Of a DNA stretch of 64,000 nucleotides, positions 1-64,000 are shown one piece after another. The position numbers were made by a program, and so were the translations under genes. Under the pieces are notes generated by a model. It was not told where the DNA came from. It made no database searches and worked only from the letters and a program-made list of their open reading frames with translations. Origin of the DNA: Clostridia bacterium (GTDB lineage: Bacteria > Bacillota > Clostridia > Christensenellales > UBA1242); NCBI GenBank assembly GCA_017466725.1, contig JAFTTP010000001.1, positions 28,678-92,677 of the forward strand. The letters run 5' to 3'. Each line of letters starts with the position of its first letter. The stretch's first letter is position 1.

Positions 1-2
1 AA

Positions 3-692
3 AAGATAAACGTAAAATGCGGAGCGCTTTACCCTGAAGTAATTTCAAGTTTGACGACAAAGTTTGGGTGCGATGTTGGGTTCTGTTTTGACGGCGACGC
101 TGACAGAATTATCGCATGTGATGAAAAGGGCAATATTTTAGATGGTGATGACATTTTATATCTTCTTGCATGTAATTATAACGTAGATAAAATTGTAGGC
201 ACAAGCATGACAAACAAAGGGCTTGAGCTGGCATTAAGCGAAAAGGGCATCTCTCTACTTCGCGCAGACGTGGGCGACAAGTATGTAAGTCTTCTTATGC
301 GGCAGCAAGGTGCCTTTATTGGTGGTGAGCCCTGCGGGCACATCATCAATTCGCACATTTCTTCCACTGGCGACGGCGTTCTGAGCGCACTTACAATTGC
401 CAGCATGACAAGCGGCTGCAAACTTTCCTCTCTTTGTAATTATTACAAGTTTCCTCAAGCAACAATCAATATAAACGTAGCAGACAAAACTTCAATTTTA
501 AATGCACAAATTTTACAAAACGAAATTTTAAAATTGCAAAATGAGATTGAAAATGACGGTCGAATTCTTGTGAGAGCAAGCGGGACAGAAAACAAAATTA
601 GGGTAATGTGCGAGCACAAAATTGCAGAAAAATCCAACGAAATTGCAGAAAATTTAGCAAAAATTATAAAAAATTTAAATAAAAATACATAA
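3..692 (+). CDS. glmM: Phosphoglucosamine mutase, 5'-truncated by window edge
   Basis: Frame open from position 3 (INVKCGALYPE); DGDADR metal loop, VGDKYV, GGE, RASGTE motifs. Confidence 0.92.
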   Translation, partial: KINVKCGALYPEVISSLTTKFGCDVGFCFDGDADRIIACDEKGNILDGDDILYLLACNYNVDKIVGTSMTNKGLELALSEKGISLLRADVGDKYVSLLMRQQGAFIGGEPCGHIINSHISSTGDGVLSALTIASMTSGCKLSSLCNYYKFPQATININVADKTSILNAQILQNEILKLQNEIENDGRILVRASGTENKIRVMCEHKIAEKSNEIAENLAKIIKNLNKNT

Positions 693-1065
693 TTTTGATG
701 ATAAAGCAAAAAAGTGGGCTTATAAAGTCCACTTCTTGTATTTTATAATTATTGCGTCAGCAAGTCCCCCCCCCGAATTAAATCTGATAACAGATCGTCT
801 TCTTTAAGGTCATTAGCAATCAGCATGCGACGTTCAATATTAAAGCCTTCTTTTTGTAATTCTTTTACTTTTTGTATTCCGCCCATGCAATCTATCACTT
901 CGCTGGCAAGGGCGATCTCAAGCGTGGTCAAAACGCTCTGCATTCTTGTATAAGTTTTTCCACCACTCCATCCTTATACATTTATGTTATCACAAATTTC
1001 AATTATTTCAAGTATTTATATGAAAATTATTAAAAAATCACGAATAATCGTGATTTTTTGTATAG

Positions 1066-2847
1066 TTATATCAACTTTTGCCATTCATTTAACATTAAAC
1101 GCAAATAATCAAAACAGCCTTCAAATGTTTTTTCATCGGTGATATCACACCCAGCATTTTTGAGAATGGTGATTGGCGTGTCGCATCCGCCTGCTGAAAG
1201 AAATTTAAAGTAATCTTCAACCGCCCCTTTTTTCCCAGACAATATTCTGTTTGCAAATGCTATTGCGCAAATCATACCGGTTGAGTATTTATAGACATAA
1301 AAGCCTCTGAAAAAGTGTGGAATTCTTGCCCACTCATACTTTATCTCATCAATAAGTTTAACATGACCAAAATATTTTTTTACGATGTCACAATATGTGT
1401 CACAAACCTTATCTTTTGTAAGAGGCACATCATTTTCGTTCATTGAATGCATTGTTTGTTCAAACTCTGCAAACATAGTTTGACGATAAATTGAACCTTT
1501 TACTTCGTCGAAAAGTTTGTTGTATAAGTTTTTCTTTTCGTCATCAGATTTTGCCACGCTTAAAAGATAATTTATAAGCAACATTTCATTTGTGATGCTG
1601 GCAATTTCAGCCAAGAAAATTGTGTAATAGGATTTTGTTTCTGGTTGACATTTGCTTGAGAAATATGAGTGCATTGCATGGCCAAGTTCGTGAGCCAACG
1701 TAAACACATCATCAATTTGCCCTTCAAAATTTGTAAGCACATATGGATGATGCCCATAAATTGAATTGCAATAGGCGCCAGATGCTTTATCTTTATTTGG
1801 ATAAACATCAATCCATCTTTCATCTTTAGCGCGCTGAATTAGCCCCACATACTCTTCCCCAAGTGGAGCAACCGCCTTTTTAATTATTTCAATAGCCTCA
1901 TCGTAGGTATATTGCTTTTCAGCCTTATTCTCACCAAGTTCGCCAGCCAGAGTATCATAAATGTAAAAATCGTCAAGTTTCATTTCTTTTTGCTTTAACT
2001 TGTAATAATCAAACAACACTGGAAGATTTTTATTTACTTGATTTAAAAGTGTAAAGTAAACTTTCTCATCCACTTCCTCATTTTCAAGCGCCCTTTCCAG
2101 CGCAGACGGATAGTTTCTTACCTTAGCAAAATAACAGTTTGCTTTCACTTCGCTGATGTAATTGCTTGAAAGCATATTAATATGATTGCCAAATTCACCA
2201 TTTAACCTTGCAAAACTGTTTTTACGCAGCGTTCTGTCAGCGCATCTCATATATTTTGAATAATTTGAGTTTGTAAGTGCATGTTTTTCGCCTTTTTCAT
2301 CCTCAATTTCACCAAAATTGATGTCTGCATCTGAAAGTTTGTGCATATTTTCTGAAAATCCACCTAAAAAGTCCATGCCTGAAAGTAATTTTTCTTCTGC
2401 TGGCGACAAAATATGTTTTTTGTCATCCTTGATATCCTTGAAAAATTTATCATAATCTTTAAACTTTTCATCTGCAATCAGTTCGTCTAAAAACTCATCT
2501 GAAAGTGCGTGAAGTTCGCTTGAAATAAACGATGTTTCGTAAGAAACCTTGCTAAGCATATTTGAAATTGTTTCCACCATTTCATTACGCGCGTTATCGC
2601 TTACCACTTCGTCACTTTTTAGATAAGCATAAATTTGCAAAGGATCTAAAACTTTTGAGATTGACCTGTCAAAGCATAAATAATCCCAAATAACCTCTTT
2701 ATTATTAAGTTTTCCCTTATATTCTTGTAATTTATCAAGTTGTGGCTTGATTTCGTTTAATTTTGAATAAAACTCTTCATCACTAGTGCAAAGTGTGGAT
2801 AAGTCCCACTTAAACTTTTCTTCAATTTCACTGCGAGTTTTCATCAA
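1066..2847 (-). CDS. pepF: Oligoendopeptidase F (M3B)
   Basis: N-terminal KWDL, GAYC, TLAHELGHAMHS zinc motif, AEIAS, IPHF..FYVYKY. Confidence 0.95.
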   Translation of the reverse strand: MMKTRSEIEEKFKWDLSTLCTSDEEFYSKLNEIKPQLDKLQEYKGKLNNKEVIWDYLCFDRSISKVLDPLQIYAYLKSDEVVSDNARNEMVETISNMLSKVSYETSFISSELHALSDEFLDELIADEKFKDYDKFFKDIKDDKKHILSPAEEKLLSGMDFLGGFSENMHKLSDADINFGEIEDEKGEKHALTNSNYSKYMRCADRTLRKNSFARLNGEFGNHINMLSSNYISEVKANCYFAKVRNYPSALERALENEEVDEKVYFTLLNQVNKNLPVLFDYYKLKQKEMKLDDFYIYDTLAGELGENKAEKQYTYDEAIEIIKKAVAPLGEEYVGLIQRAKDERWIDVYPNKDKASGAYCNSIYGHHPYVLTNFEGQIDDVFTLAHELGHAMHSYFSSKCQPETKSYYTIFLAEIASITNEMLLINYLLSVAKSDDEKKNLYNKLFDEVKGSIYRQTMFAEFEQTMHSMNENDVPLTKDKVCDTYCDIVKKYFGHVKLIDEIKYEWARIPHFFRGFYVYKYSTGMICAIAFANRILSGKKGAVEDYFKFLSAGGCDTPITILKNAGCDITDEKTFEGCFDYLRLMLNEWQKLI

Positions 2848-2852
2848 TCCCC

Positions 2853-3551
2853 CTATCTAATAAAATATTTATCCATATAAAAGTCTGACCATGGTTTTTT
2901 GCTTGTATCCGGTGGGCACGCAAAAGTCATTTTTTGCTTGGTTGTTGGATGGGTAAATTCAAGTCTGCCCGCCCAAAGCCCAAGTGTTTTTGACGCCTTA
3001 GTTTTGTCTTTACCATACTTATTATCACCAAAAAGTGGACAATTGATGCCTGCAAGTTGCACCCTAATTTGATGACCTCTGCCTGTAAGCGGTTTTACTT
3101 CAAGCAAAGCACTATCACCTTCAACTTGCAAAACTTTATAGTCAAGCTCTGCTTTTTTGCAATCTTTTTCTGCCATTGTCACAATTTTAACAATATTCTC
3201 TTTTTCGTCCTTTTTTAAATGATGAACAAGATGGTCTTGCTTTGCTTGTGGAACTTTTGTGGTGACAGCATAATAAACTTTGTTCATTGTTTTTTCTTTA
3301 AATTGGTCACATAGTCTGCTTGCGGCTTTTGAAGTGCGCGCAAACACCATCACACCTCCTGTTGGACGGTCAAGCCTATGCACCAAGCCAATGTATGCCT
3401 CGCCCTCTTTATTATATTTTTCTTTTACATATTCTTTCACAATTGTCAGCATATCTTTGTCACCAGACTCATCTGCCTGAGTTGGCACATTATGTGGCTT
3501 TACCACAACAACAATGTGATTATCTTCATATAAAACAGTTAATTTTTCCAT
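2853..3551 (-). CDS. RluA-family RNA pseudouridine synthase
   Basis: VLYEDNH, VKP, HRLDRPTGG catalytic Asp, TGRGHQIRVQ, GDNKYG; start placed at MEKL. Confidence 0.93.
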   Translation of the reverse strand: MEKLTVLYEDNHIVVVVKPHNVPTQADESGDKDMLTIVKEYVKEKYNKEGEAYIGLVHRLDRPTGGVMVFARTSKAASRLCDQFKEKTMNKVYYAVTTKVPQAKQDHLVHHLKKDEKENIVKIVTMAEKDCKKAELDYKVLQVEGDSALLEVKPLTGRGHQIRVQLAGINCPLFGDNKYGKDKTKASKTLGLWAGRLEFTHPTTKQKMTFACPPDTSKKPWSDFYMDKYFIR

Positions 3552-4390
3552 ATTTTCAATCCCCTTGCCCCACATGGAAGCACAATTTTTTCATCAGTTG
3601 GAAGGCCAATTTCGTCAGCATCAATTCCGCCCTCACCAAACACAAGCGTCAAAATGTTTGAAAGCACGCTTGCTTGAAGTCCGGTTGTATAAGAAGAAAT
3701 AAGCACAAACAGCGGATTATCTGAAAGCACCTCTTTAGTAAGTTTTACAAAGTCAAAAAGGTTGTCTTCAAGTTTCCACATTTCGCCATTCGTTCCGCGG
3801 CCGTAACTTGGTGGGTCCATAATGATTGCATCATATCGGTTGCCCCTGCGGATTTCCCTTTCAATAAACTTCTTACAGTCGTCAACAATATATCTAATTG
3901 TGTCAATGCCATTTTCTCTTGCGTTTTCTCTTGCGCGCTCTACCATGCCTTTGCTTGCATCAACATGCGTAACTTTTGCCCCAGCGTGCGCACACACAAC
4001 ACTGGCGCCACCAGTATACGCAAAAAGGTTTAACACTTTAATTTCTCGTCCTGCCCCCTTGATTGCAGAAGAAATATCATTCCAGTTTACTGCTTGTTCT
4101 GGGAAAAGTCCGGTATGTTTAAAACCCATTGGTTTGATGATAAATCGTAAATCTTGCCAAGAAATTTTCCATTCTTCTGGCACATGATTTATAAACTTCC
4201 ATTGTCCACCACCTGAGTTTGAACGCAAGTAATGTCCGTCAAGCCCCTTATATGCCGACAATTTTTTCTGTGCGTGCCAAATCACTTGTGGGTCTGGGCG
4301 AAGCAGCGTATATTTGCCCCATCTTTCAAGTTTTTCTCCATCTCCTGTGGCAATCACCTGATAGTCTTTCCAATCATTTGCAATTTTCAT
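3539..4390 (-). CDS. Class I SAM-dependent methyltransferase (RlmI/RlmK-like)
   Basis: HTGLFPEQ, VLNLFAYTGG, DPPSYGRG motifs. Confidence 0.88.
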   Translation of the reverse strand: MKIANDWKDYQVIATGDGEKLERWGKYTLLRPDPQVIWHAQKKLSAYKGLDGHYLRSNSGGGQWKFINHVPEEWKISWQDLRFIIKPMGFKHTGLFPEQAVNWNDISSAIKGAGREIKVLNLFAYTGGASVVCAHAGAKVTHVDASKGMVERARENARENGIDTIRYIVDDCKKFIEREIRRGNRYDAIIMDPPSYGRGTNGEMWKLEDNLFDFVKLTKEVLSDNPLFVLISSYTTGLQASVLSNILTLVFGEGGIDADEIGLPTDEKIVLPCGARGLKIWKN

Positions 4391-4478
4391 AAAATCTCCT
4401 ATAAATAATAATATATCACATATTTAAATAAATTTCAATTATATAATTGAATTTACTTATATTTTAGAAAAATCAATA

Positions 4479-4507
4479 TTGACAATCGCATGATTGTGTA
4501 GTAAAAT
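4479..4507 (+). promoter_or_regulatory. Sigma-A promoter of the paralog triad, with a palindromic operator candidate
   Basis: TTGACA-17bp-TAAAAT; ACAATC-gcat-GATTGT palindrome at 4482-4497. Confidence 0.7.
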
Positions 4508-4531
4508 ATTTATAGAAAAAGGAGAAAACTT

Positions 4532-5053
4532 ATGAAAGAATTAAAAAGAGATGGCATGCCAGGCAACTACTGGTTTGTAGATGGAAATAAAGCAAGCGAA
4601 CATTTCTATGATGCAGCTGAATATGCGCGAGGATTTGTACAAGTTCAAAAGACAAGTAATTCACCAAGACAATGGAGAGATTTGCTTGGAAGATTGACCG
4701 ACGTACAAACTGCAAGCGGAAGGGAATTTTATCGTTTTTGCATCAAAGAAATTTCTTTACATGAAATAAGCGGAATTCACTTTGCTGACGAAGTATTTTG
4801 TAAAGGAATTAAAGATGAAATCATATCACAGGCAAAAGAAGAAGCGAAATATGAATTTGCTGCAGGAAGAACAGTAAGTAAAGAAGATTATCGAACTAAA
4901 ATTGAATGCGATTTTGATTATATTGAAAGAGTACGTAAAGAAGCCCTTGAACGTATTGCAATCCTTAAAAGAACAGAGGATGAATGCAAGAATGCAGAAA
5001 AAGCGCGACAAGACGCTTACGACGACACAATGGAATTTTTAAATAATTTATAA
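4532..5053 (+). CDS. Hypothetical protein, tandem paralog 1 (single WG-repeat-like N-terminal motif)
   Basis: AAGGAG RBS; shares AxxYxxGFxxV...RD(L/M)(L/I)GR...TxSGxxFY and a C-terminal tail motif with the next two ORFs. Confidence 0.8.
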   Translation: MKELKRDGMPGNYWFVDGNKASEHFYDAAEYARGFVQVQKTSNSPRQWRDLLGRLTDVQTASGREFYRFCIKEISLHEISGIHFADEVFCKGIKDEIISQAKEEAKYEFAAGRTVSKEDYRTKIECDFDYIERVRKEALERIAILKRTEDECKNAEKARQDAYDDTMEFLNNL

Positions 5054-5061
5054 GGATAAAA

Positions 5062-5610
5062 ATGGAACCAATATTAAAATTGATTGAAAAAGGCGGAAAA
5101 CATTATTTTGTTGACCATAAAAACAATTTAAGTCAGCCTTTTTTTAAAGCAAAAGAATATGAGAATGGCTTTGCAATGGTAAGGGTTGATGAGTTTACAG
5201 GATGGCAATATCGTGACCTGCTTGGCAGAATTTCTGAAAAGAAAACTAAAAGCGGAAATGAGTTTTATCTTTTCTGCGAAGGGAAACTTAAACTTGATGA
5301 AATCTCATTGCAATACTTTGCAAACAATGTATTTGATAAGGGCATAAAAGAAGTTTTGATATTAAAAGCAAAAGAACTTGCACTTTCACGCATGGAAGAT
5401 GGCGGAGACATAAGCAAAGAAACGTTTAAGTTGTTAATTGAAAAACACTTTAACATGGTTGACGCTTTTGCTGCAATGGCACGCGCAACGCAAAAAGGCG
5501 GCGAAGAAGAGTCTGCACAACGCGCACAATTTGAAAAAGAAAAACGCACCGCCCTGTTAGAACGACAATATGAATTCTACGAAACAATGGAATATTTAGA
5601 CAGTTTATAA
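5062..5610 (+). CDS. Hypothetical protein, tandem paralog 2
   Basis: AAGGA RBS; AKEYENGFAMV...WQYRDLLGR...TKSGNEFY...FYETMEYLDSL. Confidence 0.8.
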   Translation: MEPILKLIEKGGKHYFVDHKNNLSQPFFKAKEYENGFAMVRVDEFTGWQYRDLLGRISEKKTKSGNEFYLFCEGKLKLDEISLQYFANNVFDKGIKEVLILKAKELALSRMEDGGDISKETFKLLIEKHFNMVDAFAAMARATQKGGEEESAQRAQFEKEKRTALLERQYEFYETMEYLDSL

Positions 5611-5616
5611 GGAGAA

Positions 5617-6201
5617 ATGATGAAAGACAGCAAATTACCTAAACTTTTAAAAACAAACGGCCGTTACCCTTACGACATATATCAATTTGAGGACATTGAC
5701 GGCAATTACAGTGAGCAATATTGGGCAGCAACAAACTATCATAATGGATTTGCGCAAGTTGCAGTCACACTTAAAGGCGACTTTCAATATCGCGATATGA
5801 TTGGCAGAATTACCGCAAAACCTACAAAAAGCGGCAAAAATTTCTATAAATTTTATATCGAAGAAATCTCTTTAAAACAAATTGAGGTTATATGTTTTGC
5901 AGATAAAGAGTTTTGCATGGCAGTAAAGCGAGAGCTTATTGCACGTCAGCACGCAAAAGCAAAAGAGATTTTTGCAAAGGGTGAAAAGCCAGATAAAACC
6001 AAAGTGCAAAAAGAAATTGAAAGAGATTTTAAATATATTGACAAAATGCACAGAAAGGCAGTGCAAATGAAAGCAGAACATGAAAAACGAAAGAAAAAAA
6101 CTGCAGTTGCGCCACAAGCAAAAACGACTGCAAAGCCTGACTATTCAGCCCAATATTATGAAACTAAAGATTATTTAAACGGCATAAGCCTTGAAGATTA
6201 A
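5617..6201 (+). CDS. Hypothetical protein, tandem paralog 3
   Basis: AAGGAG RBS; ATNYHNGFAQV...FQYRDMIGR...TKSGKNFY...YYETKDYL. Confidence 0.8.
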   Translation: MMKDSKLPKLLKTNGRYPYDIYQFEDIDGNYSEQYWAATNYHNGFAQVAVTLKGDFQYRDMIGRITAKPTKSGKNFYKFYIEEISLKQIEVICFADKEFCMAVKRELIARQHAKAKEIFAKGEKPDKTKVQKEIERDFKYIDKMHRKAVQMKAEHEKRKKKTAVAPQAKTTAKPDYSAQYYETKDYLNGISLED

Positions 6202-6230
6202 AAAAGAACGCTAACTCAAGCGTTCTTTTT
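6201..6230. terminator. Bidirectional intrinsic terminator between the paralog triad and ileS
   Basis: AAAAAGAACGCT-loop-AGCGTTCTTTTT. Confidence 0.85.
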
Positions 6231-6235
6231 GTTTT

Positions 6236-9200
6236 TTACATTTTTGTCATGTAAACATTTACTGTTTGTCCGTTGAAAGTAAGAGATGTGTTAAACTCCC
6301 CTTGACTTCCTTTGCCAAACTTATCAGCAAGAAGTGTCTTTGTAAATTCATTTTGTCTTGCAACCAACGTTTCAACCGCTGCCGCGTCACCATCAATTTC
6401 AAGTGCAATATGATTTACAACTTCAAGTCCGCTGTCTTTTCTAAGGTTTTGCACCTTGCTTACAAATTCGTTTACAAGGCCTTTTTCAAGAAGTTGTTCA
6501 GTAAGCGTTGTATCAAGCACAACTGTGAGATTGCCGTTTGTTTCTGAAGAATATCCCTCTTTATTTTTAAGCGCAATCAACAGGTCTTCTTCGCCAATTT
6601 CAACTTGTACTCCATTTGCATCAAATGCAAGCTTTTCGCCTTTTCTTACCTTGTTTACCGCTTCAACTGGGTTTACTTTTGCAAGGTATTCCCTTATTGC
6701 GCCAAGTTGTTTGCCATATTTTGGCCCAAGTGTTTTAAGTTGAGGTTTTAATTCGTACGATACATATTCGTCAGCATCCTTTAAAATTTCAACATTTTCA
6801 ACATTGAGTTCGTCCTTAATAAGCCCTTGTAGTTCAGCGTCAAGTTTAAGCTGGGTTGCACACGCAATCATAACCTTTGAAAGTGGTTGGCGATTTTTTA
6901 CATTGCTTCCGCTTCTGCAAGAACGGCCAAGGTTGACAATTTCAAGCACTTCATTCATACCTTCGTTAAGGGCGCTGTTAATCATGCTTTCATCCGCCTC
7001 TGGATATGACGCAAAGTGCACGCTTTCTGGTGCGTTTTTGTCAAGGTTTCTCACCAAGTTTTGATAAATTTCTTCCGAAATAAATGGAAGGAATGGCGCA
7101 AGAAGTCTTGACATGCTTGTCAGCACTTCGTAAAGTGTTTTGTATGCTGCAATCTTGTCGTCGCTTTCTTCGCTGCCCCAGAATCTTTCACGAGAGCGGC
7201 GAACATACCAGTTTGAAAGTTTATCTACAAATTCAGTCATTGCCCTAGACGCAGAAAGCATATCAAGTTTATCAAGGCAGTTTGTAACAAATTTTACAAG
7301 TGCATTGTATTCTGAAAGTAACCATCTGTCAAGGAATGAAAGTTTGCAATCTTTAAGGTTATATTTTGTTGGATCAATCTTATCAATTTCAGCGTAAAGC
7401 ACATAGAAAGCATAAACATTCCAAAGTGTACCCATAAACTTACGTTGAAGTTCAACCAAGTTGTCTTCGTTGAAAGCAATGCCCTGTCCAGCAACGCAGT
7501 TGTTATAGAAGTACCATCTAAGGCCGTCTGCACCTTCTTTATCAAGCACTGACCATGGATCAATTCCGTTGCCAAGTGATTTTGACATTTTTAAGCCGTT
7601 TCTATCAAGCACTAGTCCCAAAAGGTTGCAAGATTTATATGGGCTTTTGCCAAAAAGCGCTGTATTTACTGCTTGAAGTGTATAGAACCAACCTCTTGTT
7701 TGGTCAATTGCCTCACTGATGTAATCTGCTGGGAAAGATTTTTCAAATTTTTCCTTATTTTCAAATGGGTAGTGATATTGAGCAAATGGCATTGCACCAC
7801 TATCAAACCAGCAGTCCATAACCTCTGGTGTTCTTCTCATAGTATTCCCACATTTTGGACATGGGAAAGTAAGTGGATCAAGGTGAGGTTTATGAAGGTC
7901 TTTTGGTCTGACACCTGTCAATTTTTCAATTTCATCCCAGCTGCCCATAACATGAATATGGCCACATTCGCAAGTCCAGAATGGAAGTGGTGTACCCCAA
8001 TATCTGTTTCTTGAAATTCCCCAATCTATATTATTTGCAAGGAAATTACCCATTCTGCCCGCTTTGATATGGTCTGGGCACCAGTAAACACCATTATTGT
8101 TTTCAACCATTTGGTCTTTGATTGCTGTTGTTTTGATAAACCACGCTTCTTTTGCATAGTAAAGAAGTGGGCTCTTACAACGCCAGCAATGTGGATATGA
8201 GTGCTCGAATGGAAGAACTTTAAACATTTTGCCTTCACGCTCAAGTTTTTCAATCACATATTTGTCAGCTTTCTTTACAAACATACCACCAAAGTCAGTT
8301 TTATCGCTCATATTACCAGCTTCGTCAACAAGTTGAACAAAGTCAATGTCATATTTTTTGCAAACTTTATTGTCGTCTTCACCAAAAGCTGGTGCAATGT
8401 GTACGATACCAGTTCCGTCTTCTGTTGTAACATAATCATCTACTACAACGAAATATCCCTTTTTAACCTCATCTTTAGCATAGTCAAAAAGTGGCTGATA
8501 TTTATGATATTCATATTCTTTTCCACATTTTCTTGAGAGAATTGTATAACTTCCCTCTTCAAACAGCGTTGGAACAAGTTTTTCAAGCATAATGTAGTTT
8601 ACTCCATTTGAAACAAGTTTAACATATGTTTCATTTGGGTTCATACAAAGCGCAACATTTGATGGAAGTGTCCAAGGTGTTGTTGTCCACACAATAAAAT
8701 ATGTGTTTTCTTCTTCCATGCTTTTAAACTTAACAAAAACAGAGTTTTCCTTCAAAATTTTGTAGTTATCGCCATTTTCAACTTCCATTTTTGACAAAGT
8801 AGTTCCACATCTTGGGCAATATGGGCTGATTTTGTGGCCTTTATAAATCAAACCTTTTTTGTCCATTTCTTTAAGAGACCAGAAAATTGACTCAATATAA
8901 TTGTTGTCATAGGTAATGTATGGATTGTCCATATCAACCCAGTATCCAATACGTTTAGTAAACTTTTCCCACATGCCCTTATATTCCCACACAGAGTTGC
9001 GGCAAAGTTCAATAAACTTATCTACCCCATATTTTTCAATGTCTTGTTTCCCATTGAGGCCAAGTTTCTTTTCAATTTCAACTTCTACTGGAAGTCCATG
9101 TGTGTCCCAGCCAGCCTTACGATAGATATAATACCCCTTCATTGACTTATATCTTGGAATTATATCTTTCATAACACGGGTTAAAAGGTGCCCAATGTGT

Positions 9201-9364
9201 GGCTTGCCATTTGCTGTTGGTGGCCCATCATACAACGTGTATGACTTGTCACTACCCTCATTAAGTTTAAGCCCCTTGTTTACAATGTCATTCTTTTCCC
9301 AAAATTCTAAAATTTTGTCTTCATTTTTTAAGAAGTCAAGTTTGGTGTCAACTTTATTATACAT
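6236..9364 (-). CDS. ileS: Isoleucyl-tRNA synthetase, type 2 (long form)
   Basis: DGPPTANGKPHIGH, GWDTHGLP, WTTTPWTL, KMSKS; 1042 aa; Ile T-box upstream. Confidence 0.97.
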   Translation of the reverse strand: MYNKVDTKLDFLKNEDKILEFWEKNDIVNKGLKLNEGSDKSYTLYDGPPTANGKPHIGHLLTRVMKDIIPRYKSMKGYYIYRKAGWDTHGLPVEVEIEKKLGLNGKQDIEKYGVDKFIELCRNSVWEYKGMWEKFTKRIGYWVDMDNPYITYDNNYIESIFWSLKEMDKKGLIYKGHKISPYCPRCGTTLSKMEVENGDNYKILKENSVFVKFKSMEEENTYFIVWTTTPWTLPSNVALCMNPNETYVKLVSNGVNYIMLEKLVPTLFEEGSYTILSRKCGKEYEYHKYQPLFDYAKDEVKKGYFVVVDDYVTTEDGTGIVHIAPAFGEDDNKVCKKYDIDFVQLVDEAGNMSDKTDFGGMFVKKADKYVIEKLEREGKMFKVLPFEHSYPHCWRCKSPLLYYAKEAWFIKTTAIKDQMVENNNGVYWCPDHIKAGRMGNFLANNIDWGISRNRYWGTPLPFWTCECGHIHVMGSWDEIEKLTGVRPKDLHKPHLDPLTFPCPKCGNTMRRTPEVMDCWFDSGAMPFAQYHYPFENKEKFEKSFPADYISEAIDQTRGWFYTLQAVNTALFGKSPYKSCNLLGLVLDRNGLKMSKSLGNGIDPWSVLDKEGADGLRWYFYNNCVAGQGIAFNEDNLVELQRKFMGTLWNVYAFYVLYAEIDKIDPTKYNLKDCKLSFLDRWLLSEYNALVKFVTNCLDKLDMLSASRAMTEFVDKLSNWYVRRSRERFWGSEESDDKIAAYKTLYEVLTSMSRLLAPFLPFISEEIYQNLVRNLDKNAPESVHFASYPEADESMINSALNEGMNEVLEIVNLGRSCRSGSNVKNRQPLSKVMIACATQLKLDAELQGLIKDELNVENVEILKDADEYVSYELKPQLKTLGPKYGKQLGAIREYLAKVNPVEAVNKVRKGEKLAFDANGVQVEIGEEDLLIALKNKEGYSSETNGNLTVVLDTTLTEQLLEKGLVNEFVSKVQNLRKDSGLEVVNHIALEIDGDAAAVETLVARQNEFTKTLLADKFGKGSQGEFNTSLTFNGQTVNVYMTKM

Positions 9365-9397
9365 TTTATTTCTCCTTTTATTTTTTCAATGCTAAGA

Positions 9398-9635
9398 AAC
9401 AAAAAAGTCGTATTAAGATACAAGAACCTAATACGGCTTTATAAACCACTTGTAGTCTTTTGTTGTAGCGGTCAATCAACCACCTCTTCTATTACGGGAA
9501 GTCCCGGCAAAGATTACTTTTATTTTCACCCTTGCAACTCCGAAAGTGATAACTTTTCAACTTCGCCATTGCCTCGCACCAAACGGCAACTCTCTGAAAA
9601 CTCCATATAAAAAGCCTTGTCTTTCATCTTCGCAT
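9398..9635 (-). promoter_or_regulatory. Ile T-box riboswitch leader
   Basis: Minus strand: AGAGA and GGTG motifs in stem I, ATC (Ile) specifier, CCGTAA F-box-like motif, terminator AAAGCCGTATTAGG...CTTAATACGACTTTTTT. Confidence 0.82.
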
Positions 9636-9727
9636 TTTAAAATCAAGTATATTTTAATCGCTTTCAAGTCTTTTGTCAAGCATTTTGTAAACTTAGTTTG
9701 CATGTGCTTGAATAAAAACCATTTCAA

Positions 9728-10489
9728 TTAGTATTGTTCCAAAATTTTTTGAGCATCTACAACATTTGCGCCTGTCATAATGCCCATAGGCATTTCGCCA
9801 ATTGTACCGTTTTTAGTGAAAAGTATTGCCAAAAGTTTACGGTTGTTGTTAAATTCAATTAACGCATCTTCCACTGTACAATCAGCTTTTTTAACTGTAT
9901 AATAGCGACTGTTTTCAATTGAAGAAAGCATATCTTCAATTTGAACATGATCTAAAAACGTGTCGGCCTTACCACCAGCAATCAAGAATTGTCCAAAACT
10001 ATCTAAAATTTTCTGTCCATTTGCAATTCCAATAAGCTCTTTATTCTTATTGTAAACAGGGATGTTGCTGTAGTTTGACTGAGACATAAGCATAATTACA
10101 TCACGCATGCTTTTGCCAGCATATGTCACCAAAACATCTCTGCGTCCAGCCGTATCAAGTGCTTTTGGTGGAGTTGTAAGAAGCCTCTCAATATGCTCTA
10201 TATGTTCAACAACTTCCGTATGAGGCTCAGCGATTACAAAATCATCTTTACTGCTGTGAACAATGGCATTGCGAAGACGGCCATAATCAACAAGGTCATC
10301 CTCATACTTTCTTACAACAAAATTTACAACCACGCTTTTTCTAATTAAATCAGAAAAGCCCATTGCCCTGTTAAGATTATATCTTGCTTTAAGTGCATAA
10401 TCTATGTTGTTAAACGCATCAATAAAGCGTTTTGCATTACTTTTTGTTTCTACCTCTTTTTTAGAAGTCTTTTTAGTTTTATCTGCCAA
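9728..10489 (-). CDS. HEPN-like domain plus CBS-pair protein
   Basis: Helical N-terminus with RNAIVH (Rx4H); YSNIPV...LIGI and ...MGIMT CBS motifs; likely TTG start after GGAGG. Confidence 0.75.
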   Translation of the reverse strand: MADKTKKTSKKEVETKSNAKRFIDAFNNIDYALKARYNLNRAMGFSDLIRKSVVVNFVVRKYEDDLVDYGRLRNAIVHSSKDDFVIAEPHTEVVEHIEHIERLLTTPPKALDTAGRRDVLVTYAGKSMRDVIMLMSQSNYSNIPVYNKNKELIGIANGQKILDSFGQFLIAGGKADTFLDHVQIEDMLSSIENSRYYTVKKADCTVEDALIEFNNNRKLLAILFTKNGTIGEMPMGIMTGANVVDAQKILEQY

Positions 10490-10580
10490 AGTGCATCCCT
10501 CCATTACTTGTTTCTTTTGCCTAGTATAACATAAAAAAACAAAATCTTACAACCTATTGAAAATATTTTATTAAAAATTA

Positions 10581-10609
10581 TTGCAAAAAGTGTAAATTTG
10601 TGGTAAAAT
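10581..10609 (+). promoter_or_regulatory. Sigma-A promoter of SRP RNA
   Basis: TTGCAA-17bp-TAAAAT with extended TG. Confidence 0.75.
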
Positions 10610-10615
10610 AATATT

Positions 10616-10883
10616 GTCGAGCTAGACGGAGAGTTAGCGGTGCTCTGTTGCCCACAATCCGCTATAGTGGGGTTGAATGCTTGTTGCGGTTTGATTTTGT
10701 CAAATATGTGCAGATATTTTAGGCGTTGAAATCAAGGTCTTATGCAATCAAAATCCTTGAAACATGTCAGGTCCTGACGGAAGCATCATTAAGAGGACAC
10801 TTTGATGTGCCATGAGGTTGCTTTGGTGGAGCTTAATTTATTTGAGGCAGTTGGTAATTTCTTATCAAATCAAGATGCTCGGC
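10616..10883 (+). ncRNA. ffs: Signal recognition particle RNA, large Firmicute type with Alu domain
   Basis: 5' GCTAGACGGAGAGTTAGCGGTG...AATCCGCTATAG Alu domain; helix 8 TGTCAGGTCC-TGAC-GGAAGCA; terminal pairing GTCGAGC/GCTCGGC; terminator follows. Confidence 0.92.
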
Positions 10884-10895
10884 TTTGAAAATACA

Positions 10896-10921
10896 AGACC
10901 AGTATTTACTGGTCTTTTTTT
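10896..10921 (+). terminator. Intrinsic terminator after SRP RNA
   Basis: AAGACCAGTA-tt-TACTGGTCTTTTTT. Confidence 0.85.
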
Positions 10922-10948
10922 ATATAAAAAACGCTCTGTTCGAGCGTT

Positions 10949-12400
10949 TTAAATTTCTTGATATCCCAGAATCTCTAACTCTTCATAAGAAAATTCATCA
11001 CCGAATTCAGCAATCCAGAAGAATTTTTTAAGTAGAGGTTTATTGTTGACTAATGCCCAATTTTCATAATAATAATCACTGGCTGTATAATAGATGTTAT
11101 CATCTTTTACATCCACGACTACACGCTCTAAATTATCGTACCTCTCGCAATAACCAGCTAGGTCGTTTCTTCCATCAACTCCAGCAGTAATCATTATATC
11201 AAACAATTGAATTGTTACATCGGAATAGCCCAAATCATACCCCACATAGCCAACAAGATCACCTACATATACGTCGCTTCCTTCATCTGTTGAACTGTAA
11301 GCATATGCAAAGGAATCTGCATCGCCATTTATATCACAATTCAGAACACAACACTCATCTATTTCCACCACTAAATTAGTTCTATAGCCGTTGTATGCAT
11401 ATCCTATAATACCTCCAACATAAGTCTTAGAATATGCATATGCATTAGAATAACTTCTCTCAGGAAACGCCTCGGCATATGCGTATGCATATGATTCGCC
11501 ATAAATTTCACAATTCCCAACCATCGAACCATAAATTTTAATAGAACTACCACTCTTTACCCAGCCTACAAAACCACCTGTGTATGCGTATGCATAAGCG
11601 CCAGCCTCTGCCTCAGATTCGGCATAATCACTTTCAGTTGATTCTGCCAAGGCTTCAAACGCAGACTTCACAATTATTGATATTGAACTTGACTGCACGC
11701 TACAATCTTCAATCTCAATCGAACCATAACAATAGCCAACCAATCCACCTACGTAAGCTTCAGCGCTTGTTTCGCCGCCTGCATAAGCGCCATTTTCTGA
11801 ATAGTCGTTATCAACTTGTTCCTCAACAAACGAAGAACTCAAATCTGAATTTACAACAGAACAATTTCGCAAAACTAAAGAGTTATAGGCCGATCCAACT
11901 ATTCCACCAATACAACTGCCATCTTTATTTTTACTTATTGACGCAGAAATAATGCTTACATTTTCAATTGTAGCGTTTGATGCATATCCAATAAATCCCA
12001 TACATGTACTACTATAAGTCGTTACATCAAAATTGCTAATAGAATATCCACCACCATTATAGTTTCCTTTAAAAGGGGTATTATAATAATCCCCAATTGG
12101 CTCTAATGACCCGCCATTTAAATCTATATCTGCCGTTTGCTTATAATATTTATTTGCATAGGTTGGATTTGTAGACTTAGAGTTTACAAGGTCGGCAAGT
12201 TCTTTAAGTTGGTCAGAATTGCTTATTAAATATGGGTCAGTTTGCGTACCCGAGCCGCTCCAAGTATGTGTTGCGGCCAAAGGTTCCGCAAGTGGCATTG
12301 CGTAAATTTCAGTGCACAAAAGCCCTAGCCCTGCGCACAACATGCTTACTAGGAATATACTAACACACAATAATAATTTGCCTTTTGATACTTTTCCCAC
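10949..12400 (-). CDS. Secreted/surface GLUG-motif (beta-helix-like) protein
   Basis: Hydrophobic signal/anchor segment; GSGTQTDPYLI; repeated GGIVG/YVGGLVG/YTGGFVG; start uncertain (GTG 12400 or 12460). Confidence 0.75.
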   Translation of the reverse strand: MGKVSKGKLLLCVSIFLVSMLCAGLGLLCTEIYAMPLAEPLAATHTWSGSGTQTDPYLISNSDQLKELADLVNSKSTNPTYANKYYKQTADIDLNGGSLEPIGDYYNTPFKGNYNGGGYSISNFDVTTYSSTCMGFIGYASNATIENVSIISASISKNKDGSCIGGIVGSAYNSLVLRNCSVVNSDLSSSFVEEQVDNDYSENGAYAGGETSAEAYVGGLVGYCYGSIEIEDCSVQSSSISIIVKSAFEALAESTESDYAESEAEAGAYAYAYTGGFVGWVKSGSSIKIYGSMVGNCEIYGESYAYAYAEAFPERSYSNAYAYSKTYVGGIIGYAYNGYRTNLVVEIDECCVLNCDINGDADSFAYAYSSTDEGSDVYVGDLVGYVGYDLGYSDVTIQLFDIMITAGVDGRNDLAGYCERYDNLERVVVDVKDDNIYYTASDYYYENWALVNNKPLLKKFFWIAEFGDEFSYEELEILGYQEI

Positions 12401-12499
12401 AAACCCTCTCTTTGTTATAATGTAACATTTTTTTATATTTTTCACAAATGATTTGTACAAATTTTATTAAAAAACAAGGCTTTAGCCTTGCTTTTAAAC

Positions 12500-12685
12500 T
12501 TATTTCATCTTTTTTTCTGCTTTTTCCATTGATTGTTTTGCTTGTTTTTCGATGCTATCTACTTCTTGCATAACTTTTTTCTCGCCTTGGTCAACAATCT
12601 TTTTGGCGCAATTTGAATATTTATAAAGCATTGCACCGGCAATCATTCCAGCACCTAATGCCAACAAACATTTTATATCGTTCAT
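12500..12685 (-). CDS. Small hypothetical protein with N-terminal TM helix
   Basis: Strong AAGGAGGGGG RBS; terminator downstream. Confidence 0.7.
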   Translation of the reverse strand: MNDIKCLLALGAGMIAGAMLYKYSNCAKKIVDQGEKKVMQEVDSIEKQAKQSMEKAEKKMK

Positions 12686-12755
12686 ACCCCCTCCTTGTCA
12701 TTAGTTTGTGCAAAATTTGTGATGCTATACATAAAATAGAGTGCTTATATGCACT

Positions 12756-13157
12756 CTATTCTTCAATGTTTTTTGGTCGTTTTTTTAGTTGCTTTTGGCG
12801 CTTTTCAAAATAATCCTCAACTGAAAGTTTAACTGCCTCTAACGCGATGTCAACAGATGAATGTTTGTTTTCAGGACACTCGCCCATTTCTTCTAAAATT
12901 TCATCTGCAGTAATTGCAAGCGCCTCTGTTAATGTTTTATCTTCAATAAGTTGGCATGCCACATCGCAAGCTACAATTGTGCAAACACCACCATAAGCCT
13001 TAAATTTTGCATTTTCAATTTCACCTTTTTCATTTACACTAATGTAAATTTTAACAACCTCTGCTCCACTTTCTGCCCTACCAGTACCATCGCCGCCACG
13101 AATACCACCAGCATAGGTTGGGTTTGAAAATCTTTCTAAAATTCTTTTACTATACAT
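12756..13157 (-). CDS. IscU/NifU-N-like scaffold protein lacking canonical Cys ligands
   Basis: YSxxILExFxNP, AKFKAYG, KTLxEA; directly downstream of iscS. Confidence 0.85.
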   Translation of the reverse strand: MYSKRILERFSNPTYAGGIRGGDGTGRAESGAEVVKIYISVNEKGEIENAKFKAYGGVCTIVACDVACQLIEDKTLTEALAITADEILEEMGECPENKHSSVDIALEAVKLSVEDYFEKRQKQLKKRPKNIEE

Positions 13158-13159
13158 AT

Positions 13160-14335
13160 CTATTTCCTCCCCGCTTTAGTAAGTGCCGAAATTGACCTTA
13201 AGCGTTCAACAACTTTTGAAAGCGTTTCAATAACATAATCTATATCGGATTTAGAAATGTTTTTGCCGAAAGAAAATCTTATAGCGCTGTTTGCAAATTC
13301 GCTTTCAATACCCATCGCCTTAAGCACATAAGACTCTTCAACTGCATTTGACGTACAAGCAGAGCCTGTACTTACTGCAATACCTTCCATATCAAGCAAC
13401 ATCAACAAAGATTCTTTATCAACCATTTCAAATGAAATGTTTGCAATTCCATTCACCTTTTGAAATGGATGGCCGTTTACTTGAACATATGGAATTTTGT
13501 CTTTAAGGTTTTTTAGAAAGTATTCTCTTTCAGCTTTAATTTTTTGTTGGTTGATTGACATGTCTCTAACAGCAACTTCAACAGCCTTACCAAAACCAGC
13601 AATTGCAGGAACATTTAAAGTACCACCGCGTTTGCCACGTTCTTGACTTCCACCTATAATTAAGTTGTCAATTTTGATGCCATTTTTTACGTATAAGCAC
13701 CCTGCGCCTTTAGGACCATAAATTTTATGTCCAGAAATTGTCATTGCATCAATTTCCATATCACGAACATCAAGTTTAACCGCGCCAAGGGCTTGAACTG
13801 CATCGGTATGGAAAATAATGCCATATTCATGAGCAATTTTTGCAATCGCTTTTACGTTTTGAATTGTGCCCACTTCGTTGTTGACAGCCATAATTGAAAT
13901 TAATGTTGTGTCCTTTCTGATAGCGTGGATGATTTCTGCAATATTTACAAGGCCTGTTTTATCAACTGGAACATATGTAACTTCATACCCCTCTTCTTCA
14001 AGCATTTTGCAGGCATCTAAAACAGCATGATGCTCAATTACACTTGTAATAATATGTTTACCCTTATCTTTATTTGCATGGGCAAGCCCTCTGATTGCCC
14101 AGTTGTCAGCCTCTGTACCGCCTGACGTAAAGTAAATTTCATTTGACTTCTCTGCATTGATTGCATGCGCAACACGATCTCTTGCCCTGTCTACAATTGC
14201 AAGTGCATCTCTGCCATAGCTATGTACTGAATTGCTGTTGCCATAAATTGCATTAAAGCATGGTAGCATTTCTGCCATAACTTCGCTTGAAACGTATGTG
14301 GTTGCTGCCGAATCAAGATATACCTTTCTTGCCAT
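13160..14335 (-). CDS. iscS: Cysteine desulfurase (IscS/NifS)
   Basis: YLDSAATT, TSGGTE, HTDAVQ, SGHKIYGPKG, STGSAC. Confidence 0.95.
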   Translation of the reverse strand: MARKVYLDSAATTYVSSEVMAEMLPCFNAIYGNSNSVHSYGRDALAIVDRARDRVAHAINAEKSNEIYFTSGGTEADNWAIRGLAHANKDKGKHIITSVIEHHAVLDACKMLEEEGYEVTYVPVDKTGLVNIAEIIHAIRKDTTLISIMAVNNEVGTIQNVKAIAKIAHEYGIIFHTDAVQALGAVKLDVRDMEIDAMTISGHKIYGPKGAGCLYVKNGIKIDNLIIGGSQERGKRGGTLNVPAIAGFGKAVEVAVRDMSINQQKIKAEREYFLKNLKDKIPYVQVNGHPFQKVNGIANISFEMVDKESLLMLLDMEGIAVSTGSACTSNAVEESYVLKAMGIESEFANSAIRFSFGKNISKSDIDYVIETLSKVVERLRSISALTKAGRK

Positions 14336-14360
14336 TTAAATCTCCTTTTTTACTGCAAAT

Positions 14361-14389
14361 ATTTTACCATTAAATTTGATTATTGTCAA
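14361..14389 (-). promoter_or_regulatory. Sigma-A promoter of iscS
   Basis: TTGACA-17bp-TAAAAT with TG extension on minus strand. Confidence 0.7.
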
Positions 14390-14484
14390 TAGCAAGCAAA
14401 AATAAAAGAGGCTAAATTTAATAAAATATACTTAAAAATAAGTAAAATTTATCAATTTAGACTTAATTTTTGTTAATTATTAGC

Positions 14485-14793
14485 TTAAATATAACTTTTT
14501 ATTGTTGTTACGCAATCTTCATATTGCCATATGCCAATATGCTTTTCTTGCACCTGGCCATCTTTAAAAATGATAAGCGTAGGAATTGACATTATTCCAA
14601 ATTGACGTGCAACGTTGGGACACTCATCAACGTCAATTTTTACAATATTTGCTTTGCCATCAAGCGCATCTTCAACGTCTTCAAGTATACCTGCCATAAT
14701 TCTGCATGGTCCGCACCAAGTTGCATAAAAATCAACAAGTATTACGCCTTTTTCAATTGCGCCAGCAAATTCGTTTTCTGCAATTACTTTCAT
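14485..14793 (-). CDS. trxA: Thioredoxin
   Basis: VDFYATWCGPC, SIPTL; start MKVI overlaps the tcdA stop. Confidence 0.95.
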   Translation of the reverse strand: MKVIAENEFAGAIEKGVILVDFYATWCGPCRIMAGILEDVEDALDGKANIVKIDVDECPNVARQFGIMSIPTLIIFKDGQVQEKHIGIWQYEDCVTTIKSYI

Positions 14794-15467
14794 ATTTTCC
14801 CCTCCAAAATTTGATTTATAACCCAAGCCGACAAAGTACAACCACACATAGCAGGATAGTAACTTATGCTCCCAACCGGCCTTGACGCAATTTCTGGTTT
14901 TGACTTGGTGCAAACAACCTTTAATTCGTTTACGCCTGCGTCTTTAAGTTTTTTGCGCATAACCTTTGCAAGCCCATCATTGAATGTTTTGTATACATCT
15001 GTCACTTCAAATACCGGCACATCACTTCTATTACCGGCACCCATTGCTGAGATTATATTTATATTGTGCGATTTACAGTAAACTATAAGTGCAAGTTTGT
15101 CATTTATGCTGTCAATTGCATCTATAACTAAATCTGTATTTTTAATTAAAGAAGATACGTTTTCTTCTGTTAATTTATCAAAAACAACGTTAATTTTAAT
15201 GTTTTTATTGATTTTTTGCATCATTTCTGCCAAAACTTCAACTTTCTTTCTGCCAATGGTATCCTCGAAAGCAACAATTTGCCTGTTTACATTTGAGGAC
15301 GAAACTTCGTCAAAATCAACGATTGTCATATTTTCAACACCTGCACGCGCAAGCATCACGGCGGTGTAGCCGCCTACCCCGCCGCAACCAACAATTGTGA
15401 TGTGCTTGCTTGCAAGTTTATCAATCCCCTCCTCACCAATAAGAAGAGCAGTTCTGCTTTTATCCAT
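14790..15467 (-). CDS. tcdA: tRNA threonylcarbamoyladenosine dehydratase (ThiF family)
   Basis: GCGGVG, SNVNRQ, DAIDS, SAMGAG, LAKVMRKKL, GSISYYP. Confidence 0.88.
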   Translation of the reverse strand: MDKSRTALLIGEEGIDKLASKHITIVGCGGVGGYTAVMLARAGVENMTIVDFDEVSSSNVNRQIVAFEDTIGRKKVEVLAEMMQKINKNIKINVVFDKLTEENVSSLIKNTDLVIDAIDSINDKLALIVYCKSHNINIISAMGAGNRSDVPVFEVTDVYKTFNDGLAKVMRKKLKDAGVNELKVVCTKSKPEIASRPVGSISYYPAMCGCTLSAWVINQILEGKI

Positions 15468-15475
15468 ACTATTCC

Positions 15476-16771
15476 TTATAAAATAAATTTTTTGAGGTCA
15501 TATTTTTCGTTTGTTTCTTTGAATGCATTTCGTACATAATTTCTGTCAATTACAATTTCCATAAGTGGATGCTCACCAGTAGCGTTGAATGAAATATCTT
15601 CAAGCAAAAGTTCGATTATTGTGTGAAGGCGTCTCGCACCGATATTTTCGCTTGTTTCGTTTTCTTTTTCTGCCATATCAGCAATTTCATCAAGCGCATC
15701 ATCTGCAAATTTAAGGTCAATGTTGTCAACCTTCAAAATGCTTGCATACTGGAATATAATTGAATTTTTAGTCTCAGCTAAAATCTTTTTAAAGTCATCT
15801 TTGGTAAGATTGTCAAGCTCAACCCTAATAGGAAAACGTCCTTGAAGTTCTGGAATCATATCTTCAATATTTGCAACATGGAAAGCGCCAGAGGCAATAA
15901 ACAAAATAAAGTCTGTTTTTACATTGCCATATTTGGTTGCAACTGTACTTCCTTCAACAATTGGAAGGATATCTCTTTGAACGCCCTCTCTTGACACGTC
16001 TTGATTGTTTGAGCCGCCCGCTTTGCCTATAATTTTATCAATTTCATCAATAAAGATTATACCTTCTTCTTCAGTTCTTCTTATTGCCTCAGCAAAAACA
16101 TTATCTTTATCAATAACTCTATCGCTTTCTTCTGCCATCAACACTTCTCTTGCCCTAGCAACAGAAAGTTTTCTCTTTCTTTTTCGTGGTGGCATCATGC
16201 CGTCAAACATACTGCCAAGATTGATTTCAGGCCCGCCAATAGCAAGCATTGGTTTTTGCGTTTCAGCAACATTGACTTCTATTTGCTCATCTTCAAGTTT
16301 GCCAGCAGCAAGTTCTTCAGTGACAATAGTTTTGTCAACTGCAATATCTTTTGCCCTACGGCTGTCACAAATTGCATCTACAAGTTTTGCATCTACAGAT
16401 GGTTTCACTTTGGCTTCAACTTCATGTGTTTTTTCATCTTTTACCATTCTTACAGCAGTTTCAACCAAATCTCTAATCATGCTTTCAACATCTCTGCCGA
16501 CATAACCAACTTCTGTATATTTAGTAGCCTCAATTTTAATAAATGGCGCTTTTACAAGGCGTGCAAGACGTCTTGCAATTTCAGTTTTACCAACACCTGT
16601 TGGCCCCTTCATGATGATGTTTTTAGGGGTAATTTCTTCCCTTACCTCTTTAGGCAAACGACTTCTGCGGTATCTATTTCTAAGCGCAATTGCAACTGCA
16701 CGTTTTGCCTTTGGCTGACCAATGATATATTTATCAAGTTCTTCAACAATTTGTCTTGGTGATAAGTTCAT
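15476..16771 (-). CDS. hslU: ATP-dependent protease ATPase subunit HslU
   Basis: GPTGVGKTEIARR, EVGYVGRDVES, FIDEIDK, QGRFPIRVEL, GARRLHT. Confidence 0.97.
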   Translation of the reverse strand: MNLSPRQIVEELDKYIIGQPKAKRAVAIALRNRYRRSRLPKEVREEITPKNIIMKGPTGVGKTEIARRLARLVKAPFIKIEATKYTEVGYVGRDVESMIRDLVETAVRMVKDEKTHEVEAKVKPSVDAKLVDAICDSRRAKDIAVDKTIVTEELAAGKLEDEQIEVNVAETQKPMLAIGGPEINLGSMFDGMMPPRKRKRKLSVARAREVLMAEESDRVIDKDNVFAEAIRRTEEEGIIFIDEIDKIIGKAGGSNNQDVSREGVQRDILPIVEGSTVATKYGNVKTDFILFIASGAFHVANIEDMIPELQGRFPIRVELDNLTKDDFKKILAETKNSIIFQYASILKVDNIDLKFADDALDEIADMAEKENETSENIGARRLHTIIELLLEDISFNATGEHPLMEIVIDRNYVRNAFKETNEKYDLKKFIL

Positions 16772-16772
16772 A

Positions 16773-17309
16773 CTAAACCTCCTCTACTATAATTTGATCG
16801 TTTGTAAACACGCAAATTTGACTTGCAATTTCCAGCGCTTTTCTTGCAATTTCACTTGCTGAAAGATTTGTGTTTTGTGCAAGCGCCTTTGCTGCTGAAA
16901 GCGCGTAATTTCCACCAGAGCCAATTGCAATAATTCCTTCATCTGGCTCGATTACATCACCATTTCCACTTACAACCAAAAGAGTGTCTTTATCTGCAAC
17001 AATCATCATTGCGTCAAGTTGTCTAGACTTATCATTTCGCCACATGCCTGCAAGTTCAACCGCACTTCTCATAAGATTGCCTGAAAACTTGTTTAACATA
17101 TTTTCAAACTTTTCGCAAAGTGAAAAAGCATCTGCTGCTGCACCTGCAAAGCCAATTACCACTTTACCGTTATAAATTCTTCTTACCTTATGAGCCGATG
17201 TTTTAAAAATTACAGATTGGCTCATTGTAACTTGTCCATCACCGGCAAGAGCAATTTTTCCATCTCTTTTAACCCCACAAATTGTGGTTGATCTAAACAT
17301 ACTTTCCAT
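16773..17309 (-). CDS. hslV: ATP-dependent protease peptidase subunit HslV
   Basis: TTI...[19 protein letters not shown]. Confidence 0.97.
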
Positions 17310-18525
17310 TTTTATATTCCTCCTTAAATTGTTCTAAAGCTGATAGCGATTTTTCAAATGCAGTGCGAACAAATTTGTCAACATCTTTGCTTTGATCAAT
17401 TTTTATTATATCTTCATATTCAATCAGTGGCCGAGTGCGAGTTGATGCATCAACTGTAAGTTTTTGTATAAACTGACCAAATGCACACCCCATTGGCAGA
17501 GCGACCATCTGTTTGTGTTCAAGTTTACGCAGCATATTCATTGCCGTCCATATGCCGCTTGCAATGCTGTTTAAACTGCCCCCAATTCCCATAATTCCAC
17601 CAGCAAAGAAGACGTTTTCTTCTTGTCTGCTTTGGCAAAACTGAGTGGTCATATGAATTGGGTTTATATAGTTGCCTTTGCTTACTCCTGCAGGGCTTAC
17701 AAACTTAAAGTTTGAAAACGCCTTCAGTTTGCTTAAAATTTGAAACTGCCTTACTTGTGGAAGGTCTGAAGAAATATTTTCAAGCATATAGCCACCTTCA
17801 ACCTTCTTTAAAACTAAAGTAGCATAAGGCTTTAATCCTTCAATGGTCCGTTGCGGTTTCATTGAATAAGACCGCAAATTTTCTTTGTAATGAAGCGCCA
17901 AGTCTTCAATTGTATTTTGATATAACTTAAAGTTGTCAACAGATTTACGCTGGGCAACAGCCTGCTTGATCGTCTCGTTTACAACTGCCATGTATTCTTC
18001 TTCAGAAAGTGAAAGCAGGTATGTTCCGTCGCCTTTATCAAAAAGATAAACTTCTTCAATATCTTTAACAACAGGATAAATTGGCAACGCGTTGACACAT
18101 TTCATTGTGCCATATTTGTCAATTAAGTGCTCAAACAGTTCTTGTTCAGTTTTTGCGCCTGTTGCAATTATGGTTGGCTCAAGCGGATTGATTGTTTTTA
18201 CACTTGCATCAAACACCTCAATATTCTCGTTGTCATTAATCATATCAAGGCCATAACTTACCAAAAGTTGATCAATACAGTTTGCGCCATTTCTTTCAAG
18301 TTCGTCTTTTTTCCTTGCAAGCGGACTGCCAAGCAAACTTAACTCTTGCGTAAGCAACTTATCATATAATTCTCCGCTGGATGACATTTTTGCACTTTTG
18401 CTTTCTTTATACACTTTGCCATTGGCAAATACATGCACTTTTACGCCATGTCCCGCCAAAAACAATGCCGCTTCAATACCAGCAAGCCCCGCACCTATAA
18501 TTTTGACAACATTTAAATTACGCAT
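17293..18525 (-). CDS. trmFO: Divergent TrmFO/Gid-like flavoprotein
   Basis: [12 protein letters not shown], PTIIATG, KPYA, FFAG..G...SIASG; sits between topA and hslV; catalytic motifs missing. Confidence 0.75.
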
Positions 18526-38781: not shown

Positions 38782-38898
38782 AAACGCTACATCCCTTTAA
38801 AATAAAGAAGAAAAGGCATTTTTTTTATTTTAAAACTTTTAACTTTCAAATTTTTAAAAAAAAGCTATGTTCCTTTAAAATAAAGGGCTGTAGCGTTT
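38782..38898. repeat. Inverted repeat pair in divergent intergenic region
   Basis: AAACGCTACATCCCTTTA (38782-38799) vs TAAAGGGCTGTAGCGTTT (38881-38898), 17/18 match; each overlaps CCTTTAAAATAAAG. Confidence 0.85.
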
Positions 38899-39017
38899 AC
38901 AAAGCAAAAACGACATAAAAATCAAACATGGTCAACTTTCTCACATCAACATTTCATTAAAACAGTTGCTGAAAAAATTAAAATATGTTATACTACAATT
39001 ACACAAAGGAAGGAATT

Positions 39018-39725
39018 ATGAAATTAAAAGTTTTGGGATGTTCAAACTCATGGACTACACGATGGACTTCTTGCTATATGGTCAACGATGATATTTTAAT
39101 GGACTGCGGATGTGATGCATACAAAGCCTACATACAAACAGGCAAGCCGCTCACTGACATTAAGTTGTTTTTAATAACACACTTTCATGCAGACCATTTA
39201 TACGGTTTAAATGTGTTTTTAACAACTGTACATCGCCTGCATAAGCAAATTGATTATAAACCTACAATTGTCGGGCCAAAAGGAATACAAGCCATGTGCG
39301 AAAGGGTTTTCGCAACATCAAACCTTATAGAGTTTGACTTTACTGGGCTTGTCAACTTTGTTGAAATTGAGGATGGCTCTTCGCTGGAATATAACGGCAT
39401 TAAAATTACCGCACACAAACTTGACCATGGCGACGTGATTGACTTTGGATATATCCTCTCGCAAAATGGCAAATCAATAGGATACACCGGCGATACAACG
39501 CTTGTAAACGCATTGTATGGTTTTATTGAAAAGTGCGACATCTGCATGATGAATATAAGCAGAATGCTTACAAACCTTAAACATTTAGGCGTAGATGCTT
39601 TTAAAATGCTTTTAGAAAAATATCCAAACAAAAAACTTCTTGCCACACATTGCGACGAAGATGTTTACAATCTGCCACTTTTGCAAGATAAACGCGTTGA
39701 AGAAGGCATGATTATAGAGATTTAA
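39018..39725 (+). CDS. MBL-fold metallohydrolase (RNase Z-like)
   Basis: VLGC, DCG, THFHADH, YTGDT, ATH. Confidence 0.88.
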   Translation: MKLKVLGCSNSWTTRWTSCYMVNDDILMDCGCDAYKAYIQTGKPLTDIKLFLITHFHADHLYGLNVFLTTVHRLHKQIDYKPTIVGPKGIQAMCERVFATSNLIEFDFTGLVNFVEIEDGSSLEYNGIKITAHKLDHGDVIDFGYILSQNGKSIGYTGDTTLVNALYGFIEKCDICMMNISRMLTNLKHLGVDAFKMLLEKYPNKKLLATHCDEDVYNLPLLQDKRVEEGMIIEI

Positions 39726-39764
39726 AAAAGAGGGCAAATCCACCCTCTTTTTTCATTATGTTTA

Positions 39765-40112
39765 TTAAGGTTTAAGGTTTTCTTCACATTTTTCGCAAAT
39801 TGTTCTTTCTTCTGGAATTTCAACACCACAATTTGAACATTTGTGCATATTTACAGTACCTTTGCCAAGATTTCCTTCTGCAATACTTCCTTGTGTTGCC
39901 TGAACTGCACTTGACGTCCATGTAAATATCACCCCTACAACAACACCGGCAACAGCAGCAACAAGCAGCACAATTCCGCCAATGATAAGCCCCGCACTTC
40001 CTTTCGCAAGCGCAAGCATTAAAATTCCGCCAACAAGTGCAAGGGCAGAAATTACTAAAAGTATAATTCCAAGGTTTTTAAGTTGGCTTTTTCTTTTTTC
40101 AATTAAATTCAT
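39765..40112 (-). CDS. Small 2-TM protein with C-terminal zinc ribbon
   Basis: Two hydrophobic helices; CSNC...CEKC. Confidence 0.8.
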   Translation of the reverse strand: MNLIEKRKSQLKNLGIILLVISALALVGGILMLALAKGSAGLIIGGIVLLVAAVAGVVVGVIFTWTSSAVQATQGSIAEGNLGKGTVNMHKCSNCGVEIPEERTICEKCEENLKP

Positions 40113-40125
40113 TTTATATCTCCTT

Positions 40126-41187
40126 TTATATTAATAAAGTAAGTAGTATTATTGAAAGTACAAACAATATCGGCAAAATTACAACAAGTGCAATCTTCCC
40201 TCCCGATTTTGGCACTTTACCACCAACGGCACCCGATTGACCGTTGATTACATTTGAATATTGCTTTCCCTTATATGTAAAATTCACTCTATACATAGGT
40301 AAAACACAATAAGAATAGTTTTTGCTCAAATAAGTTGTATCCATATTAAACTTGCTTATTCCGTCGTATCTATAACCACTAAGAATTTTATATTTTATAT
40401 CGTTTTCTATAATTGTCTTAGCAGTCGCAAACGTGTCTTTTATGCTGCTTGAATAACATTCAAGGGCATAGCCTGAAATAAATTCATTAGTAAAACACTT
40501 TGCCTGCGTAAAATCGTATGGTCGCACCCAAGATAGTTCACGCTGCTCAAGTTTTGTGCTGGCCTCAATTTCAATATTTGCGTGCTGAGTGCTTTTGGTT
40601 CCGCTTATATTAAAATACCTATACTTTGTGTGATAGCGTCCTTCTTTATCTCGCACAGTATAAGTTTCATACAGAACACCATCATATGATGTCAAACAGT
40701 TTGCATCATATACAAAAGCAGGGAAATAGTACGCACGTATTGCATCGGCTTTTAAATTTTGTTTTAACTGTTTAGGCACAAACCAGTTTTTTTGAATTTT
40801 TGCCCTAAACGTTTCTTCTGCAAGTTTCTTGCCAATTCTAAACGGAACAACAGCATCTGGTTTAACTCCTTCGCCGCCAGTTTCGGCCGACACAAGCGAC
40901 GTGTCACAATATGGACAATTTGCTGAAACTTGATAGCCTTGCAAAACTACAGATGCGCCACAATTTTTGCATTTCATAATTTTTTCATCTTGAGCCCACT
41001 TTTCATTTGCATCCATAGAAGGATTTTCTAGGTCAAAATCATGTTTTGCGTATTGCGTTTTGCTGTGTATTATTTCAATGTTTTGGCAGGATGGGCAGCT
41101 AAGACATTGTCCATCCGGATTAAACACCATATCATCACCGCAACTTGGACATTTAGTAAAAGTTGCGGATATTTTTTTCTTATTCAT
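40126..41187 (-). CDS. Zinc-ribbon membrane-anchored protein (YdjG-like)
   Basis: CPSC, CPSC, CKNCGA, CPYC, PDAVVPF, INGQSG, C-terminal TM; coupled to the SPFH gene. Confidence 0.8.
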   Translation of the reverse strand: MNKKKISATFTKCPSCGDDMVFNPDGQCLSCPSCQNIEIIHSKTQYAKHDFDLENPSMDANEKWAQDEKIMKCKNCGASVVLQGYQVSANCPYCDTSLVSAETGGEGVKPDAVVPFRIGKKLAEETFRAKIQKNWFVPKQLKQNLKADAIRAYYFPAFVYDANCLTSYDGVLYETYTVRDKEGRYHTKYRYFNISGTKSTQHANIEIEASTKLEQRELSWVRPYDFTQAKCFTNEFISGYALECYSSSIKDTFATAKTIIENDIKYKILSGYRYDGISKFNMDTTYLSKNYSYCVLPMYRVNFTYKGKQYSNVINGQSGAVGGKVPKSGGKIALVVILPILFVLSIILLTLLI

Positions 41188-42245
41188 TACTCACCAAGTC
41201 TCTTGCCACATTCACTACAGAATTTTGCTGTCTTCTTTACTTCTGCGCCGCATTCTGGGCAAAATGACTTTTGTACTGCCACTTTCTTACCACATTCACT
41301 GCAGAATTTTGCGGATGCAGAAAGTTTAGCACCGCAATACACACATTCTTTTGATGCTTTTGCAGGTTTTTCTTTTGGCATATTTGCCTGCCTAATATTT
41401 TCTGCAAATACTTGGCCTAATGCGCCGCCAGCGCCAAGTCCAACGCCTATTCCGGCAAATCCACCATTACCCTCGTTTTTAGCAGCATCCACCATTGCAT
41501 CAGCAGCTTTAAGTCTTGTATAAGTGTCAATATGATCTTCCATCATTCCAAGTCTTGTCTTTTCGTCAAGAACTTTTTCAACTTCTTCTGGAAGTGAAAT
41601 GTTTTCAATGACAACTTTCATAAGTTTCATACCAAGATTTAAAAATTCTGGATTTGTTTGAGTTTTAATTTTATCTGCAAACTCTTTATAATTTGCTGCA
41701 AGGTCAAGCACTGAAATTTTGCCCTCGCCAAGAGCGTCCGCCATACCTTGAATAATTAATGGACGATTATGGTCTTCGATGTCTGCAACTTTATAAAGTT
41801 CGTTTGTGCCAAAAACTTCTTCCATAAACTTACGTACATCAACAACCTTGAATGCATATGTACCAAAACCACGAAGTCTTACATTGCCAAAATCTGCATC
41901 TCTCATCATAATTGGATTTTGTGTGCCCCACTTTAAGCCGGTAAACTGCTTTGTGTTGATAAAGTATACTTCAGCCTTAATTGTAGAATTAAAACCTGTT
42001 GGCAGTGCAAGCATCTTTGTAAGGAAAGGTATGTTTTCTGTTGCTAATTTGTAAGTACCTGGTGCAAAAATATCAGCAATTTGTCCTTTGTGAACAAATA
42101 CTGCAGTTTGAGATGGACGAACAACAAGTGTTGAGCTGTTCATAATTTCCTCTCTCTTTGTCATTGGAAAACGATAAACAATTGTATCTTTGCTGTCGTC
42201 TTGCCATTCAATTACCTCAAGTAATTGTTTCTTAAAAAATCCCAT
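41187..42245 (-). CDS. SPFH/band-7 protein with double zinc ribbon (YdjI-like)
   Basis: LEVIEW, PGTYKL, KWGTQNP, ENISLP, KFCSECG repeats. Confidence 0.87.
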   Translation of the reverse strand: MGFFKKQLLEVIEWQDDSKDTIVYRFPMTKREEIMNSSTLVVRPSQTAVFVHKGQIADIFAPGTYKLATENIPFLTKMLALPTGFNSTIKAEVYFINTKQFTGLKWGTQNPIMMRDADFGNVRLRGFGTYAFKVVDVRKFMEEVFGTNELYKVADIEDHNRPLIIQGMADALGEGKISVLDLAANYKEFADKIKTQTNPEFLNLGMKLMKVVIENISLPEEVEKVLDEKTRLGMMEDHIDTYTRLKAADAMVDAAKNEGNGGFAGIGVGLGAGGALGQVFAENIRQANMPKEKPAKASKECVYCGAKLSASAKFCSECGKKVAVQKSFCPECGAEVKKTAKFCSECGKRLGE

Positions 42246-42330
42246 AATATTTCTCCTTTTAATTAACTTTAGTTTACACCATTTAGTTGATTATTCCAAA
42301 CGATTAATAAAAAAAGGTGGATAAATCCAC

Positions 42331-42933
42331 CTAAAATCTCAAATCCTCTGGAAGATGCACTTCTGCATAGCCTTGCTTTGCGCTGCAAAGCGGACAAGTT
42401 TCCCAAGCCTCCTTATCAAAACTCACATAGCCACACGCTGGACACACCCAAGCCACTTGCTTTGCCTTTTTATAAAGTTTTTTATCTTTCATCTGCTTAT
42501 AAAGTTCTTCAAAAACTTTTGCATGGGTTTTCTCAACCTGCCCAATCATTTGAAAAAGATTTGCTATTTCTTCAAACCCTTCATCTCTGGCAATTTTTTC
42601 AAACTCATCATACGCCGCGCTTTCGTCAAGTTCATCTTCCATTAAATATTTAAGGTTGTCAAGCATGTTCCATTTTTCTTTAAACGGCAGCCCAAGCGCC
42701 ATATCAATGTTTTCAATCTGCGTCATTTCAGCATCCTGAAGTTTTGTGTACAACATTCTTGCGTGATTAAATTCTTGATATGCAATGCGGTCGATAAGCG
42801 TTGCAATAGCCTCGTACCCATTCATTCTAAAACCATATTCGCAAAATTCGTAACGAGTTCTAGCACTACATTCTGCAACAAAAGCCCTTGCTAAATTTAA
42901 AAATGTTTGACTGTCTTTTAATTTCATAATCAT
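42331..42933 (-). CDS. Rubrerythrin family protein
   Basis: NLARAF, EFNH, EKTH diiron motifs; WVCPACGY...CPLC. Confidence 0.9.
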   Translation of the reverse strand: MIMKLKDSQTFLNLARAFVAECSARTRYEFCEYGFRMNGYEAIATLIDRIAYQEFNHARMLYTKLQDAEMTQIENIDMALGLPFKEKWNMLDNLKYLMEDELDESAAYDEFEKIARDEGFEEIANLFQMIGQVEKTHAKVFEELYKQMKDKKLYKKAKQVAWVCPACGYVSFDKEAWETCPLCSAKQGYAEVHLPEDLRF

Positions 42934-43052
42934 TCCTCCACGCGTCTTTTATTGCCTAAAATGCGCTTAATATTCAAAAAAGTACTGAAATTTTGCTAAA
43001 AAATTGATTTTTATTTTGTTTTTTACTTAAATTTGCTATAATTTTAGTAACT

Positions 43053-43595
43053 ATGTGGACTTTAGAATACATCCTCTCGCAAGTTTGCGTACTTGTTGCA
43101 ATCGCATTTTTCATATCAACCACTTACATCAAAAACAGAAAGGTTGTTATTTTTTTGAACTGCTTTGTAAACATATTTTACGCAATTCAATACGTCTTGC
43201 TAAAATCATATACCGGCGTACTTATAAACGCCATTGGGCTTATACGATGCATCTGGTTTTACTTTGATACAAAATCAACTAAACGCGATTATGTATCGCT
43301 TATAGTATGCTTTGCTTTGGCAATTGGCGGAGGCATATTTACATATAAATCTTGGGTTGACATAATTGCACTAGTCGGCTCTCTTGCGCTCACCTATGGA
43401 CTTTGGCAACCAAACCTTATGCTTTACCGCTTTTTAGCAATTGCAAATCATATTTGTTTTATAGTTTACAACACCGTGCACAAGTCGTATATTGCAGTCG
43501 TCTTTGAGGCCGTTGTAATTATTCTTACCGCCATAAGCATTATAAAATTTCACCTAGAAAGCAAAAAAATCAATAAAAACAATGAAAAAGTTTAA
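43053..43595 (+). CDS. YgjV-family inner membrane protein
   Basis: Multi-TM; IQY.LL.SYTG...N.IG..R, IVYN. Confidence 0.72.
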   Translation: MWTLEYILSQVCVLVAIAFFISTTYIKNRKVVIFLNCFVNIFYAIQYVLLKSYTGVLINAIGLIRCIWFYFDTKSTKRDYVSLIVCFALAIGGGIFTYKSWVDIIALVGSLALTYGLWQPNLMLYRFLAIANHICFIVYNTVHKSYIAVVFEAVVIILTAISIIKFHLESKKINKNNEKV

Positions 43596-43661
43596 AAAAA
43601 TCCCCTTTACAAGACTAATTATCTATGATATAATAGATAACAAGAAATAGGGGGATTTTTT

Positions 43662-45038
43662 ATGGCAGAAATTAAAGAGTTGGATTTTCAATTAAGCGAT
43701 GAAGGCTGGAACTTGTCTGGCGGAAAAAGTTTTAACATTTGGGGGCTTGTTGATTTTCCTAAAGAATTGCTTAAATACATATTAGATTACAAAAAGAAAA
43801 CATTTATTTCTTTCGACCCAACAACTGGAAAAAGAATTAAAACTTCTGGCAAACGTGCACCCGTTTGGACTGCGTTTGACAAATATTTATATCACGATTA
43901 TGATGTTAAGTCTGGCGAAAAATTGCCCAAAATTTCTGCAACATTTAAATTTAGTTTTGACCATAAATATAGTGCAATTGTTGAGAACATGGGCATGCAA
44001 ATTGCCCTTGCACTTGACATGCCAACAGCATACAACTACATAGTTGCATTTACCCCTGAAAAGCACCCCGAAATTGCAGCCCATTTAAGAACAAAACGCG
44101 ACAGAGATAATGTGCAGCCTTTACGCGACAGAGATAATGTGCAGCCTTTAGGTATTGTTTCGGTTGACTTTTTGCAGGCAAGACAGGCCTCACCAAAATC
44201 AACAGGCAAAAAGATTTATTCTCATGATGATGTTGAAGAAGAAATTGACTCTTTCTCGCACATAGATGGTGACGAGCTTATTCCTTTTGAAGACCTACTT
44301 GACCAATATCATATTGCCTATGACAAATTTGCCGGAGAAGACCACTGCTTAGACAAATGGATTGCAGCAATTGACCAAATTGCCTATATGAAATACAGTC
44401 ACATGCCAAGAGAACAATTAAACAAAACTCTTCACGACATCCACAGCCGAATTGCGCGCTCGTTCTTATTAAAAGACTGCCTACTTGGCGACTGCGACTT
44501 TACCTCATACAACGCAGGGATAGTTACAAACGCACATAAAATAAGATATGCAGCAAATCATGATTATGGCGACACATGCGCTCACCTTATCAAACAAAAA
44601 CTTATTGCAAAGCCAAATCACGGCATAAGTCAGGAAGATTTTGACAAACTTCTAAAAAATGTTCAAGAATACCTCACCTCATTGCAGGCATCTTATCAGC
44701 AACAATCAGTTGAAGAACTTGCTTCGCAATGGGCAAGCAATACAAGCAAATACAATTTTTACTACGTTCTAAAAAACTTTCCTCAAGCTTGCAGTGAATT
44801 CTTTAAAAACTTAGACAACTTAGCCCGCCGCAATCAAATTGCCAAAATTGTTGACCAATATACAAAAATGACACTCAACGGCCAACCTTTACTTACAAAA
44901 GAAGAGGCAACCATGTTTAAAAAATATCTTACTGCACGCCTAACCCATTATTGCGACCTTTATGTTGAATACTTAAATGCAAACCACTCAGAAGTTCCAC
45001 AAGAAATCGAAACTGATGATTATTCAATTGAAATTTAA
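43662..45038 (+). CDS. HipA/PI3K-like kinase-fold protein, orphan
   Basis: LSGG Gly loop, E..GMQIA..L.MPTA, GIVSVDFL, DCLLGDCDFTSYNAG catalytic-loop-like, NHDYG. Confidence 0.6.
   Translation: MAEIKELDFQLSDEGWNLSGGKSFNIWGLVDFPKELLKYILDYKKKTFISFDPTTGKRIKTSGKRAPVWTAFDKYLYHDYDVKSGEKLPKISATFKFSFDHKYSAIVENMGMQIALALDMPTAYNYIVAFTPEKHPEIAAHLRTKRDRDNVQPLRDRDNVQPLGIVSVDFLQARQASPKSTGKKIYSHDDVEEEIDSFSHIDGDELIPFEDLLDQYHIAYDKFAGEDHCLDKWIAAIDQIAYMKYSHMPREQLNKTLHDIHSRIARSFLLKDCLLGDCDFTSYNAGIVTNAHKIRYAANHDYGDTCAHLIKQKLIAKPNHGISQEDFDKLLKNVQEYLTSLQASYQQQSVEELASQWASNTSKYNFYYVLKNFPQACSEFFKNLDNLARRNQIAKIVDQYTKMTLNGQPLLTKEEATMFKKYLTARLTHYCDLYVEYLNANHSEVPQEIETDDYSIEI
44096..44150 (+). repeat. Exact 27-bp tandem duplication, in frame (RDRDNVQPL x2)
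   Basis: ACGCGACAGAGATAATGTGCAGCCTTT repeated twice. Confidence 0.97.
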
Positions 45039-45065
45039 AAAAACGACGAAATTTCGTCGTTTTTT
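45037..45065. terminator. Bidirectional terminator
   Basis: AAAAAACGACGAAATTTCGTCGTTTTTT. Confidence 0.85.
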
Positions 45066-45702
45066 ATTTAATTAAAGATTTAATGTATTCAGACAATTTG
45101 CTGTTGTCACAATTTTCCAGGAAAAGTTGTTTGAAATTTTTACCACTAATTGTATGCTTTAAAAACTCTTTATCAAGGTGTTTAACAATGTAAAGCATAT
45201 CTTGATGTGTCACCCTTTTAACTTCATCCAACACTTTTTTATTGCGCTGCTCTGACTCTACTCTTTCTTTTGGATAACCATTGCCTGCGGGATGCGCAAA
45301 CATTTCGCGAAATGTGTATTTTAAGTTGAGGTCAGCGCCCCAGCCAAAGCCTTTTGCAAATGGAAAGCTAACTGCATTTCCATCATTAATTTGCATAAAC
45401 ATATATCCATCACTTGGGTCTACAATATGCCCACAAAGCACATTTGGGAAAGAATTTGCTGCAAGGCATGCGCCCTCACCAGTGCCGCACCCCGTCACAA
45501 CAAAATCAACTGTTTTTGTATTGAGTAAAATTGCGGTTAAAAGCCCCGCTTGAACATAAGTCAGTTGGGTTTCATCCTCTGGTCCATATGTACCAAAGTT
45601 GAGCACACTGTGCCCATACTCACCCGCCACTTCAGACAACGCGTTATAAATAAGTTCATTTTTAGAACATTGTGAATTTTCACTAATTAATGCTATTTTC
45701 AT
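45064..45702 (-). CDS. RpiB/LacA/LacB family sugar-phosphate isomerase
   Basis: MKIALI.ENSQ, VTGCGTG, INDGNA, AKGFGWG. Confidence 0.88.
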   Translation of the reverse strand: MKIALISENSQCSKNELIYNALSEVAGEYGHSVLNFGTYGPEDETQLTYVQAGLLTAILLNTKTVDFVVTGCGTGEGACLAANSFPNVLCGHIVDPSDGYMFMQINDGNAVSFPFAKGFGWGADLNLKYTFREMFAHPAGNGYPKERVESEQRNKKVLDEVKRVTHQDMLYIVKHLDKEFLKHTISGKNFKQLFLENCDNSKLSEYIKSLIK

Positions 45703-45915
45703 TTTTATTACTCCTTAAGTTTGAGGATAACACATTTCTCTTTTTTTGCAAACTAAAAAAACACTCTTTTCGAGTGTTTTTTATTATAAAATATCAATTT
45801 TCTTTAAAATCTCGTTGGACAATACTAATGAAATATTAAGGAAAATATAAAATTATTGTAAGATGCATTTTTCAACAAAAAAAAGCCATCGAACTTAATC
45901 AATGACTTCTCTTTT

Positions 45916-45961
45916 TGGAGCTGTTGACGAGACTTGAACCCGTGACCTCTGCCTTGCCAAG
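45916..45961 (-). pseudogene. 3'-half tRNA-Thr remnant (att-like site)
   Basis: 37/46 identical to the 3' half of tRNA-Thr at 53738-53783; retains T-arm and CCA. Confidence 0.85.
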
Positions 45962-46067
45962 ATAAAACTCTCACGAGCAAAACTCGTGCCCTATGTTCAA
46001 AACTGCTTTATAAATACTAGCAAAATCGCTAGTATTTTTTCATTAGATACATTCCTACTCCAAAACT

Positions 46068-46087
46068 TTGCACCTATTGACACCTAC
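46068..46087 (+). repeat. Left arm-type direct repeat
   Basis: TTG-CACCTATTGACACCTAC; 17-bp CACCTATTGACACCTAC recurs near 53070. Confidence 0.75.
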
Positions 46088-46327
46088 AAGCATATTTTTT
46101 GATGTTTTTAGTGTTCTAAAACTGCCTAAAACTGCTTTGCTCTAAAAGTAACAAATATAAAAATAGTTGTCACATAGGTATTGACTTTTGAGATTAATAT
46201 GATAAAATATAATTGTTGCAAAATTTTTGTGTTTTTAGTTGTATTTTTTTATATAAAAGGTTATAATATTAATACAAGTTGCAAAAAAAATGCAACAAGC
46301 ATATTTTATATAAAGGAGAGATTTAAT

Positions 46328-47665
46328 ATGCTATATTTTAATATTCAAAATTTTAGAGTTTTTAATGATGAAACATTTCTAGATTTAAGAGCAAATAAAA
46401 GAAAAACTAAATTTAGTGAAAATTTAATGATACAAGAATATAAACGAAAAAAGAAGTCAATATCAGAAAAGATACTTCCTTATTCTGTTATTTATGGTGG
46501 TAATGCGTCTGGTAAGACATCAATAATAAAAGCAATGGCTTTATTAAAAAATATTGTTTTAGACGGCAGGATATTTTCAGATAATCCACAAGAAATATTA
46601 CATTCGTTAGAATTGTTTCCTTTTTTGCATGAATATAATAAATATATTGAGCCGATGAAATTATCAATTGGATTTATTACAAATAACAAAAAGTATGAGT
46701 TTTCATTAAAAATAAAATGTTCATTAAGAAACGACTATTTTTATGCTGATAGAGAAATTGTGGAAGAACAATTATTTATTAATGATGAAGAAATATATTA
46801 CAGAGACGAAAATAGTGTTCTTTTTGACAACAAAAAATGGATTATAGGACAAGAGGAAGAAAATGAACACATAACAAAAGAAGAATTATTTTTATATTCA
46901 CAATTTAAAATAGGTAAATATAATCCTGATTTTCAAAATATACTTAATTGGTTTAGATTTAGATTTATTGTTGTTGATGATATTTCAAATTTGAGAACAA
47001 CAATAGAAGGTAATTTACCACCTTATTTAAAAAGTATTGATTTAAGAAATCAAATTATCGATATTGTAACAAACTTGTCTGATTTTGGACCTCAAGATAT
47101 TTTCTATAGGGTTAATTCAACAGAAAGTGGCAATAATGCTGAAATGAGAGCTCACTATAATATTAATGGGCACCCTAAACAAGGTTTCGATACTCCTGCA
47201 ATAAATACGGAATCTACTGGGACAATTAAATTAGTCAATTTAGCAATGTTTTTAGTTGACAGTTTATTAAGTGGAAATACTGTAGTAATTGATGAGTTCG
47301 ATTCATCATTGCATTTTGCACTAATTAAAGAAATATTAAATTTATATGTAAATAATGAAATTAATACAGGAAAAGGTCAAATTGTTTTTACTTCTCATAA
47401 TCCAATATTTATACCGCTAGTAAAAATCAGAAGAGACCAAATTTATTTCATAGAAAAAAATCAAGATAATTATTCTAGTTCTTTATATTCTTTATCTGAT
47501 TTTCCTGCTGAAGATGTTAGAACAAGTGAAGCTTTTATTAAAAATTATTTGGATGGTAAGTATGGTGCATTGCCATCATTTGATTTTGAAACAGAGATTA
47601 AAAAAGCATTAAATCTACTAAAAAGGGTTAATGTAAATGTCCAAAAGATTGCCAATAAGACCTAA
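46328..47665 (+). CDS. AAA_21-type ATPase (RloA/AbiLi-like)
   Basis: NFRVF, YGGNASGKT, ESTGT, VIDEFDSSLH, QIVFTSH, RRDQIYF, YLDGKYGALP. Confidence 0.88.
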   Translation: MLYFNIQNFRVFNDETFLDLRANKRKTKFSENLMIQEYKRKKKSISEKILPYSVIYGGNASGKTSIIKAMALLKNIVLDGRIFSDNPQEILHSLELFPFLHEYNKYIEPMKLSIGFITNNKKYEFSLKIKCSLRNDYFYADREIVEEQLFINDEEIYYRDENSVLFDNKKWIIGQEEENEHITKEELFLYSQFKIGKYNPDFQNILNWFRFRFIVVDDISNLRTTIEGNLPPYLKSIDLRNQIIDIVTNLSDFGPQDIFYRVNSTESGNNAEMRAHYNINGHPKQGFDTPAINTESTGTIKLVNLAMFLVDSLLSGNTVVIDEFDSSLHFALIKEILNLYVNNEINTGKGQIVFTSHNPIFIPLVKIRRDQIYFIEKNQDNYSSSLYSLSDFPAEDVRTSEAFIKNYLDGKYGALPSFDFETEIKKALNLLKRVNVNVQKIANKT

Positions 47666-48308
47666 GAGAAAATTTGAGCACCAAATATATGCTTTTTATG
47701 AAGGTGACCAAGAATATGAATATTTTAATCACTTGAAAAATTTAATTAATAATCACCCTCAAAACAAATTAAAAATTAAAATAGTCCCTAAGAACTGCTC
47801 TGGAGGAGACCCAAGAGTTCCTGTTTATAGTGCAATAAAAAATTGTAGTCTAAACAAAACCCCATTAGTAATATTTGATTATGACAATAAAAAGATTGAG
47901 TTTGAAGAAGCTATTGATTTAGCTATGAAAAATAAATTTAATGTTGGATATTCTAATATTAACTTTGATTATTGGTTAACACTTCATAAGCTTGATAAAA
48001 GTAAAATTGTGTATGGTGAAAAAAGCAATAATGATGCATATGTAAAGTTACTTAAAGACACATATAAACTTTCTCTTAGAGAAGATATAAAAAATGTGGA
48101 AACAATTAAAAAAATTATTTCTAAAATAACATTTGAGGATGTTTTACATGCTATAAATTGCTGTAAGCTAATAGAAAAAAATAACCATCAAAATTCTGAC
48201 AGAAAAATCAACACTCCAAATGGAAATAGTTATTATAAAAATCCTGATATTAAGGTATATACTATAGTGGAAGAACTAATAAGAAAATGCATTAAAAAAG
48301 AGGACTAG
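47637..48308 (+). CDS. RloB-like (AbiLii) TOPRIM-type protein
   Basis: YEG..EY.YF, FDYD, YSN..FDYWL.LH, NP; overlaps the ATPase gene. Confidence 0.82.
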   Translation: MSKRLPIRPKRKFEHQIYAFYEGDQEYEYFNHLKNLINNHPQNKLKIKIVPKNCSGGDPRVPVYSAIKNCSLNKTPLVIFDYDNKKIEFEEAIDLAMKNKFNVGYSNINFDYWLTLHKLDKSKIVYGEKSNNDAYVKLLKDTYKLSLREDIKNVETIKKIISKITFEDVLHAINCCKLIEKNNHQNSDRKINTPNGNSYYKNPDIKVYTIVEELIRKCIKKED

Positions 48309-48346
48309 GATTAGTCTTCTTTTTATATGTAAATTATTGGTTTGTT

Positions 48347-48772
48347 TTACTTTTGGGCATATTTGAGAGTGCGATATGCTCCACTTTTGTAAGTTTCTTC
48401 TATGTGGCAAACAAGAATATCACAATTATCAACAATCCATTCATTTCGTTTGACTATTTTTTGTTTGTAATGCAATTCTTCTATTTCAGGAAGTAAAGAG
48501 CCATCATAGCAAGACGGTAATTCATATTTATCCTTCTCATGATGATAGTATGTTAAAATGCGAATAAGTTTTATGTGTGGATATTTGTGTTTAAGTTCTA
48601 AAACAGCACTGGCACATTTTTTATCAAAAGCACCATAATTACCATCATAGAAAATAGTATAACCTTTGTGTATTAGTTCTTTTAATACTTGTAGAAGCTT
48701 ATCTTCAATTCTTATACAATGCCATTCATAACGATGACCTGCAAAGGCAACAATTTTATCTTTACTTAACAT
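48347..48772 (-). CDS. SLOG/DUF1273-like protein, possibly truncated by a premature stop
   Basis: AFAGHR, G..GAFD, RNEWIVD.CD, SGAY.T.KYA; frame continues NKPIIYI after the TAA. Confidence 0.75.
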   Translation of the reverse strand: MLSKDKIVAFAGHRYEWHCIRIEDKLLQVLKELIHKGYTIFYDGNYGAFDKKCASAVLELKHKYPHIKLIRILTYYHHEKDKYELPSCYDGSLLPEIEELHYKQKIVKRNEWIVDNCDILVCHIEETYKSGAYRTLKYAQK

Positions 48773-48936
48773 ATATGCTCCTTATTTAGATGGTTAAAAA
48801 CAAGCATATATTTCCCACACAATTATATATTAAATGGCAAAGATTTAAGGATTTATTGGTTGTAACAGTCATATAAAATCTTAAAATTGACAAAAATCAT
48901 ATTTAAACAAATCGACATTATTAAAAATAAGCATAA

Positions 48937-48971
48937 AAAAGACCACCTAATACTTTATTAGATGGTCTTTT
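48937..48971. terminator. Intrinsic terminator-like hairpin
   Basis: AAAAGACCAcCTAATA-ctt-TATTAGaTGGTCTTTT. Confidence 0.65.
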
Positions 48972-49065
48972 ATTATGAAATTAAAAAATATTTAGAAAAA
49001 GTTTTATCAAATTTAATTTACTCGCTTAATTTTTCGATTTTTTATGTCCTTTTAATAATAGAGGG

Positions 49066-49596
49066 GCTTTTAAAGAGTGGCATGAAAAGCAAATTATAAG
49101 ACAAAGAACAAATAAAGAAATAACTGCCGATTTAACAGCTAAAAGCTCTTATGTTTTTGCAAACGATGACGGAAGTGTTAGAACATATTCTGGTACTCGC
49201 AAGATTTTTGATAGATTTAAAAGAAGAAATAATTTACACAAATCAAATATTCACTTTCACGGTTTAAGACATACTTTCTCTAATATGCTGTTTGAAATGA
49301 ACGAAAATCCAAAAGTTATTCAACAACTGCTTGGACACAGAGATGTTAAAACAACAATCACAGTTTATAACTCTGTGGATAATGAGTATATCAGACAAAC
49401 AACAGAAAAGTTTAACGAGAAAGTTAAAGAAGACCAACTCATACTTGAACAAAAGAAACGTGATGAAATTTTAGAAGAACAAAAAGAAAAGTTTGTAAAA
49501 GATATGTCGGATGACGAATTTGATGATATGCTTCAACAACTTATGGAAGAACGAAAGGAACGAAAACGTAAAAAACAAAGTGAAATGGAAATGTAA
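49066..49596 (+). pseudogene. Tyrosine integrase, C-terminal remnant
   Basis: In-frame YVFAN...HFHGLRHTFS...IQQLLGH...TTITVY; in-frame stop at 49027, no N-terminal half. Confidence 0.9.
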
Positions 49597-49615
49597 TAAA
49601 AAATGGCAGTGAATG

Positions 49616-49714
49616 TTGAATTTGTTAAAAACTATATGATATAATGCTAAAAAAGGTTGAAGAAATGTTTTGTTTCTTCAACCTTTTGCATTTTATAAGG
49701 AGGTATGATATAAT
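49616..49714 (+). promoter_or_regulatory. Two tandem sigma-A promoters separated by a 15-bp perfect hairpin
   Basis: P1 TTGAAT-18-TATAAT (49616-49645); stem 49651-49687; P2 TTGCAT-17-TATAAT (49686-49714); both with TG extension. Confidence 0.7.
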
Positions 49715-49716
49715 AT

Positions 49717-50049
49717 TTGGAGAAAGGTCCTAGTACTTATGCTGAATACTGGACAAGTCCTTATGCTGAAGTGGAACATTATATAAGACATGGTAAGCAA
49801 ATGGGCTTTGAAAATAATATACAAGGTTATTCTAAAGCAGCAAGAACATTTGCATTGAAGGATGGAGAAAGCATAATATCTTTTACTGCAAATGAAAACA
49901 AACTTTATTCTACTTATAAGTACGATAAAGAAACAAATGAATTTATGATTATTTCTAGGAGTGGTAAAATAGTAACATATTTCCCACCAAGAAATGGTAT
50001 AGAGTATTTTTACGAACAATGTGAAAAATGGGGAGACCATTGGAATTAA
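49717..50049 (+). CDS. Orphan polymorphic-toxin-like domain (colicin D/BECR RNase-like)
   Basis: HYIRHG..MG...Y...A..F ... YD..TNEF.I....GKI.TYFPP..G..Y pattern; TTG start. Confidence 0.55.
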   Translation: MEKGPSTYAEYWTSPYAEVEHYIRHGKQMGFENNIQGYSKAARTFALKDGESIISFTANENKLYSTYKYDKETNEFMIISRSGKIVTYFPPRNGIEYFYEQCEKWGDHWN

Positions 50050-50060
50050 AAGGAGAAATT

Positions 50061-50363
50061 ATGAGTAATAGTATTAAAAATAAAAATGGAAAAATTATCG
50101 AAGTTCCACCATACAAATGTAAAGTATGTGGTATGGGGAATATTGAACAACCTTATGATATTTGTCATTTTTGTGGCTGGGAAGATGATGACATACAAAA
50201 TGAAAAACCAGACTATATGGGCGGCGCTAACGAAATGAGTTTAAATCAGTATAAGAAATTCTGGGAAGAAAATAAAGACGAAATTTTGGCAAATCTAAAA
50301 AATAATAGATTTTATGCAATAGAAAAATCACAAGAATATTACAATAAACTTTTAAAACAATAA
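50061..50363 (+). CDS. CPCC-family Cys-rich protein (putative immunity) 1
   Basis: CKVCG...YDICHFCGWEDD..Q...PDY.GGAN.MSLN. Confidence 0.85.
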   Translation: MSNSIKNKNGKIIEVPPYKCKVCGMGNIEQPYDICHFCGWEDDDIQNEKPDYMGGANEMSLNQYKKFWEENKDEILANLKNNRFYAIEKSQEYYNKLLKQ

Positions 50364-50374
50364 ACGAAGAGAAT

Positions 50375-50689
50375 ATGAAAAATACTAATAAAGAAATAAA
50401 TAAAAATCAAAATTTAGATACTCACCCATACAAATGCAAGGTGTGTGGCATGGGAAATATTGAACAATCCTATGACATTTGTCAATTTTGTGGTTGGGAA
50501 GATGATGATATACAAAACGAACAACCAGATTATATGGGTGGTGCTAACCACATGAGCTTAAATCAGTATAAAAAGTTTTGGAAAGAAAATAAAGAACAAA
50601 TATTAAAAGCAGATAACACTTGTTTTAAAGCAATTGATTTAGCAAAAAAATATTATGAAATAAATTATAAAAATCATAAGTTGAATTAA
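50375..50689 (+). CDS. CPCC-family Cys-rich protein (putative immunity) 2
   Basis: Core nearly identical to the previous gene; divergent tails. Confidence 0.85.
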   Translation: MKNTNKEINKNQNLDTHPYKCKVCGMGNIEQSYDICQFCGWEDDDIQNEQPDYMGGANHMSLNQYKKFWKENKEQILKADNTCFKAIDLAKKYYEINYKNHKLN

Positions 50690-50724
50690 TTTTAACCTAT
50701 GATTTTTTTATACAAGGAGATTAT

Positions 50725-51456
50725 ATGAAAGAAAAATATGAAGTAGATAACAACTTAATACAAGAAAAAACTGAATATGATAAAGAAAAGTTAGCAAAGA
50801 AACTTAAAATTGTAAGAAATAAATTTACAACAGTTGGAAAATATAATATGCCTCTAATAAAGAAACAAGAAATAGATTTGGATGAAATTGATTTATGGAA
50901 TTATACAAAATCAAAGTTGCAAGATAAAGATAACAAACATAAAACAATTCATTTTTTCACTTATGATTGGTTGTTTGAAAATGTATATGAAAAACCAGAA
51001 TTAACAATGGAAAAATTATCACAATATTATGCAATTTTATCCCCTGAATTTAGTTTGTATTGGGATATGCCAAAAGCACTTCAAATATATAGCACATTTA
51101 AAAATAGATGGTGTGGCGCGTTTTTTCAAAAACATGGAATGAAGGTTATTCCTACAGTTTGTTGTGCTGGTGAAGACAGCTATGATTTTTGTTTTGATGG
51201 AATAGAACAAGGTTCCGTTGTAGCTGTTTCCACCTATTGCAGAGAGGAATATAAACGAGAATTTATGAAAAGCTATAATAAAATGATGGAAGTTATTAAA
51301 CCTGCAGGAATTATTTGTTATGGAACACCATTTGAAGAAATGACTGGCAATATTAAGGTTATTAGTCCATTTGACCAAGAGGAATTAATTGCCAAAATGG
51401 GCTTTGATAATTATATGAAGAAATATTTGTCAGGCGAATTATATCCAACAAGGTAG
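50725..51456 (+). CDS. DUF4417-like protein
   Basis: IHFF.YD..FE, SPEFSLY.DMP, NRW.GA..Q..G..VIPTV, FCFDG...GS.VAVST. Confidence 0.8.
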   Translation: MKEKYEVDNNLIQEKTEYDKEKLAKKLKIVRNKFTTVGKYNMPLIKKQEIDLDEIDLWNYTKSKLQDKDNKHKTIHFFTYDWLFENVYEKPELTMEKLSQYYAILSPEFSLYWDMPKALQIYSTFKNRWCGAFFQKHGMKVIPTVCCAGEDSYDFCFDGIEQGSVVAVSTYCREEYKREFMKSYNKMMEVIKPAGIICYGTPFEEMTGNIKVISPFDQEELIAKMGFDNYMKKYLSGELYPTR

Positions 51457-51463
51457 GCACAGT

Positions 51464-52291
51464 ATGAAAGATTTGAAATTAAAAATTGAATTACTGCCTA
51501 AAGGTGCTTGGGGAAATGATTTTAGTAGAACTCTTTGTAAAAAAGACTGGGATATCCTAAGAAATGCATGTTATGAAAGAGCAAATCATAAATGTGCGAT
51601 TTGTGGATATGAAACAGATGATTTAGACGCTCACGAGGTATGGGATTTTAATATAGAAACAAAAACTCAAACTTTAATTGATATTATCGCCTTGTGTGGT
51701 AGATGTCATGGGGTTAAACATATTAGAAACTCTCAAAGATTAGGTTATGGAGAAGAAGCCAAAAGACATTTTATGAATGTAAATAAGTGTAGCGAATTAG
51801 ATTATGCTTCTCATTTAACACAAGCACAAATGGACTTTGAAGAAAGAAATAAGATTTATAGATGGAAAATTGTAGCCGACTTATCTAAATTTGGGCTTGA
51901 AAATGCAACAATAAAAGAAAAAAATATTCCGTTTGTTAGAAGCGTATATGAATATGTTGATTGGGCAACGATGTCGTTTGAAGATAAGAAAAAACTTTTT
52001 CAACTTTATCAATCTTCACCGCCAAAATATTGGATTAATCCACCTAAAGTAATATCAATTGAAATCGATAATTATCAAGGGACAATAGAAGTCTTATCTA
52101 ATGATACAAATAAAATTGAATGGTATTTAGATAAACAAAAAATAAAAACAAAATATAATGTTGTTGGTAAATTTAAAACAATATTAAAAGTAGAAAACTT
52201 AAATGGAAAAGAACTAACTTTTGCTTTATTTGGGGATGGTGGCAAAACTTTTTCAAAAATATTTGAACTTTTACCACAGGAGGTGCTATAA
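51464..52291 (+). CDS. HNH endonuclease with C-terminal beta-rich domain
   Basis: WDILR...Y......CAICG...LDAHEVW...LCGRCH.VKH. Confidence 0.82.
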   Translation: MKDLKLKIELLPKGAWGNDFSRTLCKKDWDILRNACYERANHKCAICGYETDDLDAHEVWDFNIETKTQTLIDIIALCGRCHGVKHIRNSQRLGYGEEAKRHFMNVNKCSELDYASHLTQAQMDFEERNKIYRWKIVADLSKFGLENATIKEKNIPFVRSVYEYVDWATMSFEDKKKLFQLYQSSPPKYWINPPKVISIEIDNYQGTIEVLSNDTNKIEWYLDKQKIKTKYNVVGKFKTILKVENLNGKELTFALFGDGGKTFSKIFELLPQEVL

Positions 52292-52587
52292 TGGGAATGT
52301 GTAAGCCAAGTGGCGGAATAGAAGCAAAAATCGGAAGAATTGGATGTTTAAAAGCAATATCAGTCCCAAACACAAGAATAGATTTATTTGATGAAAATGG
52401 TAACCTTATACAACAAAGATGGTATGGACCAGATGGACGAGCTATTTGGAATAGAGATTGGAAGCATAAAAATAACAATCCTAAAAAGCCACACAAATTT
52501 CCACATGACCATCCTTGGGACTGGAATCAAAAAGTTCCAAGATTAAAATATGATGAAGATAGAGATATAAATACAGATTATTGTTAA
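52291..52587 (+). CDS. Orphan polymorphic-toxin-like domain (Ntox24-like)
   Basis: PNTRID...Q.RWYG.DG.A..NRDW.H......H.FPHDH.WDW; TAATG coupling to HNH. Confidence 0.65.
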   Translation: MGMCKPSGGIEAKIGRIGCLKAISVPNTRIDLFDENGNLIQQRWYGPDGRAIWNRDWKHKNNNPKKPHKFPHDHPWDWNQKVPRLKYDEDRDINTDYC

Positions 52588-52607
52588 AATTAAAGGAGAA
52601 TAAAATT

Positions 52608-53060
52608 ATGTATAAAAAACATGAATATAATATAAAATCCTTATGTCCTGTTTGTGGTCATTCTGTAATGATTGATGAAATTGGTAATGGCGATAATTGT
52701 CCACATTGTGGCTGGGTACAAAATATAGGAAACCTTGAATACCCTGACAGGTTAGAATGCCCTAACTTAATATCATTAAATAAAGCAAAAAAATTATATC
52801 AAGAAGGTAAACCTTTTACACCAGATTTTGAAGATTTTATTAGCGGATACAACTTTTATGGAGAAATGGAATTCACATATAAAGGCATAACATATGGTTT
52901 GATGGGTATAGAAAATGAAGGTGTAGAATTTTGGGGAATAAATACAGATATATATCAAATGTTTAAGAATATAGAAGAGTTCGCAGAAAAAGCAAAAGTT
53001 GATGGAAAACCAATAAAAGATATTTGGAATGAAGTTGAAAATGCTAATTGGTTGCAGTAA
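52608..53060 (+). CDS. CPCC-like zinc finger fused to an immunity-like domain
   Basis: CPVCG...CPHCGW...PN.ISLN.AK, then EMEFTYKG..Y...KPIKDIW. Confidence 0.75.
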   Translation: MYKKHEYNIKSLCPVCGHSVMIDEIGNGDNCPHCGWVQNIGNLEYPDRLECPNLISLNKAKKLYQEGKPFTPDFEDFISGYNFYGEMEFTYKGITYGLMGIENEGVEFWGINTDIYQMFKNIEEFAEKAKVDGKPIKDIWNEVENANWLQ

Positions 53061-53065
53061 TAAAT

Positions 53066-53086
53066 TTGACACCTATTGACACCTAC
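53066..53086 (+). repeat. Right arm-type direct repeat
   Basis: TTGACACCTA TTGACACCTA C. Confidence 0.78.
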
Positions 53087-53326
53087 GGGAGCAGTTTTTG
53101 ATGGGTTTAGATGAATAATTTTTTGAGTTGAAATTTTGAGTTTGATTTGAGAGTGAATTTAAATGAAAACTGTTGTTAATTGTTGTCAAAATTAAAAATA
53201 GTTCGAATCTATCCCAGGAATTGAACAATGAAAAAACCCTTTAGTTTACACAAGAAATACGAAGTATTGCTTATAAAATAAGGGTCTTGTTTGTTGTATT
53301 ATTAACAGTCTTTTAAAATAATTTTA

Positions 53327-53719
53327 TTATTTTACATCATCTGGAGTAAAAGCGTGAGGTAATAGATCCTTTATTGTTAAAACTTCATAAGTGTTTTCAT
53401 CTTTTGCACAAATGATTTCAATGTTTGGTGCAAGTTCCACAATTACTTGTCTACATATTCCGCAAGGATATGCAATACCTTCGCTGCTACCAACCACAGC
53501 TAATTTAGTAAATTTACTATCGCCGTTAGATATTGCGGAGAAAAAAGCACTTCTTTCTGCACAGTTTGATGGAGAATAACCACAATTTTCCACATTTGTT
53601 CCTAAATAAACTTTGCCTTCTTCAGTTAATAATGCCGCGCCTACTTTGTAATTAGAATATGGAGAATAGGAATTTTGTCTAGCTTCTAAGGCTTTTTTGA
53701 TTAATTCTTGATTTGTCAT
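53327..53719 (-). CDS. cdd: Cytidine deaminase (homotetrameric type)
   Basis: YSPYS.YKVGAA, NVEN, CAERSA, PCGICRQ, LLPHAF. Confidence 0.96.
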   Translation of the reverse strand: MTNQELIKKALEARQNSYSPYSNYKVGAALLTEEGKVYLGTNVENCGYSPSNCAERSAFFSAISNGDSKFTKLAVVGSSEGIAYPCGICRQVIVELAPNIEIICAKDENTYEVLTIKDLLPHAFTPDDVK

Positions 53720-53737
53720 ATGCACCTCTATTTATTT

Positions 53738-53813
53738 TGGAGCTGTTACCGGGATTCGAACCCGGGACCTCCACCTTACCAAGGTGGTGCTCTACCTACT
53801 GAGCCATAACAGC
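53738..53813 (-). tRNA. tRNA-Thr(GGT)
   Basis: 76-nt cloverleaf: GCTGTTA/TAACAGC acceptor, CCACC-TTGGTAA-GGTGG, GTTCGAATC, encoded CCA. Confidence 0.97.
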
Positions 53814-53877
53814 ATAATAATCTCGTAAAACTTTACGAGGCTATTTTATCATATTTTTAATAAAAGTCAAATAGTTT

Positions 53878-55212
53878 TTATATCTTTTTTAAGCTTTCCG
53901 CAAAACATACAATATCACCTGCCCCTAGAATTGCAAAAAGTATATCGCCCTCTACTTTTATAATTTCTTGTTGGCACGATTCAAACGAATTGAAATACCT
54001 ACTGATAACTCCACTGCTGCACAAATCTTTCGCAAGCCCCTTGGAAGTAATGTCTGAAACCGAAGTTTCTCGCGCAGCATAAATAGGCAAAAGCCATACT
54101 TCTTTTGCCCCATTAAAACAAGTTAAAAATTCTTCATACAAATCGCGCGTCCTAGAATAAAGATGAGGCTGAAAAACAACAATCACATCTTTGTTTATAT
54201 TTCTACACGCATCAATAGTTGCTTTAATTTCTGTTGGGTGATGTGCATAATCGTGAATTACGAAGGGGGTGTTTGATATAAGTTCCATCCTTCGTGCAAC
54301 ACCTTTATATTCTATAAGTCCTTCTTTAATAGTGTTCAAATCAATATCTAAAAGAAGTGAAACCGCGATTACAGCAAGAGAGTTTTGCACATTATGTTTT
54401 CCAAATGCAGCAAGTTGAATATGTCCAGCATATTGATTATCAATGTGTAAATCATAACAAAATCTACCCGGCAAATGCTGCTTAACATTTGTCGCTTTTA
54501 AAAAACCATCATCACCAAAAGTTAAAATATTATGATTTTCATTTGAAAATTTATCAATAATTTGGTTGTTTATTACGCAAAATCCATATTTTTGTGTGTT
54601 TTTTGCAAATTTTTTAAAAGAATTATATAAATTATCTAAATTTTTAAAATAATCCATATGGTCACTTTCTATATTCAGCACTACAGAAATAAACGGTTTC
54701 AATGCAAGAAAACTATCTTTATATTCACATGCCTCAGTCAAAAAATATTCACCTTCACCTATATGCAAATTTGAATTTATATCATTTAATATTCCACCGA
54801 TATGCACAGTTGGGTCAAGCCCTGCTTTAAGCATTACACTGGCAAGCATGCCTGTTGTTGTAGTCTTTCCATGAGTACCAGAAACCGCAATGCATTTTTT
54901 TTGCATAGATAAATATCCCAGAACTTCTGCCCGAGAATAGATTGGCTTGTTAAGCATCTTTAACAATTTAACGTCTTCATTATCATCACCTATAGCCGCC
55001 GTTTTAATGCAAACATCGCATTGCTTAACAAACTCTGGTGCATCCCCTTCTCTCACCTCAATTCCCGCATGCTTAAGTTTATCAGCGATTGAAGAAATGT
55101 GCGCGTCAGTCCCCATCACATTAAAACCCATATGCTTTAACTGCATCGCAATTGCAGACATACTTATCCCGCAAACACCTAACACATAAATTGATTTAAC
55201 ATTTTCAAACAT
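53878..55212 (-). CDS. murC: UDP-N-acetylmuramate--L-alanine ligase
   Basis: GVCGISMS, SGTHGKTTTT, EACEY, DHMDY, DYAHHPTEI, FQPH.YSRT. Confidence 0.95.
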   Translation of the reverse strand: MFENVKSIYVLGVCGISMSAIAMQLKHMGFNVMGTDAHISSIADKLKHAGIEVREGDAPEFVKQCDVCIKTAAIGDDNEDVKLLKMLNKPIYSRAEVLGYLSMQKKCIAVSGTHGKTTTTGMLASVMLKAGLDPTVHIGGILNDINSNLHIGEGEYFLTEACEYKDSFLALKPFISVVLNIESDHMDYFKNLDNLYNSFKKFAKNTQKYGFCVINNQIIDKFSNENHNILTFGDDGFLKATNVKQHLPGRFCYDLHIDNQYAGHIQLAAFGKHNVQNSLAVIAVSLLLDIDLNTIKEGLIEYKGVARRMELISNTPFVIHDYAHHPTEIKATIDACRNINKDVIVVFQPHLYSRTRDLYEEFLTCFNGAKEVWLLPIYAARETSVSDITSKGLAKDLCSSGVISRYFNSFESCQQEIIKVEGDILFAILGAGDIVCFAESLKKI

Positions 55213-55277
55213 AATAAGATATATGCGCGTCTTTTATTTTTTTGTGTCAACAAGCTGTCATATTCATAAATAAAACT

Positions 55278-56132
55278 ATGAACAATGTTGAATATTATTT
55301 GGACTATCCAATTGCAAATTTAACCACATATAAAACACAAGGAAATGTGCCGCTTGTTATATGTCCTAAATCACCGGCAGAATGCATTTTTGTTTTAGAC
55401 AGACTCGAAAAGTTTAATTTAGGATATTTTGTAATTGGAAATGGCAGCAATCTTTTAATTTCACCCAAAACACAAAAAATTTGCATAAATTTAAGCAAAA
55501 TGAAAGAGAAAATTAAAATAAATGGCAATTTTATCAAAGTTTCTGCAAACACTTCGCTTGCAAAAGTTTACGCAACATGCAAAAAGGCAGGTTTGAGCGG
55601 CATTGAAAAAGCCTGTACCATACCTGCAACAGTCGGCGGATTTATAAAAAACAACGCATCTTTTATGAACGAAGACGCATTTTCACATTTGCATAATGTC
55701 ACAATGATATGCGACGGAAAAATTAAGACTTTAAAAAAGTCTCAATGCGAGCACTCCTACCGTCGAACCAACTTGCCAAACGGGATTATTATTTCCGCCA
55801 CATTCATGCTTTCGCCATCAAGCCAAGAAACTGTTGCTGCAAATTTTTTTGAAGCCATTTGTTACCGCAATCAAATTCAACCCAAAGGTTTTAGCTGCGG
55901 ATGCGTGTTTCGCAACCCAGAAGGGCTTTCTGCGGGCAATTTAATTGATAGATGCGGACTTAAAGGAAAATGCAAAGGCGGCGCGGTAATCTCTAACCAG
56001 CACGCCAACTTCATATTAAACGACAGCAATGCAACATTTGACGACGTAAAATATTTAATTGAATTTTGCAAAGAAGAAGTACAGCGTAAATTTGGAATTT
56101 TATTAGAGGAAGAGGTTGAGATTATTCAATAA
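55278..56132 (+). CDS. murB: UDP-N-acetylenolpyruvoylglucosamine reductase, divergent
   Basis: IGNGSNLL, IPATVGG, SYRRT, QP...SCGCVFRNP, HANFI.N, LEEEV. Confidence 0.9.
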   Translation: MNNVEYYLDYPIANLTTYKTQGNVPLVICPKSPAECIFVLDRLEKFNLGYFVIGNGSNLLISPKTQKICINLSKMKEKIKINGNFIKVSANTSLAKVYATCKKAGLSGIEKACTIPATVGGFIKNNASFMNEDAFSHLHNVTMICDGKIKTLKKSQCEHSYRRTNLPNGIIISATFMLSPSSQETVAANFFEAICYRNQIQPKGFSCGCVFRNPEGLSAGNLIDRCGLKGKCKGGAVISNQHANFILNDSNATFDDVKYLIEFCKEEVQRKFGILLEEEVEIIQ

Positions 56133-56155
56133 AAAAGAAGGCTGCAGCCTTCTTT

Positions 56156-56392
56156 TTATAATCCACTTTCGATGCCATCAAAAATATTATTGTACATTTC
56201 ATCAAGCATTTGAGATTTTTCATTCAAATTAAACGACATGCATTCGCCACAACTCTCAAACATTTCAATCATCATACCTATACGATTGACTTCTTTAACA
56301 AAAGTTAAAAATGCCTTATCTTTTAAATGCTTGTTTTCTGCAATAAAAATTTGATATTTGCACACCTTTTGTTTCAATCTTTCAATAGTCAT
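56156..56392 (-). CDS. Small hypothetical protein
   Basis: GAGGG RBS downstream of era; ends at a bidirectional terminator. Confidence 0.55.
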   Translation of the reverse strand: MTIERLKQKVCKYQIFIAENKHLKDKAFLTFVKEVNRIGMMIEMFESCGECMSFNLNEKSQMLDEMYNNIFDGIESGL

Positions 56393-56415
56393 CTTAGCCC
56401 TCGCAATTTTTTCTT

Positions 56416-57252
56416 TTAATATCCCAAATTTTTTACTTTTTGTGGTTTATTGCGCCAGTCTTTTTCTACCTTAACAAAAAGTTTTAACATCACTTTTTTG
56501 TCTAGCAGACCACTGGCAAACTTTCTGGCCTCTACGCCTATTTGTTTTAATGTTGCACCTGCCTTACCTATAATCATCCCCTTATGACGCTCCTGCTCGC
56601 AAACAATATCCGCATCAATATAGACGATATCTTCTTCCTCATAAAATCTTATAATTTCAACGGCAATTCCATGAGGTACTTCTTGATTTAATAATTCAAG
56701 CGCCTTCTCTCTTATTTCTTCTGCAATTAGAAATTTAACGCTTTTATCTGTGTAATACTCCGGTGGATATATGTACATTTTTTCGTCATATTCGGGCAAA
56801 AACTGCAGAATTTTTTCAACAAGTTTATCCACATTTTCGCCAGTTTTTGAAGACAATTCAATGTCGCATTCAACATCTTTCAGTTTAGGCAAATCAGTTT
56901 TTGTTTTTACAATCAGTTTTTCCCCTTCAATATGCTTGATATACTCAAGTTCTTCCTCATCAGGCGTTTTACTGCCATCAAGAAGATAAAGAGTCAAATC
57001 AACTCCCGCCAAAGCACTTCTCACGTTTTTCATCATTGCCTTATCAAGCAAATTTTTGCTATGATGCACCCCGGGCGTATCAACAAACACAATTTGATAG
57101 TCATCAGTTGTAAGTATCCCCAAAATATTATCTCTTGTAGTTTGAGGTTTGGAAGAAACAATAGCAACCTTTTCGCCAATAATTGCATTTAACAAACTAC
57201 TTTTGCCTGCATTTGGTCTGCCTACAAGGGCAACATATCCCGCCTTAAACAT
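56416..57252 (-). CDS. era: GTPase Era
   Basis: GRPNAGKS, KPQTTR, DTPG, KH domain IIGKAG..LK.IG. Confidence 0.96.
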   Translation of the reverse strand: MFKAGYVALVGRPNAGKSSLLNAIIGEKVAIVSSKPQTTRDNILGILTTDDYQIVFVDTPGVHHSKNLLDKAMMKNVRSALAGVDLTLYLLDGSKTPDEEELEYIKHIEGEKLIVKTKTDLPKLKDVECDIELSSKTGENVDKLVEKILQFLPEYDEKMYIYPPEYYTDKSVKFLIAEEIREKALELLNQEVPHGIAVEIIRFYEEEDIVYIDADIVCEQERHKGMIIGKAGATLKQIGVEARKFASGLLDKKVMLKLFVKVEKDWRNKPQKVKNLGY

Positions 57253-57727
57253 TTTTACCTCTTTCGATGCCAAGTGCATTTAAAATTTCATCACTGGTGG
57301 CCATCATAACCTTTTCATCTTCTTTTTCAATATGGTCATAACCAAGCACATGCAATAAACCATGCAGAGCCAAGAATCCAACTTCTCGCTTTAAGCTGTG
57401 ACCATATTCCTTCGCTTGCTTTTTAGCCACCTTCTTGCAAATCACCACATCGCCTAAATAAATTTCACCGTTTGGCAAAACATCTTCCACAAATTCTTTG
57501 ACTTTTTGTGGATATACAATATTAAGCATTGGAAAAGACAGCACATCTGTTGCTCGGTCAACCTGTCTATATTGATTGTTGTACTGTTGAATTGTTTTTT
57601 CATCTACAAACGAAACAGTCAGTTCAAGCCCATCAACATTATTACCGGTTGTAATAAGTGCTTGGTCATAAATACGCTTTATCAGTTTTCTATACTTTCC
57701 TCTTACGTCTTCAAAATTGATTGTCAT
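57245..57727 (-). CDS. ybeY: rRNA maturation RNase YbeY
   Basis: TDVLSFP, LGDVVI, HGLLHVLGYDH. Confidence 0.96.
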   Translation of the reverse strand: MTINFEDVRGKYRKLIKRIYDQALITTGNNVDGLELTVSFVDEKTIQQYNNQYRQVDRATDVLSFPMLNIVYPQKVKEFVEDVLPNGEIYLGDVVICKKVAKKQAKEYGHSLKREVGFLALHGLLHVLGYDHIEKEDEKVMMATSDEILNALGIERGKNV

Positions 57728-58849
57728 TTATCCTCCAATGTTTCTTTGCAATGTGATTACATAACTCACTTGATGCCATCCATTGCCTTCTCTTACGTTG
57801 ACATTTTCTTCTTTTATTATCTCATTTTCTTGCAAAAAAATCAAGGCTTTTTGCCGAGCGTTTTCAATTATTTTAGACTTTACTTGACTAAAATCTTCTT
57901 TAACCTCTATCGTTTGCACCTCATACATTGTTATTTTCTTTAAATTTAATGGTAATACTATATTTTTAGTTAGAGGTTTAGTACAACACTCCACCTCGAA
58001 GTTATCAAATATCTTTTCTTTCGCGCTTGAATAAATCAATAAATTGTTAAGATATACCTCATTTATTTCAGCTTTTGCACCAGTACGCTGCGTTTGAATT
58101 GTATAATCATGGTGCACCTCTTCACCAATCAACCAAACATCTGCATATATATCCGCTTTAGGTTGAGTGTCAATTTTGTTGCCTTGAGAATCAAAGATGT
58201 ATGGATACACCAACACATCACCCTTTTTAACAATATCGCCTTCATTTACTGCAAGCGTACCTTGAATAAGTTGAATTTGATTTACCCGCCCATCATATTC
58301 ACTTACCATCGGCAAAAACTTACCGCTCATTTCTTCTGGAACATCAACTTCATTAACATTTATAACAAGACTTTGCCCTATAATTGCAACACTTACAGAT
58401 GAAATTTGTGCGTATCTGTCGCGCACTTGTTTTTCAACCTCTAGCGTGTCTATTTGACTTTTAAGCTTTGACGAGAGTAAATCATCAACAAAAGTCATAA
58501 TCTCGCCAGAAAGCCCGTTTTTTGCGCCAAAAACCTCTATTTTTAAAATAAAGTTATATTGCCCCGCATACAGCGCAACAGATAAAGCAAGCCCAATCAT
58601 AACGCCATAGCTTTTAATAAGCCTCGTAAAAAAATTAACAATACCAAAATTAGACAATGCAACAATTTCAATGTTATGTTTATCAAGCATTTTTTTTACT
58701 TTATTTCTATTTTTATATTCAACTTCAAAGTGAGAAATATTGTTATCTTCACGTTTAAAGTTGAAAATTTTTACATGTTTAACAAGGTGGTTTATTGCCC
58801 TTTCTTGATTGAGACCTTTTATAGTGATTTTACTGCGGTTTTTCATCAT
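57728..58849 (-). CDS. yqfD: Sporulation protein YqfD
   Basis: TM + POTRA-like region + GT.AV..GD.VKKGDVL; follows yqfC. Confidence 0.8.
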   Translation of the reverse strand: MMKNRSKITIKGLNQERAINHLVKHVKIFNFKREDNNISHFEVEYKNRNKVKKMLDKHNIEIVALSNFGIVNFFTRLIKSYGVMIGLALSVALYAGQYNFILKIEVFGAKNGLSGEIMTFVDDLLSSKLKSQIDTLEVEKQVRDRYAQISSVSVAIIGQSLVINVNEVDVPEEMSGKFLPMVSEYDGRVNQIQLIQGTLAVNEGDIVKKGDVLVYPYIFDSQGNKIDTQPKADIYADVWLIGEEVHHDYTIQTQRTGAKAEINEVYLNNLLIYSSAKEKIFDNFEVECCTKPLTKNIVLPLNLKKITMYEVQTIEVKEDFSQVKSKIIENARQKALIFLQENEIIKEENVNVREGNGWHQVSYVITLQRNIGG

Positions 58850-59115
58850 GATATGGTTTCCACCCTCTCAATTTTTCCTTGAATAAAAAGCACATTCTCG
58901 TTTAACTCGGCCAAAATAAGCCCGCTGCCGCAGACCTCAACTTGTCCTTTTTTGATTTTAAATGCTACCTTTTTATCTGAAAGCAGCAGTATACCTTTAT
59001 GCCCCTCCGCATACAGCAGCCGACCAGAAATATTGACGATGTTATAGTCATACAAAGCATCCTCTTTAACCTTCATCTTAGTTTTAATCTCATCAAAAAA
59101 ATTAAACACGCCCAC
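58846..59115 (-). CDS. yqfC: YabP/YqfC family sporulation protein
   Basis: EGHKGI, G.GL.L, I.GKI. Confidence 0.82.
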   Translation of the reverse strand: MGVFNFFDEIKTKMKVKEDALYDYNIVNISGRLLYAEGHKGILLLSDKKVAFKIKKGQVEVCGSGLILAELNENVLFIQGKIERVETIS

Positions 59116-59153
59116 CTCATTGTAAGATATGCGTGTTTATATTTTATTTTAAC

Positions 59154-59684
59154 TTAATCTTCAAATTTATTAAAAACATTTCCTAAAACAATCGCCTTGA
59201 TTTTTGGCGGAAGGTTTTTTATTTGCTGAAGAAGTTCTCCATCAAACACCCGCCTTGTAAAAGAATGTTCATTAAGAAATTCATCAAATTCTTCATCCCG
59301 CGACTTCTTCTTTGGCGTTGCCTTTTTCTTATCAAAATCATTTAAAAATAAATCATCAAAATCAGACTGTTTTGTTTGTTTTTTTACAGCAAAATCTGGC
59401 TCTTCTTTTTTTACTTCAGGTGTAGGCAGGTTAAACAAATCTGCAAACTCATTTTCATTGTCATCAGTAAGTGTTATATTTGCAAACGCCTCTTCTTCTT
59501 TGCGCTTGTCTTCTTCCTTCTGCTCTTTTATAGTCAGCTCTTCCTTCTCAGATTTTAATTTTTTAATGTTTTCATCAAGTTTTTGAGCTTTCTTTTTATT
59601 CTTTTTCTTGACAACTATAACCATAAGTACAACAGCACCTACAAACAACAGCGCCGCCCCTGCAATAATTATCCACTTAATCAT
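59154..59684 (-). CDS. Membrane-anchored charged hypothetical protein (YqfB position)
   Basis: N-terminal TM, coiled/acidic region, C-terminal KAIVLG.VF; follows floA. Confidence 0.65.
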   Translation of the reverse strand: MIKWIIIAGAALLFVGAVVLMVIVVKKKNKKKAQKLDENIKKLKSEKEELTIKEQKEEDKRKEEEAFANITLTDDNENEFADLFNLPTPEVKKEEPDFAVKKQTKQSDFDDLFLNDFDKKKATPKKKSRDEEFDEFLNEHSFTRRVFDGELLQQIKNLPPKIKAIVLGNVFNKFED

Positions 59685-60724
59685 TCGAACAAATCTCCTA
59701 CGTCATCGTCGCCAAATGGATCGCTATCCTTCTTTTCGGTAGAAATAATCGAACGCCTCATTGCAGTGTCTGCTTGAAGATTTAACAGTTTATAATAATC
59801 CATAACAGAGAAACGCCCCTCTTGAATTGCCTGACTAAGCGCTTTTGGCACTTCGGCCTCAGCTTCAAGCATAGATGCTTTTTTAGCCTCTGTTTTTGTT
59901 CTCATTTGAAGTTCTTTAATCTCTTCTAAATGTTTTCTTTTTTCGGCTTCAACAGCAGCATAAGCCTTCTCTTTTTCAGCCAATTGAATCTCTTTTTCCA
60001 ATTTTAAATCACGACCAATCTCAATTTTTGATATGGCAATATCTTCAACATTATACATTGATTTTTGCCCAATAACTCTAAGGTCTAAATTGCCTAAAAG
60101 TATTTTATTTGGGTCAATCAACACGTCTTTATAGCGGGCTGTATGAGAAATATTTTCAAGCAACCATGCATTAACTGTACTTTTAAGATCTTCTTCTCCC
60201 AATCCTTCTACATATTTAGCCAAATTTAATTTTACAGACACCTTTGCACTTGCAATAATTTCACGTTCATCTTGAGTAAACGCACGGATGTCTCCAACAA
60301 CAATAACCTTTGAATTAATTGCATTTTGAACTGCCTCAACAACATTGCCATTTGCAAGTTCAATTGCTGACGCAAGTGAAAAAGGGAGTTTAATTTCAGC
60401 GTCTGCCGCAAGTTTCATCGCCTTTAAAACTTCAGCTACATTTACGCCATTCTGCACCAAACTTTCAATTTCACTAAGTTTCACACCAAATTTAGATTTT
60501 TTCACTAAAACATATGCATTTGTAACTTCAACTACATCAAGTTTTCTATTCTTCATGCTGATAAGCTTAAATGTAGGGATGTACGCCCCACCAAACAAAG
60601 CTGTAAACCAACTCTTCATTGGCACAAAACAAAGATATACCACAAACGCAATAAGCAGTGCACCAAAAATTGAAACAGTAACTATCGACCCAGTACCAAA
60701 TTTTAACAATAAATTAATTGACAT
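59681..60724 (-). CDS. floA: Flotillin-like protein FloA, divergent
   Basis: EAEAEVPKAL, VMDYYKL.NLQADTAMR. Confidence 0.85.
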   Translation of the reverse strand: MSINLLLKFGTGSIVTVSIFGALLIAFVVYLCFVPMKSWFTALFGGAYIPTFKLISMKNRKLDVVEVTNAYVLVKKSKFGVKLSEIESLVQNGVNVAEVLKAMKLAADAEIKLPFSLASAIELANGNVVEAVQNAINSKVIVVGDIRAFTQDEREIIASAKVSVKLNLAKYVEGLGEEDLKSTVNAWLLENISHTARYKDVLIDPNKILLGNLDLRVIGQKSMYNVEDIAISKIEIGRDLKLEKEIQLAEKEKAYAAVEAEKRKHLEEIKELQMRTKTEAKKASMLEAEAEVPKALSQAIQEGRFSVMDYYKLLNLQADTAMRRSIISTEKKDSDPFGDDDVGDLFE

Positions 60725-60781
60725 ATCTGCCTCCGATAGCATAATTATAGCATACAAAAGACCGCTTGTAAATAGGCAATT

Positions 60782-61627
60782 TTATTTTTGTTGTTTTTTC
60801 TTGCCAAGCTCTCGCGTATAATAGAACAGATATTGTTGAGCATAACCAGACAATGCGCCAAACTTATCAACTAAATCTTTGCGCATAAATTCACGATTAT
60901 CCGTTTTATCAAAATATTGATTATACATTTGCGCCATCCACGTATCAATCGGAAAAGAATCACCTCGATGATAACCAAATAGAAGTATGCAATCAGCAAC
61001 TTTAGGTCCTATTCCTGCTAAGGAAATTAATTTGTTTCTTAAAGAGGCCGAATCAAGCCCTTTCCACTTTTGTAATACTTGTGGCGTAATTTGCGATAAT
61101 ACCTTTACTAAATATTTTGCCCGATAGCCAGCGCCGCAACCGGCAAAGAAATCTTCTGTTTGTGCTTTCAGTTTTTCATAACTTGGAAATGACCAAACAT
61201 CATCTGTAGTCCTTTCCCCAAGGGCCTGCCTTATGCGATTTAAAATCATCTTAATGCGCTTGATATTATTGTTTGCTGAAATGACAAACGAAATCAGCGT
61301 TTCAAATAAGTCTTGATTTAAAATCCTTATTCCTCCGCCAAATTCAATAGGCTTTTTCATAATATCATATTTTATTAAGTCGTCTTTAATTGCGTTATAA
61401 TCGGTGGCTAAATCAAAATAATCCACAAAAAACTCAGGATTATCTGTTTTTATAAAATAAAAAGTTTCTTTCTCTTCAATTTCAGCATACTGGTTTTGTG
61501 GATAACTTATATACTTATCGCCTACCTTTTCAAAGCAAAAAACCTGACCACACTCTAAAATGTGCTCAATATTAAACTGGCTTTTATCGTAAACCTTGAT
61601 ACCGTCATGTAATATTTCGTATTTCAT
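60782..61627 (-). CDS. 8-oxoguanine DNA glycosylase
   Basis: CGQVF, GIRIL.QD, ISANNNIKRI, GYRAKY, GIGPKVADC HhH, FPID. Confidence 0.92.
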   Translation of the reverse strand: MKYEILHDGIKVYDKSQFNIEHILECGQVFCFEKVGDKYISYPQNQYAEIEEKETFYFIKTDNPEFFVDYFDLATDYNAIKDDLIKYDIMKKPIEFGGGIRILNQDLFETLISFVISANNNIKRIKMILNRIRQALGERTTDDVWSFPSYEKLKAQTEDFFAGCGAGYRAKYLVKVLSQITPQVLQKWKGLDSASLRNKLISLAGIGPKVADCILLFGYHRGDSFPIDTWMAQMYNQYFDKTDNREFMRKDLVDKFGALSGYAQQYLFYYTRELGKKKQQK

Positions 61628-61727
61628 AACTTCATTTTACAATATTTAATCTTAAAAGAAAAGAATTTTTTATAAATTGTTTTGATTTTAAATTTATTTA
61701 TAATATACTAATAAAAAGGAGTTTGTT

Positions 61728-62198
61728 ATGAAAAAATCAGAAATAAGACTTATATTCATTATAATTATAGCATTGGCAATAACATCACTTGCAACTGCAT
61801 TTATTTCATACATAATATTTTTAACGGAGTGGCCCGATGCACTGAAATTTTTATCACCCGATGTCTATAATCACACTATACCTAATATTGTCACCTGCAC
61901 TATGTTTGCAATGCTATCAATTGCCACATTAATAACTATGCCTTTCTTCAAATACATCAAAAATGAAAAAATCAGAAAAATTGTTACAATAGCGTCAATG
62001 GCAGCGGTTTTAATTTTCAATTTGATTGCATGTTGCGTGGCAAAATACACAGACATTCAACGACTTTCAGGAGAAAATCTTATTAATATACTCACTCTTT
62101 CTATTTCAACTTTAATATTAATCCTTGCCATCGGCGGAATAATGTATTTAAACCATAAAGAGAATATAAGCAATTCTGAAAATATTGAAACTAAATAA
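61728..62198 (+). CDS. 4-TM hypothetical membrane protein
   Basis: AAGGAG RBS, four hydrophobic segments, terminator downstream. Confidence 0.7.
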   Translation: MKKSEIRLIFIIIIALAITSLATAFISYIIFLTEWPDALKFLSPDVYNHTIPNIVTCTMFAMLSIATLITMPFFKYIKNEKIRKIVTIASMAAVLIFNLIACCVAKYTDIQRLSGENLINILTLSISTLILILAIGGIMYLNHKENISNSENIETK

Positions 62199-62244
62199 GA
62201 TAACAAAAAAAAGATGACAAAATTGTCATCTTTTTTTAATTTTA

Positions 62245-62514
62245 TTATTCAACTGTAACAATCTTTTTGCCGTTGTGAGTGCCAAATTTTACTTTTCCAT
62301 CACAAGTAGCGAAAAGTGTATAGTCTTTACCCATTCCTACGTTCTTTCCTGGATAAATTTCAGTACCTCTTTGTCTTACAATGATTGAGCCTGCAGTAAC
62401 GTTTTCTCCGCCATATGCTTTAACTCCAAGACGTTTTGCTTGTGAATCACGGCCGTTTTTGGTACTTCCACCACCTTTCTTATGAGCAAAAAGTTGAGCA
62501 TTAAACTTAAACAT
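62245..62514 (-). CDS. rpmA: 50S ribosomal protein L27 with cleavable N-terminal extension
   Basis: [23 protein letters not shown]. Confidence 0.98.
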
Positions 62515-62833
62515 TTTTTACCTCCAATTTTGCATATTTTTCTTCATCAAGAATTATAGATTTAAACGAATTTAAGCAGGTTTCAAACAGAAATTTGATT
62601 TTTTCATTTCTGGCATCATTAACTGATACTTCAATTTTAAGATAACCATCTTGAATTGTGTGAGTATTTTTCACTTTTTCAACTTCTGCCACCCCAACCA
62701 CTGCAAGTTGCGCAACCGTTGAAAGTTGACAGCAAAGCAAATCAATGCCGTCTTTGCGATTTTTACCTGCGTGTCCGCTTACTTCAAAACCTATAATCAC
62801 ATCGTTTTTCTTATAAAAAGTAATATTAGTCAT
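62507..62833 (-). CDS. prp: Ribosomal-processing cysteine protease Prp
   Basis: SGHA...D.LC; between rplU and rpmA. Confidence 0.88.
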
Positions 62834-62841
62834 AATAAACC

Positions 62842-63150
62842 TTACTTTTTAATTGATAAAATTCTTAATTGTGTGAAAGGTTGTCTGTGTCCTTGTTTCT
62901 TTCTTTCGTTTTTCTTTGGTTTGTATTTGAAAACAACGATTTTATCGCCTTTTCCGTGTGCAACAACTTCAGCTTCGCACACTGCACCAGAAACGATAGG
63001 ATTTCCAGCAACAACATTTCCGTTATCACTTACAAGCAAAACATTAAGTGTAACTTTTTCGCCTTCAGCTTTCTCAAGTTTTTCAACGCTGATAACGTCG
63101 TTTTCACTTACTTTGTATTGCTTTCCACCACATTCGATAATAGCAAACAT
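62842..63150 (-). CDS. rplU: 50S ribosomal protein L21
   Basis: MFAII..GGKQYKV, KYKPKK, GHRQPFT. Confidence 0.98.
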
Positions 63151-63169
63151 TTTCTTTACCTCCTCTAAC

Positions 63170-63250
63170 CAAACTCGCTGTCAATTTCGGGTGTTAGGTG
63201 TTTTGTTGTAACCAATCACTAATCTTTTGAACCCTACACATGCGGATACG
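63170..63250 (-). promoter_or_regulatory. Probable L21 leader RNA
   Basis: 5' UTR with CCGCA...TAGGT/ACCTA stem and GCGAGT before the RBS. Confidence 0.6.
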
Positions 63251-63256
63251 TGTGTT

Positions 63257-63285
63257 ATTATAGCATACTGCCCTATTTTTGTCAA
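63257..63285 (-). promoter_or_regulatory. Consensus sigma-A promoter of the rplU operon
   Basis: TTGACA-17bp-TATAAT with TG extension. Confidence 0.88.
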
Positions 63286-63375
63286 GAGAAACAATAAAAA
63301 AGACTTGAATTTTCAAGTCTTTTTTATAATTACTTTAAGTTGCTTATTTCTAAAGGCGTTGCAAACTAAGTTTGC

Positions 63376-63999
63376 CTATTTTCTTCTAGAGTTTGATCTT
63401 TCTTTTCTATAACTCTTTTCTTTCTTATCAAGTTTTTTCTTACTTACAACAAAGTAAATGATTACACCTGCAAGAAGTGCCACAGAAAGTCCAATTAAAG
63501 CTCCGCCCCAACCGTCATTCTTATTGCCAGTCTTTGCTTTATCAGCGCCAACTTCAAATTCCTTCAACTTAGTTACTGAGTTGCCGTCTGCGTCAGTAAT
63601 TGTAATTGAAAGAGTATAAGTTCCTTTTTGGTTAAGGTCATATGAATAGTCATAATAGCCTTTTTCTGTTGCCTCGTTGTCAAGAGTTTCATATGAGTTG
63701 CTTTCATACTTAATTTTTACAACCATATCTTCAAGAAGACTTTCAACTGTATTTACAGCTTCATCGTCTTTCATTTCAAGATAATCAGCAACTGTTTCAT
63801 GAGAGAATGCAATGTGAAGAGTATCTCCAACCTTGTATCCTTCTTCCACAATTTCATCTTTAATTTCAAGTTCTGGGGCAACTACGTCACCAGCACTTAA
63901 AGTTACCGAATAAGTGTCTCCACCACCAACTGTTGCATCAACATTGTAAGAAATTGTATATTTTCCTGCTTTGTGGAATTTAAGGAATACTTTTCCTTC
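63376..63999 (-). CDS. Large surface protein, C-terminal part (Ig-like domains + TM anchor); 5' end outside window
   Basis: Frame open to window edge; AGKYTISY, D.VAP, GTYTLSITITDADGN; TM plus basic tail. Confidence 0.75.
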   Translation of the reverse strand, partial: EGKVFLKFHKAGKYTISYNVDATVGGGDTYSVTLSAGDVVAPELEIKDEIVEEGYKVGDTLHIAFSHETVADYLEMKDDEAVNTVESLLEDMVVKIKYESNSYETLDNEATEKGYYDYSYDLNQKGTYTLSITITDADGNSVTKLKEFEVGADKAKTGNKNDGWGGALIGLSVALLAGVIIYFVVSKKKLDKKEKSYRKERSNSRRK

Positions 64000-64000
64000 A

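Follow-up and report, generated by a model that had tools for sequence, protein, structure and literature searches.

What could two small toxin genes, three genes for CPCC zinc-ribbon proteins, a DUF4417 gene and an HNH gene do together? The question was raised by a first-pass annotation of the window (the whole 64,000-nt stretch of DNA analysed here), which proposed the seven genes as a candidate new system acting either inside the cell or through carrier-independent delivery. As it had described, seven intact ORFs, all on the + strand, were found in an open reading frame check; they span 49717-53060 and form the terminal segment of a partly decayed mobile island (Table 1). The identities of the three CPCC proteins and DUF4417 were confirmed by Pfam matches, and that of the HNH endonuclease by a PHROG match together with its fold. 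CPCC1 and CPCC2 are tandem duplicates (direct repeat D1, 83% at the nucleotide level). The likelier start of CPCC1 is the ATG at 50061, preceded by AAGGAG at 50050-50055.

Table 1. Features of the module and the surrounding island (positions in the window).
Feature	Position	Strand	Evidence or remark
tRNA-Thr-like gene 3' fragment	45913..45961	-	direct repeat D3, 82% to 53735-53783
49-nt imperfect direct repeat, left copy, att-like	46063..46111		D4, 78% identity, spacing 6999
AbiLi-type AAA ATPase, island defence gene	46181..47665	+	PADLOC AbiLi 2e-68; Pfam AAA_21
AbiLii / RloB-like partner	47637..48308	+	PADLOC AbiLii 1e-11; Pfam RloB 1e-14
YpsA/SLOG-like gene	48347..48772	-	Pfam YpsA 6e-6, just under cut-off
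Tyrosine integrase, 5'-truncated	49078..49596	+	~aa 294-449 of 464 left; Pfam and NCBIfam C-terminal matches
Terminator-like hairpin 3' of integrase remnant	49651..49687	+	hairpin prediction
Promoter-like site, TG-extended -10, directly before toxA	49685..49714	+	consensus match only
toxA	49717..50049	+	stand-alone colicin-D/CdiA-CT-like (BECR-type) toxin domain, leader MEKGPSTYAEYWTS
CPCC1 zinc-ribbon protein	50028..50363	+	Pfam Cys_rich_CPCC 5.8e-13; presumed toxA immunity
CPCC2 zinc-ribbon protein	50375..50689	+	Pfam Cys_rich_CPCC 7.1e-14; presumed toxA immunity paralogue
DUF4417, core gene	50725..51456	+	Pfam 1.1e-51; TIM-barrel-like; nearest folds TGT/DpdA
HNH endonuclease + Ig-like beta-sandwich, core gene	51464..52291	+	phrog_5200 1e-31; AF2 fold
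toxB	52291..52587	+	stand-alone RHS-CT-type toxin domain, leader MGMCKPSGG
CPCC zinc ribbon + unnamed C-terminal domain	52581..53060	+	Pfam CPCC 2.3e-9; predicted toxB immunity
49-nt direct repeat, right copy, att-like	53062..53110		2 nt past final stop codon
tRNA-Thr(GGT), intact	53738..53813	-	ARAGORN

The toxins are separate proteins of 110 aa (toxA) and 98 aa (toxB). The toxA family profile matched PDB 8ey4 ("PT-VENN domain-containing protein", 6.8e-8), a CdiA-CT structure, and gave 0.06-0.08 with colicin D; many of the 2837 toxA relatives lie at carrier C-termini. toxB aligns to residues 1716-1775 of an 1815-aa RHS protein, 13 of its 19 longer relatives are flagged RHS, and its relatives match the C-terminal end of phrog_18811 "toxin". 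These homologies show, as had been supposed, that toxA and toxB are genuine polymorphic-toxin C-terminal domains that here stand alone. The description of toxB as Ntox24-like was not upheld, since none of the eight toxB members matched Pfam Ntox24 at E<=0.05. The sole lead to Ntox24 was an Atlas cluster in which 12% of the members carry this domain.

Family searches of the 0.77-Mb genome (89% complete) found no RHS, LXG or MuF family, in agreement with the reported lack of a carrier, and no second copy of toxA or toxB. Neither a signal peptide nor a secretion system, capsid gene or MuF gene was found near the module or in the genome. Each cassette comes with an RBS, a start codon and a conserved leader of its own, and the toxB ATG overlaps the HNH stop codon (TAATG). 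In the leaders, MEKGPS.YAEYWTS for toxA and MGMCKPSGG for toxB, synonymous sites vary and the protein is conserved. They are missing where the domains sit on RHS, CdiA or LXG carriers, and carrier matches of toxA begin at profile position 12-23, those of toxB at residue 19-20. With an RBS, start and conserved leader each, and a dN/dS of ~0.3 for toxB, the toxins are not fragments of longer genes.

The CPCC fusion comes after toxB in genome and metagenome loci. Its C-terminal half, previously taken for an immunity domain, matched no named immunity family, and a tie between the CPCC family and immunity was not found in the literature searched. The predicted complex of toxB with the fusion had an ipSAE of 0.75 (0.69-0.85 in three runs) compared to 0.01 for the best control; that mark was attained by 58 solved complexes out of 80 and by 2 mismatched pairs out of 110. 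The three runs agreed in at least 71% of contacts, partner pLDDT was at least 83, and the predicted interface spans toxB residues 59-66, including the invariant H59. The fusion is predicted from these models to bind toxB.

Of the two remaining proteins, the HNH protein matched phrog_5200 "HNH endonuclease" over aa 4-139 and had no Pfam match. Its AF2 model (pLDDT 90) comprises an endonuclease at aa 1-140, the invariant residues of the protein being C44, C47, H57, C78, C81, H82 and H86, and a C-terminal beta-sandwich at aa ~190-272 that resembles Ig/FN3 (Z up to 7.6) and terminates exactly at the toxB junction. For DUF4417 (AF2 pLDDT 78.9), the top 4 folds found by VIA were all TGT/DpdA (Z 8.2-9.8, against a typical best chance Z of 7-8), and phage queuine tRNA-ribosyltransferases ranked 4, 5, 10, 17, 24 and 25 in BFVD; TGT/DpdA was thus nearest in two libraries and with two methods. 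Comparison of the DUF4417 profile with a 23-sequence TGT alignment gave 4% probability only, a PDB sequence search found nothing, and Foldseek on PDB returned generic TIM barrels alone (E>=0.03). Given these results, support for the TGT likeness comes from structural scores of moderate strength. The genome encodes a normal tgt, but a convincing queC was not found, so there is no evident 7-deazaguanine donor. Fusions of DUF4417 to ParB_N are frequent, and ParB_N::DUF4417 proteins figure in a part of bioRxiv 10.1101/2025.10.10.680097. No functional account of DUF4417 was found in the literature searched.

Conservation was examined in loci from species genomes, the best 80 of 141 confirmed relatives. 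In this set, DUF4417 lies directly 5' of the HNH gene in 78 loci, a toxB cassette directly follows this core in 40, and the upstream cassette is toxA in 23 and toxB in 6; cassettes flank the core on both sides in two. CPCC is fused to DUF4417 in four of these 80 loci, and at L022 DUF4417 is fused to a CPCC-type immunity protein. Up to five immunity genes stand behind a single toxB (L065, L027). The window's gene order was found again in 11 of 15 genus loci, and also in the 80 genome loci and 40 metagenome loci. Because it recurs in all three sets, the cluster exceeds chance. Its unit is a core of DUF4417 and HNH to which exchangeable toxin-immunity cassettes are added. PADLOC gave no match for the seven proteins, and the literature searched likewise gave none; PADLOC lacks a model for the core, so its result says nothing about defence. 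No described system found in these searches accounts for the module arrangement. Since the gene order is conserved, the toxins are not fragments and no described system was matched, the designation of candidate new system stands.

How the core spreads was approached with 10 loci that share one chromosomal site, flanked by SpoIIE and amidase. The flanks are 53% and 56% identical with saturated synonymous sites (pS 0.75-0.77), compared to 91% for DUF4417 (dS 0.92, dN/dS ~0.07) and 79% for HNH (dS 0.85, dN/dS ~0.16). Core and flank divergence did not correlate. toxB and immunity diverge more than the core (60% and 46% at the amino acid level; dS 1.26 and 1.76). These comparisons point to a core far younger than its chromosomal flanks and to older, more diverged cassettes, although nucleotide-level constraint could partly cause the low core dS. 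Empty sites are present in G011 and G006, and a four-gene form occupies a fixed chromosomal site by itself, with housekeeping genes on either side. Compared to L055, the window's CPCC2 and DUF4417 are 95% and 98% identical, yet its HNH only 64%; compared to L036, HNH and toxB are 90% and 94% identical, yet DUF4417 only 63%. The window's module is therefore a mosaic. All 10 extra downstream toxB copies retain 45 nt or more from the 3' end of HNH, which, with the greater divergence of toxB and immunity, shows that cassettes turn over.

The island had been called otherwise decayed, which holds for the integrase, now a remnant, but not for the AbiLi/AbiLii pair, which is intact. It is flanked by the 49-nt repeats, whose core also lies directly after the module in L036 and L055. 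ARAGORN predicts no gene at the left tRNA-Thr-like fragment; the tRNA-Thr(GGT) region is likely the original integration target. By tblastn, the integrase remnant is 70% and 61% identical to full-length integrases at L070 and L084. At L070 a MobL relaxase, the integrase (464 aa), toxA, CPCC, DUF4417 and HNH are followed by housekeeping genes, and L084 repeats this arrangement, integrase included. Judged from these sequences, the module is cargo of integrative mobilizable elements, and it spreads horizontally. A DNA contig of run X4 holds the same element without toxA-CPCC-CPCC (jump 49702->50833). The promoter-like site before toxA is weak because such sites are as numerous as expected from shuffles. 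RNA libraries of two studies yielded contigs matching the module, one of 888 nt covering HNH-toxB-immunity at ~95% identity; DNA carry-over is possible, and these contigs lend weak support to expression.

We tentatively favor, at somewhat below an even chance, the explanation that the seven genes are a selfish maintenance or exclusion module that acts inside the carrier cell and rides an integrative mobilizable element. A two-gene core, a putative DUF4417 enzyme and an HNH-Ig endonuclease, would bear one exchangeable cassette per side: on the left toxA, a candidate tRNase domain of colicin-D/CdiA-CT-like type, accompanied by two immunity genes for CPCC zinc ribbons, and on the right toxB, an RHS-tip-type domain, with its CPCC-fused immunity gene. 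The module would be cargo at the integrase-proximal end of an element that is now immobilised here. It may act by addiction and possibly abortive infection, with a cognate CPCC protein holding each small toxin in check. DNA would be the target of the core: DUF4417 would exchange or modify bases in the manner of TGT/DpdA, HNH would be the nuclease enforcing this modification, and HNH breaks could drive both spread and cassette replacement at the HNH gene's own 3' end. Immunity arrays and conserved toxin leaders, however, would be expected of toxins that reach other cells and count against a purely intracellular pair, and the place of phage DUF4417, which mostly heads a packaging module and is seldom beside toxins or HNH, also seems to speak against this explanation.

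Another explanation, which we consider unlikely, is an intercellular weapon with an unrecognised route. Here the leaders would tag the small toxins for export or for co-delivery, e.g. together with DNA inside phage-like particles or while the element is transferred. DUF4417, HNH-Ig or both would form the loading platform, and kin would be shielded by the CPCC proteins. Poly-immunity arrays are a signature of externally met toxins, and the old, diversified toxin and immunity alleles on a young core, the leaders absent from carrier-borne homologues, both kinds of CPCC-DUF4417 fusion and the exact end of the Ig-like domain at the toxB junction point the same way. So do the left ends of mycobacteriophages, where DUF4417, toxin, immunity and HNH genes occur in three of three left-end records, the order TerS, ParB::DUF4417, Ntox50 at L032, and the head-packaged MuF toxins predicted in a part of Zhang et al. 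2012 (PMC3482391). Against delivery stand the missing secretion and capsid genes, the HNH family's 162 pattern matches but zero confirmed members in 2.9 million viral contigs, and the finding that only 6 of 69 viral DUF4417 loci have a toxin that can be recognised among their next three ORFs; the arrays may also be a by-product of cassette displacement. Phage loci bear as well on a quite improbable alternative, in which DUF4417 and HNH are phage or satellite DNA-packaging accessories (cos sites, next to terminase), the toxin pairs are unrelated hotspot morons, and there is no joint function. DUF4417 matches 496 phage records, directly precedes terminase and portal genes at the head of the packaging module in 20 of 69 IMG/VR loci (beside HNH in 8), and lies before TerL in Streptococcus phage IPP52 and after TerS at L032; free-standing HNH endonucleases of phages share 42-43% identity with the HNH N-domain. 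Terminase, portal and capsid genes do not, however, accompany the module in the window or in the 15 genus loci, save the TerS of L032, and the solitary four-gene form and strong purifying selection on the core (dN/dS 0.07-0.16) argue against packaging remnants. The toxB start joined to the HNH stop, and displaced copies with an HNH tail, would be unexpected for unrelated insertions. Very improbable is a silent tip/immunity reservoir that recombines into a full-length RHS, LXG or MuF gene elsewhere in the genome, as at CDI/Rhs loci. Both toxins are homologous to carrier tips, displaced copies with an upstream tail resemble CDI/Rhs orphans, and in the relative G028 an RHS gene lies 2 kb from the DUF4417 locus L032, but no recipient gene or second toxin copy was found in the 89% complete genome, each cassette has its own RBS, start and leader, the tail kept by displaced copies comes from HNH rather than from a carrier toxin, and toxB is covered by RNA-library contigs.

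The first-pass interpretation is partly supported, and the exchangeable cassettes, integrative mobilizable elements, horizontal spread and a parallel gene set in actinophages go beyond it. Among known systems, CDI/Rhs/LXG orphan cassettes, as far as described in the cited part of Zhang et al. 2012 (PMC3482391), share with the module toxins homologous to carrier tips, an immunity gene directly 3' of the toxin, poly-immunity arrays, a conserved junction followed by a variable toxin, and displaced copies that keep the conserved upstream tail. The module differs from them in having no carrier, toxins that are separate 98-110-aa proteins with their own leaders, a conserved "upstream part" that is a separate HNH-Ig gene after DUF4417, and immunity of the CPCC zinc-ribbon family. 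Type II TA and abortive-infection modules on mobile elements also resemble the module: a small intracellular toxin adjoins a small neutralising protein, the pair is integrase-adjacent cargo of an integrative element, and AbiL, a known Abi system, lies alongside. According to the same part of Zhang et al., TA and polymorphic systems alike contain BECR RNases and Ntox24. Unlike type II TA, the module has the toxin first and the antidote second, an antidote with no recognisable DNA-binding autoregulatory domain, poly-immunity arrays, cassette displacement and an obligatory DUF4417-HNH link.

Dpd, a modification and restriction system based on 7-deazaguanine in DNA, combines, as covered in part of PMC10164549, the transglycosylase DpdA with the ParB-fold ATPase DpdB. 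The folds closest to that of DUF4417 are DpdA (7ui4) and tRNA-guanine transglycosylases, and the fusion of DUF4417 to a ParB N-domain parallels the partnering of DpdB with DpdA. In phage CRB2, dpdB-dpdA lies at the left end ahead of terminase, the same niche as phage DUF4417, according to part of PMC6392294. DUF4417, however, is much smaller (~190-aa domain), with no TGT zinc subdomain seen and no significant sequence relation to DpdA/TGT, and the module has no nearby preQ0 synthesis genes and a single HNH as partner rather than DpdC-K. MuF-type phage toxins resemble the module in that polymorphic-toxin tips adjoin packaging-region genes and in the phrog_18811 match of toxB relatives, but the module has no MuF domain and its toxins are fused to no virion protein. 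In cluster A mycobacteriophages (Mulciber, Equemioh13, Gail), the toxins, whose role is called unclear in part of PMC7302621, belong to other families, the immunity proteins lack a CPCC domain, the order is DUF4417, toxin, immunity, HNH, and the HNH, a Pfam-HNH protein of 98 aa, has no Ig domain. Even so, the same four gene kinds adjoin in left-arm genes 1-4 of these phages: DUF4417 ("nuclease"), a stand-alone protein of polymorphic-toxin type (annotated VIP2-like, with Pfam Gln_amidase), a product labelled "immunity protein" and an HNH endonuclease.

Seven tightly packed ORFs on the + strand were confirmed at the locus picked out by the first-pass annotation: toxA, CPCC1, CPCC2, DUF4417, HNH, toxB, and a gene joining a CPCC zinc ribbon to a C-terminal domain (the CPCC fusion, presumed to be the toxB immunity protein). 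The three CPCC genes and DUF4417 all scored above the Pfam gathering cut-off. The toxins had been described as carrier-less, and each is indeed an ORF with a start of its own (110 and 98 aa); neither RHS, LXG and MuF families nor second copies of toxA or toxB were found in the window's genome (0.77 Mb, 11 contigs, 89% complete). The annotation had also proposed a candidate new system. This proposal stood, since the gene order is conserved elsewhere and none of the seven proteins matched a family of PADLOC-DB 2.0 at E ≤ 0.01.

Coordinates of the module, its surroundings, and features of related loci
Sequence	Feature	Coordinates	Strand
Window	Seven-gene module	49717-53060	+
Window	Segment replaced in the contig of run X4	49702-50833	
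Window	Low-GC island	~46-53.2 kb	
Window	49-nt imperfect direct repeat at island boundary, left copy	46063-46111	
Window	49-nt imperfect direct repeat at island boundary, right copy	53062-53110	
Window	tRNA-Thr 3' fragment	45913-45961	
Window	Intact tRNA-Thr(GGT)	53738-53813	
Window	AbiLi/AbiLii gene pair	46181-48308	
Window	458-aa ORF with peptide duplication	43662-45038	
Window	Three consecutive zinc-ribbon/membrane protein genes	39765-42245	-
L022	DUF4417::CPCC immunity fusion (398 aa)	6385-7581	
L024	CPCC::DUF4417 fusion (365 aa)	11221-12318	
L032 (G028:C7)	RHS protein and ParB_N::DUF4417 gene set	366-8491	
L119 (Mycobacterium phage MS810)	DUF4417 in tRNA gene cluster	61678-68809	

DUF4417 was present in 14 of the 36 other genomes of the genus, and 15 of the 23 DUF4417 matches were taken with their flanks. 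The order DUF4417-HNH-toxB-CPCC immunity gene was found in 11 of these 15 loci and toxA-CPCC-DUF4417-HNH in two. Locus L022 carried toxB followed by a DUF4417::CPCC immunity fusion, and L033 carried DUF4417 followed by small ORFs of no assigned family. In L032, a small terminase and a ParB_N::DUF4417 fusion are accompanied by a 143-aa Ntox50 protein that stands alone and by a small ORF (135 aa), with a 1538-aa RHS protein at a distance of 2 kb from this gene set. Ntox50 is the third toxin family seen immediately after DUF4417.

Prokaryote genomes, one for each species, were scanned with the HNH family; of the 141 confirmed relatives, the best 80 were analyzed. The related loci include Clostridia/Christensenellales MAGs. 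DUF4417 lies immediately upstream of HNH in 78 of these 80 loci, toxB immediately downstream of HNH in 40, and an immunity gene downstream in 42. Upstream cassettes contain toxA (23/80) or toxB (6/80), and two loci (L037 and L069) have a cassette on both sides, with the layout of L037 being exactly that of the window's seven genes. Ten of the 80 had no cassette, several of which begin at a contig end or had a small ORF missed by simple ORF picking. Natural fusions also occur: CPCC::DUF4417 was seen in four of the 80 loci, and L044 holds a 269-aa toxB::CPCC immunity ORF, which may be an assembly frameshift.

A metagenome scan with toxB gave 40 loci, all of the same module family. One DNA contig, from run X4 of another gut sample, contains the same element with 1130 bases, spanning toxA-CPCC-CPCC, swapped for 102 other letters. 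Two studies (chicken and bovine gut) have RNA libraries with contigs matching parts of the module; one 888-nt contig runs from HNH through toxB into the beginning of the immunity gene at ~95% identity. These contigs are compatible with transcription of a relative and prove neither transcription nor a single transcript. A promoter scan of the window gave 29 sites against 29.8 in shuffles, i.e. no excess.

The island that holds the module has a GC content of 25-31%, compared to 34-40% in its surroundings, and is bounded by a 49-nt repeat whose right copy starts 2 bases past the module's last stop codon. Between the Abi genes and the module, residues ~294-449 of a 464-residue integrase remain, and the window contains no relaxase gene. 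In L070, the order is a MobL relaxase, an 85-aa ORF, a 464-aa integrase, toxA, CPCC, DUF4417, HNH, and housekeeping genes; L084 matches this order from the integrase on. A 19-nt core of the window's boundary repeat is also found directly after the module in L036 and L055. Therefore, the module is probably the end-cargo of an integrative mobilizable element. It was also found alone at a chromosomal hotspot.

An outer repeat pair, formed by the tRNA-Thr fragment and the intact tRNA-Thr(GGT), encloses the island plus a cdd gene, with the 49-nt repeats nested inside. This nesting suggests two successive integration events or that cdd was carried by an older element. The same island holds a defense pair identified by PADLOC as AbiLi (2e-68) and AbiLii (1e-11); both genes are intact and encode an AAA_21 ATPase and an RloB-like protein. 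Elsewhere in the window, a 458-aa ORF holds a direct duplication of the peptide RDRDNVQPL, and the products of three consecutive genes combine several CxxC zinc-ribbon motifs with membrane segments; by position, these genes are unrelated to the CPCC genes.

In ten loci, the module occupies one and the same chromosomal site, with an SH3-domain gene on one side and an amidase-gmk-spoIIE block on the other. The flanking proteins SpoIIE and amidase show 53% and 56% aa identity, with saturated pS (0.77 and 0.75), whereas DUF4417 and HNH are 91% and 79% identical (dS 0.92 and 0.85; dN/dS ~0.07 and ~0.16). Identity is 60% for toxB and 46% for the immunity protein (dS 1.26 and 1.76; dN/dS ~0.3 for each). 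Divergence of the two core genes was not correlated with that of the flanks over the ten loci (Spearman -0.18 and 0.11). Two DUF4417-negative genomes (G011 and G006) have an empty site, in which the SH3 and amidase genes are adjacent with a 120-nt spacer; filled and empty sites could not be aligned at the exact insertion borders. The saturated flanks compared to the low divergence of the core, together with the empty sites, show that the core postdates the species and was transferred among them. The cassettes come from a pool that is older and has diversified.

The window's module is itself a mosaic. Compared to L055, its CPCC2 is 95%, DUF4417 98%, and HNH 64% identical; compared to L036, the values are 90% for HNH, 94% for toxB, and 63% for DUF4417. 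The HNH 3' tail stands before 55 of the 63 toxB leaders in the window and the best 80 of 141 loci. All ten extra downstream toxB copies, which follow an immunity gene and not HNH, keep this tail. Incoming cassettes evidently insert where the HNH gene ends, shifting older ones downstream. At this junction, the HNH stop overlaps the toxB start (TAATG), the ribosome site lies within the last HNH codons, and ~45 nt are conserved. A -1 frameshift fusion of HNH and toxB was considered and rejected, as the GGAGGTG ribosome site and the ATG at the junction make separate translation simpler.

Both toxins have relatives on carriers. A profile of 18 toxA sequences matched PDB 8ey4, a 'PT-VENN domain-containing protein' (E 6.8e-8), and colicin D chains weakly (E 0.06-0.08); one toxA member matched Pfam Colicin_D at 0.018. 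H25 is invariant in toxA and H21 nearly so. Searching 1.84 billion representatives with the toxA profile gave 2837 proteins at E ≤ 0.001. The seven best relatives are 98-113 aa long, with alignments that begin at profile position 1. In many others, which are 195-652 aa long, the domain forms the C-terminal end and the match starts at profile position 12-23. Domains of the RHS/YD-shell, haemagglutinin-repeat (FHA), PT-HINT, WXG100, or LXG type were present in 7 of 20 long relatives scanned. Longer toxA relatives were missed by a word-based search, in which none of 37 candidates qualified; this reflects its sensitivity limit, since the full profile search found many. The toxA leader, MEKGPS.YAEYWTS, is near-invariant as protein and absent from the carrier-borne domains.

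For toxB, 19 longer relatives were found, 13 of which were flagged as RHS by Pfam or source name. The protein aligns to residues 1716-1775 of an 1815-aa relative, just past the RHS core. Several relatives have a hydrophobic tail after the domain that toxB does not have; this arrangement is seen on RHS proteins P0002, P0005, P0013, and P0016, and the tail is Tox-WTIP in P0005. On RHS proteins, the toxB-like domain may be only part of the toxic tip. No Pfam family matched toxB, a sequence search of solved structures gave nothing, and none of eight toxB members matched Ntox24 (PF15529) at E ≤ 0.05. A weak lead came from an Atlas feature search, in which toxB scored 0.92 to a cluster with 12% Ntox24-bearing members. 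The leader MGMCKPSGG is near-invariant as protein and lacking in the carrier-borne domains. Reading MGMCKPS as an N-myristoylation-like signal was dropped because it does not match the consensus.

Each toxin gene is followed by a CPCC-family gene, and this adjacency is kept in genome and metagenome loci. The three CPCC proteins scored 48.9, 51.8, and 37.3 bits against Cys_rich_CPCC (PF14206; cut-off 24.5), and the four cysteines of the ribbon (C22, C25, C40, and C43) are invariant in 16 sequences. CPCC1 and CPCC2 are tandem duplicates (83% nt identity). The C-terminal domain of the CPCC fusion matched no named family. Modeling toxB with the CPCC fusion gave an ipSAE of 0.75 (runs 0.69, 0.75, and 0.85) compared to 0.01 for the best of three controls; the same mark was attained in 58 of 80 solved complexes and in 2 of 110 pairs that were mismatched. 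At least 71% of contacts recur between runs, the partner pLDDT is at least 83, and the predicted interface takes in toxB residues 59-66, including the invariant H59. This model supports binding of toxB by the CPCC fusion. No link between the CPCC family and immunity was found in the literature searched.

The HNH assignment of the first-pass annotation was borne out by a match to phrog_5200, 'HNH endonuclease' (1e-31, aa 4-139), and to six further HNH PHROGs, and by C44, C47, H57, C78, C81, H82, and H86 being invariant across 14 homologues. Pfam gave no HNH hit at E ≤ 0.1. The PHROG matches and the invariant residues place the protein in the HNH superfamily, whose hallmarks are a beta-beta-alpha-metal core, a Cys4 zinc site, and a catalytic His. 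The structural model (pLDDT 90) consists of an HNH domain at the N-terminus and an Ig/FN3-like sandwich at the C-terminus. Foldseek against the PDB returned generic matches to Ig/FN3 domains for the latter, and the VIA list was filled by the Ig-like domain (Z ≤ 7.6), so that the fold of the N-terminal domain was barely probed. Large enterobacterial phages encode free-standing HNH endonucleases to which that domain is 42-43% identical; 162 pattern matches to the HNH family in IMG/VR viral contigs yielded no confirmed member.

DUF4417 matched PF14386 with 175.4 bits (cut-off 28.9, E 1.1e-51, aa 36-212), and its model has a pLDDT of 78.9 and a pTM of 0.73; its residues D81, D158, and E161 are invariant. 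The best four of 48161 PDB representatives in VIA were archaeosine TGT (1iq8; Z 9.8, rmsd 3.1, 165 aligned), QTRT2 (6fv5; Z 9.7), the DNA preQ0 insertase DpdA (7ui4; Z 8.9), and bacterial TGT (3unt; Z 8.2), with generic TIM barrels next. In BFVD, three DUF4417 homologues came first, and phage queuine tRNA-ribosyltransferases were at ranks 4, 5, 10, 17, 24, and 25 (E 0.0095-0.25). Foldseek against the PDB gave only weak matches to generic TIM barrels. There was no Pfam TGT (PF01702) hit, hhalign against TGT gave a probability of 4.3%, and neither a sequence search of solved structures nor an Atlas search with the own family left out returned a usable hit. The window's genome has a canonical tgt gene, and no convincing queC was found in it (89% complete). 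No functional study of DUF4417 was found in the literature searched.

The genomic context fits a DpdA-like reading of DUF4417. ParB_N::DUF4417 fusions are common in phages (preprint 10.1101/2025.10.10.680097), and the partner of DpdA is the ParB-fold ATPase DpdB (PMC10164549). Phage CRB2 has dpdB-dpdA-queCDE at its left genome end, directly before the terminase (PMC6392294); this is the niche of DUF4417 in cluster A mycobacteriophages and Streptococcus phages. DUF4417 matched 496 phage records, 385 of which are from Mycobacterium phages. Of five annotated phage regions, three have DUF4417 at the left genome end, those of mycobacteriophages Mulciber, Equemioh13, and Gail, where it is accompanied by a stand-alone toxin, an 'immunity protein', and HNH; the toxin is Pfam Gln_amidase where scanned and annotated as VIP2-like in two. 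In Streptococcus phage IPP52, ParB::DUF4417 precedes the large terminase. In Mycobacterium phage MS810, DUF4417 lies inside a large cluster of tRNA genes, a location of interest given its candidate TGT-like fold, and HNH is encoded 1 kb upstream.

We infer all enzymatic functions of the module proteins. The reading that we prefer, and hold tentatively, is a selfish maintenance or exclusion module with a DNA-acting DUF4417-HNH core and toxin/CPCC-antidote cassettes that would work inside the cell. Because of the immunity arrays and the toxin leaders, its main rival is a delivery-type weapon, which we regard as rather unlikely. Among 80 IMG/VR loci, 69 had an identifiable DUF4417 ORF, and the next three ORFs after it included packaging genes in 20, HNH in 8, a recognizable toxin in 6, and none of these in 41. 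The DUF4417-toxin link recurs across phyla and is a minority pattern in phages. A packaging remnant plus morons is an improbable account of the module, and an orphan reservoir of cassettes a very improbable one.

A more elaborate possibility, to which we give a small chance, is that DUF4417 is a new, minimal DpdA-like enzyme exchanging bases in nucleic acids that would form, with HNH-Ig, a two-gene modification/restriction-and-homing engine and a platform for carrier-less, leader-coupled polymorphic toxins travelling with DNA. Here, the short N-terminal leaders would tie the small toxins to the DUF4417/HNH-DNA complex, and the toxins would enter other cells alongside DNA, via phage heads or element transfer. 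If true, this would account for the poly-immunity arrays, the CPCC::DUF4417 fusions, and the presence of the same gene set at the DNA end in cluster A mycobacteriophages.

Genomes of the genus are ~0.7-1.3 Mb, and relatives still hold the sporulation genes Spo0A, SpoIIE, and SpoVA. Since the module is kept and exchanged in gut Clostridia with small genomes (~0.8-1.3 Mb), where spare DNA is scarce, these data suggest that it either benefits its host or enforces its own retention. DUF4417 gains a context and a testable hypothesis, that of a DpdA-like DNA or RNA base-exchange enzyme, and the uncharacterized CPCC zinc-ribbon family a likely immunity role. The module also shows that the tip domains of secreted polymorphic toxins can be encoded by independent genes, each with a conserved leader of its own and linked to a nuclease gene in place of a carrier, which widens the known ways of deploying and exchanging such toxins.

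The module shares several properties with polymorphic toxin systems (Zhang et al. 2012): toxA and toxB share homology with the tips found at the C-termini of secreted multidomain toxins, the presumed cognate immunity gene lies directly downstream, with binding predicted for toxB and the CPCC fusion, and cassette replacement leaves displaced orphan copies. As in CDI/Rhs orphan arrays, older cassettes are displaced downstream by new ones. However, those systems fuse the toxin to an N-terminal carrier, whereas toxA and toxB have no such region.
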